Positions 1-64,000 of a DNA stretch of 64,000 nt are shown here, one piece after another. The notes beneath the pieces are model-generated. The model saw nothing but the letters and a program-made list of their open reading frames with translations. It was not told the DNA's origin and made no database searches. Position numbers and translations under genes: made by a program. Positions within the stretch are counted from its first letter, which is position 1. Every line of letters begins with the position of its first letter. Source of the stretch: an uncultured delta proteobacterium (GTDB taxonomy: Bacteria > Desulfobacterota > Zymogenia > Zymogenales > Zymogenaceae); assembly GCA_963735595.1 (NCBI GenBank), contig CAVTLK010000005.1, positions 576,001-640,000 on the forward strand, in the 5' to 3' direction.

Positions 1-2
1 CC

Positions 3-548
3 AACAGGTACAACCTCCGAAAGGCTCAAGCCAGCCATGACGAGAACGAGCTCAGGAGATACGTCCACCAGGGGTGGGGCCTGGCCGCGCTCGGGGAGAT
101 AAGCACCCCGATTTTGCGGGTGGCGCTCGTCGAGATCGTAAAGAACCCGCGGGTTATCGCCAGGTGGCTGGCGATGTTTTTCCGCTACTACCATAACTGG
201 CATTACGAGCGGTTCGACTACGGCACATCGCGGAACGAGCCGGTCAAGACGGGCCCGAAGAAAACGGGAGACGGGGGGAGCGGATTTGCGTTTGCGTGGG
301 GGCTCCTGGATTCTTCTCTTTTCATCCTGGGACCGGTTATCAGGTTCCTGGCCCTGCTGTCGATCCTGCCCGTGTGGCTTGCGAACCCCCTGGCGCGGCT
401 GGTGCTTCCCGTCGTCGAGCCGCTCTATTCGGGGGGCGTACGAATAACGAAGGGCGTGGCGGCGCGCCTGAGCGAGCGTCTTGTCGCCTATACCGTGAAC
501 GCCGATCCGTCGGTCTTCGGCGGCAGGCCGAAAAAAGGGAGGAACTGA
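3..548 (+). CDS. C-terminal part of a protein truncated by the window edge; possibly a FixC/ETF-QO-like flavoprotein
   Basis: Frame is open from position 3 to the TGA at 546-548, 1 nt before a FixX-like ferredoxin. The product guess rests on context only. Confidence 0.4.
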   Translation, partial: NRYNLRKAQASHDENELRRYVHQGWGLAALGEISTPILRVALVEIVKNPRVIARWLAMFFRYYHNWHYERFDYGTSRNEPVKTGPKKTGDGGSGFAFAWGLLDSSLFILGPVIRFLALLSILPVWLANPLARLVLPVVEPLYSGGVRITKGVAARLSERLVAYTVNADPSVFGGRPKKGRN

Positions 549-549
549 T

Positions 550-819
550 ATGACAACGACGTCACAGAGATTCCCGGGAGTCGAGTGGGTAAAGGCGGCG
601 GCCGACTTCGTCTCGGTCGACGATGAGAGGTGCAACGGGTGCGGCGACTGTATGAAGGTCTGCCTGGCCGGATGCTTTACCGTCGAAAACAAAAAGGCCC
701 GGGTGAGGAGCCTCGACGAGTGTATGGAGTGCGGCTCCTGCTGGTACATCTGCGACCGCGAGGCTGTCCGCTTCTCGTGGCCGGAGGGGGGAAAGGGCTT
801 CAGGACGAGGTTCGGGTAG
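550..819 (+). CDS. FixX-like 2x[4Fe-4S] ferredoxin
   Basis: CNGCGDCMKVC and CMECGSCWYIC motifs; C-terminal FSWPEGGKGFRTRFG resembles the FixX ending. Confidence 0.8.
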   Translation: MTTTSQRFPGVEWVKAAADFVSVDDERCNGCGDCMKVCLAGCFTVENKKARVRSLDECMECGSCWYICDREAVRFSWPEGGKGFRTRFG

Positions 820-994
820 GGGGATATAGGAACATGCACTAAATTCGTTTCTTCGGTCAAGGACTTCGTCGACTCGGTGAGCGAAGTATAGGACCGCTCT
901 TCCTCAACCGCGATCTCAAATCCTTTTTCCGCGTTTGTCCTGAATAGTCTCACCTTTGTCTTTTTCGACCGAATTCTTAGCTAAAATTTTTTTA

Positions 995-1023
995 TTGACT
1001 TTCCAAATGGAAAGCCGTATAAA
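995..1023 (+). promoter_or_regulatory. sigma70 promoter with an operator-like palindrome in the spacer
   Basis: TTGACT (995-1000), 17 nt, TATAAA (1018-1023); inverted repeat CTTTCCA-AA-TGGAAAG at 999-1014. Confidence 0.65.
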
Positions 1024-1078
1024 TTAAATTAAATGAAGCTCTCCATCAACAAAATACTGTTTCTTCGGAGGGTATCGC

Positions 1079-2335
1079 ATGAATAAGACTTATTTTGATG
1101 CACACTGCCATATCTTTACCCTGCGGTTTGGATTGAAAGAGGCCAGGAATATGGTTCACGACATGCTCGACGGAACCTATCCATGGCATCCGCCCCTCGC
1201 CGCAACAGAGCTGACTAAGTCCGAGCGGTCGGGCATTAAAGGCTTTTTGAGACAATTCTATGAGCTAATATCGGCGTCATTCGGCTCGGAAGAAGAAAAC
1301 CTTGACTTTCTTCAGAAGGAATCCTCAAAGGCCATGCTCGGTACCGAATGGCGCATAGCGCCGCTCATGATGGATATTTTTTACATTTTCGCTTATCCAT
1401 TAGGTAAAGGGCAAACGGCTGAGCAAAAAAGGGGGATAACTACGGGACCTATTGAAAAAGCCGAGTTTCAAGAGGCCTGGGACGAAATCCTTGACGATCT
1501 CACAGATCATATATCATCGAAAGTGCGCGGCGCTGGATTGGCGAAAGGTAATGAGCTTACTATTTCCCTTGATGCGATAGACGCTGAAAGAGATGTAGGA
1601 GGGACCGTAAGGTTTAGGACCGGTTTAGTTAGGGCAGAAGGGTTTTATAAAACGGAAGGTTATTGCTTTCACTTGAACAACCTGGTAAATCTGGTTGAAC
1701 GACGTAAGGGCGAGTTATACCCCTTTATTGCGGTTGATCCGCGCAGGCCGGGCATAATCGAAGAAATCGTCGGTGGGAACTATATCGACAATAAGGGCCC
1801 ATTTTACGGGGTAAAGCTTTACCCGCGCTTGGGCTATCATCCGCAATCTGCGCCGATGGATGCGTTGTATCGTTACTGTAACGACCGGAAAATTCCCGTC
1901 ACCTTCCACTGCGGAAAAAGCGGCTTTCCCCCGGGTAACGAATGGAAATATGCCGACTTTGGAAATCCCCTGAACTTTGAACCTATTATCCAACAATATC
2001 CGGCCCTGAAGATTAATTTTGCCCATCTCGGGAGTTCGGATCCAACCCATGACTGGGCAAACGCCATTATTGGCCTGATGAATAACTATGAAAACGTCTA
2101 TTCCGATCTGTCCTGCTACACCGGTAGAGATGACCTGCAGGCAGCAAAGAAGCTCTGGGATGATAACCCTATACTAAGGTCGCGGCTCATGTTCGGCTCC
2201 GATTTTGACGTGATGTATTTCACGGACGAGATAACGATGGCATCCTATTTTGCCAACTTTAAAAATATCTTTTCGGCAGGTGATCTGAAGCTCCTGATGA
2301 ACGATAACCCGATAACGTTTTTTGGACCGCATTAG
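1079..2335 (+). CDS. Amidohydrolase-2 family metal-dependent hydrolase
   Basis: DAHCH, GVKLYPRLGYHP, FHCG, AHLG and MFGSDF motifs; SD GGAGG; visibly lower GC than its neighbours. Confidence 0.85.
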   Translation: MNKTYFDAHCHIFTLRFGLKEARNMVHDMLDGTYPWHPPLAATELTKSERSGIKGFLRQFYELISASFGSEEENLDFLQKESSKAMLGTEWRIAPLMMDIFYIFAYPLGKGQTAEQKRGITTGPIEKAEFQEAWDEILDDLTDHISSKVRGAGLAKGNELTISLDAIDAERDVGGTVRFRTGLVRAEGFYKTEGYCFHLNNLVNLVERRKGELYPFIAVDPRRPGIIEEIVGGNYIDNKGPFYGVKLYPRLGYHPQSAPMDALYRYCNDRKIPVTFHCGKSGFPPGNEWKYADFGNPLNFEPIIQQYPALKINFAHLGSSDPTHDWANAIIGLMNNYENVYSDLSCYTGRDDLQAAKKLWDDNPILRSRLMFGSDFDVMYFTDEITMASYFANFKNIFSAGDLKLLMNDNPITFFGPH

Positions 2336-2581
2336 TCCCGTCGTCAGGCAGCGGAAAGAAAAAGAGCGGTGTTTCGTCTTAGTTTGAGGTTTCATACGGG
2401 CAACCTAAACGCCACCTCATTCGGCAAGCTGCATGGGGGGCCCCGACAGGAGACGTCCGTGCCACCCAGCCGAGGTTCGGGTAGGGCGGCCGACTACCGA
2501 TTCCGGGGCCTTTTACCGGCCCGTAAGGGCCGATAATCCACGATAATTCGTCTTATTACCGAGGCCGCTCTCATTATTTCC

Positions 2582-2610
2582 TTGACATTTGATAAAAATC
2601 CGTATAAAAT
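2582..2610 (+). promoter_or_regulatory. sigma70 promoter for the RRM gene
   Basis: TTGACA (2582-2587), 17 nt, TAAAAT (2605-2610). Confidence 0.75.
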
Positions 2611-2644
2611 TAGTTAAAATCAGGATATGGATTCTGATTTGTGT

Positions 2645-2813
2645 GCTGCCGGAGAGGGGGTCTGACTACCTTCTTTGAGGTGATCAGCGAACTTTCAGGC
2701 GGCTTTTTTATTTTTTCATTCTCGTGTGTAATGATGTTTTCTGTTAAGAGGTCCTGTTTCTTTTCTCCCTTTAACCTCCTCAGACGACTATTGTTAGCAG
2801 GAGAGAAAAGGAG
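2645..2813 (+). promoter_or_regulatory. Structured 5' leader: terminator-like hairpin plus an SD-sequestering hairpin
   Basis: Hairpin 2645-2703 followed by T6; 2757-2775 pairs with 2793-2813, covering AGGAG. Confidence 0.55.
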
Positions 2814-2819
2814 TTGAAG

Positions 2820-3104
2820 ATGCAGGAAAACAAGTTATTTGTCGGAAACCTTACCTATTCGGTTACTTCCGAGGATCTCACCGGGCTCTTTGCCAACCAC
2901 GGATCGGTCGTAGAGGCCAAGGTCATCGAGGGCAAGGGCTTCGGGTTCGTCGAGATGTCCACCAAGGAAGAGGCCGATGCGGCCAAGGAGGCCCTGAACG
3001 GCTCCGACTTTTCCGGACGGTCACTGAACGTGGATACGGCTAAGCCGCCCAAGAGCAGGGACGACCGTGGCGGAAGCGGCGGCGGATACCGTAGCAGGTA
3101 CTAA
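2820..3104 (+). CDS. RRM (RNP-1) RNA-binding protein with a Gly/Arg tail
   Basis: KLFVGNL (RNP2), KGFGFVEM (RNP1), GGSGGGYRSRY tail. Confidence 0.95.
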   Translation: MQENKLFVGNLTYSVTSEDLTGLFANHGSVVEAKVIEGKGFGFVEMSTKEEADAAKEALNGSDFSGRSLNVDTAKPPKSRDDRGGSGGGYRSRY

Positions 3105-3127
3105 TCCGATAGTCGATTCCGACTGAG

Positions 3128-3158
3128 AAAAGGGGGGGAATATTCCCTCCCTTTTTTT
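3128..3158 (+). terminator. Intrinsic terminator
   Basis: AAAAGGGGGGGAA-TA-TTCCCTCCCTTTTTTT. Confidence 0.8.
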
Positions 3159-3174
3159 ATTGGACGCGGACACG

Positions 3175-3256
3175 GAATTACGGGGACACGTACCTAATTC
3201 ATTTCTGAAAGTATTATATACATAACCAGAAAATTAGGTACGCGTCCCCGTAATTC
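3175..3256. repeat. REP/MITE-like 25-bp inverted repeat with an AT-rich core
   Basis: GAATTACGGGGACACGTACCTAATT (3175-3199) vs AATTAGGTACGCGTCCCCGTAATTC (3232-3256); 24/25 complementary. Confidence 0.8.
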
Positions 3257-3268
3257 TCCGTAATTCGA

Positions 3269-4354
3269 TTAATCGAGCTTCAGTTCGATCCCCCGGTTCT
3301 GCGCCCGCTGGTAGAGCCAGACCAGGATATTCTCGGGCGGCTTCTCGCACTCGGCGTCGGGCCGTTGTACGAGCGTGATCGATCCTGCCGGGCAGGCCGT
3401 CGCGCACAGGCCGCACCCGATGCAGCGCTCCGCGGCCACGCGATAGGCGCCGTTATCTTCGTCGATTGCCCCCACCGGGCAGCGCTCCTCGGCGCAGATC
3501 CCGCAGCCGGAGCAGGCGGCCGGGTCTATGTGTGCGACATAGTCGCTGCGCGCCAGCAGGTGCGGCGCGCCGAGCTCTCGGATCCCCCGCAACAGGCCGC
3601 AGCAGCACGGGCAGCAGTTACAGAGCCCGAAGTGGCCCGTCTGGGTGTTGTAGAAGGCGCTGTGGACGAGCCCCCGCCGCTCGGCGTCTTCAAGGATGGA
3701 AAACGCCTCCTCTTTACTGATGTCGCGCCCCCCCAGCGAGAAATCCCCCGGTGAGCTCGGCCTGGCCGAAAAGGAGAGGCAGACCTCGATCGGCTGGTCA
3801 CACTCGTGGCCGGTCAGCTGCCGTTCCTTACGGCAGATGCACTCGTGGATGTGGAATGACTGTGCGTCGGCGATCATCTTCTTGACGTCTTCGTAGGCGA
3901 ATACCTCGCCCCGCTTGTCGATAGGCGCGTTGACGGGAACCACGCGGGCCAGGGCCGGGGCGAAGCTGCCGATTGTGCGCTGCAGCGTGGGCCAGTACCG
4001 CTCGCAGAGCGCCGCAAGCTCCGCGTCGATGCGGTACATCTGGAACTCGTATATCCCCACGACAAAGGGCATCAGCAGGTAAAACCGCCGCCCCTCCCAG
4101 CTGATACAGCCGATCTGGCCCTTTTCGGCCATGGAATCAAGGGTCGCCCCCACGTCCGTTACGGGCCTCCCGAGGCGGCCGGCTATGGTCTCGGCGTCCT
4201 CCGGAATGGCCTTGAGCAGGAGTGCGGTCTCGGCGTCTTCGGGCGAAAATATCTTCTCGAGGATCTTGATTTCCACGCCGTCGTCGGCGGGCGGAAAGCC
4301 GTTTGGCAGATCGTCGAGGCGCTTTGCCAGGCGCCGGTATACGTTGTCGGTCAT
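3269..4354 (-). CDS. Cys-rich 4Fe-4S binding protein (N-terminal wHTH-like region, CNCCxCCC, C-terminal 2x[4Fe-4S])
   Basis: [40 protein letters not shown]. Confidence 0.85.
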
Positions 4355-4659
4355 GGTTTCCTGTCTATCATAGTGTATAAACGAATAATTCGCCGCGGCA
4401 TACGGACGGACTATTCCAGAGACACATGGTAATGCCCGGCGTACGAAAAGTCAACGCTAATAACTCGCATGCTGATCCGTATTCTACAGACTAACCCTTT
4501 ATGCGGCAAATTAGTAAGGGAGGCTCGTTTTCCGCGCCGGCCTGCTGACCGCGTTCAGTTAAGCCGGTGAGGGTTAAAGCGAAGGCGCGCCACCGCTCCG
4601 TTTGCGTTTCCGGGTATCTTATGATACGGTAGATAAAAAACGAAAGGAAGGAACATTCC

Positions 4660-5487
4660 GTGGGACGGGACCTCAAGGCCGAAAACCTGGCGATCTCGGT
4701 GCCGAACGCCGGGTGTGACAAGAACTGCCCCTACTGCGTCTCGCGCATGACCGGCTACGTCACCAACGACTACCCGAGGATGCTGCGCAACGTCAATAAG
4801 GTTATCCACGTCGCCCGGGCCGCCGAGGTCACGTCGGTCCTCTTTACCGGCAAGGGGGAGCCGACGCTGGTCTATCGGGAGCTTATCGAGTTGGCCGGCC
4901 TCTTCAACTTCTGGCCCCTGGAGCTTCAGACCAACGGGATAGGGCTGTCGGACGGCGACGATTCGCTGCTATCGGGGCTTTACGACGCGGGGTTTGACGT
5001 GGTCGCCGTATCCATCGACAACAGGAAAGAGCTCGACGCCTACCGTGAGCTCTTTTCGCGGATCGGGCGAGCCGGGCTGATCTCTCGCATCACCGTCAAT
5101 ATCACCGACCTCCTGGGCGAAATTACCTTTTCGGAGCTTCTGACCTACTGCCGGACAAACAGGATCTCCCAGCTCACGCTCAGGCGGATCGTTACCCCCG
5201 AAGACCCGAAGGACGCCCGGACGGCGGATTGGATCGCGCGTCACGCCCACGACAGTGACTATCGCTCGCTCATGGAGCAGGCGCGGTTATTCGTATCCGA
5301 GCACGGGAAACTTATCCGCACGCTCAACCACGGGGTGGAGGTCTACGACTGCGGCGGCGTCTCGTTCTCCTACAGCGATTACTGTATCCAGGAGCATAAC
5401 CTCGGAGACAACGTCCGCTCCCTGGTTTTCCTCGAGGACGGCCACCTCTACACCTCATGGAACTCCCCGGCGTCTATCCTCTTTTAG
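4660..5487 (+). CDS. Radical SAM protein, function unknown
   Basis: CDKNCPYC (CxxxCxxC), TGKGEP and QTNG motifs; no SPASM domain. Confidence 0.85.
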   Translation: MGRDLKAENLAISVPNAGCDKNCPYCVSRMTGYVTNDYPRMLRNVNKVIHVARAAEVTSVLFTGKGEPTLVYRELIELAGLFNFWPLELQTNGIGLSDGDDSLLSGLYDAGFDVVAVSIDNRKELDAYRELFSRIGRAGLISRITVNITDLLGEITFSELLTYCRTNRISQLTLRRIVTPEDPKDARTADWIARHAHDSDYRSLMEQARLFVSEHGKLIRTLNHGVEVYDCGGVSFSYSDYCIQEHNLGDNVRSLVFLEDGHLYTSWNSPASILF

Positions 5488-5511
5488 CAGGCGCCGCATC
5501 GTCTTCTTTTC

Positions 5512-5540
5512 TTGACAACAGATTTTAGTCCTGATATAGT
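5512..5540 (+). promoter_or_regulatory. sigma70 promoter
   Basis: TTGACA (5512-5517), 17 nt, TATAGT (5535-5540), with extended -10 TG. Confidence 0.7.
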
Positions 5541-5573
5541 ATCCCGCATTTTATTTTAGGGACGGTAGGTGTC

Positions 5574-6347
5574 ATGATACGATCCATCCGGCGCGGCGTG
5601 ATAGCGGTCATACCCTTTTCCGGCGTACTGACGATGAAGTCGGTGGCGTCGGTCGTGGAGCTGATCGAGTATGCCGAAAAGGCGCGGCGGATCAGGGGAG
5701 TGCTGCTGAACCTCTCCAGCCAGGGGGGATCGGTCACCGCAACCGAGGTCCTGGTCATGGCGCTCAGGCGCCTCAAGGAACAAAAGCCCCTGTTTGTCTG
5801 GACGACCATGGCCGCTTCCGGCGGCTACTACGCTGCGGCCGTCGCCGACCGGATCGTGGCGGTGCCGTCGGCCGTAATCGGCAGTATCGGCGTGATCTTC
5901 CTCAAGCCCGACATCTCCGGGGTCATGAACCGCATCGGGGTCAAGGTCGAGGTCCTCAAAGAGGGCGCCCTTAAAGACGACACGCTTTTGACCAAGAAGA
6001 TGACGCCCGCGGGCAGAAAGAAGATCGAGGCCATCAACCGGGAAGTGTATAACGACTTTGTGAGCGCGGTGGCGCAGGGCAGGAAGCTGCCCGAAAAAGC
6101 AGTGAGAAAGGTCGCCACCGGCGAGATATTCACCGCCCGGCGCGGTAAAGAGCTGGGCCTGGTGGACGAGCTCGGGGATCTGAGGGCGGCGACCGACGCC
6201 CTGGCAAAAGAGGTCGGCGTAAAACCGCACCGGGTTATCCAGATGCAGGTCAGGAGGCCGTGGCTCTATTCGCTTTTTGACCGGGGCGTGCGGGCGGCGG
6301 CGGCCGACGTGATGGGCGAGCTGTTCGGGCCGGGGCTCTACTACTGA
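5574..6347 (+). CDS. sppA: Signal peptide peptidase SppA (S49, short type)
   Basis: SQGGS, AASGGYY, GSIGV, GLVDELG. Confidence 0.9.
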   Translation: MIRSIRRGVIAVIPFSGVLTMKSVASVVELIEYAEKARRIRGVLLNLSSQGGSVTATEVLVMALRRLKEQKPLFVWTTMAASGGYYAAAVADRIVAVPSAVIGSIGVIFLKPDISGVMNRIGVKVEVLKEGALKDDTLLTKKMTPAGRKKIEAINREVYNDFVSAVAQGRKLPEKAVRKVATGEIFTARRGKELGLVDELGDLRAATDALAKEVGVKPHRVIQMQVRRPWLYSLFDRGVRAAAADVMGELFGPGLYY

Positions 6348-6425
6348 CGAGAGGCTTCCGCCTACGCCCTGACCCCGGCCCTTTCGCGTCCGGTATCCGA
6401 ATACATATAATAATACGATGGTGAC

Positions 6426-7315
6426 ATGACCATGCATGAGATAGAAAAGAAGCTTATAAGCGACATCCTGCTGTTTGACGGTGCCATGGGAACGATGCTC
6501 ATGGAACGGGGGATCAAGGCCGGAGAGACCGCCGAGACCTGGGTGCTGGACCACCCCGACGAGATCGAGGCCGTCCACGGGCCTACTTTGCCGCCGGGGC
6601 CGATGTTGCGACAACGGCGACCTTCGGCGCCACGTCGCTGAAACTTGCGCACTATAAGCTTTCCGACCGGGCCGCCGAGATCAACCGGAAGGGCGCCGAG
6701 CTCGCCAGGAAGGCCTGCCCCGCGGGCAGGTTCGTCGCCGGGGACATCGGCCCCACCGGAAAGCTGTTCAAACCCGCCGGCGACGCCGACGAGGCCGAAT
6801 TGGCCCTGTGTTCGCCGAGCAGGCCAAGGCGCTGGCCGAGGGCGGGGTGGACTTCCTGATAATCGAGACGATGATGGACGTGAACGAGGCGCTCATCGCG
6901 CTCTCGGCGGCGCAGGTCGACGGGGCTTCCCGTCTTTGCGACGATCTCGTTTGCAAGAAGCCCCGCGGTTACTTTACGATCATGGGCAACAAACCCGCGG
7001 ACGCCGCGCGCGCGCTGGTCGACGGCCGGGGCCGCGGCGGTGGGGACAAACTGCTCGCTTCGCATCGGTGACATGATCGATGTGGTGGCCGAGATGGCAG
7101 GCGCAATCGATATCCCTATCATCGCCCAGCCCAACGCGGGCAATCCCGAGACGGAGGGCGGCGTAACGACCTATATCGACGGGCCGGAGGTCTACGCCGA
7201 ATGACGCCGGAACTGATCGGCGCCGGTGCGCGGGTCGTCGGCGGGTGCTGCGGCACGACGCCCGGAGACGATCCGGCGGATGCGGGAGGTCATCGACACC
7301 CTGCCGCCTTCGTGA
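6426..7315 (+). CDS. Homocysteine S-methyltransferase family protein (MetH N-domain-like), split by several frameshifts
   Basis: FDGAMGTML, AGDIGPTG, GVDFLIIETM, AQPNAG and GGCCGTTP are spread over different frames. Confidence 0.8.
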
Positions 7316-7394
7316 GGGCGGCCCATTCGATTAAGACGATACTTCGGAACGGATAGCAACGGTCACCTAAACCACACTCAGGAGGTTACTATCT

Positions 7395-8899
7395 ATGGCG
7401 GGAAAAGACATTTTCAGAAACCCCATCGACGCGAATCACATCCTCAAGGGGCTGTCGACGGACGAGCTGCGTAATCTGGCCAAGAAGGACGAGCGTACCA
7501 CGAAACACGGCAGCGCCGCATACATCAGCGTCGTCAGGAACCGTTCTGCCAAGTTCACCGAGGTCGTCTTCGGCGACCCAACGCCCGAGCAGGAAAAGAT
7601 CCTCAAGGACGTCCAGGAATACCTCACGTGGAAGACGATGATCCAGGTGGATCGGGACATGTGCATCAACCCCGACCACGTGATTTTCTGCCGGCTCCTG
7701 ATCACCGAGGAATACGCCCGCATTGCGTACATGTGGAACGAGACGCTGTTTGAGCCGAAAAATCCGAACCGCGAGCCCGACCAGACTATCGATATACGTT
7801 CCCGAGTGGCGGGAGCGCAAGGTCCTCGTCCAACCCGACCTCGGGCGTCACCTATGTCCTCGGGCACCGACTACCTGGGCGAGAACAAGAAGGCCCACCT
7901 GAGGATGGGGATGTACCGGGCCAAGAAGAAGGGGGGGCTGGGCCTGCACGCCGGCAGCAAGATCATCAACGTCAAGACCAAGGACGGCAAGCTCGTCAGC
8001 AAGGGGGCCATCCTCTTCGGGCTGTCGGGCACGGGCAAGACGTCGCTCTCGTGCCATAACCACGGGCTTACCGGTGACGAGGGGATCGTCATCCGCCAGG
8101 ACGACGTCATCTTCATGCTGCCGGACATGTACTGCGTGGGCACCGAACGCAACTATTATATCAAGACCGAGGGCCTGGAGCCGAAGGGCCAGCCGCTGCT
8201 TTTCGCCGCCGCGACCAGCAAGCGCGCCATCCTCGAGAACATCTGGGTCGACCGCGACGGCGCGATCGACTTCTTTGACTACAAGATCACCAGCAACGGC
8301 CGGTGCGTCGTCTACCGGGAGGACGTGGGTTATCACCGACAAGGACATCGACCTGCCCAGGGCCGATATCATCATCTTCATCACCCGGCGAAACGACATC
8401 GTCCCGCCCGTCGTGCGCCTGAGCCCGGAGCAGGGCGCGGCCTTCTTCATGCTCGGGGAATCCATCGAGACGTCGGCCGGCGACCCCACCCAGGCGGGCA
8501 AATCCAAGCGCGTCGTGGGGACAAACCCGTTCATCGTCGGCGACGAGGCCGAAGAGGGAAATATCTTCCTGAAGTTCCTGCGAAATAATCCGGACTGCGA
8601 GTGCTTCCTCATGAACACCGGGCGCGTCGGCGGGGCCGACGGCGAGAAGATCACCGTTCACCGACTCCGCGGCGATCATGCGCGAGATCGCCCGGGGCGA
8701 GATCGAGTGGGAAAAAGACCCGCACTGGGGCTACGAGGTGGCCACGTCGGTGCCCGGTATTGATATTAAACGCTTCGACCCGCACCGCTTCTACGACGAC
8801 AAAGAGTACCGCCGCCTCACCGAGGTGCTCAGGAAGGAGCGGGAGGCGTGGCTGGCCAAGTTCGAAAGCCTGGACCCCGATATCCTGTCGGCGATATAG
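7395..8899 (+). CDS. pckA: Phosphoenolpyruvate carboxykinase (ATP), frameshifted
   Basis: YLGENKK, LHAGSK, FGLSGTGKTSLS, QDD, NGRC, FMLGES and MNTG motifs over 3-4 frames. Confidence 0.88.
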
Positions 8900-8925
8900 G
8901 GATCCGATCATAATGAGTGACACCG

Positions 8926-8952
8926 CGGGGGGCCGATGCCCCCCGTTTTTTT
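8926..8952 (+). terminator. Intrinsic terminator
   Basis: CGGGGGGC-CGAT-GCCCCCCG followed by T7. Confidence 0.85.
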
Positions 8953-9107
8953 AGACTCTGCGTATCCAACGGCCCCGGAAACTCAGCGGGTCCAAGACAA
9001 CGGCTTGATTGCGACGACGCCGTATTTAGGTATGTCCTTTATGAAACCTATGGATTATAATTAATCATTGTATCGTTTCAATTCCATGACACATATCTGG
9101 TGGTCCG

Positions 9108-9839
9108 ATGAACAAGAACAGAAAAAAAAGGACAGCAGTATGTCAGATTACCCACCGGGAATACCCGATGGAGGAGCTGGTGCCGGCATCCCTGATCAGC
9201 CAGGCCTCACTCGATCTGGTAAAGGAACAGCACCCCGACTGGGACCCGAACGGCTATATTTCGATCGTTGAGCTTAATCGTTTGAGACACGAGCACGTCC
9301 AGCGTATGCTCGAAAAAGAGAAGGGTGAGATGACGCACCTGGAGCGGGAGGTCTTGAAGAGTATCAAGAACGCGCAGATCCTCTCCAGGAATGTTGAGAA
9401 GGACATCCAGGAGCGGTACACGCTCGGACAGAGGGTCGCCGACCGGGTGGCGGAGTTCGGGGGGAGCTGGGGCTTCATCATAGCGTTCTTCGTCTTTTTC
9501 ATGGTGTGGATACTTATCAATATAGCTGTCCTCGTCCAGAAACCGTTTGACCCGTATCCCTTCATCCTCCTGAACCTGATCCTCTCGTGCCTGGCGGCGA
9601 TCCAGGCGCCGGTCATCATGATGAGCCAGAACCGCAAGGAGGCCAAGGACCGGACCCGTTCAGAAAACGACTACCAGGTGAACCTCAAGGCAGAGATCGA
9701 GATCAAACAGCTCCACGAGAAACTTGATCACATCATCATCCACCACAACCGCCGCATCCTCGAGCTGCAGCAGCTGCAGGTCGATCTCTTGGATGAGATC
9801 ATCGACACGCTGCATGAAAACGGGAGTAAGAGGAAGTAG
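9108..9839 (+). CDS. DUF1003 membrane protein
   Basis: FGGSWGF, FDPYPFILLNLILSCLAAIQAPVIMMSQNR, DYQVNLKAE. Confidence 0.92.
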   Translation: MNKNRKKRTAVCQITHREYPMEELVPASLISQASLDLVKEQHPDWDPNGYISIVELNRLRHEHVQRMLEKEKGEMTHLEREVLKSIKNAQILSRNVEKDIQERYTLGQRVADRVAEFGGSWGFIIAFFVFFMVWILINIAVLVQKPFDPYPFILLNLILSCLAAIQAPVIMMSQNRKEAKDRTRSENDYQVNLKAEIEIKQLHEKLDHIIIHHNRRILELQQLQVDLLDEIIDTLHENGSKRK

Positions 9840-9890
9840 GAGGAAGAACCGGGGAGCCGTCTCCGGGATTAGACATGAGAGGAACCGAAA

Positions 9891-10214
9891 ATGATAAGCC
9901 GAATATGGCACGGCTGGACGAGCCGCGAAAACGCTGACGTCTACGAGGCGCTGTTACGTACCGAGATCTTCGTGGGAGTCGCCGAGCGGGCGATCGACGG
10001 CTATCGGGGGATCCACCTGTTGCGCCGTGACGTTGGTGAGGACGTCGAGTTCGTGACGATCATGTGGTTCGAGTCGCTTTCGGCCGTGCGGGCGTTTGCC
10101 GGGGAGGACTACGAGGCCGCCGTCGTGCCGCCGGCCGCGCGAAAGCTCCTGTCCCGTTTTGACGACCGCTCGGTGCATTACGAGGTGATCGAGCACCCTA
10201 ACCGGCAAGGCTGA
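9891..10214 (+). CDS. Antibiotic biosynthesis monooxygenase-like (dimeric alpha/beta barrel) protein
   Basis: MISRIWHGWT...FAGEDYEAAVVP pattern. Confidence 0.8.
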   Translation: MISRIWHGWTSRENADVYEALLRTEIFVGVAERAIDGYRGIHLLRRDVGEDVEFVTIMWFESLSAVRAFAGEDYEAAVVPPAARKLLSRFDDRSVHYEVIEHPNRQG

Positions 10215-10336
10215 GAATCCGGGCGGGCGCGGGGACAGCGGGGGCGGCAGTATCTCTAGGTGAAAGGGTACCGTCGGATACGAAATCGCTCGAATCTCTG
10301 CACCTTGATTCAAACCTTACTCGGGTGGAAAAAAGA

Positions 10337-11191
10337 ATGGATAAGAAACCCTATATTGTCACCGGCGCAAACGCCGGCATCGGCAAGGCGATCGCAGTCA
10401 AACTCGCCGGCATGGGCCGGCGCGTGGTCATGGTAAGCAGGGACGCCGAAAAGGGCCGTATCGCGGCCGACGAGGTGCGCGCCGCTGCGAAAGGCACGGG
10501 GGGCGGCTCGGTGGAGCTGGTGGTCGGCAGCCTCAACACGGTCGCCGACGCCCGGCGGCTTGGAGAGACGATCCGGGACCGGTATCCGACAATCGGCTGC
10601 CTCGTCAACAACGCCGGGGTCTGGATGACCAAAAAGGTCTTGAATGCCGACGGGATCGAGACGACCTTCATGGTCAACCACCTGGGGCCGTTCATCCTGA
10701 CAAACCTCCTGATTCCGAACCTTGAGGCCGGCGCGCCGTCACGAGTCGTCAACGTCAACGCGGGGCTCTACGTCTTCGGCAGGCTCGACCTCGAAAAGAC
10801 GCCTGCGGGCGCCGACTTCGGCCGGTTTTTCACCTACTGCAATTCCAAACAGGCGAATCTCCTGTCTACCGTGGAGCTGGCGCGGCGGCTCGATCCGAAG
10901 GAAGTGACGGTCAACGCCCTGCACCCCGGCGTAATCAGGACGGGCCTGGCGCAGGGGGATACGGCCGGGATACTCCGTCCCGCCGTCAGCGCGTGGAAGC
11001 GGTTCATGAAGACGCCCGAGGAGGGCGCGGCCGCGCCGGTATGGGTAGCAACGGAGCCGGAGCTTGCCGGGGTGACGGGGAGGTTCTTTTTTCTGACGAA
11101 AGAGAAAGATATCCTCCCCAAGGCGCAGGACCCGGAAACGGCGGTGCGGCTGTGGGAGCTGAGCGCGAAGATGAGCGGGGTGGGGGGGTGA
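10337..11191 (+). CDS. SDR oxidoreductase (retinol dehydrogenase-like)
   Basis: TGANAGIG, NNAG, VNHLG, YCNSK, HPG. Confidence 0.92.
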   Translation: MDKKPYIVTGANAGIGKAIAVKLAGMGRRVVMVSRDAEKGRIAADEVRAAAKGTGGGSVELVVGSLNTVADARRLGETIRDRYPTIGCLVNNAGVWMTKKVLNADGIETTFMVNHLGPFILTNLLIPNLEAGAPSRVVNVNAGLYVFGRLDLEKTPAGADFGRFFTYCNSKQANLLSTVELARRLDPKEVTVNALHPGVIRTGLAQGDTAGILRPAVSAWKRFMKTPEEGAAAPVWVATEPELAGVTGRFFFLTKEKDILPKAQDPETAVRLWELSAKMSGVGG

Positions 11192-11223
11192 TCCCCCATC
11201 CGCGAGGCGTGGAGAGCGGCGTC

Positions 11224-11481
11224 CTATTTTTCTGCATCCGATGAATCCTTCCCACCGCCCGCGAGCCTTTCCGCGATGATCTTCGTGGTGCCGGCCACGA
11301 TCGGGAATATCGAAAGCAGCATGACCAGCGCGAGGACGGCGACGATGATATTTGCGGCCACGCTGCCCGAAAACGGCTTCTCGGACGCGAGGTAGGTCAC
11401 CAGGATCACGAGCGCCATGAGGATAAAGGGCACGGCCAGCATATACCAGCCGATCCTGAGCAGTTTTCTTCCTGAAATCAT
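11224..11481 (-). CDS. Small two-TM membrane protein
   Basis: Two hydrophobic segments; GAGGGAG upstream of the ATG. Confidence 0.6.
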   Translation of the reverse strand: MISGRKLLRIGWYMLAVPFILMALVILVTYLASEKPFSGSVAANIIVAVLALVMLLSIFPIVAGTTKIIAERLAGGGKDSSDAEK

Positions 11482-11509
11482 TACGCTCCCTCTCACATAA
11501 AATCCCTGT

Positions 11510-12265
11510 CTATTTCGGCTCCGCATCCCGGCTGGGGCCGGGGTCATAGACGATCTTTGTCGTAAACGTCTTCGGCATCGGCGCGGTGAACGTCATCTCG
11601 GCGCCGGTCGTGGGGTGGGCCAGCGTCACCGAGTATGCCCAGAGCATGATCCCCTTAACGACGTCCCCGGCCCTGCGCCGCTCGCCCGGTATCTGTTTTG
11701 CGCCGTACTTGATGTCCCCCACGATGGGGCAGCCGATTTCGGCAAGCTGTGCCCTGATCTGGTGTTTCCTGCCCGTGATCAGCTGCACCTCGACAAGGCT
11801 CGTCTCCACCCCGATCTCGATGATAGTATAGAGCAGGCGCGCTTCCTGCGCGCCGGGGGTCTCGGGATAGACGACCTTCATCATCGTCCCGGATTTCGCC
11901 AGGAAATGGGTCAGCTCCCCGAACGGCAGCTTCGGCATCCCCTCCACGAGCGCCCGGTAGGTCTTTTTCGTCTCGCGTTCCCGGAACTGTTCGGAGAGGC
12001 GGCCTGCGGCCTTGCTCGTCCGCGCGAATACGATCACCCCCCCTACGGGGCGGTCCAGCCGGTGCACCAGCCCGAGGTAGACGTCCCCCGGCTTGGCGTA
12101 TTTTTCGGCGAGATACCGCTTGGCCAGGTCCATCAGGCAGATGTCCCCCGTCCGGTCGGCCTGGGTGAGCATGCCGGTTGGTTTTACCATTGCCAGCAGG
12201 TGGTTATCCTCGAAGAGGACCAGGTTCCCGATCATCTCGAATGTCCAGTCGATTGCGATTCTCAT
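11510..12265 (-). CDS. RluA-family RNA pseudouridine synthase
   Basis: VHRLDRPVGG, TGRKHQIRAQ, PIVGDIKYG. Confidence 0.92.
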   Translation of the reverse strand: MRIAIDWTFEMIGNLVLFEDNHLLAMVKPTGMLTQADRTGDICLMDLAKRYLAEKYAKPGDVYLGLVHRLDRPVGGVIVFARTSKAAGRLSEQFRERETKKTYRALVEGMPKLPFGELTHFLAKSGTMMKVVYPETPGAQEARLLYTIIEIGVETSLVEVQLITGRKHQIRAQLAEIGCPIVGDIKYGAKQIPGERRRAGDVVKGIMLWAYSVTLAHPTTGAEMTFTAPMPKTFTTKIVYDPGPSRDAEPK

Positions 12266-12352
12266 CTTTATCCGGCAGTTAATGTGTGATATAAGGATAC
12301 ATCAGGACGGTCGTTTTTTCACCTTAAAAACGTATCGATACGGGGCTGACGC

Positions 12353-13063
12353 GTGAAGGAGAGCAAGCAGGGCGATCAGGGAGCTCTTTTCCCGGTCGGG
12401 GATCGGCCTGTCCGACTTTCAGGTCGACCGGTTCTGGCTCCTCTACGCAAAGCTCGTCGAAAAAAACCCCGAGGCCGACCTGACGCGCCTGGTGACCTTC
12501 GAGGACATCGTCGTCAAACATTTCATTGACTCGGTCATGCCGGGCCGCCTCGCCGATCTCCCGTCGCCGCTCCTGGATATCGGGACGGGGGCGGGGTTTC
12601 CGGCCCTGCCGCTGCTCATCATGAATCCCGGCCTTTCGATGGTGCTTTCCGAGCCGCGCAAGAAACGGGTCGCCTTCATCCTGGAGATGATCGACCTGCT
12701 GGGCCTTGCCAGCGCCGAAGTCTACCCCCACAAGGTCATGCCCGATTTTCCCCTGTCCGTCTCCGGCGTGATCACGCGGGCGCTGGAGGCCGCCGAGGAT
12801 ACGCTCCTGCGCTGCGCGCCGTTCCTGGCGCCGGGCGCGCGGGTCATCCTCATGAAGGGGCCGGCGGGGGCGGGCGAGAGTCAGACCCGGCCCTGGCCGG
12901 GGCGGGGGCCTTCTTCCGGCTCGAACGCGACATCCCCTACACCGTGCCCAATACGCCCTACGAGCGCAGGCTCCTGGTCTTCGGGCGCACCGGCGAGGAG
13001 TGGACCTCCGGGCGGGCGGGACGGGGACGCCCCGGAGCACGGGGCGGGTCGTCGATATCGTGA
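12353..13063 (+). CDS. rsmG: 16S rRNA m7G527 methyltransferase, frameshifted; may be fused to the downstream TrmH domain
   Basis: LTRL, KHFIDS, LDIGTGAGFPAL, KRVAF, TRAL, MKGP; frame changes near 12370 and 12880. Confidence 0.82.
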
Positions 13064-13803
13064 GCGAGGCCAACGAGCGGTTCAGGGAGTTCAGGGCGCT
13101 CCTTACCGGCCGCGGCCTCAAGAAGGAGGGGACGGCCCTTATCTCCGGCGCCAAGGTCATCGACGAGATCGTCGGCCGGCACCCGGCCGACATCGTCGGG
13201 TGGATCGGCACCGGCAAGGCCGGCGGGCCGCCGGAGGCGCTTGCCGGCGTGCCGTGGTACCGGCTCTCCGGCAGGCTCTTCGAGGAGCTCGACGTCCACG
13301 GCACGGGCGGGCCGCTTATCCTGGCGGCGGTGCCCCAGCTGCCCGAGTGGCAGGATTCGGAGGAAAACGAGGGGCTCACCCTCTTCGTCCCGTTCCAGGA
13401 CCCCGCCAACGTGGGGGCGGTTATCCGGTCGGCGGCGGCCCTCGGGGCCGGACGGGTGGTGCTCCTTGCCGGGGCGGCAAATCCGTACCACCACAAGGCG
13501 GTGCGGGCGGCGGGCGCGGGACTGTTCCGCGTGCCGCTGATGCGGGGGCCCTCCATCGAGGCGCTCACGGTCAGGGCGGTGCCCCTCTTTACCCTGTCGG
13601 CGGAGGGCGAAAATATCGCGAAGACGACCCTGCCGCGGACGATGGGGCTCCTGGTGGGCGTCGAGGGGCCGGGGGTGCCGGAGCGGTTCCGGCAAAAGCG
13701 GCTCATCGGCATCCCGATGGAGGCGGGCAGCGAATCGCTCAACGCCGCGGTGTCGGCGGCGGTGGCGATGTACGAGTGGTACCGGAGGCATCATACGAAA
13801 TAA
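13000..13803 (+). CDS. TrmH/SpoU RNA methyltransferase
   Basis: QDPANVGAVIRS, GVEGPG, ESLNAAVS. Confidence 0.9.
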   Translation: MDLRAGGTGTPRSTGRVVDIVSEANERFREFRALLTGRGLKKEGTALISGAKVIDEIVGRHPADIVGWIGTGKAGGPPEALAGVPWYRLSGRLFEELDVHGTGGPLILAAVPQLPEWQDSEENEGLTLFVPFQDPANVGAVIRSAAALGAGRVVLLAGAANPYHHKAVRAAGAGLFRVPLMRGPSIEALTVRAVPLFTLSAEGENIAKTTLPRTMGLLVGVEGPGVPERFRQKRLIGIPMEAGSESLNAAVSAAVAMYEWYRRHHTK

Positions 13804-13861
13804 ATCTGCGGCTGTCTTATGCGGATGCGATAATTCTGATACGCACTGAGGGAGTACTTCC

Positions 13862-14857
13862 ATGAAGGCACTGGTAACCGGCGCGGGGGGATTTATCGGC
13901 TCGTTTCTGAGCAGGGGGCTGATCGAGCGGGGCTATTCGGTCCGGGGGCTCTTCCTGCCCAACGAGGACACGGCGGCGGCCGAACGGCTCGGCGTCGAGG
14001 TCTTCCGGGGCGACCTGACGAAACCGGAGACGCTCAAGGGGGCCGCCGACGGCGTTGACGTCGTCTTCCACCTGGCCACCCGCGTGGCGGACTGGGGAAG
14101 TATGAAGGTCTTCCGGTGCGTCATGGTGGAGGGCACCGGAAACCTCCTTCGCGAGGGCCGCGGTACAATAAAACGGTTTGTCTATTTCTCCTCGGTCGCG
14201 GCCCTCGGCCTCGGCCGGGATATCGACGGGCTGAATGAAGCCGCGCCGCGCGTGGTATGCGGCGTCCCCTACTGCGACACGAAGGGGGAGGCCGAGGACC
14301 TGGTCGCCGGATTCTGCGCGGAGGCCGGTATCGAACATGTCATCGTGCGGCCCGCCAACGTCATCGGGCCGGGAAGCGTCTGGGTAACGGACGTGCTGGA
14401 CGCCTATTACCGCGGGCCGCTGCCGCTGATAGACGGGGGCAGGGCGCCGGGTGCTTTCGTGTGGGTGACCAACCTCGCCGACGGGGCGATCGCGGCGGCG
14501 GAGCTGCCCGCCGCGGCCGGCAAGACCTACCACTTCCGTGACGACTACCGGATCACCTGGGAGGGGTATCAGCGGTTCCTGGGCGGCCTGATCGGCAAGC
14601 GTCCCGTGGGGAGCCTCCCCTTTGCCTTCGCATGGAAGCTCGGCGCGGCCCTGGAGGCGCTCCTCTCGCCCCTCGGCATACGGCCGCCCCTCACGAGGCT
14701 CGCCGCCGGCGTCATGGGCAGGAACCTCGACGTGGATACGGCGCGGGCCAAAAAGGAGCTGGGCTGGAAGAGCAGGGTCGGCGAGGCCGAGGCGCTTGCC
14801 GAGATCGAGCGGTGGGTGAAAGAGGTCTATATACCGGGGAGGAAAAGGAAGCGGTAA
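13862..14857 (+). CDS. NAD-dependent epimerase/dehydratase (3-beta-HSD-like extended SDR)
   Basis: TGAGGFIG, HLA, YCDTK, RPANVIGP. Confidence 0.88.
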   Translation: MKALVTGAGGFIGSFLSRGLIERGYSVRGLFLPNEDTAAAERLGVEVFRGDLTKPETLKGAADGVDVVFHLATRVADWGSMKVFRCVMVEGTGNLLREGRGTIKRFVYFSSVAALGLGRDIDGLNEAAPRVVCGVPYCDTKGEAEDLVAGFCAEAGIEHVIVRPANVIGPGSVWVTDVLDAYYRGPLPLIDGGRAPGAFVWVTNLADGAIAAAELPAAAGKTYHFRDDYRITWEGYQRFLGGLIGKRPVGSLPFAFAWKLGAALEALLSPLGIRPPLTRLAAGVMGRNLDVDTARAKKELGWKSRVGEAEALAEIERWVKEVYIPGRKRKR

Positions 14858-14872
14858 TCCCCGCTACCGCTC

Positions 14873-14932
14873 CTCGCAATGTCGGTGGAGTTGGTGTCAT
14901 TGCGAGCCGACGTAAGTCGGCGCGGCAATCCC
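14873..14932. repeat. REP-like palindromes of the GTCATTGCGAG/CTCGCAATGAC family
   Basis: CTCGCAATGTC...GTCATTGCGAG-CCGACGTAAGTCGG-CGCGGCAATCCC; related to 28780-28901. Confidence 0.65.
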
Positions 14933-14985
14933 CCGACTGTCACCATGATCGGTAACTCACCGGAATAATAGCGGACTATTTACCC

Positions 14986-15606
14986 ATGGAAATCATCTAT
15001 ATCCTCGACCTTTTCGGGACGTTCACCTTTGCCGTCAGCGGGGCGCTGTCGGCGGCCGGCAAGAAGTTCGACCTCTTCGGGGCGCTGTCCGTCGGGTTCG
15101 TGACGGCCGTGGGCGGCGGGACGGTCCGTGACCTGACCCTGGGGGCGACGCCGGTCTTCTGGCTCACCGACGTGAATTACCTGCTGGTGATCGCGGCGGG
15201 CGTCTTTGTCGTTTTCCTCTTCGCCCGCCACGTGCTCGCGTACGGCAGGGTGCTGCTGTTCTTCGACGCGCTGGGCATCGGGGTCTTCACCCTCATCGGG
15301 ATCAACCGGGCGCTGGGCGCCGGGGTCCTCCCGATCTTCGCGGTGCTCATGGGGGTGGTCACGGCGGTGGTGGGCGGGGTGCTGCGGGACGTGCTGGTCA
15401 ACGAGGTCCCGCTGATCTTCCGGAGCGAGGTCTACGCCACGGCCTGCCTGTTAGGGGGAGCGGTCTATTTCCTGCTGGCTGCCTCCGGCGTGCCGCAGGC
15501 GGTCGTCTATTTCTCGACCGCCGCCTTCGTTACGGGGTTGAGGCTCCTGGCCATCAGGTACCGGTTTCACCTGCCGGTGGTGAAGGTGGGGAAAGAAGGG
15601 CGGTGA
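14986..15606 (+). CDS. UPF0126/TRIC-family (YadS-like) membrane protein
   Basis: FAVSGA, TAVGGGTVRD, DALG, GGVLRDVL, SEVYA. Confidence 0.9.
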   Translation: MEIIYILDLFGTFTFAVSGALSAAGKKFDLFGALSVGFVTAVGGGTVRDLTLGATPVFWLTDVNYLLVIAAGVFVVFLFARHVLAYGRVLLFFDALGIGVFTLIGINRALGAGVLPIFAVLMGVVTAVVGGVLRDVLVNEVPLIFRSEVYATACLLGGAVYFLLAASGVPQAVVYFSTAAFVTGLRLLAIRYRFHLPVVKVGKEGR

Positions 15607-15665
15607 TTTCGAAACCCCTTTAGCTTTTCCCTCGTCGTGAAGCAGCCTTCACCAATTCGGCTCCC

Positions 15666-16365
15666 TCACTGTCTCCCCGCCTTCTCGTACGTTTCCGTCC
15701 TGCACCCCAGCGACTCGAACTTTTCCCGCGCCGCGGCCAGCTTATCGGGCGAATCGTACTTGAACCGCATCCCCAGCTCCAGCAGGTGGGCGGCATCGTC
15801 CGCGGGCATCGAGAGCTTCTTTGCCAGGAGCGCCACGACGTGCTCCCGCTGCTTTTTGTCCTCCGGCGGGTAGACCTTGAGGCGCAGGGTCACGCCGAAG
15901 GCGTGGCCGCAGAACCGGCAGACGCGGGCTTCCTTGTAGACGTCTTTCGCGCAGCCGGGGCATTTCTTCGTCGAGGGCTCTTCGAGACTGCGGCGTCCGG
16001 GGATGGCCCCTCGGGCGCCCGAATGTGTCCCGGTCTCCCCCGGGGGAGACGCCGGCGCGGCGTCTCCTCTCGGACGAGGCCGCGTCAAACCGGGAGGATG
16101 CCGACCGCCGGTTTTCACGCCCGTTGTTTGTCTCCGCCTGCCACCGGGCGGTCCACCCGTCTATCAGCAGGATAGCCCCGATGAAAATCGCGGCCGCCCC
16201 GACGATAACCGAGATGAACGGGACGGGCTCGGGCGCCTGTCCGGCCCTCAGTTTTTCAAGTACGTTCAGTCCCCCGGCAAAGAGCAGGAGGAGGGAGACG
16301 GCGATGAGGACCCATCCCGCGATGATCCGCCGCTGCGCCATAGTGGTCGACTGATTATTGCTCAT
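15666..16365 (-). CDS. Membrane-anchored zinc-ribbon protein, frameshifted near 16120
   Basis: Two N-terminal TM helices in one frame; KKCPGCA...VCRFCG in the next. Confidence 0.6.
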
Positions 16366-16402
16366 TGTCTGAAACCCTAATCAACGGGCGTCGCCGCGGA
16401 TT

Positions 16403-17262
16403 TCACGCGCTCCGATCCCTCAGCCGCGGGTCCAGCGCGTCGCGGATTCCCTCGCCCAGGAGGTTATAGCCCAACACCGTCAACAGGATCGCCAGCCCCG
16501 GGTAGAGCGACAGCCACCAGGCCACCTCGATGGAGTCCTTACCCTCGGTGAGGATATTGCCCCAGCTGGGGGTCGGGGGCTGGACGCCGATGCCGAGAAA
16601 CGAGAGCGCGCTCTCGGTGAGGATGGCGCCGGCCACGCCGAGGGTCGCCGATACGAGGATGGGCCCCATGGCGTTGGGCAGTATGTGTGAGAAGATGATC
16701 CTGAAGTCCCCGGCCCCCTGGGAGCGGGCCGCCAGGACGAAGTCACGTTTCGTGAGCGTCAGGAACTCCGCCCGCACGAGGCGGGCCACCCCCATCCAGC
16801 CGGTGATGCCGATGACGATCATGATATTATAGATGGAAGGCTCAAGGATGGCGATGACGGCAAGGATCAGGAAAAACGACGGGAAGCAGAGCATCACGTC
16901 CACGAACCGCATGACCGCCCCGTCGAGCAGGCCCCCGTAGTATCCGGCCACGGCGCCCAGCATCGTCCCGATCAGGATGGCAATGCCCACCGCCACGAAC
17001 CCGACCTTGATCGATATCCGCGACCCCCAGACCATGCGGGAAAAGACGTCGCGCCCCGATTCATCGGTTCCGAAATAGTAGGTCGAGTCGGGAGGGGAAA
17101 GGAGGTGATCCCTGTCCGGCACGTTGGGGTCAAAGGGGGAGATCAGGGGGGCGGCTATGGAGACAAAAAAGAAAAAGCCCACGATCACCAGTCCCGAGAC
17201 GGCAAGCCGGTTCCTGAAGAATCTGCGCCAGAAATCGGAGACGGATGATTGGTGGGTTTCAT
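16403..17262 (-). CDS. oppC: Oligopeptide/dipeptide ABC permease OppC/DppC (frameshift near the N-terminus)
   Basis: FGTDESGRD, FVLAARSQGA, HILPN, LSFLGIG, PSWG. Confidence 0.88.
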
Positions 17263-17305
17263 GCGACTTCTCTCTGTGCGGAACCCGGCCCGGCCGCCCG
17301 GGGCG

Positions 17306-18016
17306 CTATTCCTTCGCCTTTTCCTGCAGCTCGGCAAGCGTAATGATACCCTTCTCGATCAGGAGCTTGACGAGGGCCTGCAGGATCTTTCGCTCTACCG
17401 GCGCGGCGGCAGTCTCGCCGCCGGCCGGGACGTCGGGTTCAATGGATTCCGGGACGGGAATCGGTTTTACCTCCTCGGTTATGGTCACCTCTTCCCCGTC
17501 ACGGATAATGGTCATCCCCTCGTCAACGCCGACGGTCATGGCCTCGGGCTGCTTGGGGGCGTAATATTCCACGTCGATCCCGTAGAGCTGGCGCATGCCG
17601 TAGATGAGGCCCTTCTCGCGCGACAGGACCGGCTGCACCCGCATACCCGCCGAGAACTGGATCTCCTCGATGGCCGTGAGGTCAAGGGGGTTGGCCATCG
17701 CCACGAAGAGGGACCGCTTGCCGCCGAAATCGCCCACCTTTACCGGCACCGCCTTGAACTTCTTGACGGTCTCTTTTGGCACCAGCCGGAGAACCTCGGG
17801 GGGGACGCTCGCGTTTTCCAGGTTGATCACCGGCAGGTTCAGGTGATATTTCAGGGCGGCCAGCAACTTATCCTCAGTGATGATCCTGAGGCTGATAAGC
17901 GCCTCCCCCAGCTTGCCTCCCCAGTTTTCCTGATAACGGAGTGCCCGCGAGAGATCGTCCCGGCTGATGATGTTTTTCGAGACGAGAAACTCGCCCAGTC
18001 TCATTTTTGACTGCAT
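17306..18016 (-). CDS. Stand-alone MshEN/GSPII-N domain protein (c-di-GMP receptor candidate)
   Basis: [12 protein letters not shown]...ALRYQ and [12 protein letters not shown] tandem motifs, VAMANPLD; no ATPase domain. The apparent fusion to oppB comes from a frameshift. Confidence 0.8.
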
Positions 18017-18024
18017 GACCGCAC

Positions 18025-19000
18025 CTATCCTTTTCTGATGCGCGGATCGACAACGGCATACGAGATATCCGCCAGGAGATTTCCCAGGAGCGTCAGGACC
18101 GCGCCGATGACAAGTATCCCCATGATCACCGGGTAGTCCCGCGCCATCACGCTCGAATAAAAAAGGCGCCCCATTCCGTAGATCGAAAAGATGCTCTCGA
18201 AGATCACGCTCCCCCCGATAAGTCCCGGCACGGACAGGCCCAGGATCGTGATGACCGGCATGAGCGCGTTTCTCAAGGGCGTGCTTGTAGATCACGACAC
18301 GCTCCGGCAATCCCTTTGCGCGCGCCGTGACGATATAGTCCTGCCGGATCACCTCAAGCATCGTGCTCCTCATGTAACGCGACAGGCCGGCCAGCCCGCC
18401 GAAGGCCGAGAGCGTCACCGGCATGAGCAGGTGTTTGGCCACGTCCCATATCCGGGCGGGCAGGCTCATGGTATCGTGCATGATTGATTTTACGCCGGAT
18501 ATCGGCAGCCACCCGAGGTCTATGCCGAAAAGACGCATCATCAACAACGCCAGCCAGAACGTCGGGACGGCAAAGCCGACGAAAACGAAGACGGTCGACG
18601 CCTTGTCGAAGAAGGAGTCCTGGTTGGTTGCCGAAAAGACCCCGATCGGTATGGCCACGACGATGATGAGCAGCATGGAAAGAACGTTGATCCCGATGGT
18701 GATGGGGATGGTCTCTTTGATCTTGTCGGAGACGGGCCTGCGGTCGGGAGAAAAGGATTCGCCAAAATCCAGCCTGACGATACGCTTGAGCCAGTTGTAG
18801 TACTGGATGTGGAGCGGTTTATCCAGGCCGTACAATTTCGTCAGCCGCTCCTTGGCCTCGGGGGTTGCCTTCGGGTTTTCGGCGGTGGCAAGATCGGTGG
18901 GCTTGCCCGGTGCAAGCTGCATTACTCCAAACGAGATAATGGTGATTCCCAAAAGGATCGGGATCATCAGGAGGAGCCGCTTGACGATGTATCGCGCCAT
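18025..19000 (-). CDS. oppB: Oligopeptide ABC permease OppB/DppB, frameshift near 18275
   Basis: [35 protein letters not shown]. Confidence 0.9.
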
Positions 19001-19015
19001 GATAGCCGCCCCCAA

Positions 19016-20653
19016 CTACCGCAGGTCGGTGTATCGCTGCAGTTCCCCGGGTACATACCACTGGTTGAAATTGTAGCTGATGCCGGCGGGCGCCGGCTCT
19101 ATCCCCTTGAAGCGGGCCTGGATGGCCGGCAGCGCGTAGGGGACGTACAAAAAGACGTAGGGAGCCTCGTCGGCCAATATCTCCTGCATGCGGTCGTAAT
19201 ACTCTTTCCGCTCATCCCTGTCGAGCGTCCGCCTGCCCTCTTCGAGGAGTCGGTCCACCTCTGGGCTGGCAAACGAGATGTGGTTGAGCTCGTTGGGGCC
19301 GATCTTCGAGGAGTGCCAGACGTCGAAGAGATCGGGGTCCTGCAGGATATTCCAGGCCAATATTACCGCCTCAAAGTCCTTCGGCTCGATAAACTCCGAG
19401 AGGAAGGCCGCCCACTCCACGATTCTGATGTTTACCTTTATCCCCACGTTCTTGAGCTTGTTCTGGATGAGCTCGGCGGATTTGGCGCGCAGCTCGTTGC
19501 CCTGGTTGGTGACGATGGTAAACGAAAACGGAACGCCGTCTTTGTCGAGGATGCCGTCGCCGTCGGTATCTTTCCAGCCGGCATCGGCAAGGAGGTCCTT
19601 TGCCTTTTCGGGGTCATAGTCGTAGCGCTGGACACCCGCGTTATACTGCCAGGTGCCGGGCTTATACGGCCCCGTGGCGATCTCGCCAAGGCCCAGGAGG
19701 ACGATATCAATGATTTCCTGTTTGTCGATCGCGTACGATATGGCCCGGCGCACCCGTTTGTCGGCGAACTTCGGGTCCTTCAGGTTAAAGCCGAGGTACG
19801 TGTAGCCGTCGGCGAGGTATTTATAGGTCACGAAATTCTGCTTGAACGACACGTCGTCGGTCTGGTGCTTATACTGGATGGGGGAAAGTCCCATCCAGTC
19901 CACCCCGCCCGATTTCAGTTCGAGGAACATCGTTGCGGTGTCTGGGATGATGCGGTAGATGACCTGGTCTATGTAGGGCCTGCCCTCAAAATAGTCATGA
20001 TACGAGCCCAGGACGATCTTTTCTCCGGTGGACCATTCCTTGAAGCGGTAGGGGCCGAGGCCGACGGGGTTTCTGCCCAGCTCCGAGGTGGTGATGTCTT
20101 TACCTTCGAGCAGGTGTTTCGGCATAATCCAGATACCCCAGCTTATCAGTGCCGGGGCAAACGGCTCATTGTACGTCACGATAAAAGTGTAGGGGTCCGG
20201 GTTTTTCGCCTCCCTGACCAGCAGGAAGTCGGCGGCATAGGCCGTCGGCGTGTTCGGGTCGATCATCAGCTCGTAGGTGAACATCACGTCGTCGCTCGTA
20301 AAGGGGACGCCGTCCTGCCACTTCACGTCCTTTCTGAGGTGAAAGGTGAAGGTGAGGTTATCTTTGGAGACCTCCCACGACTCGGCCAGGTCGCCCACGA
20401 TGGTATAGTCCTTGTCGTATTTCACCAGCCCATTATAGATAAAGCCGGCCACCTCGTGCGACGAGCTGTCCGACGAGATGATCGGGATCAGGTTGCTGGC
20501 GTCGCCGATTGACCCAATGATGATGGCGTCTCCATAGGCCGGGCCCGTGTCCGTCGATCCGTTTCCGATTGGCGAGTCGTTCTTGCAGGAGGGCACAAAC
20601 AGGATGAAGAGGGAAAGGACGGCGGCGAGCGCGGGACCGATCGGCTTTCTCAT
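19016..20653 (-). CDS. oppA: Peptide ABC transporter substrate-binding lipoprotein (SBP family 5)
   Basis: Lipobox VPSC, LAESWEVS, GLGPY, VRRAISYAID. Confidence 0.9.
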   Translation of the reverse strand: MRKPIGPALAAVLSLFILFVPSCKNDSPIGNGSTDTGPAYGDAIIIGSIGDASNLIPIISSDSSSHEVAGFIYNGLVKYDKDYTIVGDLAESWEVSKDNLTFTFHLRKDVKWQDGVPFTSDDVMFTYELMIDPNTPTAYAADFLLVREAKNPDPYTFIVTYNEPFAPALISWGIWIMPKHLLEGKDITTSELGRNPVGLGPYRFKEWSTGEKIVLGSYHDYFEGRPYIDQVIYRIIPDTATMFLELKSGGVDWMGLSPIQYKHQTDDVSFKQNFVTYKYLADGYTYLGFNLKDPKFADKRVRRAISYAIDKQEIIDIVLLGLGEIATGPYKPGTWQYNAGVQRYDYDPEKAKDLLADAGWKDTDGDGILDKDGVPFSFTIVTNQGNELRAKSAELIQNKLKNVGIKVNIRIVEWAAFLSEFIEPKDFEAVILAWNILQDPDLFDVWHSSKIGPNELNHISFASPEVDRLLEEGRRTLDRDERKEYYDRMQEILADEAPYVFLYVPYALPAIQARFKGIEPAPAGISYNFNQWYVPGELQRYTDLR

Positions 20654-20855
20654 GGGAAATCTCCACGAATCTGAAATAAATTAATCATATCGTGATAGTG
20701 GCCTCGGGTCAAGGAATTAATCCCCGGGTCGTCGGCCGTGGCGGCGGGAGGCCCCCTTCCCCGCGCAGACCGGCGGACCGTTTTTTGCGGGGATATTTTT
20801 TGTTGCCCGGCCGTCTTTGGGGTACGCTGTTTTTATCTATCCACTAAAGGAGTAC

Positions 20856-21167
20856 ATGAACATGATAAGCGAAAGCAACGCGGCCGCGGTGATGGAAAAG
20901 GCCGTCTCGCGGATCGAGGAGATCTTTCGGGCCGCCCTGCGGATCGAGGATGCCGTAAACAGGATGGCGGGGGAAGGGAAGGCCCCGGCCGGTACGGCGG
21001 CCGCCGCCGGCGCGCTGGAGGGCCTTTCACGGGAGATCATGGAAATCAGGAACCTTCAGAATGAGAATACAATGGCGCTGCGCGCTGTCCGCGAAGACGT
21101 CGAAAAACTCCTCGCGTTACGCTCCGGCGGCTTCACCGATATGCTCGGGCCGGACGGCCTGCGGTGA
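20856..21167 (+). CDS. Hypothetical helical protein
   Basis: SD AAAGGAG; ORF ends before a bidirectional terminator. Confidence 0.55.
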   Translation: MNMISESNAAAVMEKAVSRIEEIFRAALRIEDAVNRMAGEGKAPAGTAAAAGALEGLSREIMEIRNLQNENTMALRAVREDVEKLLALRSGGFTDMLGPDGLR

Positions 21168-21260
21168 GGGCGGCCGTTTCTCCCGGTCGCGGTATTTCTT
21201 AATGCTCCGCGCAGCGCCGCCGATTGTGCCGTGCGGGTGATCCCACAAAAGGACGATCGC

Positions 21261-21292
21261 AAAACAGGGGGGTATCGCCCCCCTATTTTTTT
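21261..21292. terminator. Bidirectional intrinsic terminator
   Basis: AAAACAGGGGGG-TATCG-CCCCCCTATTTTTTT between convergent genes. Confidence 0.75.
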
Positions 21293-21311
21293 GGGCCATC
21301 AATACGCCTGG

Positions 21312-21851
21312 CTATTTCTTTGAACCTTCGAATACGCACGACTCGTCGCCCCTTGCGACGCATGCGGTCTCGATAATCTGCATTTCCTTAAAGCCCGCCG
21401 CGTGGAACATGGCCTCGAGCGCGCCGGCCTGAAAATCGCACACGGTGACGGTCGTCTTTTCCTTGAAACCGAGCACGAACGGAGAGTAGTGGAGGACAGT
21501 GCGGAATACCCCGTTCGCGCCGTCTATTTTTTCTATTACGTTGAAACCCCACCCCCGCTTTCCCGCCGTATCGGCGTAGAACTTCACGAGGTCGTCGCCG
21601 GTCAGTTTAAGGAGATCGATCATGATCTTGGACATCGACATGCCGATATCGTATCCGGCCCTGCGCATGAAGACCTTGGCGAGGTTGATGCCGCCGAGGT
21701 CGGCGGCGGAGCGCATCATGTTGCCGAAGGTCCCCTGGGGAGTGATGACGATCCGGTTGCCGAGCATGGTAAACATGCCGCCTTCGTCAACGGTGATGGA
21801 TTGTTTGATCTGTTCGAGGGTTTCCTCGGGGTTAGGGGGTCTGTAAGCCAT
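21312..21851 (-). CDS. V4R (4-vinyl reductase) domain protein
   Basis: GKRGWG, SPF, VCDFQAG, ETACVARGDESCVFE. Confidence 0.85.
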   Translation of the reverse strand: MAYRPPNPEETLEQIKQSITVDEGGMFTMLGNRIVITPQGTFGNMMRSAADLGGINLAKVFMRRAGYDIGMSMSKIMIDLLKLTGDDLVKFYADTAGKRGWGFNVIEKIDGANGVFRTVLHYSPFVLGFKEKTTVTVCDFQAGALEAMFHAAGFKEMQIIETACVARGDESCVFEGSKK

Positions 21852-22154
21852 AGCAGTCTCCTTTTCCGTCAGTATATAGATGTATTAGGGATTCTGTCAT
21901 GTAGTCTCAGTCTAAATACTTGTATTCCATCTATTAGTTAAATGCAATAAAAAACATGATAGAATATTCATATGCATACCTATGTGAAGCATTCGTACAC
22001 ATATTTTTAACGTCTTAGAAAGGCTCTCCCGCCGCGGGCTCGATACGGACGATCCTCATTATGCGTAGTGAAACAGTCCCGACAATCTCCTTGACCGGCG
22101 TTGCCCGGATACTCTATAATCAATAAATCCATACCCATGCCGGACGGGCAATCC

Positions 22155-23216
22155 ATGAAGATCCTCCATACGGCCGACCTCCACCTGCGCTCCGAGAACG
22201 ATGAGCGGTGGGCGGCGCTGACGGCAGTCGTAGAAATCGGAAAAAAGCAGAAGGTCGACGTCCTGGTCATCGCGGGCGACCTCTTCGACAGCGCTTCAGC
22301 CGCCGGGAGGCTCTACGATAAGCTCCGCCCCGTCTTCTCCAACGCCGGTTTTCCCACCCTGATACTCCCCGGCAACCACGACCACGATTCCTACCCCACG
22401 GGGATATTTCTCGGCGAAGGGGTCAGCGTCCTCTCGTCCCTGAGGGACCCCGTCGAGATCAGGGGCGTACGGTTCTGGGGACTTCCCTTCGTGCCCCGGG
22501 AGCAGCACGGCGTGCTCGCGCTCCTCCACTCGATCAGAGAGCTGGTTACCCCCGAAAAGGCCAATATACTCCTTTACCACGGCGAGCTGACAGACAAGAT
22601 CTTCGATCGTTCCGACCTGGGAGACGAGGGGGCCGAGCGCTATATGCCGGCACGGTTGTCCCATTTCGCGGATTTCGATTTTGCCTATGTATTGTCGGGC
22701 CACTTTCACACCTCCTTTGACATCTTTCGGTTCGGGGACGGCGGCTACTTCGTCTATCCCGGATCGCCCGTATCAGTCACCAAAAGAGAGACCGGGCAGC
22801 GCGCCGTAAACCTGTTTGAAATCGGCAAGACGCCCGCCCGGTTGGAACTGGACACCGCGCATTTCGTGTGGGCGGAGATCGCCTGCAGCCCCTTCTCGGA
22901 CGAGGACCCGGTTTCAGCGGTCAAGCAATGGATCGGCCGGCTCAACCCGAACGCGGCGCCGCTCCTTTCCGTAACGGGACTCATCGACGGCGCGCGGCTG
23001 GGGACCGACGAGACGAAGCTCATTACCGAGATCAGGAAGGCCGCGGGAAAACGGGCCGAAATAGACTACCGTGTCAAGGATATCTCCACGATCCTGGCCG
23101 ACGATCTCTTTGCCGCCTTCAGGGAGCGGCTCGCGACGGCGCCGGATCTTGACGAGGAGGGGAGGGAGCGCATCACGAGGATGGTCATCGGGGCCATGAT
23201 GGAGGCCGGCCGGTGA
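22155..23216 (+). CDS. SbcD/Mre11/YhaO-like metallophosphoesterase nuclease
   Basis: HTADLH, AGDLFD, PGNHD, LYHG, GHFH, YPGSP. Confidence 0.9.
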   Translation: MKILHTADLHLRSENDERWAALTAVVEIGKKQKVDVLVIAGDLFDSASAAGRLYDKLRPVFSNAGFPTLILPGNHDHDSYPTGIFLGEGVSVLSSLRDPVEIRGVRFWGLPFVPREQHGVLALLHSIRELVTPEKANILLYHGELTDKIFDRSDLGDEGAERYMPARLSHFADFDFAYVLSGHFHTSFDIFRFGDGGYFVYPGSPVSVTKRETGQRAVNLFEIGKTPARLELDTAHFVWAEIACSPFSDEDPVSAVKQWIGRLNPNAAPLLSVTGLIDGARLGTDETKLITEIRKAAGKRAEIDYRVKDISTILADDLFAAFRERLATAPDLDEEGRERITRMVIGAMMEAGR

Positions 23217-25534
23217 AGATTTCCGAATTCCACGTGATTCGCTACGGCCCGGTTCACTATAAAGATCCTTTCGCGCCGTCGGACTTCACCCTCTTCTGGG
23301 GGAAGAACGAGCGGGGCAAGACCCTGACGATAGACGCGCTGGTCAAGCTCCTCCTGGGCAAAGAGGCAAAACGGTTCGACAGGATCGAGCGGGTGGACGG
23401 GCAGCCCTCCGGCCACGTGGTTGTAACCATCGGCGGCAAGCCGGTGAAGCTCGCGGCTAAAGAGACCCTGACCGACGTCTGTGACCTTTCCGAGGCCGAG
23501 TGCCGCAACGTCTTTATTGTCAGGGCCAGTGACCTTTCCATCGGCAGGGACGAAAAGGAGCCGGAGGCCGATTTTTACGCCGCCGTTACCGACCGGCTGA
23601 CCGGCCTTAAGACCGAACAGATCACCAAGATAAAGAAGGCCCTCAGGAATGCGGGTAAGCTTACCCCCAAGGGCGACGACATCCGCGATACCCAGGCCGA
23701 GCCCGTAAAGAAGCGCCTGAATAGTGCGAAGAAACTCATCGAGACAATAGCCGCCATTGAGGACCAAATCGAACGGGAGCATTTCGACGAAATGGAGGAA
23801 ATGCTCATAGCCCGCCGTGACGAGAGGCAGATCATCGAGCGGGAGATAGAGGGCTACGAGTCGGCGCGAAAGCGGGAGCTCTACGAAAAGGGCAGGGCGG
23901 CCTACGAGCAGCTGGCTGCTTCCCTCATGAAACTGGCCGAGCTTGAAAAGGTTACCGAGGAAGACGAACGGGCATGGAGCGACGCCGACCGGGACCTTGC
24001 GCGGCTCATCGAGTCACGGGGCCGGACTGCCGACGCCCTGGAGACTCTCAAAAAGCGGCGGGACGATCTCGGCCAGCACATGACGGCCAGGCAGCGGGAC
24101 CTGGCCCTGCTCTCCGATCGGAAGAAGCGGTTGGACGACGAACTTGTGCCCGAGCTGAAGAACTACGAGATCAAGAGCGGAGACGCCGCCCGCAGGTCGG
24201 GCAGCCGGCGGTTTTACACCGTCTGGGCGTTGTCTTCGGCCGCCGTCCTGAGCGGCTGCCTGTTTGGGTTGGCCGCACGTCCGTCACCCGGCTGGTACGT
24301 TCCGGCGGCCCTGTCGGGCGTGTCGCTCCTGGTTGCGCTCGCGTATCTCTTCTTTTCCGTCAGGCAGGAGGCGTGGCTTTCGGGCATGTACCGGCGCATC
24401 GCGGTCGCCGCCTCCAAATATAAGCTCGCCGCGCCGACCATCGACGGGGTATTCGCGAAGATCCAGGAATTTTCAGACGGGTACCGGAGTGCCGAGGCAG
24501 AGCTGAACCGCCTGTCGGCCACGCGTGATGCCTGCGACGACGAGATCGCCAAAACGACCGGGCGTGAGCTTCCCGAGATAGAACGGAAAATCGCCGACGC
24601 GCAGCGCGTTATTGAGACGATCAGTATCAAGACGGGGTTTGAAAACCCCGCCGACCTGCGGAAGGCGCTCCGCGGCAAGAGAGAATACGAGGAGAACAGG
24701 GGGAGGCAGGCCGCGCTGCTCAGGAGCCTTTTCGGAGACCAGAACCTATCGTTGAAACAGTACCTGCCGTTCTGGAAAAGCGGTATTGAGGCCCTATCAG
24801 TCTTCGCGGACGCCAGGACCGATCTTGTGTATGATGACGCGGCCGTGTCGTCGCTCAAGGCAAAACGGGCCCAGGCCGAGGCCGCCGTCGACAGTATGAA
24901 CGCCACCCTCTCACAGATGAGGCGGGAGCTTTCCGCCGTCGGGCGGGACGCAGACGGTATCTTCGGGGAGATAACCGGCCCCACCCCGATCGAGACATCG
25001 GCCGATCTTATAATGACCAGGCAACGGCTTGGGTCCCTGATCGCGGGCATCGAGGCCGACCGGGACGATGCCCAGGCGGCGCTGGCCGTTTTCGACAGCA
25101 TCGAGGCCGAGGAACGCCGGCAGGTCTCGCAGCTTTTCGGTGAGGAGAGCCCCGTATCGGACTACTTTTCGACGATTACCGGCGGGCTCTATGCCGCCGT
25201 CCTGTTTAATCCCGCCGACGGCCTCATCAGCGTCGAGAACCGCGACGGGGCCGTGCTTACCGCCGACAAGCTCTCCTCCGGCGCCTACGACCAGCTCTAC
25301 CTGGCGGTTCGCCTGGCGCTGGGCCGTCGTATCGCCCCGGACGGCGCGGGCTTTTTCATCATGGACGACCCCTTTATCCGCTCCGACCCCGACCGGCTTG
25401 CGCTGCAGATGCGGATGCTGGCCGATATCGTCCGGGAGGGGTGGCAAGTCCTCTACTTCTCCTCCAAGGGCGAGGTCAGGCAGGCCCTGGAAAAGGAGAT
25501 CAAAAAAGACGCCGTGACGCTCATCGACCTCTGA
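23213..25534 (+). CDS. YhaN/Rad50-like ABC ATPase with coiled coils and two central TM helices
   Basis: Walker A GKNERGKT, signature LSSGAYDQ, Walker B IMDDPF, central hydrophobic hairpin; start overlaps the nuclease stop (GTGA). Confidence 0.85.
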   Translation: MKISEFHVIRYGPVHYKDPFAPSDFTLFWGKNERGKTLTIDALVKLLLGKEAKRFDRIERVDGQPSGHVVVTIGGKPVKLAAKETLTDVCDLSEAECRNVFIVRASDLSIGRDEKEPEADFYAAVTDRLTGLKTEQITKIKKALRNAGKLTPKGDDIRDTQAEPVKKRLNSAKKLIETIAAIEDQIEREHFDEMEEMLIARRDERQIIEREIEGYESARKRELYEKGRAAYEQLAASLMKLAELEKVTEEDERAWSDADRDLARLIESRGRTADALETLKKRRDDLGQHMTARQRDLALLSDRKKRLDDELVPELKNYEIKSGDAARRSGSRRFYTVWALSSAAVLSGCLFGLAARPSPGWYVPAALSGVSLLVALAYLFFSVRQEAWLSGMYRRIAVAASKYKLAAPTIDGVFAKIQEFSDGYRSAEAELNRLSATRDACDDEIAKTTGRELPEIERKIADAQRVIETISIKTGFENPADLRKALRGKREYEENRGRQAALLRSLFGDQNLSLKQYLPFWKSGIEALSVFADARTDLVYDDAAVSSLKAKRAQAEAAVDSMNATLSQMRRELSAVGRDADGIFGEITGPTPIETSADLIMTRQRLGSLIAGIEADRDDAQAALAVFDSIEAEERRQVSQLFGEESPVSDYFSTITGGLYAAVLFNPADGLISVENRDGAVLTADKLSSGAYDQLYLAVRLALGRRIAPDGAGFFIMDDPFIRSDPDRLALQMRMLADIVREGWQVLYFSSKGEVRQALEKEIKKDAVTLIDL

Positions 25535-25567
25535 TTGCTTCCGTAGCTCCGGCCGTCCCGCCCCCCC

Positions 25568-26953
25568 TCAATACTGCTCTAGCGCCCGCGCCAGCGGCTT
25601 GACCATCTCAGCCTTTATCATCGTGCCGTATATCTTTTTCCGCATCGGCGGTATACGCGCTAGCAGTGTCAAAAAGAAATTGATCCTCCGAAACTTTTTG
25701 TCCGCCTTCTGGGGAAACGCGAAGAGCCCGTGCTCCCGGTAGTACCGGTAGTCGGAGACGAACGGGAACCGGAGCCTCCCCCACACGTCGTCGCGGAAGA
25801 TCTTCCGTCCCGCGACACCCATGAACGTCATCGACCGGACGTACCCCGTCTCGGCGGCGTCCACGAGCCTTCCGGCAAGCCCGGTAATGAGGCCGGAAAG
25901 CCGGGCCGAATCCGCGATCTCGTCCGAGACAATATCCACGAGGCTTGCCCCCTGGGTCTCGAGGTAGCCGCGCAGGGCCTCCGCCAAGGGAGCGTTTGCA
26001 GACAGGGGGCCGGAGACGAGGCAGGCAACCTGCTTTCCTTCGAGAACCGGGATATGGGTCATGAAGAACGAACGGTCGAAGAAGAGCTTGAACCGCGACG
26101 AGAGGTAGCGCCCTTTGACCGACCCGGCAAGCACGAGGATATCTGCCGGGATCACCGTTTTTCGGTAGAATTCGATGAAGCCGTCCTTTCCCGTATAGGC
26201 GCACGTGTTGTCCCATCCGCACCTAATGCAGCCCAGGCACCCGCCGGCGATATCGATATCGTTGAGGTTGACGACCTGGGGCTTCGTAGAAAACGAGCGG
26301 CAGAAGGTGTCGATCATGCCGGCGAGATTAGGCTCGTCTCCGGAAATGTCGGTGATGACGGTGATGCGCTTTGCGCCGGGGTCGACCGCGGCCGCGGGGG
26401 GCGACGGTTTAAATCGGAACGCGGTGGCCGGGACCGGATAAAAAAGGCGGCTCGTCGGGGTCTTCGTTTTAACAGTGCGGAAGAAATCTTCGGCAAAGAG
26501 GATGAGCCGCCGGCGTTCCGCTTCGCTCATGAGATCGTGCATCTCCGGCGAATGATAGCCGACATACGACATTCCGAGGTCTTCCGATACCGCGCGGATA
26601 TAGCTGTGGGCGGTCTGGTCGTAGAAGTGGATCGAGGTGGAGAGGGACGCGGTATATTTGCCGGCGAATGCTCTTCCGGCCTCGCGCTCTCCTATCAGCT
26701 CGATGAACCGCATCAACCCCGCGTGGACGACCAGGTAATAGAGGGGGAACGCCCAGAGGACGGCGTCCGATTTCTTCACGGAGTCTATGACCGCCGAGAA
26801 GGCCGCCGGATCGTTCTCAATCTTCCTGATCTGCTGGGCGACCTGGAAGGTCGTATAGTCATGTTCGGGAAACTTCTTGATGATGTACTTGACATACTGC
26901 ATCGTGACTGACTGGTCGCCCTTGGGACTTCCCGCGAGAATCGTGATCTTCAT
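25568..26953 (-). CDS. Tandem flavodoxin-fold NAD(P)H-dependent FMN reductase / iron-sulfur flavoprotein
   Basis: AGSPKG, AFPLY, CLGCIRC...C, FFDR. Confidence 0.8.
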   Translation of the reverse strand: MKITILAGSPKGDQSVTMQYVKYIIKKFPEHDYTTFQVAQQIRKIENDPAAFSAVIDSVKKSDAVLWAFPLYYLVVHAGLMRFIELIGEREAGRAFAGKYTASLSTSIHFYDQTAHSYIRAVSEDLGMSYVGYHSPEMHDLMSEAERRRLILFAEDFFRTVKTKTPTSRLFYPVPATAFRFKPSPPAAAVDPGAKRITVITDISGDEPNLAGMIDTFCRSFSTKPQVVNLNDIDIAGGCLGCIRCGWDNTCAYTGKDGFIEFYRKTVIPADILVLAGSVKGRYLSSRFKLFFDRSFFMTHIPVLEGKQVACLVSGPLSANAPLAEALRGYLETQGASLVDIVSDEIADSARLSGLITGLAGRLVDAAETGYVRSMTFMGVAGRKIFRDDVWGRLRFPFVSDYRYYREHGLFAFPQKADKKFRRINFFLTLLARIPPMRKKIYGTMIKAEMVKPLARALEQY

Positions 26954-26987
26954 TTTCTATACCTCACTGTTTATACCGCGTTCTTAT

Positions 26988-27842
26988 TCATATAAACCGG
27001 ACATCGGCCGGTTTCCTGTCCACGGTCGTTACATACTTGAACTGGGGATACCCAAGAGTCAGTGCCGCGAATATTCGGCGTCCCCTTGGAATATCGAGGA
27101 GCTTCTCGACCGTTGTCGGGGCGAATTGGATAAACCCGTTGATGCAGGTCCCCAGTCCCAGTACATGGGCCGAAAGCATTAAATAGTGCTGGGCCGCGAG
27201 GCAGTCGTCCCGGGAGGAGGCGTTGCGTACGGGCGCATGGATTACGACAACGACCGGCGCCGCCCGCAGGACCGGGTTTTCGTTTTTCCGAGCCCGCTCC
27301 AGCAGCTTCCTGAACTTTGCCGCGGCGGTTTTCAACTCGCCGGCCTGGCGGGGCGCCACGAGCGACAGCGCCGATATCACCGCAGGATTCAAAACGACCA
27401 GCAAACGCCGGTAATGGTTCAGTACCGCTTCCTCAATCCGGTGCAGCGTTGTTGGATTCGAGACGACGACGAAGCCCCGGTCCTGTTTGTTCGTGACCGA
27501 GGGCGACATCCGCGCCGAGTTAACGATTCTCTCCAGCGTGTCCCGCTCAACAGGTTTCTTAGAAAAGTGCCTGATAGAGCGTTTGGACGAAAGGAGGTTT
27601 TCCAGTTTGTCGGCGGACACCGGGGCGGCTGAAACCGGCTTAAATGATCCCATGTCCATCCGGTTATGCGTGACGGCGCCGTTAGGACAAACGGCGACAC
27701 AGTGGCCGCAGAAAATGCAGTTTTCAGGATAGATGACCTCGGGTACGGTGCCCCTACTGAAGGTCGTTACGCCGTGCATACAGACTGTCACGCACTGGCC
27801 GCAACGGTGGCACTTGCCGCTGTTGTAGCTAATTACTTCCAT
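26988..27842 (-). CDS. Nitroreductase with an N-terminal 2x[4Fe-4S] domain
   Basis: CHRCGQCVTVC, CIFCGHCVAVCP, KRSIRHF, GLGTC, LGYP. Confidence 0.9.
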   Translation of the reverse strand: MEVISYNSGKCHRCGQCVTVCMHGVTTFSRGTVPEVIYPENCIFCGHCVAVCPNGAVTHNRMDMGSFKPVSAAPVSADKLENLLSSKRSIRHFSKKPVERDTLERIVNSARMSPSVTNKQDRGFVVVSNPTTLHRIEEAVLNHYRRLLVVLNPAVISALSLVAPRQAGELKTAAAKFRKLLERARKNENPVLRAAPVVVVIHAPVRNASSRDDCLAAQHYLMLSAHVLGLGTCINGFIQFAPTTVEKLLDIPRGRRIFAALTLGYPQFKYVTTVDRKPADVRFI

Positions 27843-28407
27843 GGACTTCTCCGTTCTTCTTTCTAGTAAGCCTCTTTTCAGTATCGTCGCACCAGCCGGC
27901 AATCGCTCGCGAAACGGCAATCCCGTACCTCACGGTCGAGAGCCAGAGAGTCAGCGGGCTCTCGTCTCCGGCAGTCTCATATTCGGCCAGTCGCCGCTCG
28001 ATGCGGGTATACCTCTCGAGAAGCTCCTCGCGATAGGAGCGCTCCTGCCTGATCTTTTCGATAATGGAATCCCTCGGGATGAGGTTGCTGAAGAATAGCT
28101 TGAGCAGAAATTCGTTGCGCTTCGGCTCGCCGCCCGGCGGGAGAGTGAGCCATTCGGTCAGCTGGCGTTTCCCCTCATCCGTGATCGAATAAACCTTCCG
28201 GTCGGGTTTACCCTTTCCCCTTGAAACGTCGACGGTTACCAGCCCCTGACTCTCCATGTGCCTCAGGACGGGATAGATGTGGCCGTAATTTTCCTGCCAG
28301 AAGTTGGAGATGGAAGAGTCGGTCATCTTCTTGATGTCGTAGCCGGACATCGGCGCCAGGGACAGGAGGCCGAGAATGGCGTATTTCGTCTTGTTTTCCT
28401 TCGGCAT
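27829..28407 (-). CDS. PadR-family transcriptional regulator (AphA-like C-terminal domain)
   Basis: AILGLL, SGYDI, GHIYP, RKVYSITDEG, FLLKLFF. Confidence 0.92.
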   Translation of the reverse strand: MPKENKTKYAILGLLSLAPMSGYDIKKMTDSSISNFWQENYGHIYPVLRHMESQGLVTVDVSRGKGKPDRKVYSITDEGKRQLTEWLTLPPGGEPKRNEFLLKLFFSNLIPRDSIIEKIRQERSYREELLERYTRIERRLAEYETAGDESPLTLWLSTVRYGIAVSRAIAGWCDDTEKRLTRKKNGEVHGSN

Positions 28408-28427
28408 GTCTTTTCTCCTTATAGCAG

Positions 28428-28457
28428 TATGATATATATCAGAGTGATATATATCAA
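28428..28457 (-). promoter_or_regulatory. padR promoter overlapped by two perfect palindromes TGATATATATCA (likely operators)
   Basis: Palindromes at 28430-28441 and 28445-28456; minus strand reads TTGATA, 17 nt, TATCAT. Confidence 0.75.
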
Positions 28458-28541
28458 GAAAAAAGTGACCCACATCCTTTTTTATCGGTGTCTTCGTGCA
28501 CCCCCGGTTCAATTTTCCTGCACGTCCGCAGTAGCAATTCA

Positions 28542-28615
28542 CCACAAAGGCACAAAGACACGAAGGAGGAAGAGAAGACCCTTCCCGTATTCTTTGTGCC
28601 TTTGTGTCTTTGTGG
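28542..28615. repeat. REP-like hairpin built from CACAAAG(G/A) units
   Basis: CCACAAAGGCACAAAGACACGAAG ... CTTTGTGCCTTTGTGTCTTTGTGG. Confidence 0.75.
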
Positions 28616-28746
28616 CGGGCCTGTCCGTACGACACGCCGGCCGGAGAATAACACCCGTTGCCGTCGCCGGAATTGGCCTTGCCTTTTCATTACGATGTCT
28701 GGTAGTATAAAAACAGGCGCCAATGTAGCCGCCGGAGGCAGCCGCG

Positions 28747-28942
28747 AGGCTGCTGACAAAGTACGGAATTTTAGAGGGCTGTCATCGCGAGGGCCCAAAG
28801 GGCCCGTGGCGATCTCGGATGCTGATATACATACTAACATGATTACGGGTAGTTACTGCGTCCGGGATTGCCACGGTCGCTATCGCTCCCTCGCAATGAC
28901 AAGAACACCGTTATTTCTGAAAAACGGGTTTGTCAACACTCT
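28747..28942. mobile_element. MITE-like non-autonomous element with an internal REP hairpin
   Basis: TIRs AGGCTGCTGACAAA / TTTGTCAACACTCT (11/14); flanking direct repeat GCCGGAGGCAGCCGCG at 28731-28746 and 28950-28965. Confidence 0.65.
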
Positions 28943-28983
28943 GGCGGCAGCCGGAGGCAGCCGCGTATTTGAGGAGCTTTCGT

Positions 28984-29807
28984 ATGACCTTTCGGCCTGC
29001 GTGGTGGATCAGGTTCCTGGCGATGACATGGCCGCTGACCCGTATCGCGGGGCGAATCTATCCCATTGCCCTGGTCGGACGGCTGCTCACCTTCGTGACG
29101 CTCCCCTTCTTTTCGCCCGCGCAAACAGAGTCTCACCTATATACCGATCAACCGGGAGGTTTCCGGGGAAGGCCTTCCGCCTTTCTGCCGCGTACTATCA
29201 CGGCCGATCTCATCGCCGGGTCGTCCCACCGCGCCGATTATCCATCGACTGTACGTGCCGCATGGACCGGGAGTGCGTCGATCATGACGCGGGCGTGGGG
29301 TGCATGCTGCTGGGCGACGGCGCGGCCGAGATAGACGGAAGGATCGCGCGCCACGTCACGAAGAGGAGGCCCTGGCTCACCTGGACCGGGCGCTCGTAGA
29401 CGGCCTGATGCCGTTGGTCGGCCGGGCCCCGATCGACAATTATATGTGGGGGGTCGCAAACCGCGGCAGGCTCCTGACCGTCTGTTTCTGCTGCCGCTGC
29501 TGCTGCACGATCCTCGGGTCGGCCAGGTACCTGCCGGCCGAGATACACGCGTCGATCATGCCCGTGCCGGGAGTGACGGTCACGACAGATGCGGCGGCCT
29601 GTACGGCGTGCGGCGCCTGTGTTCGGGAGTGCTTCATGGGAGCGCTCACGCTCGTGGGCACGACGGTTGTTCGCGACGAATCGCGATGCAAGGATGCGGG
29701 CGGTGCGCGTCGATTTGCCCCGCGGCGGCCATAAAGTGACGGTAGATCAGCAAACGGCCCGCGCTCAGGTGTCGGGCCGTATCGGGAAGTTTGTCGATTT
29801 CCGATAG
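28984..29807 (+). CDS. Cys-rich 4Fe-4S binding protein, several frameshifts
   Basis: CTCR, GCM, VCFCCRCCC, CTACGACVREC and C(K)GCGRCASICP across frames; SD GAGGAG. Confidence 0.75.
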
Positions 29808-29877
29808 ACGCCGACGGGCGGACGTCTGCCGAGAGGTCCGGCGGAATATCACCGGTCAAATACAGGATTATATAACG

Positions 29878-31404
29878 ATGAAACTCGATGAATTTCAGAC
29901 GCTCGATCGAATCATCCACCCCGCGTCGGTCGCGGTGGTCGGCGCGTCCAGCAGCCCCGGAAAATTCGGCTGGCTCTACCTCAAGGCGCTGATCGATCTC
30001 AATTTTTCGGGCAGGCTCTTTCCCGTCAATGATCACGCCGACGAGATCCTCGGGGTCAAGACCTATTCCTCCCTCGCAGAGCTTCCCGAGGTGCCCGACC
30101 TCCTGGTGGTTACGGTGCCGGCCCGGTTCGTTGCCGACTACCTCGAAGAGGCGCTGGCCCTCGGCATCCCCGGGGCGGTGGTGATGTCCTCGGGATTTAC
30201 GGAGCTGAGCCAGGAGGGCGCCGCCATGCAGGCGCATATCGCCGATATCGCCGCGCGCGGGATTCGGATTATCGGCCCCAACTGCTTCGGGATCTACTCC
30301 CCCAGGGCCGGTATCACCCTGATCCCCGGCTCGGGATTTTCCCGGGATTCGGGGCCGGTCGGGTTTTTTGCCCAGAGCGGCGGGATGACGGCCGACCTCG
30401 GCCAAATGGCGATGAGCCGGGGGATTCGTTTTTCGGCGATGATCAGCTACGGCAACGCCGTGGACGTGGACGAGATCGAACTGCTGGAATATTTTGCCGC
30501 CGACCCGAACACCCAGTTTATCGCTTCCTATATGGAGGGGGTCAAGGACGGCAGGCGGTTTTTTGAGCTGGTCGACAAGGTGGCAAAGGTAAAGCCGGTC
30601 GTCATCTGGAAGGCGGGGATCACCGAGGCGGGGGCGCGCGCGGCGGCAAGCCATACCGGATCGATGGGGGGAAGCCGCGAGCTATGGGAAAGTCTCTTTT
30701 CCCAGACCGGGGTGATCGGCGTCCGGGGATTGGAGGAGATGCTGGACGTCCTGATGATGCTGGCCTACGTCTATCCCCGCGGGGGCAGGAACGTCGCGAT
30801 TGTCGGCGGCGGAGGGGGGCTGGCGGTGGAGGCCTCGGACCTGGCGGAGCTCTCGGGACTCAGGCTTCCCCGGTTCCCGGCCGAGGTGAGCGAGCGGATC
30901 GCGGCCCTGCTGCAGGGGGCGGGGTCGGCGCCCACCAACCCGGTGGACGCGGGAAACCCGGTGGTGCACCCGAGCGTCCTGATAAAGATCATGAAGATGG
31001 CAGCAGAGCTTCCCGAGGTCGATACGCTGATGGTGGTGCAGTTTCTCTTTCACGTCTACATCCTGTTTCGGCGAATGTCCGGCCAGGCCGATATCCCGCT
31101 CTCGACGTTCGCGACGTATCCCGTCCTGGCCGAGGGGATACGGGAGATCTGCAGCGAGTTCGGTAAACCGGTCATCGGCGTGTTTCCCGAAACGGCGACC
31201 TCCGAAAACGACGATGAGGTAGAGCTCGAGATCGAGTGGCGTAAGGCACGTCACGCCCTGCTGAACGCCGGGGCGCCGGTCTACCCCTCCATGGAGCGGG
31301 CGCTCAATGCCCTGGCCAAGGTGGTGGACCACCTCGAGTACCTCAAGTCGCGGGGGATCGTGCCCGCGCCGATCGGGGAGCGCTGCGTTGTGACGCAGTA
31401 TTGA
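29878..31404 (+). CDS. ADP-forming acyl-CoA synthetase alpha subunit (CoA-binding domain protein)
   Basis: AVVGAS, IGPNCFG, QSGG, SYGN, ASHTGS, NPVD. Confidence 0.9.
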   Translation: MKLDEFQTLDRIIHPASVAVVGASSSPGKFGWLYLKALIDLNFSGRLFPVNDHADEILGVKTYSSLAELPEVPDLLVVTVPARFVADYLEEALALGIPGAVVMSSGFTELSQEGAAMQAHIADIAARGIRIIGPNCFGIYSPRAGITLIPGSGFSRDSGPVGFFAQSGGMTADLGQMAMSRGIRFSAMISYGNAVDVDEIELLEYFAADPNTQFIASYMEGVKDGRRFFELVDKVAKVKPVVIWKAGITEAGARAAASHTGSMGGSRELWESLFSQTGVIGVRGLEEMLDVLMMLAYVYPRGGRNVAIVGGGGGLAVEASDLAELSGLRLPRFPAEVSERIAALLQGAGSAPTNPVDAGNPVVHPSVLIKIMKMAAELPEVDTLMVVQFLFHVYILFRRMSGQADIPLSTFATYPVLAEGIREICSEFGKPVIGVFPETATSENDDEVELEIEWRKARHALLNAGAPVYPSMERALNALAKVVDHLEYLKSRGIVPAPIGERCVVTQY

Positions 31405-31502
31405 CGACACGCGATAAGCAGGTTTTCGGGGGCCGTCAAGGAGAAGAGGAACTCCTGAATTTTGGTGATACGTGTCGCGTTCGTAATAGACTAACAGATA
31501 GT

Positions 31503-31822
31503 GTGACCAATGAAAGGGATAAGGCCCCGCGCGAGCGCAGCGCCACGATCAGGCAAGATATTATCGAACTGATGAAACGGGGCCCGGTGACCCCCTTTGA
31601 CCTCTCGGGGCTGCTGCGGGTCTCGGAGCGGGAAGCGGCCTTTCACCTGGCGCACGCGCTGGAGACGGCGGAGCGAAATACCGGATAGAGGTCGCACCCG
31701 CCCACTGCAAGTCCTGCGGCTTCGTCTTTAAGGAACGCAAGAAGGTAACCAAGCCCTCCCGCTGCCCGGAGTGTAAAGCGACGAGGGTCGAGGCGGCGGC
31801 CTATTGGATCAGGTCACCGTAG
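31503..31822 (+). CDS. HTH plus Zn-ribbon transcriptional regulator (COG3357-like), frameshift near 31680
   Basis: TIRQDIIELM...HLAH, then PAHCKSCGFVFKERKKVTKPSRCPECK. Confidence 0.78.
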
Positions 31823-32116
31823 GAGTGCCTTCGGTGTGTCTTTGACCGACAGGGGATGCGGTGGGACCTTTTGCAGGAGAACGGCGGCATTCTCGCGGGA
31901 GCGAAATCGGCCGTCTCGCGGCCCGCCGCCCGACAAATCCCCGCTATTGCCTTAATTTGCTTGAAACAACCGTTTTTTTATGGTATCTAAACGTTCTATG
32001 CCCTGACGGGTCCTCACGGATGCATGAATGCCGTGGTATTCGGGCCCAGGCGGCTTCGTCAACACACAGGACCCGGCGGCGGCCGGAAAAACGCTGAATA
32101 TAGGAAGGGGTATCTC

Positions 32117-32849
32117 ATGAAAGGCGTTATCCTCGCCGGCGGTCTCGGAACCAGGCTCTTTCCCCTGACCAGGGTCACCAACAAGCATCTCCTGCCCATC
32201 TATAACAAGCCGATGATCTTCTACCCGATCCAGGCCCTCGTAAACGCCGGGATTTCGGACATCCTGGTCGTCACCGGCGGCAACAGCGCCGGCGACTTCC
32301 TCAAGCTCCTGCGCAACGGCACCGATTTCGGCCTCAAGCGCCTCAACTACGCTTACCAGGAGGGAGAGGGGGGGATCGCCGACGCCCTGGCGTTGGCGGG
32401 GCACTTCGCCGAGGGTGAGAAGATATGCGTTATCCTCGGCGATAATATAATCGAAAAGAGCATCGCGGCCCAGGTGGCCGAATACGAGAAGCAGAAGGAA
32501 GGCGCCCGTATTCTCCTCAAGAAGGTCCCGGACCCCCAGCGTTTCGGCGTGCCGGTGTTTGACGGGAGACAAGATCGTTACGATCGAGGAAAAGCCGACA
32601 GACCCGAAATCGAACTTCGCCGTCATCGGCATCTACATGTACGATTCGAGGGTATTTGATATCATATCGGGCCTCTCGCCGTCCGACCGGGGAGAGCTTG
32701 AGATTACCGATGTGAACAATAAGTATATCGAATGGGGGACGCTCAGCTGGGGTGAAATTACCGGCTGGTGGACCGACGCCGGGACGTTTGATTCCCTGCT
32801 TTCGGCGGGGAGCCTCGTGGCCAAGACCGGCGCCAATTTGACGGACTAA
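32117..32849 (+). CDS. rmlA: Glucose-1-phosphate thymidylyltransferase (short type), frameshift near 32565
   Basis: ILAGGLGTRL, KHLLP, LGDN, EEKP, RGELEITD, WTDAGT. Confidence 0.88.
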
Positions 32850-32874
32850 AATCAGTTTAGGTCAGGGCGGACAG

Positions 32875-33330
32875 ATGATAGACGGGGTCATAATCAAGGA
32901 GCTGAAAGTCATCCCCGATGAGCGGGGCCGGCTTATGGAGATCCTGCGATCCGACGAGGAGACGTTCGACCGGTTCGGCCAGGTCTACATGACCACGGCA
33001 TATCCGGGGGTTGTCAAGGGATGGCACTACCACAAGATCCAGACCGATAATATGGTCGTCGTCTCCGGGATGATGAAGCTGGTGCTCTATGACGGGCGGG
33101 AACAGAGCCCCACGAAAGGCGAGGTCATGGAAATTTTTTTCGGGGAGAACCGCCCGTGTCTCGTGACGATACCGCCGATGATCTACCACGGGTTCAAATG
33201 CATCTCCGTGAAGGAGGCAATCGTCATAAACGTCCCCACGGAGGTCTATAACCGCACGCAGCCCGACGAATACCGGGTTCACCCCCACGACAACGACATC
33301 CCCTATCAGTGGGAGCGAAAGGACGGGTAA
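32875..33330 (+). CDS. rmlC: dTDP-4-dehydrorhamnose 3,5-epimerase
   Basis: DERG, KGWHYH, YHGF. Confidence 0.88.
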   Translation: MIDGVIIKELKVIPDERGRLMEILRSDEETFDRFGQVYMTTAYPGVVKGWHYHKIQTDNMVVVSGMMKLVLYDGREQSPTKGEVMEIFFGENRPCLVTIPPMIYHGFKCISVKEAIVINVPTEVYNRTQPDEYRVHPHDNDIPYQWERKDG

Positions 33331-33521
33331 TCGCCCCGAGAAATCTTCGCCCTCACGGGTGCCTATCGGGAGAGAGATCGGGTCGGCGGGGTGGCCCGGA
33401 TTACGATTTGTGGACCGCGTATGCCCCGCCCGTACGTTGTTATGATCCTATCATCCCGGACGTGTGACGCAATTGAAAGGCACCCGGGTAATCGTCTGAC
33501 CCGATTTTGTGAGACCGTTAC

Positions 33522-34533
33522 ATGAGACTACTGGTTACCGGAGGGGCCGGGTTCATCGGCTCCAATTTTATCCTCTATCTCCTCAAGAATGACCCCGACG
33601 TTACCGTCGTAAACCTGGATGTCCCTGACGTACGCCGGCAATCTCGAAAACCTCACGGCCGTGGAGAAGGATCCCCGCTATACCTTTGTCAAGGGCGACA
33701 TAGCCGACACCCGGGCCGTCGGCACGGCAATGGACATGGGGATAACCGCGGTGGTCAACTTTGCCGCCGAGTCCCACGTAGACCGCTCGATCATGGACCC
33801 CGACGCCTTTATCAGGACCAACGTCCTGGGCACCAACGTGTTATTGACGGCGGCGCGGGATCACAAGGTCGAGCGATTCATCCAGATATCCACCGACGAG
33901 GTCTACGGATCGCTGGGCCCCACGGGGCTCTTTACCGAGGATTCGCCCCTCAAGCCGACGAGCCCCTATTCGGCCAGCAAGACGGCGGCCGACCTTCTGG
34001 CCCTGGCCTATCACAAGACCTTCGGGCTTGCCGTTTCGGTGACCCGCTGTTCGAATAACTACGGGCCGTACCAGTTCCCGGAAAAGCTCATCCCGCTGTT
34101 TGTCACAAACGCCGTGGAAGATAAGAGCCTTCCCATATACGGCGACGGCAAAAATATCCGGGACTGGATATACGTGGAGGATCATTCCCGCGCCATCGAG
34201 ACCGTGCTGCGGGAGGGGAAACCGGGAGAGGTCTACAACGTCGGCGGCAACAACGAGCGGACAAATATCGAGATCACCGACTACATCCTGAAGGCGCTGG
34301 GAAAACCCGATTCCCTCAAGCGGTACGTTACCGACCGTCCCGGCCACGACCGGCGCTACGCGATCGACTCAACGAAGATCAAGCGGGAGCTCGGTTGGGC
34401 GCCCGGCTTTTCATTCGAGCAGGCCATGGCCGAGACCGTCGACTGGTACGTGAAAAACCGCCCCTGGTGGGAGGCCATCAAGAGCGGCAGGTACCAGGAC
34501 TATTACCGCAAACACTACGGAACACTGGAGTAG
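33522..34533 (+). CDS. rmlB: dTDP-glucose 4,6-dehydratase, frameshift near 33620
   Basis: TGGAGFIG, AAESHVDRS, STDEVYG, YSASK, RPGHDRRY. Confidence 0.93.
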
Positions 34534-34538
34534 GGCGC

Positions 34539-35402
34539 GTGAACATCCTCATCCTCGGCGGCAGGGGAATGCTGGGCCGCGACCTGGAAGCGGTCCTTCT
34601 CGGCCGGCCCGACCGACACCGGGTAACCGTGTGGGATATCGAGGATATCGATATAACCGATGCCCGGGCCGTCCACGAGGCGCTTGGGCGCGATCGTTTC
34701 GAAGTGGTGATCAACTGCGCGGCGTATACGGCGGTCGATAACGCCGAGAAGGAAAAAGAGGCGGCGCTGGCAGTCAACGCCACGGGCGCCCGGAACGTCG
34801 CTGCGGGGGCCCGGGCTGCGCAAAGCCGGAGCGTCCTGCTCTCGACCGACTACGTCTTCGACGGCTCGGGAGGGCGGCCGTATCGGGAGGACGACGAGCC
34901 GTGCCCTGTCAACTACTACGGATATACGAAGCTGGTGGGCGAGCGGCTTGCCCGGGAAGCTGATCCCGATTGCCTGATCGTCCGCACGCAGTGGCTCTAT
35001 GGGGCAGGCGGGAAAAATTTCGTCGAGACAATGCTGAAGCTTGCCGAGACCAGGAAGACCCTCTCGGTAGTGGACGATCAGCGCGGCAGCCCTACCTGGA
35101 CCGTCGATCTCGCCGGGGCAACCGCGGCGCTGGTGGAACGAAAGCTCCGGGGTATCTATCACGTGAGCAACGCCGGCCAGACCACCTGGTGCGGCTTTGC
35201 CCGAAGGATCTTTGAGACGGCGCAGCGGGACGTGGAGGTCCTCCCGATTACGGCGGCGGAGTTCAACGCGCCGGCCGCGAGGCCGAATAACTCCGTTTTT
35301 GATATGGCCAAGCTGATCAGGGATACCGGGCATACTCCCCGGGATTGGACGGAGGCGCTGCGGGATTACCTGGCGACACGGCACGAGCACGGGGGCCGAT
35401 AG
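34539..35402 (+). CDS. rmlD: dTDP-4-dehydrorhamnose reductase
   Basis: GGRGMLG, AAYTAVD, STDYVFDG, YGYTK, DQRGSPT. Confidence 0.93.
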   Translation: MNILILGGRGMLGRDLEAVLLGRPDRHRVTVWDIEDIDITDARAVHEALGRDRFEVVINCAAYTAVDNAEKEKEAALAVNATGARNVAAGARAAQSRSVLLSTDYVFDGSGGRPYREDDEPCPVNYYGYTKLVGERLAREADPDCLIVRTQWLYGAGGKNFVETMLKLAETRKTLSVVDDQRGSPTWTVDLAGATAALVERKLRGIYHVSNAGQTTWCGFARRIFETAQRDVEVLPITAAEFNAPAARPNNSVFDMAKLIRDTGHTPRDWTEALRDYLATRHEHGGR

Positions 35403-35446
35403 AAACGATAGGAACGAAAGGAACCGAGGCGGGCGGATTGTTGTCT

Positions 35447-36145
35447 ATGAACAAAGATAGGAGCGAGATCAAGAAGAGCCACGTCCGGGAATTTATCGAA
35501 TCGCGTTGTTTTTGCCCTCATGATGGCCCTGGTCGTGATGACGTTTATCGTCCAGTCGTTCGAGATACCGTCCGGATCGATGATCCCGACGCTTCTCCTG
35601 GGCGACCGGATACTCGTCAATAAGTTCATCTTCGGGACGAGGGTCCCCTTTACCGGCTGTCAAGCTTTTCCCCCTGAGGGAGCCGGCGCGGGGCGAGATC
35701 GTCGTTTTCCTGCCCCCACGGAACTTTGTATCCCCGGTGGGGCGGGACGTTCACCTGATCAAGCGGGTGATCGGCCTGCCGGGGGATACGGTGGAGATCG
35801 TGGAAAAGCGCCTGTATGTCAATGGGAGCGAGTTTTCGGTACCCAACGCCCACTGGGACGATCCGGGCGTTATGGAGGGCTGGTCGTCGGTACGGGATAA
35901 TTTCGGCCCCGTCGTCGTCCCGCCGGGTTCTTACTTCATGATGGGAGATAACCGGGACAACAGCTACGATTCCCGATTCTGGGGGTTCGTTCTCGAGGCC
36001 GAGACTTACCGGAAAACCGATCATGATTTATTGGTCCTGGGATATCACCGCCCCTTCCCTCCTGGAGCGGGTCCGCGCCATCCGATGGGAGAGGATCGGT
36101 GACATCTTCCATCGGGACGGACGAGGTCGGCCGGGTAATCACTAA
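35447..36145 (+). CDS. lepB: Signal peptidase I, copy 1 (frameshifted)
   Basis: IPSGSMIPT, IKRVIGLPGD, GDNRDNSYDSRFWG across frames. Confidence 0.85.
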
Positions 36146-36173
36146 CCCTTGTCTTATCGTACAGGATTGACCT

Positions 36174-36830
36174 ATGACAAACAATAAAGAGCGACGCACC
36201 AGACCCAATGCAACCCGCGAGTATATCGAGGCCATCATTTTTGCGCTGATCCTTGCCCTGATCATCAAGACCTTCTTCGTCCAGGCCTTCAAGATCCCGT
36301 CCGGCTCGATGATCCCGACGCTTTTAAAGGGCGACCAGATCCTCGTCAATAAATTCATTTACGGAACGCGGGTACCCCTGTCGGACGTGAAGGTCCTGAC
36401 AGTCCGGGAGCCGCGGCGGGGGGATATCGTCGTCTTCGAATACCCGGAGGACAGGGGCATCCATTACATCAAGCGGCTCATCGGGCTTCCCGGCGATACC
36501 ATCGAGGTCATTAATAAGGCCGTCTTCGTAAACGGGGAACCATTTGCCGTGCCCCCGGCCCAATACGAGGACCCCGAGACGCTCCCCTCGGCGATCTCGG
36601 TGCGGGATAACTTCGGGCCGGTGGTCGTCCCCCCCCATTCATACTTTATGATGGGCGACAACCGGGACAACAGCAGGGACTCCCGCTTCTGGGGATTCGT
36701 CGATAACGCGGAGCTCGTCGGCAACGCCGTGGTGATCTACTGGTCGTGGGACATCTCATCGGGGGGGCTGGCCGAGAAGATCAAGAACGTCCGCTGGGGG
36801 AGGCTCGGCATGGTACTGCTCAATAAGTAG
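36174..36830 (+). CDS. lepB: Signal peptidase I, copy 2 (intact)
   Basis: IPSGSMIPT, IKRLIGLPGD, GDNRDNSRDSRFWG. Confidence 0.95.
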   Translation: MTNNKERRTRPNATREYIEAIIFALILALIIKTFFVQAFKIPSGSMIPTLLKGDQILVNKFIYGTRVPLSDVKVLTVREPRRGDIVVFEYPEDRGIHYIKRLIGLPGDTIEVINKAVFVNGEPFAVPPAQYEDPETLPSAISVRDNFGPVVVPPHSYFMMGDNRDNSRDSRFWGFVDNAELVGNAVVIYWSWDISSGGLAEKIKNVRWGRLGMVLLNK

Positions 36831-36838
36831 GGACGTTG

Positions 36839-37380
36839 ATGAAACGGAACGCCCCCCTGGTTATCCTCCTTTCGGCCCTTACCATCATCTCTCTGGCCTA
36901 TTTCGCGCTATTTGCCAACGTAAAAATTGAATCGCCGGCGATGGAGCCGGCGATTGACGCCGGTGACTACCTGCTGGTCCGGCGCACCGCCTACGGCCTG
37001 AGGCTGCCGTTTATCGGCGAGGTCGTGCGCATGGGCCGGCCCGCGCGGGGCGATATCGTCTTGATCAAAAAAAGGCGCGAAGGGCTACGAGACATATCAC
37101 CGCGGTGCTCAGGGTCGTGGGTTTGCCGGGGGAGGTGATCTCGATTACCGATAAAGAGGTCTGGATAGACGGGGAGCGGCTTCCCGAGGGCTATGTGGCC
37201 TTTTCGGACGACCGTGTCTACCCCGAGGCTCTGTCGGCCCGGGACAATATGACGGCCATTGTCGTGCCGGACGACGCCTTTTTTGTGATGGGAGACCGGC
37301 GTGACAGTACGACCGACAGCCGCTTTTTCGGGGCGGTGGCCGGGGACGAGATCATGGGGAAGGTCGTGCTGGTCTTATGA
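36839..37380 (+). CDS. Signal peptidase I homologue lacking the catalytic Ser and Lys (frameshift near 37070-37100)
   Basis: ESPAMEP in place of PSGSMIP; VLRVVGLPG in place of IKRLIGLPG; GDRRDSTTDSRFFG retained. Confidence 0.8.
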
Positions 37381-37411
37381 TACGGCCGGGTAGTAAGGGA
37401 CCATCACCCCG

Positions 37412-38873
37412 CTAATCCGGGCATCCAGGATGTGAGGACAACCCGGCGCGCCGCGGCAAGGGCGAACGGTCGATGGCCGCCCGGGCATACCGGATAATTC
37501 CCCCGATTGTTACTATTTCGAGCCTTTCCACGAACGATCTCATTTGAAGCTCGATCAATGCCCGCGAGTACAAGAACCGACGGAACCATCGATAGAGCCT
37601 GCCGGTAACGCCGGTCTGTCTTTGGTGCAGCGGACGGCCGTTGACCGCCGCCTCAAAACAGGTCTTGAGCAGGGCGAAGCTGCGTTGCTCGCGCGGTTTG
37701 GACCATACCCGGGCGGCCCATCGGCGATACTGCCGTGGAAGGCCAAACGGAGTGATCGGGAATATACCCATCGGAGAGGAGAGGAATCTCCGACGGATAA
37801 CGGTCTGGGCAAACAGGAAGAAGTGGAGGATCGGGTCGTACGGCCAATGATGAGAACGGAGTTCTCCGGTAACCGAGGCGAAATCGATAAGCGCCGAGCC
37901 TCCGTCCTCATCGACCAGGATATTCCATTGCCCGACGTCATTGTGGTAGAGGCCGACCCGTTCCAGGGCATACAGGCGTTCCAGCACGTCGCGAAGCACC
38001 AATGCGGGATTATAGTCTATCTCCTGCAGTACGGCCGTCGTGAGAAGAATCCCCGGGAGGCGTTCCATCACGAGGACGCCGTCATAGCCGCCGATATGGT
38101 ACCCGATGAGACGGGGTATGGATGCGTCCTCGATCGGCGGTTCCGACAGGAACGAGATCTCCCGCTCTATTTCGCGACGGTTGTCTTGTGCCGCCGAACC
38201 GCAAAAACAGTAGCTCTTGACAATCGTATCGGCACAGAAGAAGTACCGCCGCGTGCCCCGACGAAATCGCCCCGTTATCTCGCTGGAATGGGATGTCCAC
38301 GAGTCAAACGCGCCCAGGTGGCCGCCGGCGTACCAGTACCGGTTGCTGCAAAACAGGAGAACCCGGCGCCCGGGCGTGCCGCCGTCGTTAGATTCCGAGA
38401 CCGTGTGGACAAACGCAAAGCTACTCCGCAGGCGTTTGAGTTCGTCGGGGAGTTCGTCACGCTGTCGCGCGGTACGACCGTCCCATACCGTTTCAAACAA
38501 CAAAACTCCGACCCTTTTTGCGCACCCGTGTGCGGCATCCAGCAGCGCCGTCTCGCACGCGCCCGTCCTCGCCCTGACGGGGGACGGAGCAGAGCACCAG
38601 GTCGCAGCTATCGGGCCAGACCGAGGCCGATCCAGGGTCCATAATAAAATGTGGGAAGTGCTGCCGGTGTGGGCTGTGACCAAGATCGATCACCTTCACC
38701 GGGCGCCGCAGGTAGCCCCACAGGGCCGCGTAAACGGCCCGGACGGCGGGCCGGCCGTCGGCAGCTATCGGGCTGGGGGTATCATCCTGAGTTGACGGCG
38801 CAAAATCCGAAGGATCGATCCAGAGCGGAGCCGAATTGATATCGAGGGCCGTGTTATCGTATGGGTTGGTCAT
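37412..38873 (-). CDS. WbdD-like protein: degenerate methyltransferase domain plus kinase domain (frameshift near 38570)
   Basis: RPVKVIDLG, GTRRYFF, EISFLSEPP, LVMERLPG, YHNDVGQWNILVD and LIDFAS match E. coli WbdD motifs as I recall them. Confidence 0.7.
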
Positions 38874-39266
38874 AAGGTATGCGGTTCAAATCCGGATCGG
38901 GTTCCCGGTAACGATCCGGTAGCAATTCCGAGCCGCCGTATTGCGCCACCAGACGCCGGGTGAATAATTTATCGACGATTTCGACCTCAGTCGCCAGGAA
39001 GCCGTACGCATTGAGCATATATATAATGAATCAGCATAAAAGCGGATAATAGTTTATAGTAATCGTCCGGTCAAGGAAAAAGGCGGCCATTCTTCCGTCA
39101 GACGCCGGACGTGACGGTTTCTCATTGACAGTCCGTCGGGAAAAATGCTACAAAACAGCTACGGATAGCTTCGTAACCGGGGTAAATCGGCACGTAAGCG
39201 TCCGGGCGCGGTTGCACCTTTCCATGCGTCAGGCATCCAACCATCATCCACGGCAAGGAGCGTCCC

Positions 39267-40277
39267 ATGCCTATACCCGATCAACTGAAGGACTATGCGG
39301 CCAGGCTCGGATTTCCCACCTCCGAGACAATGGGTGCAATCCTTTCCATCCTCTTTCACGACGAGCCGTCCCGTTTGCTTGCCGCCGCCATGCCCGGCAC
39401 GGCGGCAGAGCTGGCCCAAAAGACCGGCATCCCGCAGGACCGCGCGGAGGCGATGCTGGCTGACCTCACGCGCAAGGGTGTGGTCAATCACGTTATCAGG
39501 AAAGGGAGCTACCGCCTCTTTCCGGCCATGATCGAGCTTCGGGACGCTACCGTCATGATCGACGATCACCCGAAAGAGCTCATCCTGCTATGGGAAAAGC
39601 TCGTCCGTCAGGAGTTGCCCGCGCTCGTGCCCGCCTTCAGACAGCTCAAGGTTCCGCCGATGCTCAGGGCGGTGCCCATCGAGGAGACGGTCAATCCCAG
39701 GGGTGCGGTGCTGGATGTCGATTCGGCAAGGCGGATCTTTACCGAGGCCGCGCTGATCACGGCGGTCCCCTGCCCCTGCCGGACCCAGGCAAAGGCGGTC
39801 GGCAGGTCTCCGGACTGCCCGGCGCCGGAAACGTCAGTCTGTATGCAGACCAACGGGTTTGCCGAGGCGGTCATCGATCGCGGGGTGGGCGAGCGGCTTA
39901 CCAGCGCCGAGGCGCTCAGGCGCATCGGCGAGGCCGAGGACGCGGGGCTGGTCCACCTGGTGCGCAATAACGTCAAGGAAGACATGTTCATGTGCAACTG
40001 CTGTTCGTGCTGCTGCACGGGGCTCTTCATGATCAACGAGCTGGGCTACCGGGAGGCCTACGCCCGCTCGCGGTTCGTGGTGAAATACGACGAGGATTCC
40101 TGCACCGGGTGCGGTTTGTGCGAGGACCGCTGCCAGCTTCACGCGATCACGATGGACGAGCGGGCCGTCGTTGATATCGACAAGTGCTTCGGGTGCGGCA
40201 ACTGCGCCCTGATCTGCCCGTCCGGGGCGCTGTCGCTCGTGGAGGCGCGGCCGGTGGAGTCTATCAGGAGGACGTGA
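39267..40277 (+). CDS. Cys-rich 4Fe-4S binding protein, paralogue of 3269-4354
   Basis: PCPCR, AEDAGLVH, MCNCCSCCC, CTGCGLCEDRC, CFGCGNCALICP. Confidence 0.88.
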   Translation: MPIPDQLKDYAARLGFPTSETMGAILSILFHDEPSRLLAAAMPGTAAELAQKTGIPQDRAEAMLADLTRKGVVNHVIRKGSYRLFPAMIELRDATVMIDDHPKELILLWEKLVRQELPALVPAFRQLKVPPMLRAVPIEETVNPRGAVLDVDSARRIFTEAALITAVPCPCRTQAKAVGRSPDCPAPETSVCMQTNGFAEAVIDRGVGERLTSAEALRRIGEAEDAGLVHLVRNNVKEDMFMCNCCSCCCTGLFMINELGYREAYARSRFVVKYDEDSCTGCGLCEDRCQLHAITMDERAVVDIDKCFGCGNCALICPSGALSLVEARPVESIRRT

Positions 40278-40451
40278 GGCTTACGCCGGCCATCCGAACC
40301 GTCCCGAACCGCCGTACGGAAGGATTTGCCTCGAATCCTCACCGGCGGGAGCTTAAAAAAAGGGTCGAAAAATCCATTGACATCCGGGGCGGAAAATGAT
40401 ACTTAATTAAAAGATATCATTTATACGGGGGAATAAGGAATGGGCGGTTTC

Positions 40452-40817
40452 ATGAGATCGCTCGGCAATGAACGGGGGAAAAGCAAATTAGCCACACTCC
40501 TTATCCTTGCCATTATCGTGTTCGTTTTTTATTCCGCTATCCAATTTGTCCCGCCCGTTGTCGACTATCTCAAGATGAAAAACATCGCCTATGATACCAT
40601 GAACTCGGTCGGCAAAAAGGGTAACGACGCCATCCTGGACCGGGTCTTCAGCATGGCCAGGAAGTCCGGTATCGAGGTTAACCCGGAAAACGTAACCGTT
40701 CAGCAGGAGGAAGGGGGGCCGGCGACGCTGGTGATCGACTACTCGGAGACGGTGGTAATAATCAAGGATAAGCTCGAAAAGACCCTCAATTTTCATATCG
40801 AGGAGACGGCGCGATAG
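40452..40817 (+). CDS. DUF4845-like membrane-anchored protein with a pilin-like leader
   Basis: NERG followed by a hydrophobic helix ending in VPP; small periplasmic domain. Confidence 0.55.
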   Translation: MRSLGNERGKSKLATLLILAIIVFVFYSAIQFVPPVVDYLKMKNIAYDTMNSVGKKGNDAILDRVFSMARKSGIEVNPENVTVQQEEGGPATLVIDYSETVVIIKDKLEKTLNFHIEETAR

Positions 40818-40849
40818 AATCCCATCGTCTTCTTACCGCGTGAAAACCC

Positions 40850-40875
40850 AGCCTCCCTCAAGGGAGGCTTTTTTT
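40850..40875 (+). terminator. Intrinsic terminator directly upstream of pyrR (possible attenuator)
   Basis: AGCCTCCCT-CA-AGGGAGGCT followed by T6, 11 nt before the pyrR ATG. Confidence 0.8.
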
Positions 40876-40886
40876 CAGGGGACGAC

Positions 40887-41438
40887 ATGGAAACAACCGA
40901 AAACAGAAGGATGCTTCTCTCTCCCCAGGAGATCGATCGGATACTGAACCGGCTGGCCTCCGAGATCCTGGAGAAATATCCTGACCTCTCCACCCTGGTT
41001 CTTATCGGGATGAGAACCGGCGGAATACTGCTTGCCCGAATACTTCAGGACAAGATCAGGGCAGGCGAGGGGATAGAGCTGCCGATCGGGGTTCTGGACA
41101 TAACCCTCTATCGGGACGATATCACGACCACCAACCAGCACCACTTTGTTCGGAAGACGGAGATCCCCTTTTCGCTGGGCGGAAAGGACGTCGTGCTTGT
41201 GGATGATGTCCTGTTTACCGGAAGATCCACACGGGCGGCGCTGGACGCGATGATGGATCACGGCAGACCCAAGACGGTCCGCCTGGCGGTCCTGATTGAC
41301 CGCGGCCAGCGTGAGCTGCCCATCAGGCCCGATTTCGTCGGTAAAGACGTGACGGTACTCCCGGACGAGACGGTCGAGGTCCTGTTCGACGAAAAGGGGG
41401 TGCTGCTGGGGGCGGTGGTCGAAAAACGCAAGCAATAA
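40887..41438 (+). CDS. pyrR: PyrR attenuation regulator / uracil phosphoribosyltransferase
   Basis: LDITLYRDD, LVDDVLFTGR, DRGQRELPIRPDFVG. Confidence 0.95.
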   Translation: METTENRRMLLSPQEIDRILNRLASEILEKYPDLSTLVLIGMRTGGILLARILQDKIRAGEGIELPIGVLDITLYRDDITTTNQHHFVRKTEIPFSLGGKDVVLVDDVLFTGRSTRAALDAMMDHGRPKTVRLAVLIDRGQRELPIRPDFVGKDVTVLPDETVEVLFDEKGVLLGAVVEKRKQ

Positions 41439-41456
41439 TACCTCGGGGAAACCATA

Positions 41457-42432
41457 ATGCCAGAAACCACTACGCACGCCGCCAAGGAGATCTCCTGGGA
41501 TAGAAAGGACCTCCTGGATATCAAGAGCCTGTCCAGCGAAGAGATCGAGCTGATCCTTAACACCGCCGAATCCTTCAAAGAGATCTCCGAGCGGGATATC
41601 AAAAAGGTCCCGACACTCAGGGGTAAAACCGTCATCACCCTTTTTTATGAAGCCAGCACCCGCACGCGCGTCTCTTTCGAGATCGCGGGAAAGCGCCTCT
41701 CGGCCGATACCGTAAATATCTCAACCTCCACGTCGAGCGTCCAGAAAGGGGAAACCCTGATAGACATGGCCAAGAACCTCGAGGCGATGGCGCCGGACGC
41801 CATTATTATGCGCCACAATGTCCCGGGAGCGCCCTATATCCTCGCCTCCCGGCTGTGCGTCCTCGATCATCAACGCGGGCGACGGCGCCCACGAGCACCC
41901 CACCCAGGCCCTGCTGGATGCCTTTACCATTCGAGAGAAGAAGGGGAAATTCAAGAAGCTCAGGGTCTCACTGATCGGCGATATCGCCCACAGCCGCGTG
42001 GCGCGTTCGAATATTTATTGCCTGACCAAACTCGGGGCTGAGGTCACCGTCTCCGGGCCGGGCACGATGCTGCCGCGGGAAGTCGAGCGGCTCGGGGTAA
42101 GGGTAGCCTCCACCATCAGGGAGGCGGTGCGGGACGCCGACGTGGTCATGATGCTTCGCATACAGAAAGAGCGGATGGGTAAGGTGCTCTTCCCCTCGGT
42201 CCGTGACTATTCCCGATTTTTCGGATTGACTACCGACATCATGCGAGAGGCGCGTGATGACGCCATCGTCATGCACCCCGGGCCGATTAACCGGGGAGTC
42301 GAGATAAGCTCGGAGGTGGCCGACGGCCCCTATTCGGTCATACTGGACCAGGTGACAAACGGCGTTGCCGTGCGCATGGCAATACTGTACCTGCTGTTGG
42401 GCAGAGGAGGCGGTTATGAAGATGCTCATTGA
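41457..42432 (+). CDS. pyrB: Aspartate carbamoyltransferase, frameshift near 41855
   Basis: [33 protein letters not shown]. Confidence 0.93.
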
Positions 42433-43702
42433 GGGTGGGACGGTAATCGATCCTGAGGCGGGATTCGAGGGGCCGGCCGATATCATCGTCGAAGACGGCA
42501 GGATCGCCGGAATCGTTAAGCCCGGCGCCGGCCCTGCGGAAACGGAAATTATCAACGCAAAGGGTTGTATCGTCTGCCCGGGATTCGTGGACATCCATAC
42601 CCATCTCAGGGAGCCGGGCTACGAGTATAAGGAGACCATAGCCAGCGGCAGCCGCGCCGCGGCGGCAGGCGGTGTCACCTCGATGGCCTGCATGGCAAAT
42701 ACTAACCCCGTCAACGACAACGGCTCTGTTACCGAGTTTATCCTGAAGCAGGCGCGTGCCGACGCGGTAGTCAGGGTCTATCCCATCGGCGCGGTGACCA
42801 AGGGCCAGAAAGGGGAGACCCTTGCCGAGATCGGCGACATGCGGGAAGCGGGTGCGGTGGCGCTGTCCGACGACGGGAGCGTCATTGCGAATTCCGATTT
42901 GATGCGGCGCGGACTTGAATACGCCAAGACGTTCGGCCTGTGCGTGGTTACCCATTCTGAGGATTTGAGCCTCGTGGGCGAGGGCGTGATGAACGAGGGA
43001 TTCGTGTCCACGGAGCTGGGACTGCCGGCCTCGCCCCATGAGGCCGAAGAGATCATGATATTCCGGGACGTTACCCTGGCCGCGCTGACCGGCGCCCGCC
43101 TGCATGTCGCCCACGTGACGACGGCCGGCGGCGTTGCAATCATCCGCGAGGCCAAAAGACGGGGGGTTTCCGTAACCGCCGAGACCTGCCCCCACTACGT
43201 TACGCTCACCGACGACGCGGTTCGGACGTTTGACACCAACACGAAGGTCAACCCGCCCCTCAGGACCCGGGAAGACGTCGAGGCCGTCATCGAGGGGCTG
43301 GCCGACGGCACGATCGACGCCATTGCCTCCGACCACGCGCCCCACGTGAACGATGACAAGGAAGTGGAGTTCATCTACGCCAAGAGCGGGATGATCGGAC
43401 TGGAGACGCTGCTGCCGCTGTCCCTCGGGCTGGTCGAGCAAAAAAGGCTCTCCGTGGGCGGGCTTATCCGGGCCCTTACTGTGGCGCCGGCCGGAATCAT
43501 CGGGATTAAGGCGGGAACGCTTAAGGCGGGGGCGGTAGCAGACGTAACGGTCTTTGACCCCAACGAACAGTGGGTCTATGATGTCTCGAAGTCGTATTCC
43601 AAGAGCAGAAATACCCCTTTTGCGGACAAAACGATGCGGGGCCGGGTGAAGCTCACGATCGTCGGGGGGAAGGTGGTGTACCGTGATGGGCAGATTATAT
43701 AA
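42416..43702 (+). CDS. pyrC: Dihydroorotase
   Basis: [30 protein letters not shown]. Confidence 0.95.
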
Positions 43703-45184
43703 GGTTCCACGATTCGCGGCGCTGCTGATTGCGCTCCTGCCGCTTTCGTGCGCGAGCGCCGTCGATTACCAGGCGCGTTTCGAGGGATTCGAATCGAGCC
43801 GGTCGCTCATGGATGACTGGTACGGCGTCTATTTCGCGGACCGGAAGGTCGGGTGGGAACACATCGAGATCACCGGGGGCAGTATCGACGGCACCGACGT
43901 CATCCGTATCAGGGACGTCGGAAACGTCGTGTTCATCATAGAGGATGAGAATAATCCTGAAACATATATCAGCTCCGGTGAAGTGTTCCTTACCGATGAC
44001 GGCCGTCTCCTCGGTTTTAAGTATGATCAGTCGCAGAAAACCCACAAACTATCGATCGTCGGCGAAGCGAAAGAAGGGGTCGTCTATATCGATATCACGT
44101 CCGGCGGGACAACCCAAAGGGTCAAGTTCGATGAGTCTGCCCGAATCTATCCGGCCACGGCTCTGTCCTATTTCTCGCTGATCGAGGATATCTCCACCGG
44201 CAAGACCTATACCTACAGGGTCTTTTTAGAGGGCCTCAGGCTCACCGAAGACATCACCATCCGGATACTGGACCAGGAAGAAGTAACTGTCAACGGCCAA
44301 ACGGAGACCGCCTACCGCGTTGAAGGGACCATCCGCGGCTATACGTTCACTTCGTTTATGCGAGCCGACGGCACCGTCATCAAGCAGGTCACGATGGATA
44401 ACTTCGTGATGCTGCGTGAGACCAAAGAGCAGGCGATGCGGATGGACCCGGGTCCGGCCTGTCGATGTATGCTATCATCGACTACACGCAGATTACCCCC
44501 GACCGGCCGATTGCCGATCCGGCGGGCCTATCGGCCCTGACGGTCAGGATCACGGGCATCCCCGCGGGAATCACCCCCCTCGGAAGCGACATGCAGACCG
44601 TTTCCGGCCCGGACGAGGCGGGGGGGTATACCTATACGATTGCGCGCGCGGAACTGTCGGGTCTCTTGATCCCGGCGTATGGGGCCTTTCCGACGGAGAC
44701 GCAAGAGTACCTGACGCCGACGCTCGAGGTAGAAAGCTCCAGCCGGGAAATGACGGATACCGTCCGAAAGATCGTCGGTAAGCCCGGCGACCCCCTCTCT
44801 GACGCCAGGAAGATCACCGCGTGGGTATACAAGAATATTAATAAGCGGATGGTCGATACTACGTCCGCCCTAGACACCCTCAATTCTCTTGAGGGTGAGT
44901 GCCAGGCGCACGCGAACCTTGAGGCCGCGCTCCTTCGGGCGGCCGGGATACCGGCCAAGGTCGTATCGGGGATCGTCTATTCGGCCGATATCGGAGGATT
45001 CGCCTACCACTCGTGGAATGAGGTTTATCTGGGCTCCTGGGTCGGGGTGGACGCCTCCTTTGGCCAGTTCCCCGCGGACGTTACCCATATAAAATTCTCG
45101 GAGGGCGGCCCGGAGTCGATCATCGATACGATACCGCTGGTGGGGGCGATCGGGCTCCACGTGGTCGAGGAACGCCGGGACTGA
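43686..45184 (+). CDS. Transglutaminase-like domain lipoprotein, frameshift near 44460
   Basis: Lipobox PLSC; catalytic triad GECQAHA / YHSWNEV / VD. Confidence 0.8.
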
Positions 45185-45213
45185 TTCTTACCGGAGACAG
45201 TGGACAAAAAACC

Positions 45214-46620
45214 ATGGCAGAGGAAATAAAAAAGAAGGCGGTAAAGATACTCGTCGTCGATGACGAGATCAATATGCGCAATCTCTTTTCCATCATGCTC
45301 GCCAAAGAGGGTTATGATGTAGATACGGCCGAAGACGGCGCGGCGGCAGTCTCCCTGCTTGACACGAAGATATACGACCTGGTCATCACCGATATCATGA
45401 TGCCCAGGATGAAGGGCACCCAGCTCCTGAAAAAGGTAAAGGAGGTGCACCCGGAGACGGTCGTGATCATGATTACCGCCTACGCCTCCACGGAGAGCGC
45501 CGTCGAGGCGATGAAGGAGGGGGCGTATGACTACATCACCAAACCGTTCAATGTCGAAGAGATCAAGGTGATTATCCGCAAGGCGCTCGAACGGGGTAAG
45601 CTCGAACGGGAGAACCTTTTCCTCAAACGGGAGCTGGACAAAGGACACAGTTTTGAGAACATTATCGGGCTGTCGCCGGTAATGCAGAAGGTCTTTGACC
45701 TGGTGGAGCGGGTCTCCCAGACCAAGACTAATATCCTTGTCTCCGGCGAGTCGGGGACGGGAAAGGAATTGGTCGCCCGCGCAATACATAACAAGAGCCA
45801 GCGAAAGAACCGCCCCTTCGTCGTAATAAACTGCGGCGGTATCCCCGAGAACCTCCTGGAGAGCGATCTCTTCGGGCACGTGAAGGGGTCATTTACGGGG
45901 GCGATATCGCACAAGGAAGGCCTCTTTGAGGTCGCCGATACGGGCACGCTCTTCCTGGATGAGGTGGGCGAACTAACCGCGCCCATCCAGGTTAAGCTGC
46001 TGCGGGCAATACAGGAGAGGACCTTTAAGCGGGTCGGAGGGACCGAGGATATCTCGGTGGATGTCAGGATTATCGCCGCCACCAATAAGGACCTCGAGCA
46101 GGAGGTGATCACAGGGAAGTTCCGGGAAGACCTGTACTGGCGGCTTAAGGTCATCGAGGTGAAGCTTCCTCCGCTGCGTGAACGGAAGGAAGATATCGTG
46201 CTGCTGGCGGAGCATTTCCTGATGAAGTTTGCGGCCGAGCAGGGCAAGGAGATAAAGAAGATATCGTCCTACGCGCTGGAGGTGCTCAAAGACTATGCCT
46301 TTCCCGGAAACGTGCGGGAACTGGAAAACATCATCGAGCGCTCGGTGGCGCTTGAGCATTCCAATATTGTGCTGCCGGAGAGCCTGGCGCTATCGGTATA
46401 TAAGTGGAACGGGGCGGTAGACCGGAAGGAGAAGGCCGCCGATATTCTTACCAAGGGATTTTCGATGGAACGCTATATCGAAGACCTGGAAAAGGAGCTC
46501 ATCAGCGAAGCGCTTGCGCGATGCGGCGGCAGGAAGAAAGACGCCGCGGGGATCCTGGGCATCAGCTACTGGGTGCTGCTGCGCAAAATAGAAAAGTACG
46601 GGCTGGGCACGGGGCATTGA
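45214..46620 (+). CDS. pilR: sigma54-dependent response regulator, PilR-like
   Basis: REC domain, GESGTGKE, GSFTGA, FLDEV, FPGNVREL, Fis-type HTH; directly upstream of a sigma54-driven pilin gene. Confidence 0.82.
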   Translation: MAEEIKKKAVKILVVDDEINMRNLFSIMLAKEGYDVDTAEDGAAAVSLLDTKIYDLVITDIMMPRMKGTQLLKKVKEVHPETVVIMITAYASTESAVEAMKEGAYDYITKPFNVEEIKVIIRKALERGKLERENLFLKRELDKGHSFENIIGLSPVMQKVFDLVERVSQTKTNILVSGESGTGKELVARAIHNKSQRKNRPFVVINCGGIPENLLESDLFGHVKGSFTGAISHKEGLFEVADTGTLFLDEVGELTAPIQVKLLRAIQERTFKRVGGTEDISVDVRIIAATNKDLEQEVITGKFREDLYWRLKVIEVKLPPLRERKEDIVLLAEHFLMKFAAEQGKEIKKISSYALEVLKDYAFPGNVRELENIIERSVALEHSNIVLPESLALSVYKWNGAVDRKEKAADILTKGFSMERYIEDLEKELISEALARCGGRKKDAAGILGISYWVLLRKIEKYGLGTGH

Positions 46621-46805
46621 CGGCCGGCCATTGACCGCGAATACGCCGGCAATTGCCGCAATTGCCGTTTCGCAATAGATTTTTGTAAATGCGCAATTTG
46701 AGCACCGCGGCCGACCGTGCCGTCAAGGGGCGGTTTGGGGAAATTTTTTTATGTAATGAATCCGGTGTGTTACGAGCAGGTAAATGGAACATGGGGAAAT
46801 CAGAT

Positions 46806-46821
46806 TGGCATTGATATTGCA
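46806..46821 (+). promoter_or_regulatory. sigma54 (-24/-12) promoter of pilA
   Basis: TGGCATTGATATTGCA: GG-N10-GC. Confidence 0.85.
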
Positions 46822-46865
46822 GTTATAACTCAGTGCATGACTTTAAAAAGAAAGGAGGTGTCTTC

Positions 46866-47345
46866 ATGCTAAACAAGATGCGTAACAGAAAGGGTTTTAC
46901 CCTCATCGAGTTGATGATTGTTGTGGCTATTATCGCGATCTTGGCGGCCATTGCCATCCCTAACTTCCTCAAGTTCCAGGCCAAGTCCAAGCAGTCCGAA
47001 GCCAGGACGCTGTTGACCGGTGTGTACGAGGCGGAAATGGGCTACTTCGCAACGGAGAATACGTTCTCGGGCGATGCGGAATTGATCGGCTTTGAGCCGG
47101 CGTCCGTCCCCAAGTACTACATCAACCCGGCGGATGCGGGCTGGATTACCGCGAATGCGATTTACCACTTCACCTCGACGACCTCGGCCAACATCGACCG
47201 GGACAACTTCAGGGATGGATGGGTCGAGACCGATGACTCCCGCGAGCCTCAGAACATTCTCCCCTCGACTATGGACCGTGACGCTGGTGCCGATCCCGGC
47301 ACGCAGGTTACCGGTGATACCGGCGACGACGTCTCGCAGGATTGA
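46866..47345 (+). CDS. pilA: Type IVa major pilin
   Basis: KG|FTLIELMIVVAIIAILAAIAIPNF; strong SD AGGAGGT; own terminator. Confidence 0.93.
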   Translation: MLNKMRNRKGFTLIELMIVVAIIAILAAIAIPNFLKFQAKSKQSEARTLLTGVYEAEMGYFATENTFSGDAELIGFEPASVPKYYINPADAGWITANAIYHFTSTTSANIDRDNFRDGWVETDDSREPQNILPSTMDRDAGADPGTQVTGDTGDDVSQD

Positions 47346-47381
47346 TGCTGATCACGTAGCTTTTTTCCTATCGGAAAATCT

Positions 47382-47414
47382 AAGGCAGAGTTTGAAAAAC
47401 TCTGCCTTTTTTTT
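47382..47414 (+). terminator. Intrinsic terminator after pilA
   Basis: AAGGCAGAGTTT-GAA-AAACTCTGCCTT followed by a T tract. Confidence 0.88.
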
Positions 47415-47436
47415 AATTTTATGATATATATAACCC

Positions 47437-49593
47437 ATGAAGATTATCCCGCTCCTGAAACGAAACGCCTCCCGCTATCTTCCGTGGCTTGTCTTCTCGG
47501 CCTCTTTTTTCGTCTACCTCGTCACGCTGTGCCCAACCTTCTACTGGCGCGATTCCGCGGAATTTGTTGACGCCGCCTTTGCGCTCGGGGTGGCGCACCC
47601 GGCGGGGTTCCCGACCTACCTGCCGCTGGCCAATCTCATGACCTACCTTCCCTTTGGGCCGATTGCCTTCAAGATAAACCTGCTGTCGGCCTTGATGGGC
47701 GCGGGCGCGTCGGTCGCCCTTTATTTCCTGACCCTCCGCCTTATCCGTTCCCTCGGGGGAGAGCAGAACGGCCGCGCCCTTTTCTTCTCGTCGGCGACGG
47801 CGCTGGCGTTTGCCTTCTCCTTTTCGTTATGGGAGAGCTCCGTATCGGCCGAGGTCTACGCCGGTATAGCAATGGTGTCGGCGCTTCTGCTGTTATGGTC
47901 GATTATCTGGGCCGAGACGGCCGATATACGGTTCCTGTTTGCGGGATCGTTTCTCCTGGGGCTTGCCGCGGGGCTGCACGCCACCGCCGCCTTCTTTGCC
48001 CCGGCGCTGGTGTTGTTCGTTATCCTCCACTACAAGGGAAGGCTCAAGCCCGCCGATCCGGTCATGATTCTATTCTTCTTTATCGTGGGATTTTCGATCT
48101 ATATATACCTTCCCTTTCGGTCGGCGGCCGGTCCCCACATAGACTGGGGAAACGCGAAAACCTTAGACGGCTTTCTTGTCCAGATCCTCGACAAGAAGGA
48201 TACGGCGTATCACTTCGCGGTATCCCGGGGCGGATTATTTGAAAAGATCGGCATATTCTTTTACATACTTATTCGGGAGCTGACCCCCGTCTGGCCGCTC
48301 GCAGCGCTCTATGGGTTTTACCTCGTTTTCAGAAAGAACTGGCGGCTGTTTTCTCTTCTTACCCTCTTCGGCGCGGTGCACATCGCCTTCTTTGTCTGGT
48401 ATTGGAGCGTCGGGACGATATATATGCCGTTCTACGCGGCGGTCATGGCGGCGGGCGGAGCGGGGCTCTTTTTCCTGTACGAGCGGCTGTCTGCAATCGG
48501 CGCTCGAGGGGTAAACGCGGCGCGGATTCTGGCCGTCATCGCGGCGGGCCTGGTCTGCTTCAATCTCCTGTTCAACTTCAGCAAGCTAAACAAATCCGAC
48601 TATTATGCGGCGGAGGATTTCACCAACTCCGATTTCTACCGGTTCGACTACGGCGCCATGGTCGTGACAAACCTCCTCTGGCCGAACTTCTTCTGCCTCC
48701 AGGACGTGGAGCGGCTCCGTGAGGACCTGGTAATTATAGCGGTCGGCGATATCATCCAGCCCGACTATTTCAATCGCTTTACCGCGGAAAAATTTCCGGA
48801 CCTGATCGTTCCGGAAATGCACCTGGACAGGAGCACCGGTTTGACCTTCCTCAAGAACCTGATATTCCTCAATTATCGGCAACGTCCGGTATATATCGGG
48901 CCCGATGAGGATATCGTCATGAAACTCACCTATCGGCTGCTGCCGGAGGTCCTCTTCTTCAAGCTGGTCACTGAGGAGGAGGCCAAGGCGCCGCCGGACC
49001 GGTATTATGAAGAATACGTTGAGCGGATCGATCATTTTACCAAGCGACAGATAGAGACGATGGGTGACGATTTTTTCACCGACCAGGTCTTTGCCGATTA
49101 CTACCGGGTCGTTTTTAACACGCTTTCCTCGTTTTTCATTCACCGGAAATTGTGGGACGTGGAACTGGAGGTGTTACAATACTCGGCGCTTTTCAACTCT
49201 CTAACGGCCAAACAGATGGTCGATACCGGGATCGCGCTAATGAATCTCGGAGAGTTTGCCGATGCCGAGGGTGCGTTCAAGAAGGCCCTCGCGATAGAGC
49301 CGACCGACAGGCGGGGGCATGTTCAACTCGGACGTCTCTACCTCCTGAAGAAACAGTACGAAGATGCGCAGAAGGAATTCGAGACGGCGCTCCGGCTGGG
49401 CGACAAGTTCTCCGCCTACTACGGCATGGGCATGATAGCCTATGACCGGGGGGATACGGCGGAAGCCCAAAGGCTCCTGAAGAAGGCAATGGAATCGGCA
49501 AACTCGAAGACCCCTGAACCGGAAAAGGAGGCGGTCCGCACGATCCTCTACGAACTTGCGGACACCGCCGGCGCCCCCTCAGACGACCTATGA
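47437..49593 (+). CDS. DUF2723 / TMEM260-like multi-TM GT-C glycosyltransferase with C-terminal TPRs
   Basis: TLCPT...DSAEF...LGVAHPAGFPTY, SAEVY, YIYLPFRS, DWGN; about 11-13 TM segments; TPR-like helices at the C-terminus. Confidence 0.82.
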   Translation: MKIIPLLKRNASRYLPWLVFSASFFVYLVTLCPTFYWRDSAEFVDAAFALGVAHPAGFPTYLPLANLMTYLPFGPIAFKINLLSALMGAGASVALYFLTLRLIRSLGGEQNGRALFFSSATALAFAFSFSLWESSVSAEVYAGIAMVSALLLLWSIIWAETADIRFLFAGSFLLGLAAGLHATAAFFAPALVLFVILHYKGRLKPADPVMILFFFIVGFSIYIYLPFRSAAGPHIDWGNAKTLDGFLVQILDKKDTAYHFAVSRGGLFEKIGIFFYILIRELTPVWPLAALYGFYLVFRKNWRLFSLLTLFGAVHIAFFVWYWSVGTIYMPFYAAVMAAGGAGLFFLYERLSAIGARGVNAARILAVIAAGLVCFNLLFNFSKLNKSDYYAAEDFTNSDFYRFDYGAMVVTNLLWPNFFCLQDVERLREDLVIIAVGDIIQPDYFNRFTAEKFPDLIVPEMHLDRSTGLTFLKNLIFLNYRQRPVYIGPDEDIVMKLTYRLLPEVLFFKLVTEEEAKAPPDRYYEEYVERIDHFTKRQIETMGDDFFTDQVFADYYRVVFNTLSSFFIHRKLWDVELEVLQYSALFNSLTAKQMVDTGIALMNLGEFADAEGAFKKALAIEPTDRRGHVQLGRLYLLKKQYEDAQKEFETALRLGDKFSAYYGMGMIAYDRGDTAEAQRLLKKAMESANSKTPEPEKEAVRTILYELADTAGAPSDDL

Positions 49594-49689
49594 GCGCGTC
49601 CTTTGCGGCTAACCGGGGAAGGCCGCAGGTTGATGCCGCTCACGGGGCGGCAAGGTGACGGTAAGGGATAATCCCGAGAGATACCAATT

Positions 49690-50640
49690 ATGCGAAAAAA
49701 GAAGAGGCTGTGCGTAGTCATTCCGGCGTATAACGTCGGCCCGCTGGTGGTTCGGGTGCTGGACGGGCTTCCCGATTTCATTGACCGGGCGGTCGTCGTG
49801 GACGACGCGAGCACCGACGATACCGCGCGCCGGGTCTCCGAATACCGGGGACGCTTCGCGGGGGAGGTGTCCCTCATCACGCTGCCGAAGAACTCGGGGG
49901 TCGGCGCGGCTATCGCCCGGGGGTACCGGGATGCCCTGGAACAGGGAGAGGACGTGGCGATTGTCATGGCCGGTGATAACCAGATGGACCCCGGTGATCT
50001 CCCGGCGATCATCGACCCGGTGGCAAGCGGCCACTGTGACTATACCAAGGGGAATCGGCTCTTCATGGGCGGGGCCTGGAAGATGATCCCCAAGGTCAGA
50101 TACCTCGGCAATTCCTTCCTGTCGCTGTTGACCAAGGTCGCATCGGGGTACTGGCACGTGGCCGACTCCCAATCCGGATATACCGCGATCAACCGGGAGA
50201 CGCTGGCCAAGATCGACCTTGACGACATCTACCCCCGCTACGGGATGCCCAACGATCTACTCATCAAGCTCAACATCGTCGGCGCGCGGGTCAGAGACGT
50301 GCCGGTCAAACCCGTCTATAACGTGGGGGAAAAATCGGGGATCAGGCTCTACAAGGTAATTCCCACGATTACCTGGCTCTTGATTGAGGGCTTCTTTACA
50401 CGGATGACCAGGAAGTATATCATCTTCGATTTTCATCCGCTGGTCTTCTTCTACGTCATGGGCCTGGTTTTGGCCCCCGTCGGCGGGATATTCGGGTTAT
50501 ACCTCTTTGTCTTGAGGGTCCTCGGGCACGGGGTGGCCGTTACGAGCGCGCTGTTCGCGGCCTTCCTGTTCATCTCGGGGCTCCAGTCTCTCTTCTTTGC
50601 CATGTGGTTCGATATGGAGTATAATAAAAACCTCAAATAG
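49690..50640 (+). CDS. GT2 polyprenol-phosphate sugar synthase-like (DPM1/GtrB type) with two C-terminal TM helices
   Basis: VIPAYN, VDDASTD, NSGVGAA, AGDNQMDP, KGNR, DSQSGY. Confidence 0.85.
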   Translation: MRKKKRLCVVIPAYNVGPLVVRVLDGLPDFIDRAVVVDDASTDDTARRVSEYRGRFAGEVSLITLPKNSGVGAAIARGYRDALEQGEDVAIVMAGDNQMDPGDLPAIIDPVASGHCDYTKGNRLFMGGAWKMIPKVRYLGNSFLSLLTKVASGYWHVADSQSGYTAINRETLAKIDLDDIYPRYGMPNDLLIKLNIVGARVRDVPVKPVYNVGEKSGIRLYKVIPTITWLLIEGFFTRMTRKYIIFDFHPLVFFYVMGLVLAPVGGIFGLYLFVLRVLGHGVAVTSALFAAFLFISGLQSLFFAMWFDMEYNKNLK

Positions 50641-51648
50641 TTACGTATATTGCAAGGCGATCGGGAAAAGAGCTGCGGCGCGGCGCCGGCCGGCAGATCT
50701 TTGATAGTTAGATGGACCCTCCTATGAATAAAACCCGGTATCAACTCGGATTCTCGGAACAACACGCCGACGAGATGTACGATGAAAAAAAGCGAAGAAT
50801 AAAGGGTAAGAAGACGCTTTCGGTGCTCAGTGACGTCCTATCAAAAGAAGGCAAAAATCCCGCGGCTCTGAACCTGCTGGACATAGGCTGTTCCACCGGG
50901 TTTATGACGAAATTATACGCCCGGCAATTTAAAAAAGTGACGGGAATTGACATTGACAAGGACGCGGTTCTTTTCGCCGGCGCGCGTAATCGCCCCATAA
51001 ATACCCGCTATGTAGTATCCGATTGCCTCCAGACCGGTTTTTCCCCCGAGTCTTTTGATATAGTAACGTGCACCCAGATCTACGAGCACGTTCCGGATGC
51101 ACGGCAATTGATGAGGGAGATACGCCGGGTCCTCAAGACGGGCGGTATCTGTTACTTTGCCGCGGGCAATCGACTCAACCTCGTTGAAGGGCACTATGGC
51201 CTGCCCCTGCTATCGGTTATGCCAAAGACGCTCGGCCATGTTTACCTGAGAATCACCGGAAAGGGAAAATACTATTACGAGAGGCATTTGACTCTGATGG
51301 GGCTCAGGAGGCTGGTAAGGGATTTTGAGATAATTGACTACACGAAGAAAATTGTCGATGAACCGGCCCGTTATAGCGCCACCGATATGCTTATCCCCGG
51401 AACCGTAACGCATCGAATTGCCCGCATTGCAATCAGGGCGGCCTATTTTCTCTGCCCGACATACATATGGGTTTTAAGGAAGAGAATTCCGTAAAAGGCC
51501 TCCCACGTGCGTCGTGGAGCCGTCGGCCTATTGTGAGACGCGGCGCAGCGGTTATGAAGAGAGTGCTGTTTGCCGCCTTCCCGTTCTTCTCCGGGCTCCA
51601 GTCTCTCTTCTTTGCCATGTAGCTCGATCTGGAGTATAATAGAAACTT
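50550..51648 (+). repeat. 84-bp imperfect direct repeat (50550-50633 and 51565-51648) duplicating the 3' end of the GT2 gene
   Basis: Manual alignment gives 74/84 identity with a 28-nt perfect core; TGG>TAG in the second copy. Confidence 0.85.
50724..51494 (+). CDS. Class I SAM-dependent methyltransferase, lower GC
   Basis: LLDIGCSTG, GIDID, SFDIV, YEHV, RVLKTGG. Confidence 0.9.
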   Translation: MNKTRYQLGFSEQHADEMYDEKKRRIKGKKTLSVLSDVLSKEGKNPAALNLLDIGCSTGFMTKLYARQFKKVTGIDIDKDAVLFAGARNRPINTRYVVSDCLQTGFSPESFDIVTCTQIYEHVPDARQLMREIRRVLKTGGICYFAAGNRLNLVEGHYGLPLLSVMPKTLGHVYLRITGKGKYYYERHLTLMGLRRLVRDFEIIDYTKKIVDEPARYSATDMLIPGTVTHRIARIAIRAAYFLCPTYIWVLRKRIP

Positions 51649-51681
51649 ACGGCGATACGATATAGAAACCTGACGGCGTGA

Positions 51682-52869
51682 ATGAAAATCCTGCTGGTAA
51701 CGAGCTCTTTTCCCCGCTGGCCGGGGGATTGGGCGGGGGTATTTATCCTGAGCCTCGGGCGCGCCCTGGCGGTGCGCGGGCACGAGATAACCGTCCTCTG
51801 CCCTCATGCCCGGGGCCTGCCGCTGCGCGACGAGATGGACGGCGTACGTATCGAGCGTTTTCGCTATGCGTGGCCGGCCTCACTTCAGACGCTGGCCTAC
51901 GGCGGGGGCATGCTTAACAACGTGAGACAGAACCGGCTGCGGATGCTCCTGGTCGTGCCGTATGTACTGGCGCTGGGGATGCGAATGAGGGCGCTGTTAC
52001 GCAGACATGATATCGTCAATGCGCATTTCCTGATTCCCCAGGGGTTTACGGCCCGGCTCTTTAATGTCCGGGCCGTCGTCAGCCTCCACGGGACCGACGT
52101 GAACCTGAGCATGGGGGCGCTGGGTCGGCGCATCGTCCGCTTCGGCCTTTCGGAGGCGCCGGCGGTGACCGCCAACAGCGCGGCCACCGCGGCCCGCGCG
52201 GCCGGGATCGTCCGCGGCGATCGTCTGAGGGTTATCCCGATGGGCGTCGATGCCGCGGCTTTCCGCCCGGCGGGAAAACGGGCCGAGGCGTTCGGAAAAG
52301 ATGCTCCCCCCAGGATCATCTGTGTGGGGCGGCTCATCGCCCTCAAGGGCCAGCGGCACCTGATCGGGGCGCTGACGGCGATACGGGAGCAGATTCCCGG
52401 CGCGACCGTTACGCTGGTAGGAGACGGCCCGGACAGGGATTCATTGCTGCGGCACGCCCGGAAGTCCGGCGTTGCCGACGCCGTACGATTTATCGGTGAG
52501 GCGCCGCACGAGCGGATCGCGGGTCTCCTGGGCGAACACGATATCTTCGTATTGCCCTCCGTTATTCTCCCGAGCGGGGAGACCGAAGGGCTGGGAACGG
52601 TCCTCCTGGAGGCAATGGCGGCCGGGGTTCCCGTTATCGGGAGCGCGGTGGGGGGGATACCCGACATCATCAGGGACGGACGAAACGGGCTCCTGGTGCC
52701 CCCGCAGTCGCCCGACGCGATCGCCCGGGCAGTGGTGCGAATCGCGACGGACAGGGACCTGCGGGAGAGCCTGACGGAATCGGCCCGGCGGGACGTAGAG
52801 GAGCGCTTTTCCTGGGAGGTCATAGCGCAACAATTCGAGAAACTCTTTACTGACGTGATCGGCGAATAA
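51682..52869 (+). CDS. GT4 glycosyltransferase
   Basis: SLHGTD, VGRLIALKG, EGLGTVLLEAMAAG. Confidence 0.92.
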   Translation: MKILLVTSSFPRWPGDWAGVFILSLGRALAVRGHEITVLCPHARGLPLRDEMDGVRIERFRYAWPASLQTLAYGGGMLNNVRQNRLRMLLVVPYVLALGMRMRALLRRHDIVNAHFLIPQGFTARLFNVRAVVSLHGTDVNLSMGALGRRIVRFGLSEAPAVTANSAATAARAAGIVRGDRLRVIPMGVDAAAFRPAGKRAEAFGKDAPPRIICVGRLIALKGQRHLIGALTAIREQIPGATVTLVGDGPDRDSLLRHARKSGVADAVRFIGEAPHERIAGLLGEHDIFVLPSVILPSGETEGLGTVLLEAMAAGVPVIGSAVGGIPDIIRDGRNGLLVPPQSPDAIARAVVRIATDRDLRESLTESARRDVEERFSWEVIAQQFEKLFTDVIGE

Positions 52870-52874
52870 ATATT

Positions 52875-53840
52875 ATGGATACGGTACAAGAAGGAAAAGA
52901 CGTCCTTGCCATTGAGCGGGACGCCGTCGGCAGCCTCATAGACCGCCTCGGGGATGAATTCGTCCGGGCGGTGGATTTGCTGTCAGGCGTCAAGGGCCGC
53001 ATTATCATCACGGGGATAGGCAAGTCGGGCATCGTGGCGCGGAAGATAGCCGCCACCCTCTCCTCTACCGGGAGCCCGGCGGTCTTTCTCAACTCGGCCG
53101 AGGGGCTCCACGGTGATATTGGGGTGGTCACCGCTGACGACCTGGTGCTTGCCCTCTCCTACAGCGGCACCAGCGAGGAAGTGTTGAAGCTCATCCCCTA
53201 TTTTCGCTGGATGAAGGTACCCATCATCGCGATGACCGGGGCGGTGAAGTCCACGCTGGCTCAGCAGGCTGATGTTGTCCTGGACATCCGGGTCGATAAG
53301 GAGGCCTGCCCCTGGGATATCGTTCCCACCGCCTCCACCACGGCGGCCCTTGCGCTCGGGGACGCCCTGGCGGTAACACTCATCAAGAAAAAGGGGATCG
53401 ACCTGTCCGATTTTGCGCATCGGCATCCCGGCGGGGCCATCGGCAGGCAGATACTGTTGTCGGTGGCCGATCTTATGCACGGGGGCGACCGGTGCCCGAA
53501 AGTGGGCGAGACGATCCTCCTGAAAGAAGCTATCTACGAGATGACGAGCAAGGGGCTGGGCATGGCCACCGTGACCGGCAAGGACGGCGCGCTCGTCGGC
53601 GTTATTACCGACGGCGATCTCAGGAGGGTATTCCAGAAATACGATAACCCCCTCATGATGGAGGTCGGCGAGCTCATGGGGAGAAACCCAAAGACCATCA
53701 AGGCCGATAAGCTGGCGGCGGAGGCTCTCAGGGTGCTGGAGGATCACGCCATTACGTCGCTGGTCATCATCGATGACGGCAATCGTCCGGTGGGGGTCAT
53801 CCACATTCACGACATCCTTAAGGTGGGCATAACGCTGTGA
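52875..53840 (+). CDS. kdsD: Arabinose-5-phosphate isomerase (KpsF/GutQ; SIS plus CBS)
   Basis: GIGKSG, HGDIG, EACP, PTASTT, HPGG, CBS pair. Confidence 0.92.
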   Translation: MDTVQEGKDVLAIERDAVGSLIDRLGDEFVRAVDLLSGVKGRIIITGIGKSGIVARKIAATLSSTGSPAVFLNSAEGLHGDIGVVTADDLVLALSYSGTSEEVLKLIPYFRWMKVPIIAMTGAVKSTLAQQADVVLDIRVDKEACPWDIVPTASTTAALALGDALAVTLIKKKGIDLSDFAHRHPGGAIGRQILLSVADLMHGGDRCPKVGETILLKEAIYEMTSKGLGMATVTGKDGALVGVITDGDLRRVFQKYDNPLMMEVGELMGRNPKTIKADKLAAEALRVLEDHAITSLVIIDDGNRPVGVIHIHDILKVGITL

Positions 53841-54820
53841 AGACGATCCTGGTTGTCGGCGGGGCGGGCTACATCGGGAGCCACGCGGTAAAAGCCCTCA
53901 TGGCGGAGGGCTATCACCCGGTCGTGCTGGATAACCTCTCCCGCGGCCACCGGGACGCGGTGCTCTGTCCAGATTTCATCCAGGCAGACCTGGCCGACGG
54001 CACAGCCCTCGCCCGCGCCTTTATCGATTACCGGGTCGATGCCGTTATGCACTTTGCCGCGTTGACCTACGTCGGGGAATCGGTGGAGGATCCCGCCAGG
54101 TACTACAACAACAACGTCGTGGGATGTATCAACCTCCTTTCTGCCATGCGGGAGGCCGGTACCGACAAGGTCATATTCTCTTCCACGGCCGCCGTCTATG
54201 GGAATCCCCGGGAGATTCCCATCACCGAAGATCACCCCCGTGACCCGATCAATCCCTACGGCATGACCAAGTACGTCATGGAACGGGCGATGGAGGACTA
54301 TTCGACCGCCTACGGGCTCAGGTTTGTGTCGCTTCGCTACTTCAACGCGGCCGGCGCCGATCCGGACGGCGAGCTGGGTGAGCGCCACGATCCCGAGACC
54401 CACCTGATCCCGGCGATACTCATGGCGGCCGGCGGCAGGCGCGACGAAATCGTCGTCTTCGGCGACGACTACCCGACGCCCGACGGCACGTGCGTCCGGG
54501 ACTATATTCACGTAACCGACCTGATAGACGCGCATCTGTGCGCCGTTGACCGGCTTTTTGCCGGAGGAGGCAACGGATACTACAACCTCGGCAGCCAGCG
54601 GGGACATTCGGTCAGGGAGGTCATCGAGGCCGTTCGGGCGGTGACCGGCCGCTCGTTTCCCGTCAGGATCGGACCCCGGCGGGCAGGAGACCCGCCGACG
54701 CTCGTCGCCTCTTCGCAGAGGGCGGCGGCCGAGCTCGGGTGGCGTCCCGCCCACACCGATCTCACGGACATGGTCGGGACCGCGTGGCGGTTCATGCTGA
54801 AGCGGGGAATGGTCGGATGA
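53837..54820 (+). CDS. galE: UDP-glucose 4-epimerase
   Basis: GGAGYIGSH, SSTAAVYG, YGMTK, LRYFN, DGTCVRDYIHV. Confidence 0.93.
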   Translation: MKTILVVGGAGYIGSHAVKALMAEGYHPVVLDNLSRGHRDAVLCPDFIQADLADGTALARAFIDYRVDAVMHFAALTYVGESVEDPARYYNNNVVGCINLLSAMREAGTDKVIFSSTAAVYGNPREIPITEDHPRDPINPYGMTKYVMERAMEDYSTAYGLRFVSLRYFNAAGADPDGELGERHDPETHLIPAILMAAGGRRDEIVVFGDDYPTPDGTCVRDYIHVTDLIDAHLCAVDRLFAGGGNGYYNLGSQRGHSVREVIEAVRAVTGRSFPVRIGPRRAGDPPTLVASSQRAAAELGWRPAHTDLTDMVGTAWRFMLKRGMVG

Positions 54821-55521
54821 AGGTATGGGGGGTGGTTCCGGCCGCGGGCGCGGGCACACGGATGGGTACGGGGGAGCCCAAGCAATACCGGGAGGCGGCG
54901 GGGGCGCCGATCCTGATACATACGCTGAGGGCCCTGCTGGATTCGGGGGCCGTTGAGGGGATCACGGTGGCGGCCGCCGCCGACTGGATCGACCGCGCCC
55001 GGGAACTCGTGACCCGGTATCTGACAGATGCGGCGCCCGTTTCGGTCGTTGCGGGCGGGGCAACCCGGCAGCAGTCCGTCGGCCGGGCGCTGATGTCGCT
55101 GGCGGGTACGGGGATTGAGATCGTCGTAATCCACGACGCGGCGCGCCCCCTGGTGACGGGCCGGGCCGTTCGGGACGCCGTGGAGGCGGCCCGGCGGCAT
55201 GGGGCGGCGGTGGCGGCAGTCCCGGCGGCGGAGGCCTCCTGCCTGACACGGGACGGCCTGGTTGCCGAATATATCGACCGCGGCCGCCACGTCATCATCC
55301 AGACGCCGCAGGCCTTTCGCTACGACCTGATCATGAAGGCCCACGAACGGGCCGCGGCAGACGGGATAACCGACGCCGTGGACGATGGGACGTTAGTCTT
55401 CCGGCTCGGCGAACCGGTGGCGGTTACCGACGGAGACCCGGATAACATAAAAGTCACCTACCTGACGGACGCCCTGAGACTCGAGAGAATAGGGGTGCCG
55501 GCCGACAGGGACGGCGCGTGA
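54817..55521 (+). CDS. ispD: IspD/TarI-family cytidylyltransferase
   Basis: AAGAGTRM, PKQY, GGATRQQSV, IHDAARP, QTPQAF, NIKVT. Confidence 0.8.
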   Translation: MKVWGVVPAAGAGTRMGTGEPKQYREAAGAPILIHTLRALLDSGAVEGITVAAAADWIDRARELVTRYLTDAAPVSVVAGGATRQQSVGRALMSLAGTGIEIVVIHDAARPLVTGRAVRDAVEAARRHGAAVAAVPAAEASCLTRDGLVAEYIDRGRHVIIQTPQAFRYDLIMKAHERAAADGITDAVDDGTLVFRLGEPVAVTDGDPDNIKVTYLTDALRLERIGVPADRDGA

Positions 55522-55674
55522 TTGCGCCACGTGTCCCGTTTCCGGGCCGGGGACATGAAACGGCTGCCCGACCGGAAATCCCGTCTCCCTCACCTATCCA
55601 CATCCGAGGGTAATCCACCGAGTTGGAGGTAACCGGAGATGTACGGCCGCGGCCGCATGGGTGGTCCGGCGGTC

Positions 55675-56724
55675 CTACCGCTTTCGCTTTCCAAAGGCCT
55701 CCTCAAAAAACTGCGCCGCACCCCGGGCCGAATCCTCGGGCCTGATAATCGTCAGGACCTCGTGGTGGAGCAGCTCGAAGTAATTTACGTCGCTAGCGCC
55801 GACGGGCGGCAGGAGGGTTCGCGGAACGATCCGTGCATGGGTGGGGAACGCGGGGTCGTCGGTAGGGGCCGAAAACAGGGCCATGTTGAAGCTCGCAAAG
55901 TTCAGGGAGGCCAGGTACCGCAGGACGGTCGCCATACCGAGTGCGAAGGTCTTGAAGCCCGACTCATCGGTTCGGGTGATCGGGCCGCCGTCGGTAAAGA
56001 TCGCCAGGAACTCGGTGATGCCCAGGGGGGCAAACGATGAGAGCCAGACGATGTCTCCGGTCCGGGCGATGAAACGCTCCGCGTTATGCTCTTCGCGCTC
56101 GATCAGGTCGTCGAAATAGCCGGTGCCGTGTGTTAGTTTGTACTCGCGGAAGCTGCCGGCGTGTTCGCGCTGGTAATAGGTGGGGACGTCTCCCGCGATC
56201 AACTGGATGTGGGGGTGCAGGATGCTTCCCCCCGCAGACGGCATATAGTTCATGTTGATCGAAAGATACGCGCACCGGGGGTCCAGCGCGTTGATCCTCG
56301 CGAGGTATTCACGGCCCGCCAGCAATCCGTCCTCGAGCTCGCGGACGTCGAAGGCATCCATTTTTACGTAGTGACCCTCCGTTACGACGGCCACCGCGCT
56401 GTGGGCGTCGTAGGGGAAGGCGTTGGGAAATACAACGGCGCTGCCCCGGACAAGTCTCCCCTCGGGGGCGATGTCTTCGAGAAACCGCGGCGTTTTCTCA
56501 AACACCGCCGGCCTGCAGAATGGACAAAACTGCCTGGTTAACTCGGCAAGCTGGCTCTGGTCGGGCGGCGGAGGAAGGGTCACGGGAAAGTAGATGATCC
56601 GCGACGACCTGCCCGTCAGGGGATCGATCCTGATCTCGGTAGGCCGCCGGGTTTTCTGGAAATTATTGAAGGGATCGTAGAAGACCGCGTTTTTGGTAAT
56701 CGATCGAAATTCGATAGGTTTCAT
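55675..56724 (-). CDS. galT: Galactose-1-phosphate uridylyltransferase-like (HIT superfamily)
   Basis: RIDPLTG, CPFC, PNAFP, GGSILHPHIQ. Confidence 0.75.
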   Translation of the reverse strand: MKPIEFRSITKNAVFYDPFNNFQKTRRPTEIRIDPLTGRSSRIIYFPVTLPPPPDQSQLAELTRQFCPFCRPAVFEKTPRFLEDIAPEGRLVRGSAVVFPNAFPYDAHSAVAVVTEGHYVKMDAFDVRELEDGLLAGREYLARINALDPRCAYLSINMNYMPSAGGSILHPHIQLIAGDVPTYYQREHAGSFREYKLTHGTGYFDDLIEREEHNAERFIARTGDIVWLSSFAPLGITEFLAIFTDGGPITRTDESGFKTFALGMATVLRYLASLNFASFNMALFSAPTDDPAFPTHARIVPRTLLPPVGASDVNYFELLHHEVLTIIRPEDSARGAAQFFEEAFGKRKR

Positions 56725-56727
56725 GGG

Positions 56728-57366
56728 TCAACCTCTCTTGCCGGAGTCGGACGTCTTCTTCTTTTTATGCCGCGCCGCGGCCACCATGACGACGATATAG
56801 AGGATAAGTGCTGCGCTGATGAAGACGAAGACGACCGTGGAATAGACCTGAACGAAGTGCTTCATCTTCTCCCACTGCTGCCCGAGGCGGTAACCGAGAT
56901 AGAATATCCCCACATTCCATGCCGTGATCGATATCAGGCTGTAAACGGCCACCGTGAGCAGCGGCATCCGGGCGATGCCGGCGGCAACGAAAAAGAAGGG
57001 CCGGAATCCGGGAGCGAACCGATTTAGCGCGATAATGATTCCCCCCCACCGGGCAAACCGGTTTTCGAGGGCGCGCACCTTATCGGCGGAGAAGAAAGGG
57101 AAATCCTTCTTGATAAAGTAGTCCCTTCCCTTGGTCTTGCCCAGGGCATAGATGCCCAGCGACCCGACGAGGCTGCCGAGCGAGCCCGTCAGAAAAACCA
57201 GCCAGATTGGCAGGATGTCGCGCCCGGCAAGGAAGGCGCCGAAGAGGAAGACCGTATCGCCGGGAAACGGTGGGAAGACATATTCGATGATGGAGCCGAG
57301 AAAGAGGACGATAACGGCGATTGGGAGTGCCTGGGTTTGAAGCAGGTGGATAAACAGCTGTTCCAT
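56728..57366 (-). CDS. DedA family membrane protein
   Basis: FPPFPGD, RFAPGFR, AGI. Confidence 0.88.
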   Translation of the reverse strand: MEQLFIHLLQTQALPIAVIVLFLGSIIEYVFPPFPGDTVFLFGAFLAGRDILPIWLVFLTGSLGSLVGSLGIYALGKTKGRDYFIKKDFPFFSADKVRALENRFARWGGIIIALNRFAPGFRPFFFVAAGIARMPLLTVAVYSLISITAWNVGIFYLGYRLGQQWEKMKHFVQVYSTVVFVFISAALILYIVVMVAAARHKKKKTSDSGKRG

Positions 57367-57578
57367 CGTTACCAAAAAGAGGTGCGTTATGCTTCGACCG
57401 TCGCGCCGCTGAAGCGGCAGGGCCGGGGTACGGCCTATAAAGTCAACGGCGCCCGCGATCGCGCGGCGCTCGACGCGCGACGCCATACGTGCCCGACACG
57501 ATAGCGCGTAATTCACGCGCTACCCCGCGAAACGCAGGGGCGCGGTGACGGGCCCGAGATAGTACGGGGAGGTGAACC

Positions 57579-58118
57579 CTACTTGGCCAGCGACAGGAAC
57601 TGCTTGACGCGCTCGTCGGAGTCCCAATATTCGGCCCCGACGGATTTATCGACGATCGTCCCGTCCTTATCGATGATGTAGGTGGTGGGGATTCCCGAGA
57701 TGAGGTATATATCCGCCACCTTCTGTTCGGGATCATGAAGGACGGTAAAGCTGTAATGGTTCGGTGAAATCATATTCCTGAGCTGCGTGGTTTCAAAGCC
57801 GTCGATACTCACCGCCAGAATGATAAAATCCTGTCCTTCCATTTCCCTGCTCAGGCGCTCGATAGAGGGCATCTCGGACCGACATGGAGGGCACCAGGTA
57901 GCCCAGAAATTGAGGAAGACGACCTGTCCCCGGTAATCGGAGAGCCGAACGCTTTTCCCGTCAACCGTGTTGAGAACGAAATCCGGCGCCGCCGCTCCTA
58001 CGGCCGCTTTGGTGCCGGTCTCGGCGGGTGCCCCCTGCCGCCCGCAGGAAAAGACGACGAACAAAATAACGAAAAAAATAACGGCTGAGACCGAAAAGGT
58101 CTTCCGTGTTCTATTCAT
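57579..58118 (-). CDS. TlpA/ResA-like thiol-disulfide oxidoreductase lipoprotein
   Basis: Lipobox FSC, APDF, NFWATWCPPCRSEMP, GIPTT. Confidence 0.92.
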   Translation of the reverse strand: MNRTRKTFSVSAVIFFVILFVVFSCGRQGAPAETGTKAAVGAAAPDFVLNTVDGKSVRLSDYRGQVVFLNFWATWCPPCRSEMPSIERLSREMEGQDFIILAVSIDGFETTQLRNMISPNHYSFTVLHDPEQKVADIYLISGIPTTYIIDKDGTIVDKSVGAEYWDSDERVKQFLSLAK

Positions 58119-58287
58119 GGCGATTCCTTTTTTTGAACCTTATTGATTTATATCATAAAGACAGGCGCTTCGCCACACATTTTTTTGAAGGCGTTTTTTG
58201 AAGACCACGGTGGTCGTTAAATGATTACGTATCAGGCGAAATAACGATCGATGTATCGAAAACAATAATTAAAATTTCCTAATAGGC

Positions 58288-58316
58288 TTGACAGTCATTT
58301 GTTTTTTTCTTATAGT
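58288..58316 (+). promoter_or_regulatory. sigma70 promoter
   Basis: TTGACA (58288-58293), 17 nt, TATAGT (58311-58316). Confidence 0.75.
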
Positions 58317-58395
58317 CTGTGGCACATATCATAAAATACTACTATCTTTCATGTAGCCATGTAGCATGTAAAGTTTCATCGGGCTGTTCGCTATC

Positions 58396-59295
58396 ATGAT
58401 TAAGAAGTCCTACTTTTCCATTATTATCGCCGGCGATCGTTCGGAACGCGCCCATATGTTCCGCACGATCACGCTCTCGAATATCACCCTCGTAATCCTC
58501 GGCCTCCTGTTTCTCGGAGGCGTTGTCGGATTCGGTTTCATGTTCCATGCCTATTTGAACACGTCCGTCAAGATCAGGGAGATTTCGGCCCTCCGGCAGG
58601 AAAACGGGTATCTCAGGGGCCAGCTCGATGAATTCGAGGACTCCTACGATCGGGTCTCGACGCGTCTGAAGTCGGTCAAGGAGATGGACGAAGAGCTGAG
58701 GACCTTGACCGCCGTAGAAGGGCCTAAGGAACAGGACGAGCTGTTTGGGATAGGCGGGCCGCAATACGAGGAGGTCTCCCTGAACGAGCTCGAACGGCGC
58801 CATGACGATCTTTCCGATCAGGTGCGCCAGGACCTTGACCGTCTGCTTGCCGAGTCCAAACGGCAGGAGGAGAGCTTCAACGAGCTGACGTGTATCCTGG
58901 AAGAACAGAGAAACATCATGGACTGCACGCCGGCCGTCTGGCCCACCAGGGGATTTCTCACCTCAAAGTTCGGCATGCGCTGGGGCAGGCTCCACGCCGG
59001 CATAGACATCGCCAACAAGGTCGGCACCATCATCACGGCCCCGGCCGACGGCGTCGTGATCTTTATCGGCATCAAGCAGGGTTACGGCAATTTTATGAGC
59101 ATCGGCCACGGCTACGGGATCAGCACCCACTACGGCCACCTCTATACCGCCCTGGTGAAGGTGGGCGATAAGGTCAAGCGGGGCGATAAGATTGCCACGA
59201 TCGGGAACACCGGCCGCACCACCGGCCCCCACCTCCATTACGAAGTGCTTCTCAACGGGTTGCACGTCGATCCCCTCTACTATATCCTGAACTGA
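58396..59295 (+). CDS. M23 metallopeptidase with TM helix and coiled coil
   Basis: HAGID, YGHL, TGPHLHYEV. Confidence 0.92.
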   Translation: MIKKSYFSIIIAGDRSERAHMFRTITLSNITLVILGLLFLGGVVGFGFMFHAYLNTSVKIREISALRQENGYLRGQLDEFEDSYDRVSTRLKSVKEMDEELRTLTAVEGPKEQDELFGIGGPQYEEVSLNELERRHDDLSDQVRQDLDRLLAESKRQEESFNELTCILEEQRNIMDCTPAVWPTRGFLTSKFGMRWGRLHAGIDIANKVGTIITAPADGVVIFIGIKQGYGNFMSIGHGYGISTHYGHLYTALVKVGDKVKRGDKIATIGNTGRTTGPHLHYEVLLNGLHVDPLYYILN

Positions 59296-59359
59296 TCAAA
59301 ATCCGCCGCGGCTAACCAGCCTCTTATTAATCCGTGGACCCTCGCAGAAGGGAGCTATA

Positions 59360-59779
59360 ATGAACCGAGATCATTTGCCGGGTATTACGGTTGCCTCAAT
59401 TGTTCTAATATTGTGTGTGCAGGTTTTAGGGGCGGGGACGCTCTATGGCCAGATCGAGGATATCTCGATGTGGCTTGAAAAGACGCATTTTGTCGCGGGA
59501 GAAACGATCGTCGTTCATTTCACTGCGCCGGAAGGCTTTTCCCCGAACTCCTGGATCGGTCTTATGCCAAAGGGCATCCCCCACGGCTACGAGGTGAGCA
59601 AGGATCAGTACGATGTCAGGGCGGATACGATCCAATACATGTATTTGGATGGGAAGACGTCGGGCGTTTTGGTCTTTATAGCTCCTCCGCAACCGGGGAT
59701 GTACGATTTCCGTATGTACGAGGGAAAACCCGGCTGGGAGGAGATGGGCTCGATGTCGTTCTTTATCGTTGCCCGCTGA
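59360..59779 (+). CDS. Hypothetical exported beta-rich protein
   Basis: Signal peptide; SWIGL, YMYL, PGMYDFR (Ig-like pattern). Confidence 0.6.
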   Translation: MNRDHLPGITVASIVLILCVQVLGAGTLYGQIEDISMWLEKTHFVAGETIVVHFTAPEGFSPNSWIGLMPKGIPHGYEVSKDQYDVRADTIQYMYLDGKTSGVLVFIAPPQPGMYDFRMYEGKPGWEEMGSMSFFIVAR

Positions 59780-59920
59780 CGGTAATCCCGCGCGAGGTCG
59801 GTTGCTTTATCCGCGAACCTTTGTTACTCTGCCCTCGTTTTTGTCTATTCTGGGGAGGGAGCGCTTGAGCGCTCCCTCCCCGGTTTATTTATGTTCCATT
59901 TCCGACGTGACCGCTCCCCA

Positions 59921-61210
59921 TCAGGCAGTCTCTTCCTCGATGATTTCGTGTTTTACCTTCTTGACGTCGGCAGCGTAGTGACGCGAGCCGATGAGAAAGA
60001 GGATTCCGGCGATAAGTCCGGCCGCAGGCGCGATAAAGAGCGCCATCTTGACCCCGTAGGCCCCGCCGCCGAGAGAGTCGGAGATCAACCCGATCCCCGC
60101 GGGCGCCCATCCGCCGCCCAAGAGGTAGATAACCAGGATGATCATCCCCCATGACATCCCCTTCATACCGGGCGTAACGACGTCCTGGGTGATGGTATGG
60201 ATGGAGGGAAGGCCCAGCATAAGGAATATCCCGAAGGCAAACATCAGGATCAACCCGATCCCGGACACATCCATTATCAGCGCGGGAACCAGCAGGGCCG
60301 CAGCGGTCAGGTCACCGACCACCGGCACGAGCATCCTGCCGCGCGGATTGGTCTTCTGCCAGAAATCGGCAAGGAACCCGCCGAGCGGCGAACCGATAAT
60401 AGCCATCAGGCTGATAATGCCCACCGTCATGCCCGCCTTGGCCTCGGTGATATTATGAGTCCGCATGAGGAACGTGGGCAGCCATACGAGGATGGAGACC
60501 GCCATGATATTGTGCATGGCGTGCCCGATGTAGAGCCACTTGAGCGTGGGGATCTTCCACAGGGAAACGAACGTGGCAAGAAATCCGGGCCTTTTGCCGG
60601 AAACAGGCGCCGATACGGTCCTATAGTCTTTCAGGAAAAACGAGGCGATCCCGAGGATGACACCGGGAACAGCGAAGACGTAAAAAGGAGTCCTCCATCC
60701 CCCGTAGTTGGCCGACAGATAGCCGCCGAGGATGTAGCCGAGGGCGGCGCCGAGCGGGACAAAGATATTGAAGATGCCCATCGCCCGTGCCCTCGATTCG
60801 GGGGGGTACGCCGCGGTGATCATCGCGGTGCCTCCCGCCGAAAAACCCGCCTCGCCGACGCCGACAATAATGCGGGGGGCAAAGACCCCCGCGAAGCTCC
60901 GGCCCAGTCCGGTTACGAAGGTGAAGACGCTCCAGATCACGGCCATGATGGCGACTGCTTTTCGACGGCTCCATCTATCGATTAGGAATGCAATGGGGAG
61001 GGAGAAGAATGAGATGCTTAAAAGGAAGATCGTATGGAGCGCCCCGGCCTGTGTGTCGGAAAGGCCGAGATCGATGCGCATCGGTTCGAGAACCGCAGAC
61101 ATCACCTGTCTGTCCATGAAATTGATCATCCAGAGGAGGGAAAGGACGATGAGAATACTATGTGCGCTCATCCCCCCCATCGGATACTCTTTCGTTTTCG
61201 CTTTTGCCAT
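59921..61210 (-). CDS. MFS transporter (spinster-like)
   Basis: NFMDRQ, DRWSRR, GVGEA, RARAMG; about 12 TM segments. Confidence 0.9.
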   Translation of the reverse strand: MAKAKTKEYPMGGMSAHSILIVLSLLWMINFMDRQVMSAVLEPMRIDLGLSDTQAGALHTIFLLSISFFSLPIAFLIDRWSRRKAVAIMAVIWSVFTFVTGLGRSFAGVFAPRIIVGVGEAGFSAGGTAMITAAYPPESRARAMGIFNIFVPLGAALGYILGGYLSANYGGWRTPFYVFAVPGVILGIASFFLKDYRTVSAPVSGKRPGFLATFVSLWKIPTLKWLYIGHAMHNIMAVSILVWLPTFLMRTHNITEAKAGMTVGIISLMAIIGSPLGGFLADFWQKTNPRGRMLVPVVGDLTAAALLVPALIMDVSGIGLILMFAFGIFLMLGLPSIHTITQDVVTPGMKGMSWGMIILVIYLLGGGWAPAGIGLISDSLGGGAYGVKMALFIAPAAGLIAGILFLIGSRHYAADVKKVKHEIIEEETA

Positions 61211-61504
61211 TGGTTACTCCTGTACCATAGTTATTTACGTACCTCCCAAACGTCTCCGTCGGTTACTTATGCACGAAAGGGCCCTTCCACCAATCTAATT
61301 TGAGAAGGGCCTCGTAACTGCCGGTACGGTGCGCTGTGCCCGATCAGGCACAAAATGCCATGGCCGGTGAAATACGGCCGAGTGTCGCGGAGGGCGGGCT
61401 CAGAGGGAAACTACCGCCGTGGCGCTATTCTATGGACCGTAATATGCGGAGGAGAGAGCGGCACAACGGGGCGATGATGGATTATCGGGGAGCAAACGAA
61501 GCGC

Positions 61505-62092
61505 TTATCGTTTTGCCGCCTTGATGCATTCGGCTGATATCGCGTCAAGCGTCGCAATAACGTTCTTCCCGGTGAGGGCAACGGTGGAAAAATCGGGGCG
61601 CCCGCCCGCGTTCAGGGCGGCGCGGAGCTTCTCGATGGGCTCGGCGTCCGGAAGGTCGCACTTGTTGTACTGGATGACCGTGGGAAAGGTAGCGGGGTCT
61701 TTGTCGTAGTGGGTGAGGATGGTCTTGAGGTCTTCCAGCGATTCCATGTTTTCGGCCATCTTGTTGGCCTGGGAATCGGCTACAAATACGACACCGTCGG
61801 CTCCTTTCATAACAAGCCTGCGCGTCTCCCCATACGTGACCTGGCCGGGAACGGTGAAAAGCTCGTAGCGGACCTTCACGTTGCTGCCGTGGACTTTCGC
61901 GGTGGTCGAAAGGTCGAAGAAATCGAAGAAGAGGGTCCGGTCGTCCTTCGTATTGATGGACATGAACTGACCCTTGGTATCCGGGCTCAGCTGGGCGTAG
62001 ATAGCACGCAGCGTCGTGGTCTTGCCGCCGAGGCTCGGCCCAAAGAAGACGATCTTGATGATCATCTCTTTCTTGTCGAAATTAAATCGCAT
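61505..62092 (-). CDS. mglA: MglA-like small GTPase
   Basis: GPSLGGKTT, DRTLFFDF, TVPGQV, DGVVFVADS, NKCD. Confidence 0.85.
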   Translation of the reverse strand: MRFNFDKKEMIIKIVFFGPSLGGKTTTLRAIYAQLSPDTKGQFMSINTKDDRTLFFDFFDLSTTAKVHGSNVKVRYELFTVPGQVTYGETRRLVMKGADGVVFVADSQANKMAENMESLEDLKTILTHYDKDPATFPTVIQYNKCDLPDAEPIEKLRAALNAGGRPDFSTVALTGKNVIATLDAISAECIKAAKR

Positions 62093-62232
62093 GGCAACTA
62101 ATAAAAAATACCGATATTAAAAACTTATATACTATCCAGAATACTTTGTAAACAGCTATTTTGCTGCTCCGCTAAATATTTCGTATATGTGTTTGCGCCG
62201 CTGCAAGGATTTCCGACAAAAATTATTTCCGG

Positions 62233-62865
62233 TTACAGGAAGGGATTGTTTTCCCGCTCGTCGGCCAGGATCGATGTGGGGGTAGGGCCGTAGTTGTGGC
62301 CGGGCAGTATCACCGTATCGTCGGGAAGCGTCAAGATACGCTCTTTGATGGAGGCCATCATCGTCTTCATCGACCCGCCGGGGAGATCCGTCCTGCCGAC
62401 GCCGCCGACGAAAAGGGTATCGCCGGTAACGAGGTTTTTTGTGCCGTCGTACAGGCAGACGCTCCCGGGGGAATGGCCGGGCGTATGAATAACCTGAAGC
62501 GTAATGTCTCCGATCGGGATCGTATCGCCGTCCTTTACGGTCCGGTCGGCCGGGGGGGATGTCCTGCCGCCGATCATCGTGAGGAAGGCCTTGTTGGCAA
62601 GGCTCGAAAGCCACGACGCCTCGGCCTCGTGGATGATGATCGGGGCGCCCGTATGCTCCACGATATCGGCGTTGCCGGAGATATGGTCGGGATGGGCGTG
62701 AGTGTTTATGATGCAGTCTACCGCCAGGCCGAGGGACGCCGTTTCGGTGAGGATCCGATCGGTGTCGGCGGCGGGGTCCACGAGGGCGGCGCGCTTGGTT
62801 TTCTCGCATCCGATAATGTAACAGAAGACGGCAAGCCTGCCCACCTCAAGCTGTTTGACGATCAT
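62233..62865 (-). CDS. MBL-fold hydrolase (glyoxalase II-like)
   Basis: THAHPDH, TPGHSPG, GDTLF, PGH. Confidence 0.92.
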   Translation of the reverse strand: MIVKQLEVGRLAVFCYIIGCEKTKRAALVDPAADTDRILTETASLGLAVDCIINTHAHPDHISGNADIVEHTGAPIIIHEAEASWLSSLANKAFLTMIGGRTSPPADRTVKDGDTIPIGDITLQVIHTPGHSPGSVCLYDGTKNLVTGDTLFVGGVGRTDLPGGSMKTMMASIKERILTLPDDTVILPGHNYGPTPTSILADERENNPFL

Positions 62866-63022
62866 TTTCTACCCCATCGAAGGACTGATATTCCGTCGGG
62901 AAATATCCCCCGACAAAAGGTGACGATGAGTATACCCTACGGGTCCTGGAATCGCAACGTATTTGTTGAACCGATCCGGGCCGGGCGACCAAAAAAGAGG
63001 ACCGGGATTCGGCCGCATCGTC

Positions 63023-63051
63023 TTGACAGGGGAACGGCGAGGCGGTACTAT
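63023..63051 (+). promoter_or_regulatory. sigma70 promoter
   Basis: TTGACA (63023-63028), 17 nt, TACTAT (63046-63051). Confidence 0.65.
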
Positions 63052-63197
63052 GAAAGCCGGCGTTGCCGCTGCACCGTTGTTACCGACCTGATCGGGCGTA
63101 TTTGCCACGTTGCGCCGCCGGGAATCCGGCGGTTGTTTTTAGACAGAGCGTTTTTCAGGCATGTCCGGGGGCCGGCCCCCGTGACGGTTATGAGGTC

Positions 63198-63548
63198 ATG
63201 GCAAAGATACTACTCTCGCTGCTCGGTAAAATAAGGGGCAAAACGACGGATGCAGGCCCGGTCATTGACATCAAGCCCGGCTCCCCCGAATGGGAGGCGA
63301 TCTGCCTGCGCTGCGGGGAGTGTTGTATCGAGCTGATATTCGACGAAGACGACAATTTGACGGCCTCCACGATGTGCGAGTATATCGACCCGGACACGCG
63401 GCTGTGCAGGGTATACGAGAACCGCTTTCAGGTCTGCCACGACTGCATCAAGCTCACCGGAGAAAACCTCCCCCGGTTTGACTGGCTGCCGGAGACATGC
63501 GGCTACGTGGTGAAGTTCGGAACGAAGGCGGGGAAAAGGGGGCGATAG
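63198..63548 (+). CDS. YcgN/YkgJ-like CxxCxxCC cysteine-cluster protein
   Basis: WEAICLRCGECC, CRVYENR, DCIKL, WLPETCGY. Confidence 0.85.
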   Translation: MAKILLSLLGKIRGKTTDAGPVIDIKPGSPEWEAICLRCGECCIELIFDEDDNLTASTMCEYIDPDTRLCRVYENRFQVCHDCIKLTGENLPRFDWLPETCGYVVKFGTKAGKRGR

Positions 63549-63678
63549 TCCCGGGCGGTAGGGTATCGGCAAGCCGTTGTCTGCCGGCCATCTGGGCGGC
63601 GGGGTGAGTTCTTAAGATTTCATTTGCAGGCGTCGCGGGTTTTCGATAAGATAGGACTTCATACACAGGGGCCAGAAC

Positions 63679-64000
63679 GTGCACGAACTGCCGATCACCG
63701 AGGATATTCTGAAAATCGCGCTGACCCACGGCGAGAAAAACGGGGCCAAACGGATCGTCCGAATAAACCTTGTCATCGGGGATCTGACCGACCTCATCGA
63801 CGATTGGGTACAGCGATACTTCGAGTACCTCGCCAAGGATAGCATAGCGGCCGAGGCAAAGCTCGTCATCGAGCGGGTGCCGATCACGGTGATGTGCGGG
63901 CAGTGCAACAAGCCTTTCGTGGTGGACAAAAAGACGCTCGATTTCAACTGCCCGGTCTGCGGTCAAAAGGGGACGGAGCTGGTCGGGGCAGGGAATTTAC
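63679..64000 (+). CDS. hypA: Hydrogenase maturation nickel chaperone HypA (truncated by the window end; absent from the ORF track)
   Basis: GTG-HELPIT..., IGDLT, CGQC, CPVCG. Confidence 0.9.
   Translation, partial: MHELPITEDILKIALTHGEKNGAKRIVRINLVIGDLTDLIDDWVQRYFEYLAKDSIAAEAKLVIERVPITVMCGQCNKPFVVDKKTLDFNCPVCGQKGTELVGAGNL

Follow-up and report, generated by a model that had tools for sequence, protein, structure and literature searches.

Introduction

The TfpO/PilO and PglL O-oligosaccharyltransferases use glycans linked to undecaprenyl pyrophosphate (Und-PP). In Pseudomonas the position directly after the pilin gene is shared by tfpO and a second transferase gene, tfpW (bioRxiv 10.1101/2020.04.19.049825). 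The account given in that preprint describes TfpW of P. aeruginosa group IV as a pilin-arabinosylating GT-C enzyme that has ∼11 predicted transmembrane (TM) helices and TPRs at its C-terminus, is the product of the gene immediately behind pilA and transfers a lipid-delivered sugar onto Ser/Thr of the pilin. Pilin glycosylation is reported to protect Pseudomonas pili from phage (bioRxiv 10.1101/150227). Among eukaryotic GT-C enzymes, human TMEM260 (CAZy GT117; structures 9RQL, 9RQM and 9RQN) uses a monophosphate donor that is bound by D52 according to a cryo-EM preprint (bioRxiv 10.64898/2026.03.17.711096). Our literature search found no paper naming the substrate of any bacterial TMEM260/DUF2723 protein.

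Here we describe a bacterial locus in which a TMEM260-like gene follows pilA. In our preferred reading, to which we give a probability of roughly 60%, the GT-C enzyme O-glycosylates the major pilin on the periplasmic side of the inner membrane, its donor being a sugar carried on polyprenol phosphate, the predicted product of the adjacent GT2. Judging from published descriptions, the locus would work like that of Pseudomonas TfpW, via a different enzyme family.

Results and Discussion

Organization and regulation of the locus

The features of the locus, all on the + strand of the 64-kb window (the whole stretch of DNA analysed), are, in order:

45214..46620, + strand: pilR, NtrC-type sigma-54 activator, REC-AAA-HTH (domain matches)
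46806..46821, + strand: sigma-54 -24/-12 promoter consensus of pilA, TGGCA-N6-TTGCA (motif match, recurrence)
46866..47345, + strand: pilA, type IVa major pilin with N-methyl motif, likely acceptor (domain matches)
47382..47408, + strand: hairpin of 12 bp plus T-run, resembling an intrinsic terminator, between pilA and the GT-C gene
47437..49593, + strand: TMEM260-like (PF11028) GT-C, 718 aa (PF11028, TPRs, profile, model)
49690..50640, + strand: GT2, DPM-synthase/AglJ-like, two C-terminal TM helices (domain matches)
50712..51494, + strand: class I SAM methyltransferase, variable slot, accessory (domain match, locus comparison)
51682..52869, + strand: GT4 glycosyltransferase (domain match, locus comparison)
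52875..53840, + strand: kdsD/kpsF arabinose-5-phosphate isomerase, sole copy (profile match)
53837..54820, + strand: galE UDP-glucose 4-epimerase (profile match)
54817..55521, + strand: ispD of the MEP pathway, above the TIGR00453 cut-off, sole copy (profile match)

Gene calls together with domain and profile matches bear out the order from pilR to the ispD-like gene given in the original prediction, including the identities of the methyltransferase, GT4, kdsD, galE and ispD genes. The sigma-54 promoter that it placed before pilA is found there as well, the consensus being the only match in the window (at least one match arises in 7 of 100 shuffles). Among the proteins of this genome PilR is the one most similar to a pair of PilR proteins encoded in pilS-pilR-pilA loci elsewhere in the phylum (54% and 58%, vs 47-49% for the runner-up), pilR lies immediately 5' of pilA also in loci L021, L022, L023, L025, L026, L027 and L034, and these loci as well as L037 carry the sigma-54 site 5' of the pilin gene. 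It is likely that PilR drives transcription of pilA; PilR and sigma-54 would then act on pilA, and the transferase genes would be transcribed less strongly, either by readthrough of the hairpin or from beyond it.

A TMEM260-like GT-C without a Wzy_C domain

That the 718-aa protein is a TMEM260/DUF2723-type GT-C with TPRs, as had been proposed, is confirmed at several levels. Its PF11028 match scores 100.3 bits against a curated cut-off of 24.2 (residues 39-198), TPRs are also matched, and the motifs DSAEF and HPAGFP are present at residues 39-43 and 54-59. A profile of 59 bacterial sequences aligns with positions 18-650 of the 652 of human TMEM260 (9RQL) at E 1.6e-125, establishing homology from end to end, and domain search and model topology give the same architecture of membrane domain, Rossmann-like domain and TPRs. 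The structure model (pLDDT 91, pTM 0.88) has a GT-C fold that is closest to Pmt1-Pmt2 (Z 26.7, rmsd 3.6, 364 aligned), followed by ArnT (Z 26.2, rmsd 4.6, 437 aligned) and STT3B (Z 25.4, rmsd 4.3, 427 aligned), with ALG12 also among the top matches of the structure comparison; Foldseek matched PglB, STT3 and ArnT. The human entries 9RQL, 9RQM and 9RQN are absent from the structural matches listed, and the searched libraries may not include them.

The protein shares with TfpW, as the latter is described, a multi-TM GT-C domain, C-terminal TPRs and a gene directly after pilA. However, the TfpW motifs DDX (first periplasmic loop) and YX6PFX7P occur in 0 of 37 aligned sequences of the GT-C clade and its sister group, and the tfpW neighbors given in that source are D-Araf genes whereas here a GT2 follows; a search for the GtrA flippase found none in this genome. 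TfpO/PilO and PglL, which occupy the same slot, carry Wzy_C (PF04932), for which the 718-aa protein has no match at E 0.01.

Linkage to pilin genes

TMEM260/DUF2723 proteins are found in 57 of 351 genomes of the same phylum, and the conserved synteny with pilin genes that one would look for holds specifically for the clade to which the present GT-C belongs. In genome loci, 15 of the 18 clade rows that could be evaluated have a pilin no more than 2.5 kb away vs 16 of 109 for the rest of the family, and in metagenome loci it adjoins in 16 of 16 clade rows vs 0 of 40 outside the clade, the rough chance level being about 1%. The linkage spans eight families of the phylum with further cases in other phyla, and three clade rows (L043 twice, L142) have no pilin despite at least 5.8 kb of upstream sequence. 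We also classified the gene next to a pilin in 41 evaluable genomes that encode a close relative of PilA: a TMEM260-like gene adjoins it in 16 and lies within 1.4 kb in one more, Wzy_C (O-antigen-ligase-type) genes take the position in 6, unclassified multi-TM genes with TPRs in 4 and other genes in 14. Because the linkage is clade-specific and the slot is often filled by O-antigen-ligase-type transferases, the pilin is the likely substrate.

The same data bear on the possibility that the GT-C is active on another acceptor, either envelope proteins or, as for ArnT and GtrII-type enzymes, lipid or polysaccharide, its place after pilA being regulatory or historical. The majority of the family members sampled have no pilin gene nearby, ArnT and ALG12 rank high among the fold matches, kdsD and galE lie beside the locus, a Wzm-type transporter follows it in L022, and L043 and L142 lack a pilin. 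With linkage nearly absolute within the clade, and with TPRs, which in the human enzyme bind the acceptor peptide, also present here, we nevertheless consider this unlikely.

Active-site residues

By alignment D39 and H54 of the GT-C correspond to D52 and H67 of human TMEM260, the latter two being sugar-recognition residues, and both are invariant (19/19). The Asp of DSAEF, which the original prediction had singled out, is thus indeed conserved, but it is the equivalent of the donor-binding D52 and not of the catalytic base D441. The latter has no counterpart: a two-residue gap follows T411-N412, the loop is shorter by two residues, and the stretch 405-422, flanked by D404 and D423, contains no Asp or Glu. 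D441 is kept in none of the checkable clade rows (0/16 and 0/14, 0/30 together) vs 137 of 159 rows outside the clade and its sister group. Three further human residues that are needed or helpful, R264, Y267 and R355, have no matching residue in register and align to D252, D255 and T327; K253 and K254, which lie beside D252, may replace R264.

Should the clade then be regarded as catalytically dead or weak, binding the pilin through its TPRs as a chaperone or assembly accessory in the manner of TfpX, TfpY and TfpZ? The clade-wide loss of D441, whose mutation abolishes activity of the human enzyme, the displaced R264, Y267 and R355 and a pilin that is not rich in Ser/Thr would fit. On the other hand, around the donor site D39, E42, H54, Y141 and R228 show no variation across the 37 aligned sequences from the clade and its sister group, with E139 and H181 nearly so; D430 is likewise invariant. 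In addition the donor loop of the clade has gained a novel conserved Asp-Arg/Lys-Lys-Asp motif, a feature that one would not expect if the site had decayed, and glycosyltransferase genes travel with the GT-C gene. A first-loop Asp is used by other GT-Cs, and D77 of PMT1 aligns with D52 of TMEM260, as presented in PMC10214176. All told, a dead enzyme strikes us as quite improbable. Rather, loss of the human catalytic Asp makes it likely, judging from sequence, that sugar transfer to the pilus proceeds by a different active-site chemistry, where Asp39, or the clade-specific Asp252/Asp255, would stand in for D441.

The GT2 and a predicted lipid-linked donor

The two C-terminal TM helices that had been predicted for the GT2 correspond to hydrophobic segments at 250-268 and 277-295, an arrangement also seen in DPM synthase, GtrB and AglJ. 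Its GT-A domain has a single solved relative, the Dol-P-Man synthase 5MLZ (E 2e-11), and the other best match, the AglJ model, is obtained with 73 bits, far below the cut-off of 325. The signature of polyprenol-phosphate glycosyltransferases is given as DADxQx in PMC9943897, but the GT2 carries AGDNQM; among 120 homologs the first position is A in 118, N in 2 and Asp in none. Of 35 genomes with an ortholog, 17 have it inside a TMEM260-like locus, 5 of the remaining 18 have it directly after an STT3 or PMT-type GT-C, and 11 of the 35 show neither a GT-C nor a pilin alongside within the DNA examined. At E 1e-40 no ortholog was found in G030 and G069, both of which have a pilin-linked clade member. 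The proposal that the GT2 makes a lipid-linked donor is plausible, given its relation to 5MLZ and its orthologs behind GT-C genes, and we predict it to be a polyprenol-phosphate sugar synthase. Nothing points to mannose as the donor sugar; GalE could supply Gal or GalNAc.

A different donor has to be weighed, namely that the GT-C glycosylates the pilin as an oligosaccharyltransferase, with a glycan on undecaprenyl pyrophosphate made elsewhere and the GT2 and GT4 performing ordinary envelope-glycan steps. The GT-C does sit in the slot used by Wzy_C-type transferases, a Bac_transf priming sugar transferase, WecG, a GT2 and a GT4 are encoded near pilD, the GT2 of the locus has no canonical DADxQx and does not occur in every pilin-linked locus, and the donor-site residues differ from those of human TMEM260. 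This arrangement is improbable in our view, as the human donor is a monophosphate and D52 and H67 are kept, while the only solved relative of the GT2 is a Dol-P-Man synthase and the GT2 follows several GT-C families.

GT4 enzymes and SAM methyltransferases act on cytoplasmic substrates, and neither protein of the locus has an N-terminal signal-like segment. Extension or methylation after transfer, as had been suggested, is therefore topologically unlikely, and both steps would take place in the cytoplasm, ahead of transfer. The Haloferax Agl pathway offers a precedent: as outlined in PMC3871713, dolichol monophosphate carries the glycan there during both its assembly and its methylation, and transfer comes afterwards. 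One could go further and picture a pilin-dedicated TMEM260/GT117 branch that has deleted D441, gained the Asp-Arg/Lys-Lys-Asp loop and transfers en bloc, in archaeal style, a short, variably methylated glycan built by GT2 and GT4 from undecaprenyl monophosphate to a fixed Thr of a pilin strand; this elaborate version is possible, if doubtful. Were it true, it would amount to a new bacterial route of O-glycosylation and, as far as the literature found indicates, to the first bacterial substrate of the TMEM260 family, with two catalytic solutions inside one GT-C family.

The pilin as likely acceptor

Mature PilA (149 aa, from 46896) does not have the Thr-rich tail ascribed to it: the final 30 residues are acidic (4 T, 2 S, 7 D/E), and the S+T fraction of the globular part, 0.18 vs a median of 0.20 in 14 control pilins, is ordinary. 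FTSTTS, also named in the original prediction, is the general strand preceding the GNxDxD motif of such pilins. Thr93 of the mature chain is a weak candidate for the modified residue; the Thr93 pattern (18/22, 10/10 and 4/14), for one among five positions tried, does not hold up in a phylogenetic control (median p 0.5 over 4 independent pairs). The human acceptor, an IPT domain with a proline/glycine sequon, has no parallel in PilA, where neither element is matched. IPT/TIG domains, the substrate class of the human enzyme, are also unmatched in the 93% complete genome, a result that we count in favor of the preferred reading, and the sequon has one match, in a putative coding stretch, among 7272 long six-frame stretches.

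Against the pilin O-glycosylation reading we have counted the absence of D441 and the out-of-register R264, Y267 and R355, the three clade rows lacking a pilin, a PilA not enriched in Ser/Thr, the outcome of the Thr93 control and a GT2 without the first Asp of DADxQx that is not always linked to a GT-C or pilin, along with the hairpin between pilA and the GT-C gene, the GtrA that was not found and other candidate transferases in the genome. The last comprise 5 PMT_2 matches, 2 Wzy_C matches and a multi-TM gene with TPRs near pilD.

Proposed mechanism and significance

In the preferred reading, glycosylation of the pilin from a lipid-linked sugar, the GT2 would load an NDP-sugar onto undecaprenyl phosphate, the GT4 and the variable methyltransferase, if participating, would act at this cytoplasmic lipid-linked stage, and a further protein would flip the donor across the membrane. 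The TPR and Rossmann-like domains would hold the membrane-anchored pilin while one of its Ser/Thr residues, Thr93 being the best guess, attacks the donor. By analogy with Pseudomonas, masking of the pilus from phage would be the likely benefit.

If correct, this reading would bring one more enzyme family into pilin glycosylation, beside TfpO, PglL and TfpW. The loss of D441, the newly assigned catalytic base of the human enzyme, in exactly the pilin-linked clade offers a direct test of how GT-C enzymes apportion catalysis to the Asp of the first loop and to the soluble domain, a question that bears on the mechanism of TMEM260, a human disease enzyme. The locus is a small testable set of one acceptor, one transferase and one donor synthase.

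Neighboring genes and a repeat

Since the genome has no second copy of either kdsD or ispD, both are probably housekeeping neighbors. The GT4 gene often lies behind the same GT2 even in loci without a TMEM260-like gene. The methyltransferase gene lies between two direct-repeat copies of the 3' end of the GT2 gene:

50544..50631, + strand: direct repeat copy 1, 88 nt, 3' end of the GT2 gene
51559..51646, + strand: direct repeat copy 2, degenerate GT2 3' end, 88% identical

The second copy is likely the scar of insertion of the methyltransferase gene.

Overview of the Proposed System

The most likely reading of this locus, to which as a whole we assign a probability of roughly 0.62, is that the GT2 enzyme, a candidate donor synthase, makes an Und-P sugar which, possibly after extension and methylation, would be flipped and used by GT-C, the 718-residue TMEM260-like protein encoded directly after pilA, to modify pilin Ser/Thr without the catalytic D441 of human TMEM260. 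In this model GT-C would hold the membrane-anchored pilin by its TPR and Rossmann-like domains, with D39 or D252/D255 acting in place of D441.

Organization of the Locus

The gene order of the original prediction, running from pilR through to ispD, was recovered intact, with the following features in window coordinates, read along the forward strand.

45214-46620, pilR
46806-46821, sigma-54 consensus
46866-47345, pilA
47437-49593, 718-residue membrane protein (GT-C)
49690-50640, GT2
50712-51494, SAM methyltransferase
51682-52869, GT4
downstream of GT4, in this order, kdsD, galE and ispD

Within the genome, the window pilR product matches PilR from two pilS-pilR-pilA loci better than any other protein does; pilT, pilC, pilS-like and pilD genes are found elsewhere in the genome. 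The sigma-54 site is the single match within the window (7 of 100 shuffles yield one), and such a site also precedes the pilin in eight fetched loci. Between pilA and the GT-C gene there is a 12-bp hairpin followed by a T-run, made notable by its quality and place alone, as the scan overall returned 14 sites with 10.4 expected. One metatranscriptome compared with the locus shared a small fraction of words, only in short pieces that were mostly <95% alike.

Several ORFs of this genome are broken. The transglutaminase-like gene before pilR (window 43683-45184) is present as two ORFs of 285 and 239 residues where relatives have a single one of ∼500 residues, pyrB is likewise split (window 41457-42432), and pilT and pilC also contain breaks, all of which probably reflect errors in sequencing. 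Two comparison loci, L023 and L025, show the same kind of split in the GT-C gene. On the minus strand (window 37412-38873) a kinase-like ORF follows a short ORF, perhaps the disrupted beginning of a methyltransferase-kinase fusion resembling the O-antigen terminator WbdD.

Fold and Active Site of GT-C

HMM search, profile comparison with TMEM260 and predicted fold all agree with the TMEM260/DUF2723-type GT-C identity proposed originally. The protein, the only PF11028 (DUF2723) gene of its genome, matches the family with 100 bits and has C-terminal TPRs; as a single sequence it matches human TMEM260 with E 3e-23, and a profile of 59 bacterial sequences aligns with positions 18-650 of 652 (E 1.6e-125). 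The best structural matches of the predicted model (pLDDT 91, pTM 0.88) are GT-C enzymes, namely Pmt1-Pmt2 (Z 26.7, rmsd 3.6, 364 aligned), ArnT (Z 26.2, rmsd 4.6, 437 aligned) and STT3B (Z 25.4, rmsd 4.3, 427 aligned), TMEM260 itself being absent from the matches listed. A protein atlas returned PF11028 again. The nearest named relatives are labeled delta proteobacterium (91%) and Candidatus Zymogenaceae (76%), in keeping with a genome from Desulfobacterota, and literature on the nearest named lineage yielded nothing relevant.

Residues of human TMEM260 were mapped onto GT-C by profile position. According to a cryo-EM preprint (10.64898/2026.03.17.711096), D441 in the Rossmann-like domain is the base, D52 and H67 bind donor, R264 and Y267 are essential and R355 is helpful. 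The Asp of the DSAEF motif (D39), singled out in the original prediction, does have a human counterpart, D52, but one that serves in donor binding and not as the base; H67 corresponds to H54. R264, Y267 and R355 align with D252 (adjoined by K253 and K254), D255 and T327, respectively, and D441 falls in a two-residue gap after T411-N412. Because the stretch between D404 and D423 is free of Asp and Glu, the absence of D441 does not depend on gap placement; in the model a strand (408-411) leads via a short loop into a helix (415-423).

Loss of the base would be compatible with a dead GT-C that acts as a pilin chaperone. Donor-side residues nevertheless stay conserved throughout the clade, the branch of TMEM260-like proteins that includes GT-C, and its donor loop gains an Asp-Arg/Lys-Lys-Asp motif, with D252 in 16 of 19 and D255 in 14 of 19 sequences, so that we consider a dead enzyme improbable. 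Moreover, the yeast PMT1 residue that aligns with human D52, D77, is catalytic (PMC10214176), providing precedent for a first-loop base in an active GT-C.

GT-C and human TMEM260 belong to the same sequence family, yet the human base, donor-loop residues and substrate class are all lacking here, and GT-C should therefore not be classed as a TMEM260-type O-mannosyltransferase. GT-C would work like TfpW but fails the TfpW motifs, and membership of that group on the basis of motifs was rejected. In the open-access literature DUF2723 turned up in a single paper, nothing joins TMEM260 and pilin, and the titles listed for TMEM260 and bacteria, GT117 or pilin glycosylation include none on a bacterial enzyme; for bacteria only distant TMEM260 homologs are noted in PMC10214176.

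Linkage to Pilin Genes

Across the phylum 57 of 351 genomes have a PF11028 match above the cut-off, as do 8 of the 9 other genomes of the family Zymogenaceae. Loci of phylum matches with E <1e-9 were combined with 80 related loci from a genome collection, giving 160 ORFs, reduced to 155 on removal of 5 identical entries and to 149 long enough for a FastTree tree; a row (one ORF) was taken as evaluable if 1.5 kb upstream was present or a pilin was seen. The window protein belongs to a 20-row clade (support 0.98) with a pilin gene at ≤2.5 kb in 15 of 18 evaluable rows and at ≤400 bp in 14; here, as in the second sample below, it must be kept in mind that kin rows are non-independent and that FastTree supports are optimistic. 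Pilin is missing from both L043 rows and from L142; L024, which is not evaluable, carries a truncated pilin where its contig stops. D441 occurs in none of the 16 clade rows that reach this position. In the sister group 6 of 8 rows are pilin-linked, with D at 441 in 3 (D or E in 5), and for the remaining 121 rows the corresponding values are 16 of 109 and 91 of 112. Among the linked members of this remainder are records of Patescibacteria, Eisenbacteria, Zixibacteria and Elusimicrobia, so that retention of D441 and pilin linkage can go together.

A second sample of 78 metagenome loci (75 rows), chosen by clade motifs and possibly overlapping with the genomes, gave a clade of 20 rows (support 0.995) that is pilin-linked in 16 of 16 evaluable rows and has D441 in 0 of 14; the 55 rows outside are linked in 0 of 40, with D441 in 46 of 47. 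Chance adjacency to a pilin is roughly 0.6-1.3% (6 pilin-motif genes in 3.63 Mb). Within the clade, the synteny with pilin genes expected for such a system is conserved in both samples.

The clade members L043:6894-10072 (two in tandem) and L142:5929-8130 lack D441 as well as an upstream pilin. In L116, labeled Gammaproteobacteria, GT-C groups tightly with that of a Levybacteria record (L084) having the same pilin array, and the label is possibly a binning error.

Pilin as Probable Acceptor

The gene next to pilin was surveyed using the first 60 residues of the window pilin as query, which biases the survey to similar pilins. Matches at E 1e-13 were obtained in 47 of 351 genomes, 41 of which could be evaluated (five contig ends and one locus not fetched were left out). 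In 16 of the 41 the neighbor is TMEM260-like, and in one further genome such a gene lies within 1.4 kb. Wzy_C proteins take this position in 6 genomes, 4 of them with TPR matches, multi-TM+TPR proteins of no recognized class in 4 and other genes in 14; PF11028 stays below cut-off in all six genomes with Wzy_C. Genes for the Pseudomonas pilin glycosylating enzymes TfpO and TfpW also directly follow pilA (10.1101/2020.04.19.049825). This alternation of lipid-donor transferase families in one slot is the best indirect evidence for pilin as acceptor. Family scans of ten multi-TM neighbors gave a single match of interest, a weak one to PMT_2.

The pilin sequence itself is less informative. Its FTSTTS strand and Thr-rich tail had been taken to mark an acceptor, a weak argument given that the strand is the common one before GNxDxD in these pilins and that S+T, 0.18 of the globular part, is below the control median of 0.20; Ser/Thr enrichment was thus rejected (group medians 0.24 for linked and 0.20 for control pilins, p 0.09). 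Out of five positions tried one stands out, mature Thr93, which is Ser or Thr in 18 of 22 TMEM260-linked pilins, in 10 of 10 that neighbor a different membrane transferase and in 4 of 14 of the rest, suggestive counts that are not significant once phylogeny is controlled (sign test, only 4 independent pairs). Thr93 is thus no more than a lead. The human TMEM260 sequon has no match in the window pilin and the TIG domain none in the genome, so that the human substrate class seems unavailable here. That GT-C modifies some other acceptor would accord with the clade rows devoid of pilin; set against the conserved adjacency and the slot alternation we judge it unlikely, and pilin remains the preferred acceptor.

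Two more pilin genes are present in the genome (G000:C2:212137 and G000:C1:284300-284750), one intact and ∼41% identical to PilA, the other frameshifted; either could be an additional substrate. In L188:2430-8968, L190, L192 and L181 pilin genes are followed by multi-TM+TPR proteins whose membrane part has no Pfam match, possibly another pilin glycosylation family; in L188 there is also another multi-TM protein, along with a fusion of GT2 and methyltransferase.

Predicted Donor Synthesis and Neighboring Genes

Among solved structures GT2 has a single relative, an archaeal Dol-P-Man synthase (E 2e-11); of the NCBIfam models AglJ fits it best, though far below cut-off. GT2 has two C-terminal TM segments and AGDNQM where the DADxQx signature (PMC9943897) is expected, the first Asp of which is found in none of the 120 homologs listed. 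Of 351 genomes, 35 contain an ortholog (E <1e-100). In 17 it belongs to a TMEM260-like locus, in 5 it lies immediately downstream of an STT3 or PMT-type GT-C, in 1 it is part of a pilA locus with a multi-TM/TPR gene and in 1 it comes immediately after a pilin; the other 11 show no GT-C or pilin in the flanking DNA examined. Because two genomes (G030 and G069) have a pilin-linked clade member and no GT2, the latter is no strict partner, and its distribution fits a donor synthase common to several GT-C families. Elsewhere GT2 is accompanied by, among others, Gfo/Idh/MocA-hexapeptide and amidotransferase genes, which are characteristic of pathways to amino-uronic sugars, so that mannose has no special support.

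A rival donor is an Und-PP glycan, for which a priming transferase, WecG and another multi-TM+TPR gene near pilD can be adduced; alongside the Dol-P-Man synthase and AglJ affinities of GT2 we regard this as a doubtful source of the pilin sugar and retain the Und-P donor.

GT4 follows GT2 in 8 of 8 family loci and in several unrelated ones. The methyltransferase occupies a variable slot, filled in 6 of 9 family loci by mostly non-orthologous genes, and was rejected as a core part; in the window it is flanked by two copies of the GT2 3' end, in what looks like an insertion scar. Extension or methylation after transfer, as first envisaged, is disfavored, since both enzymes use cytoplasmic substrates and would act on the lipid-linked donor, much as in Haloferax, where dolichol phosphate is the carrier to which sugars are attached and the pathway includes a methyltransferase (PMC3871713). 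As parts of the system kdsD and ispD were likewise rejected: each is a single copy in the genome and is kept beside the cassette within the family only. galE may still be a component.

A GtrA flippase was not found. Two minus-strand genes (window 55675-57516) converge on the cluster, one for a DedA/VTT membrane protein, the other for a GalT/HIT-like protein that matches no family; DedA proteins can move undecaprenyl phosphate, making the former a possible flippase candidate.

In L209:6047-9304 and L215:6069-9237 a GT2 ortholog (62% identical in L209) directly follows an STT3/PglB-type oligosaccharyltransferase; such pairs may serve N-glycosylation in bacteria with a monophosphate lipid as donor, a route known from some archaea. 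The window's genome has a further locus for pilus and glycosylation functions (L226:4700-18900; G000:C2, ∼383-398 kb), which encodes a GT4, a GT2, WecG, a B12 radical-SAM protein, a priming sugar transferase, an ABC transporter, pilD and a TPR-containing multi-TM protein weakly matching PMT_2, the gene for which lies directly after the cassette in L027 and L028.
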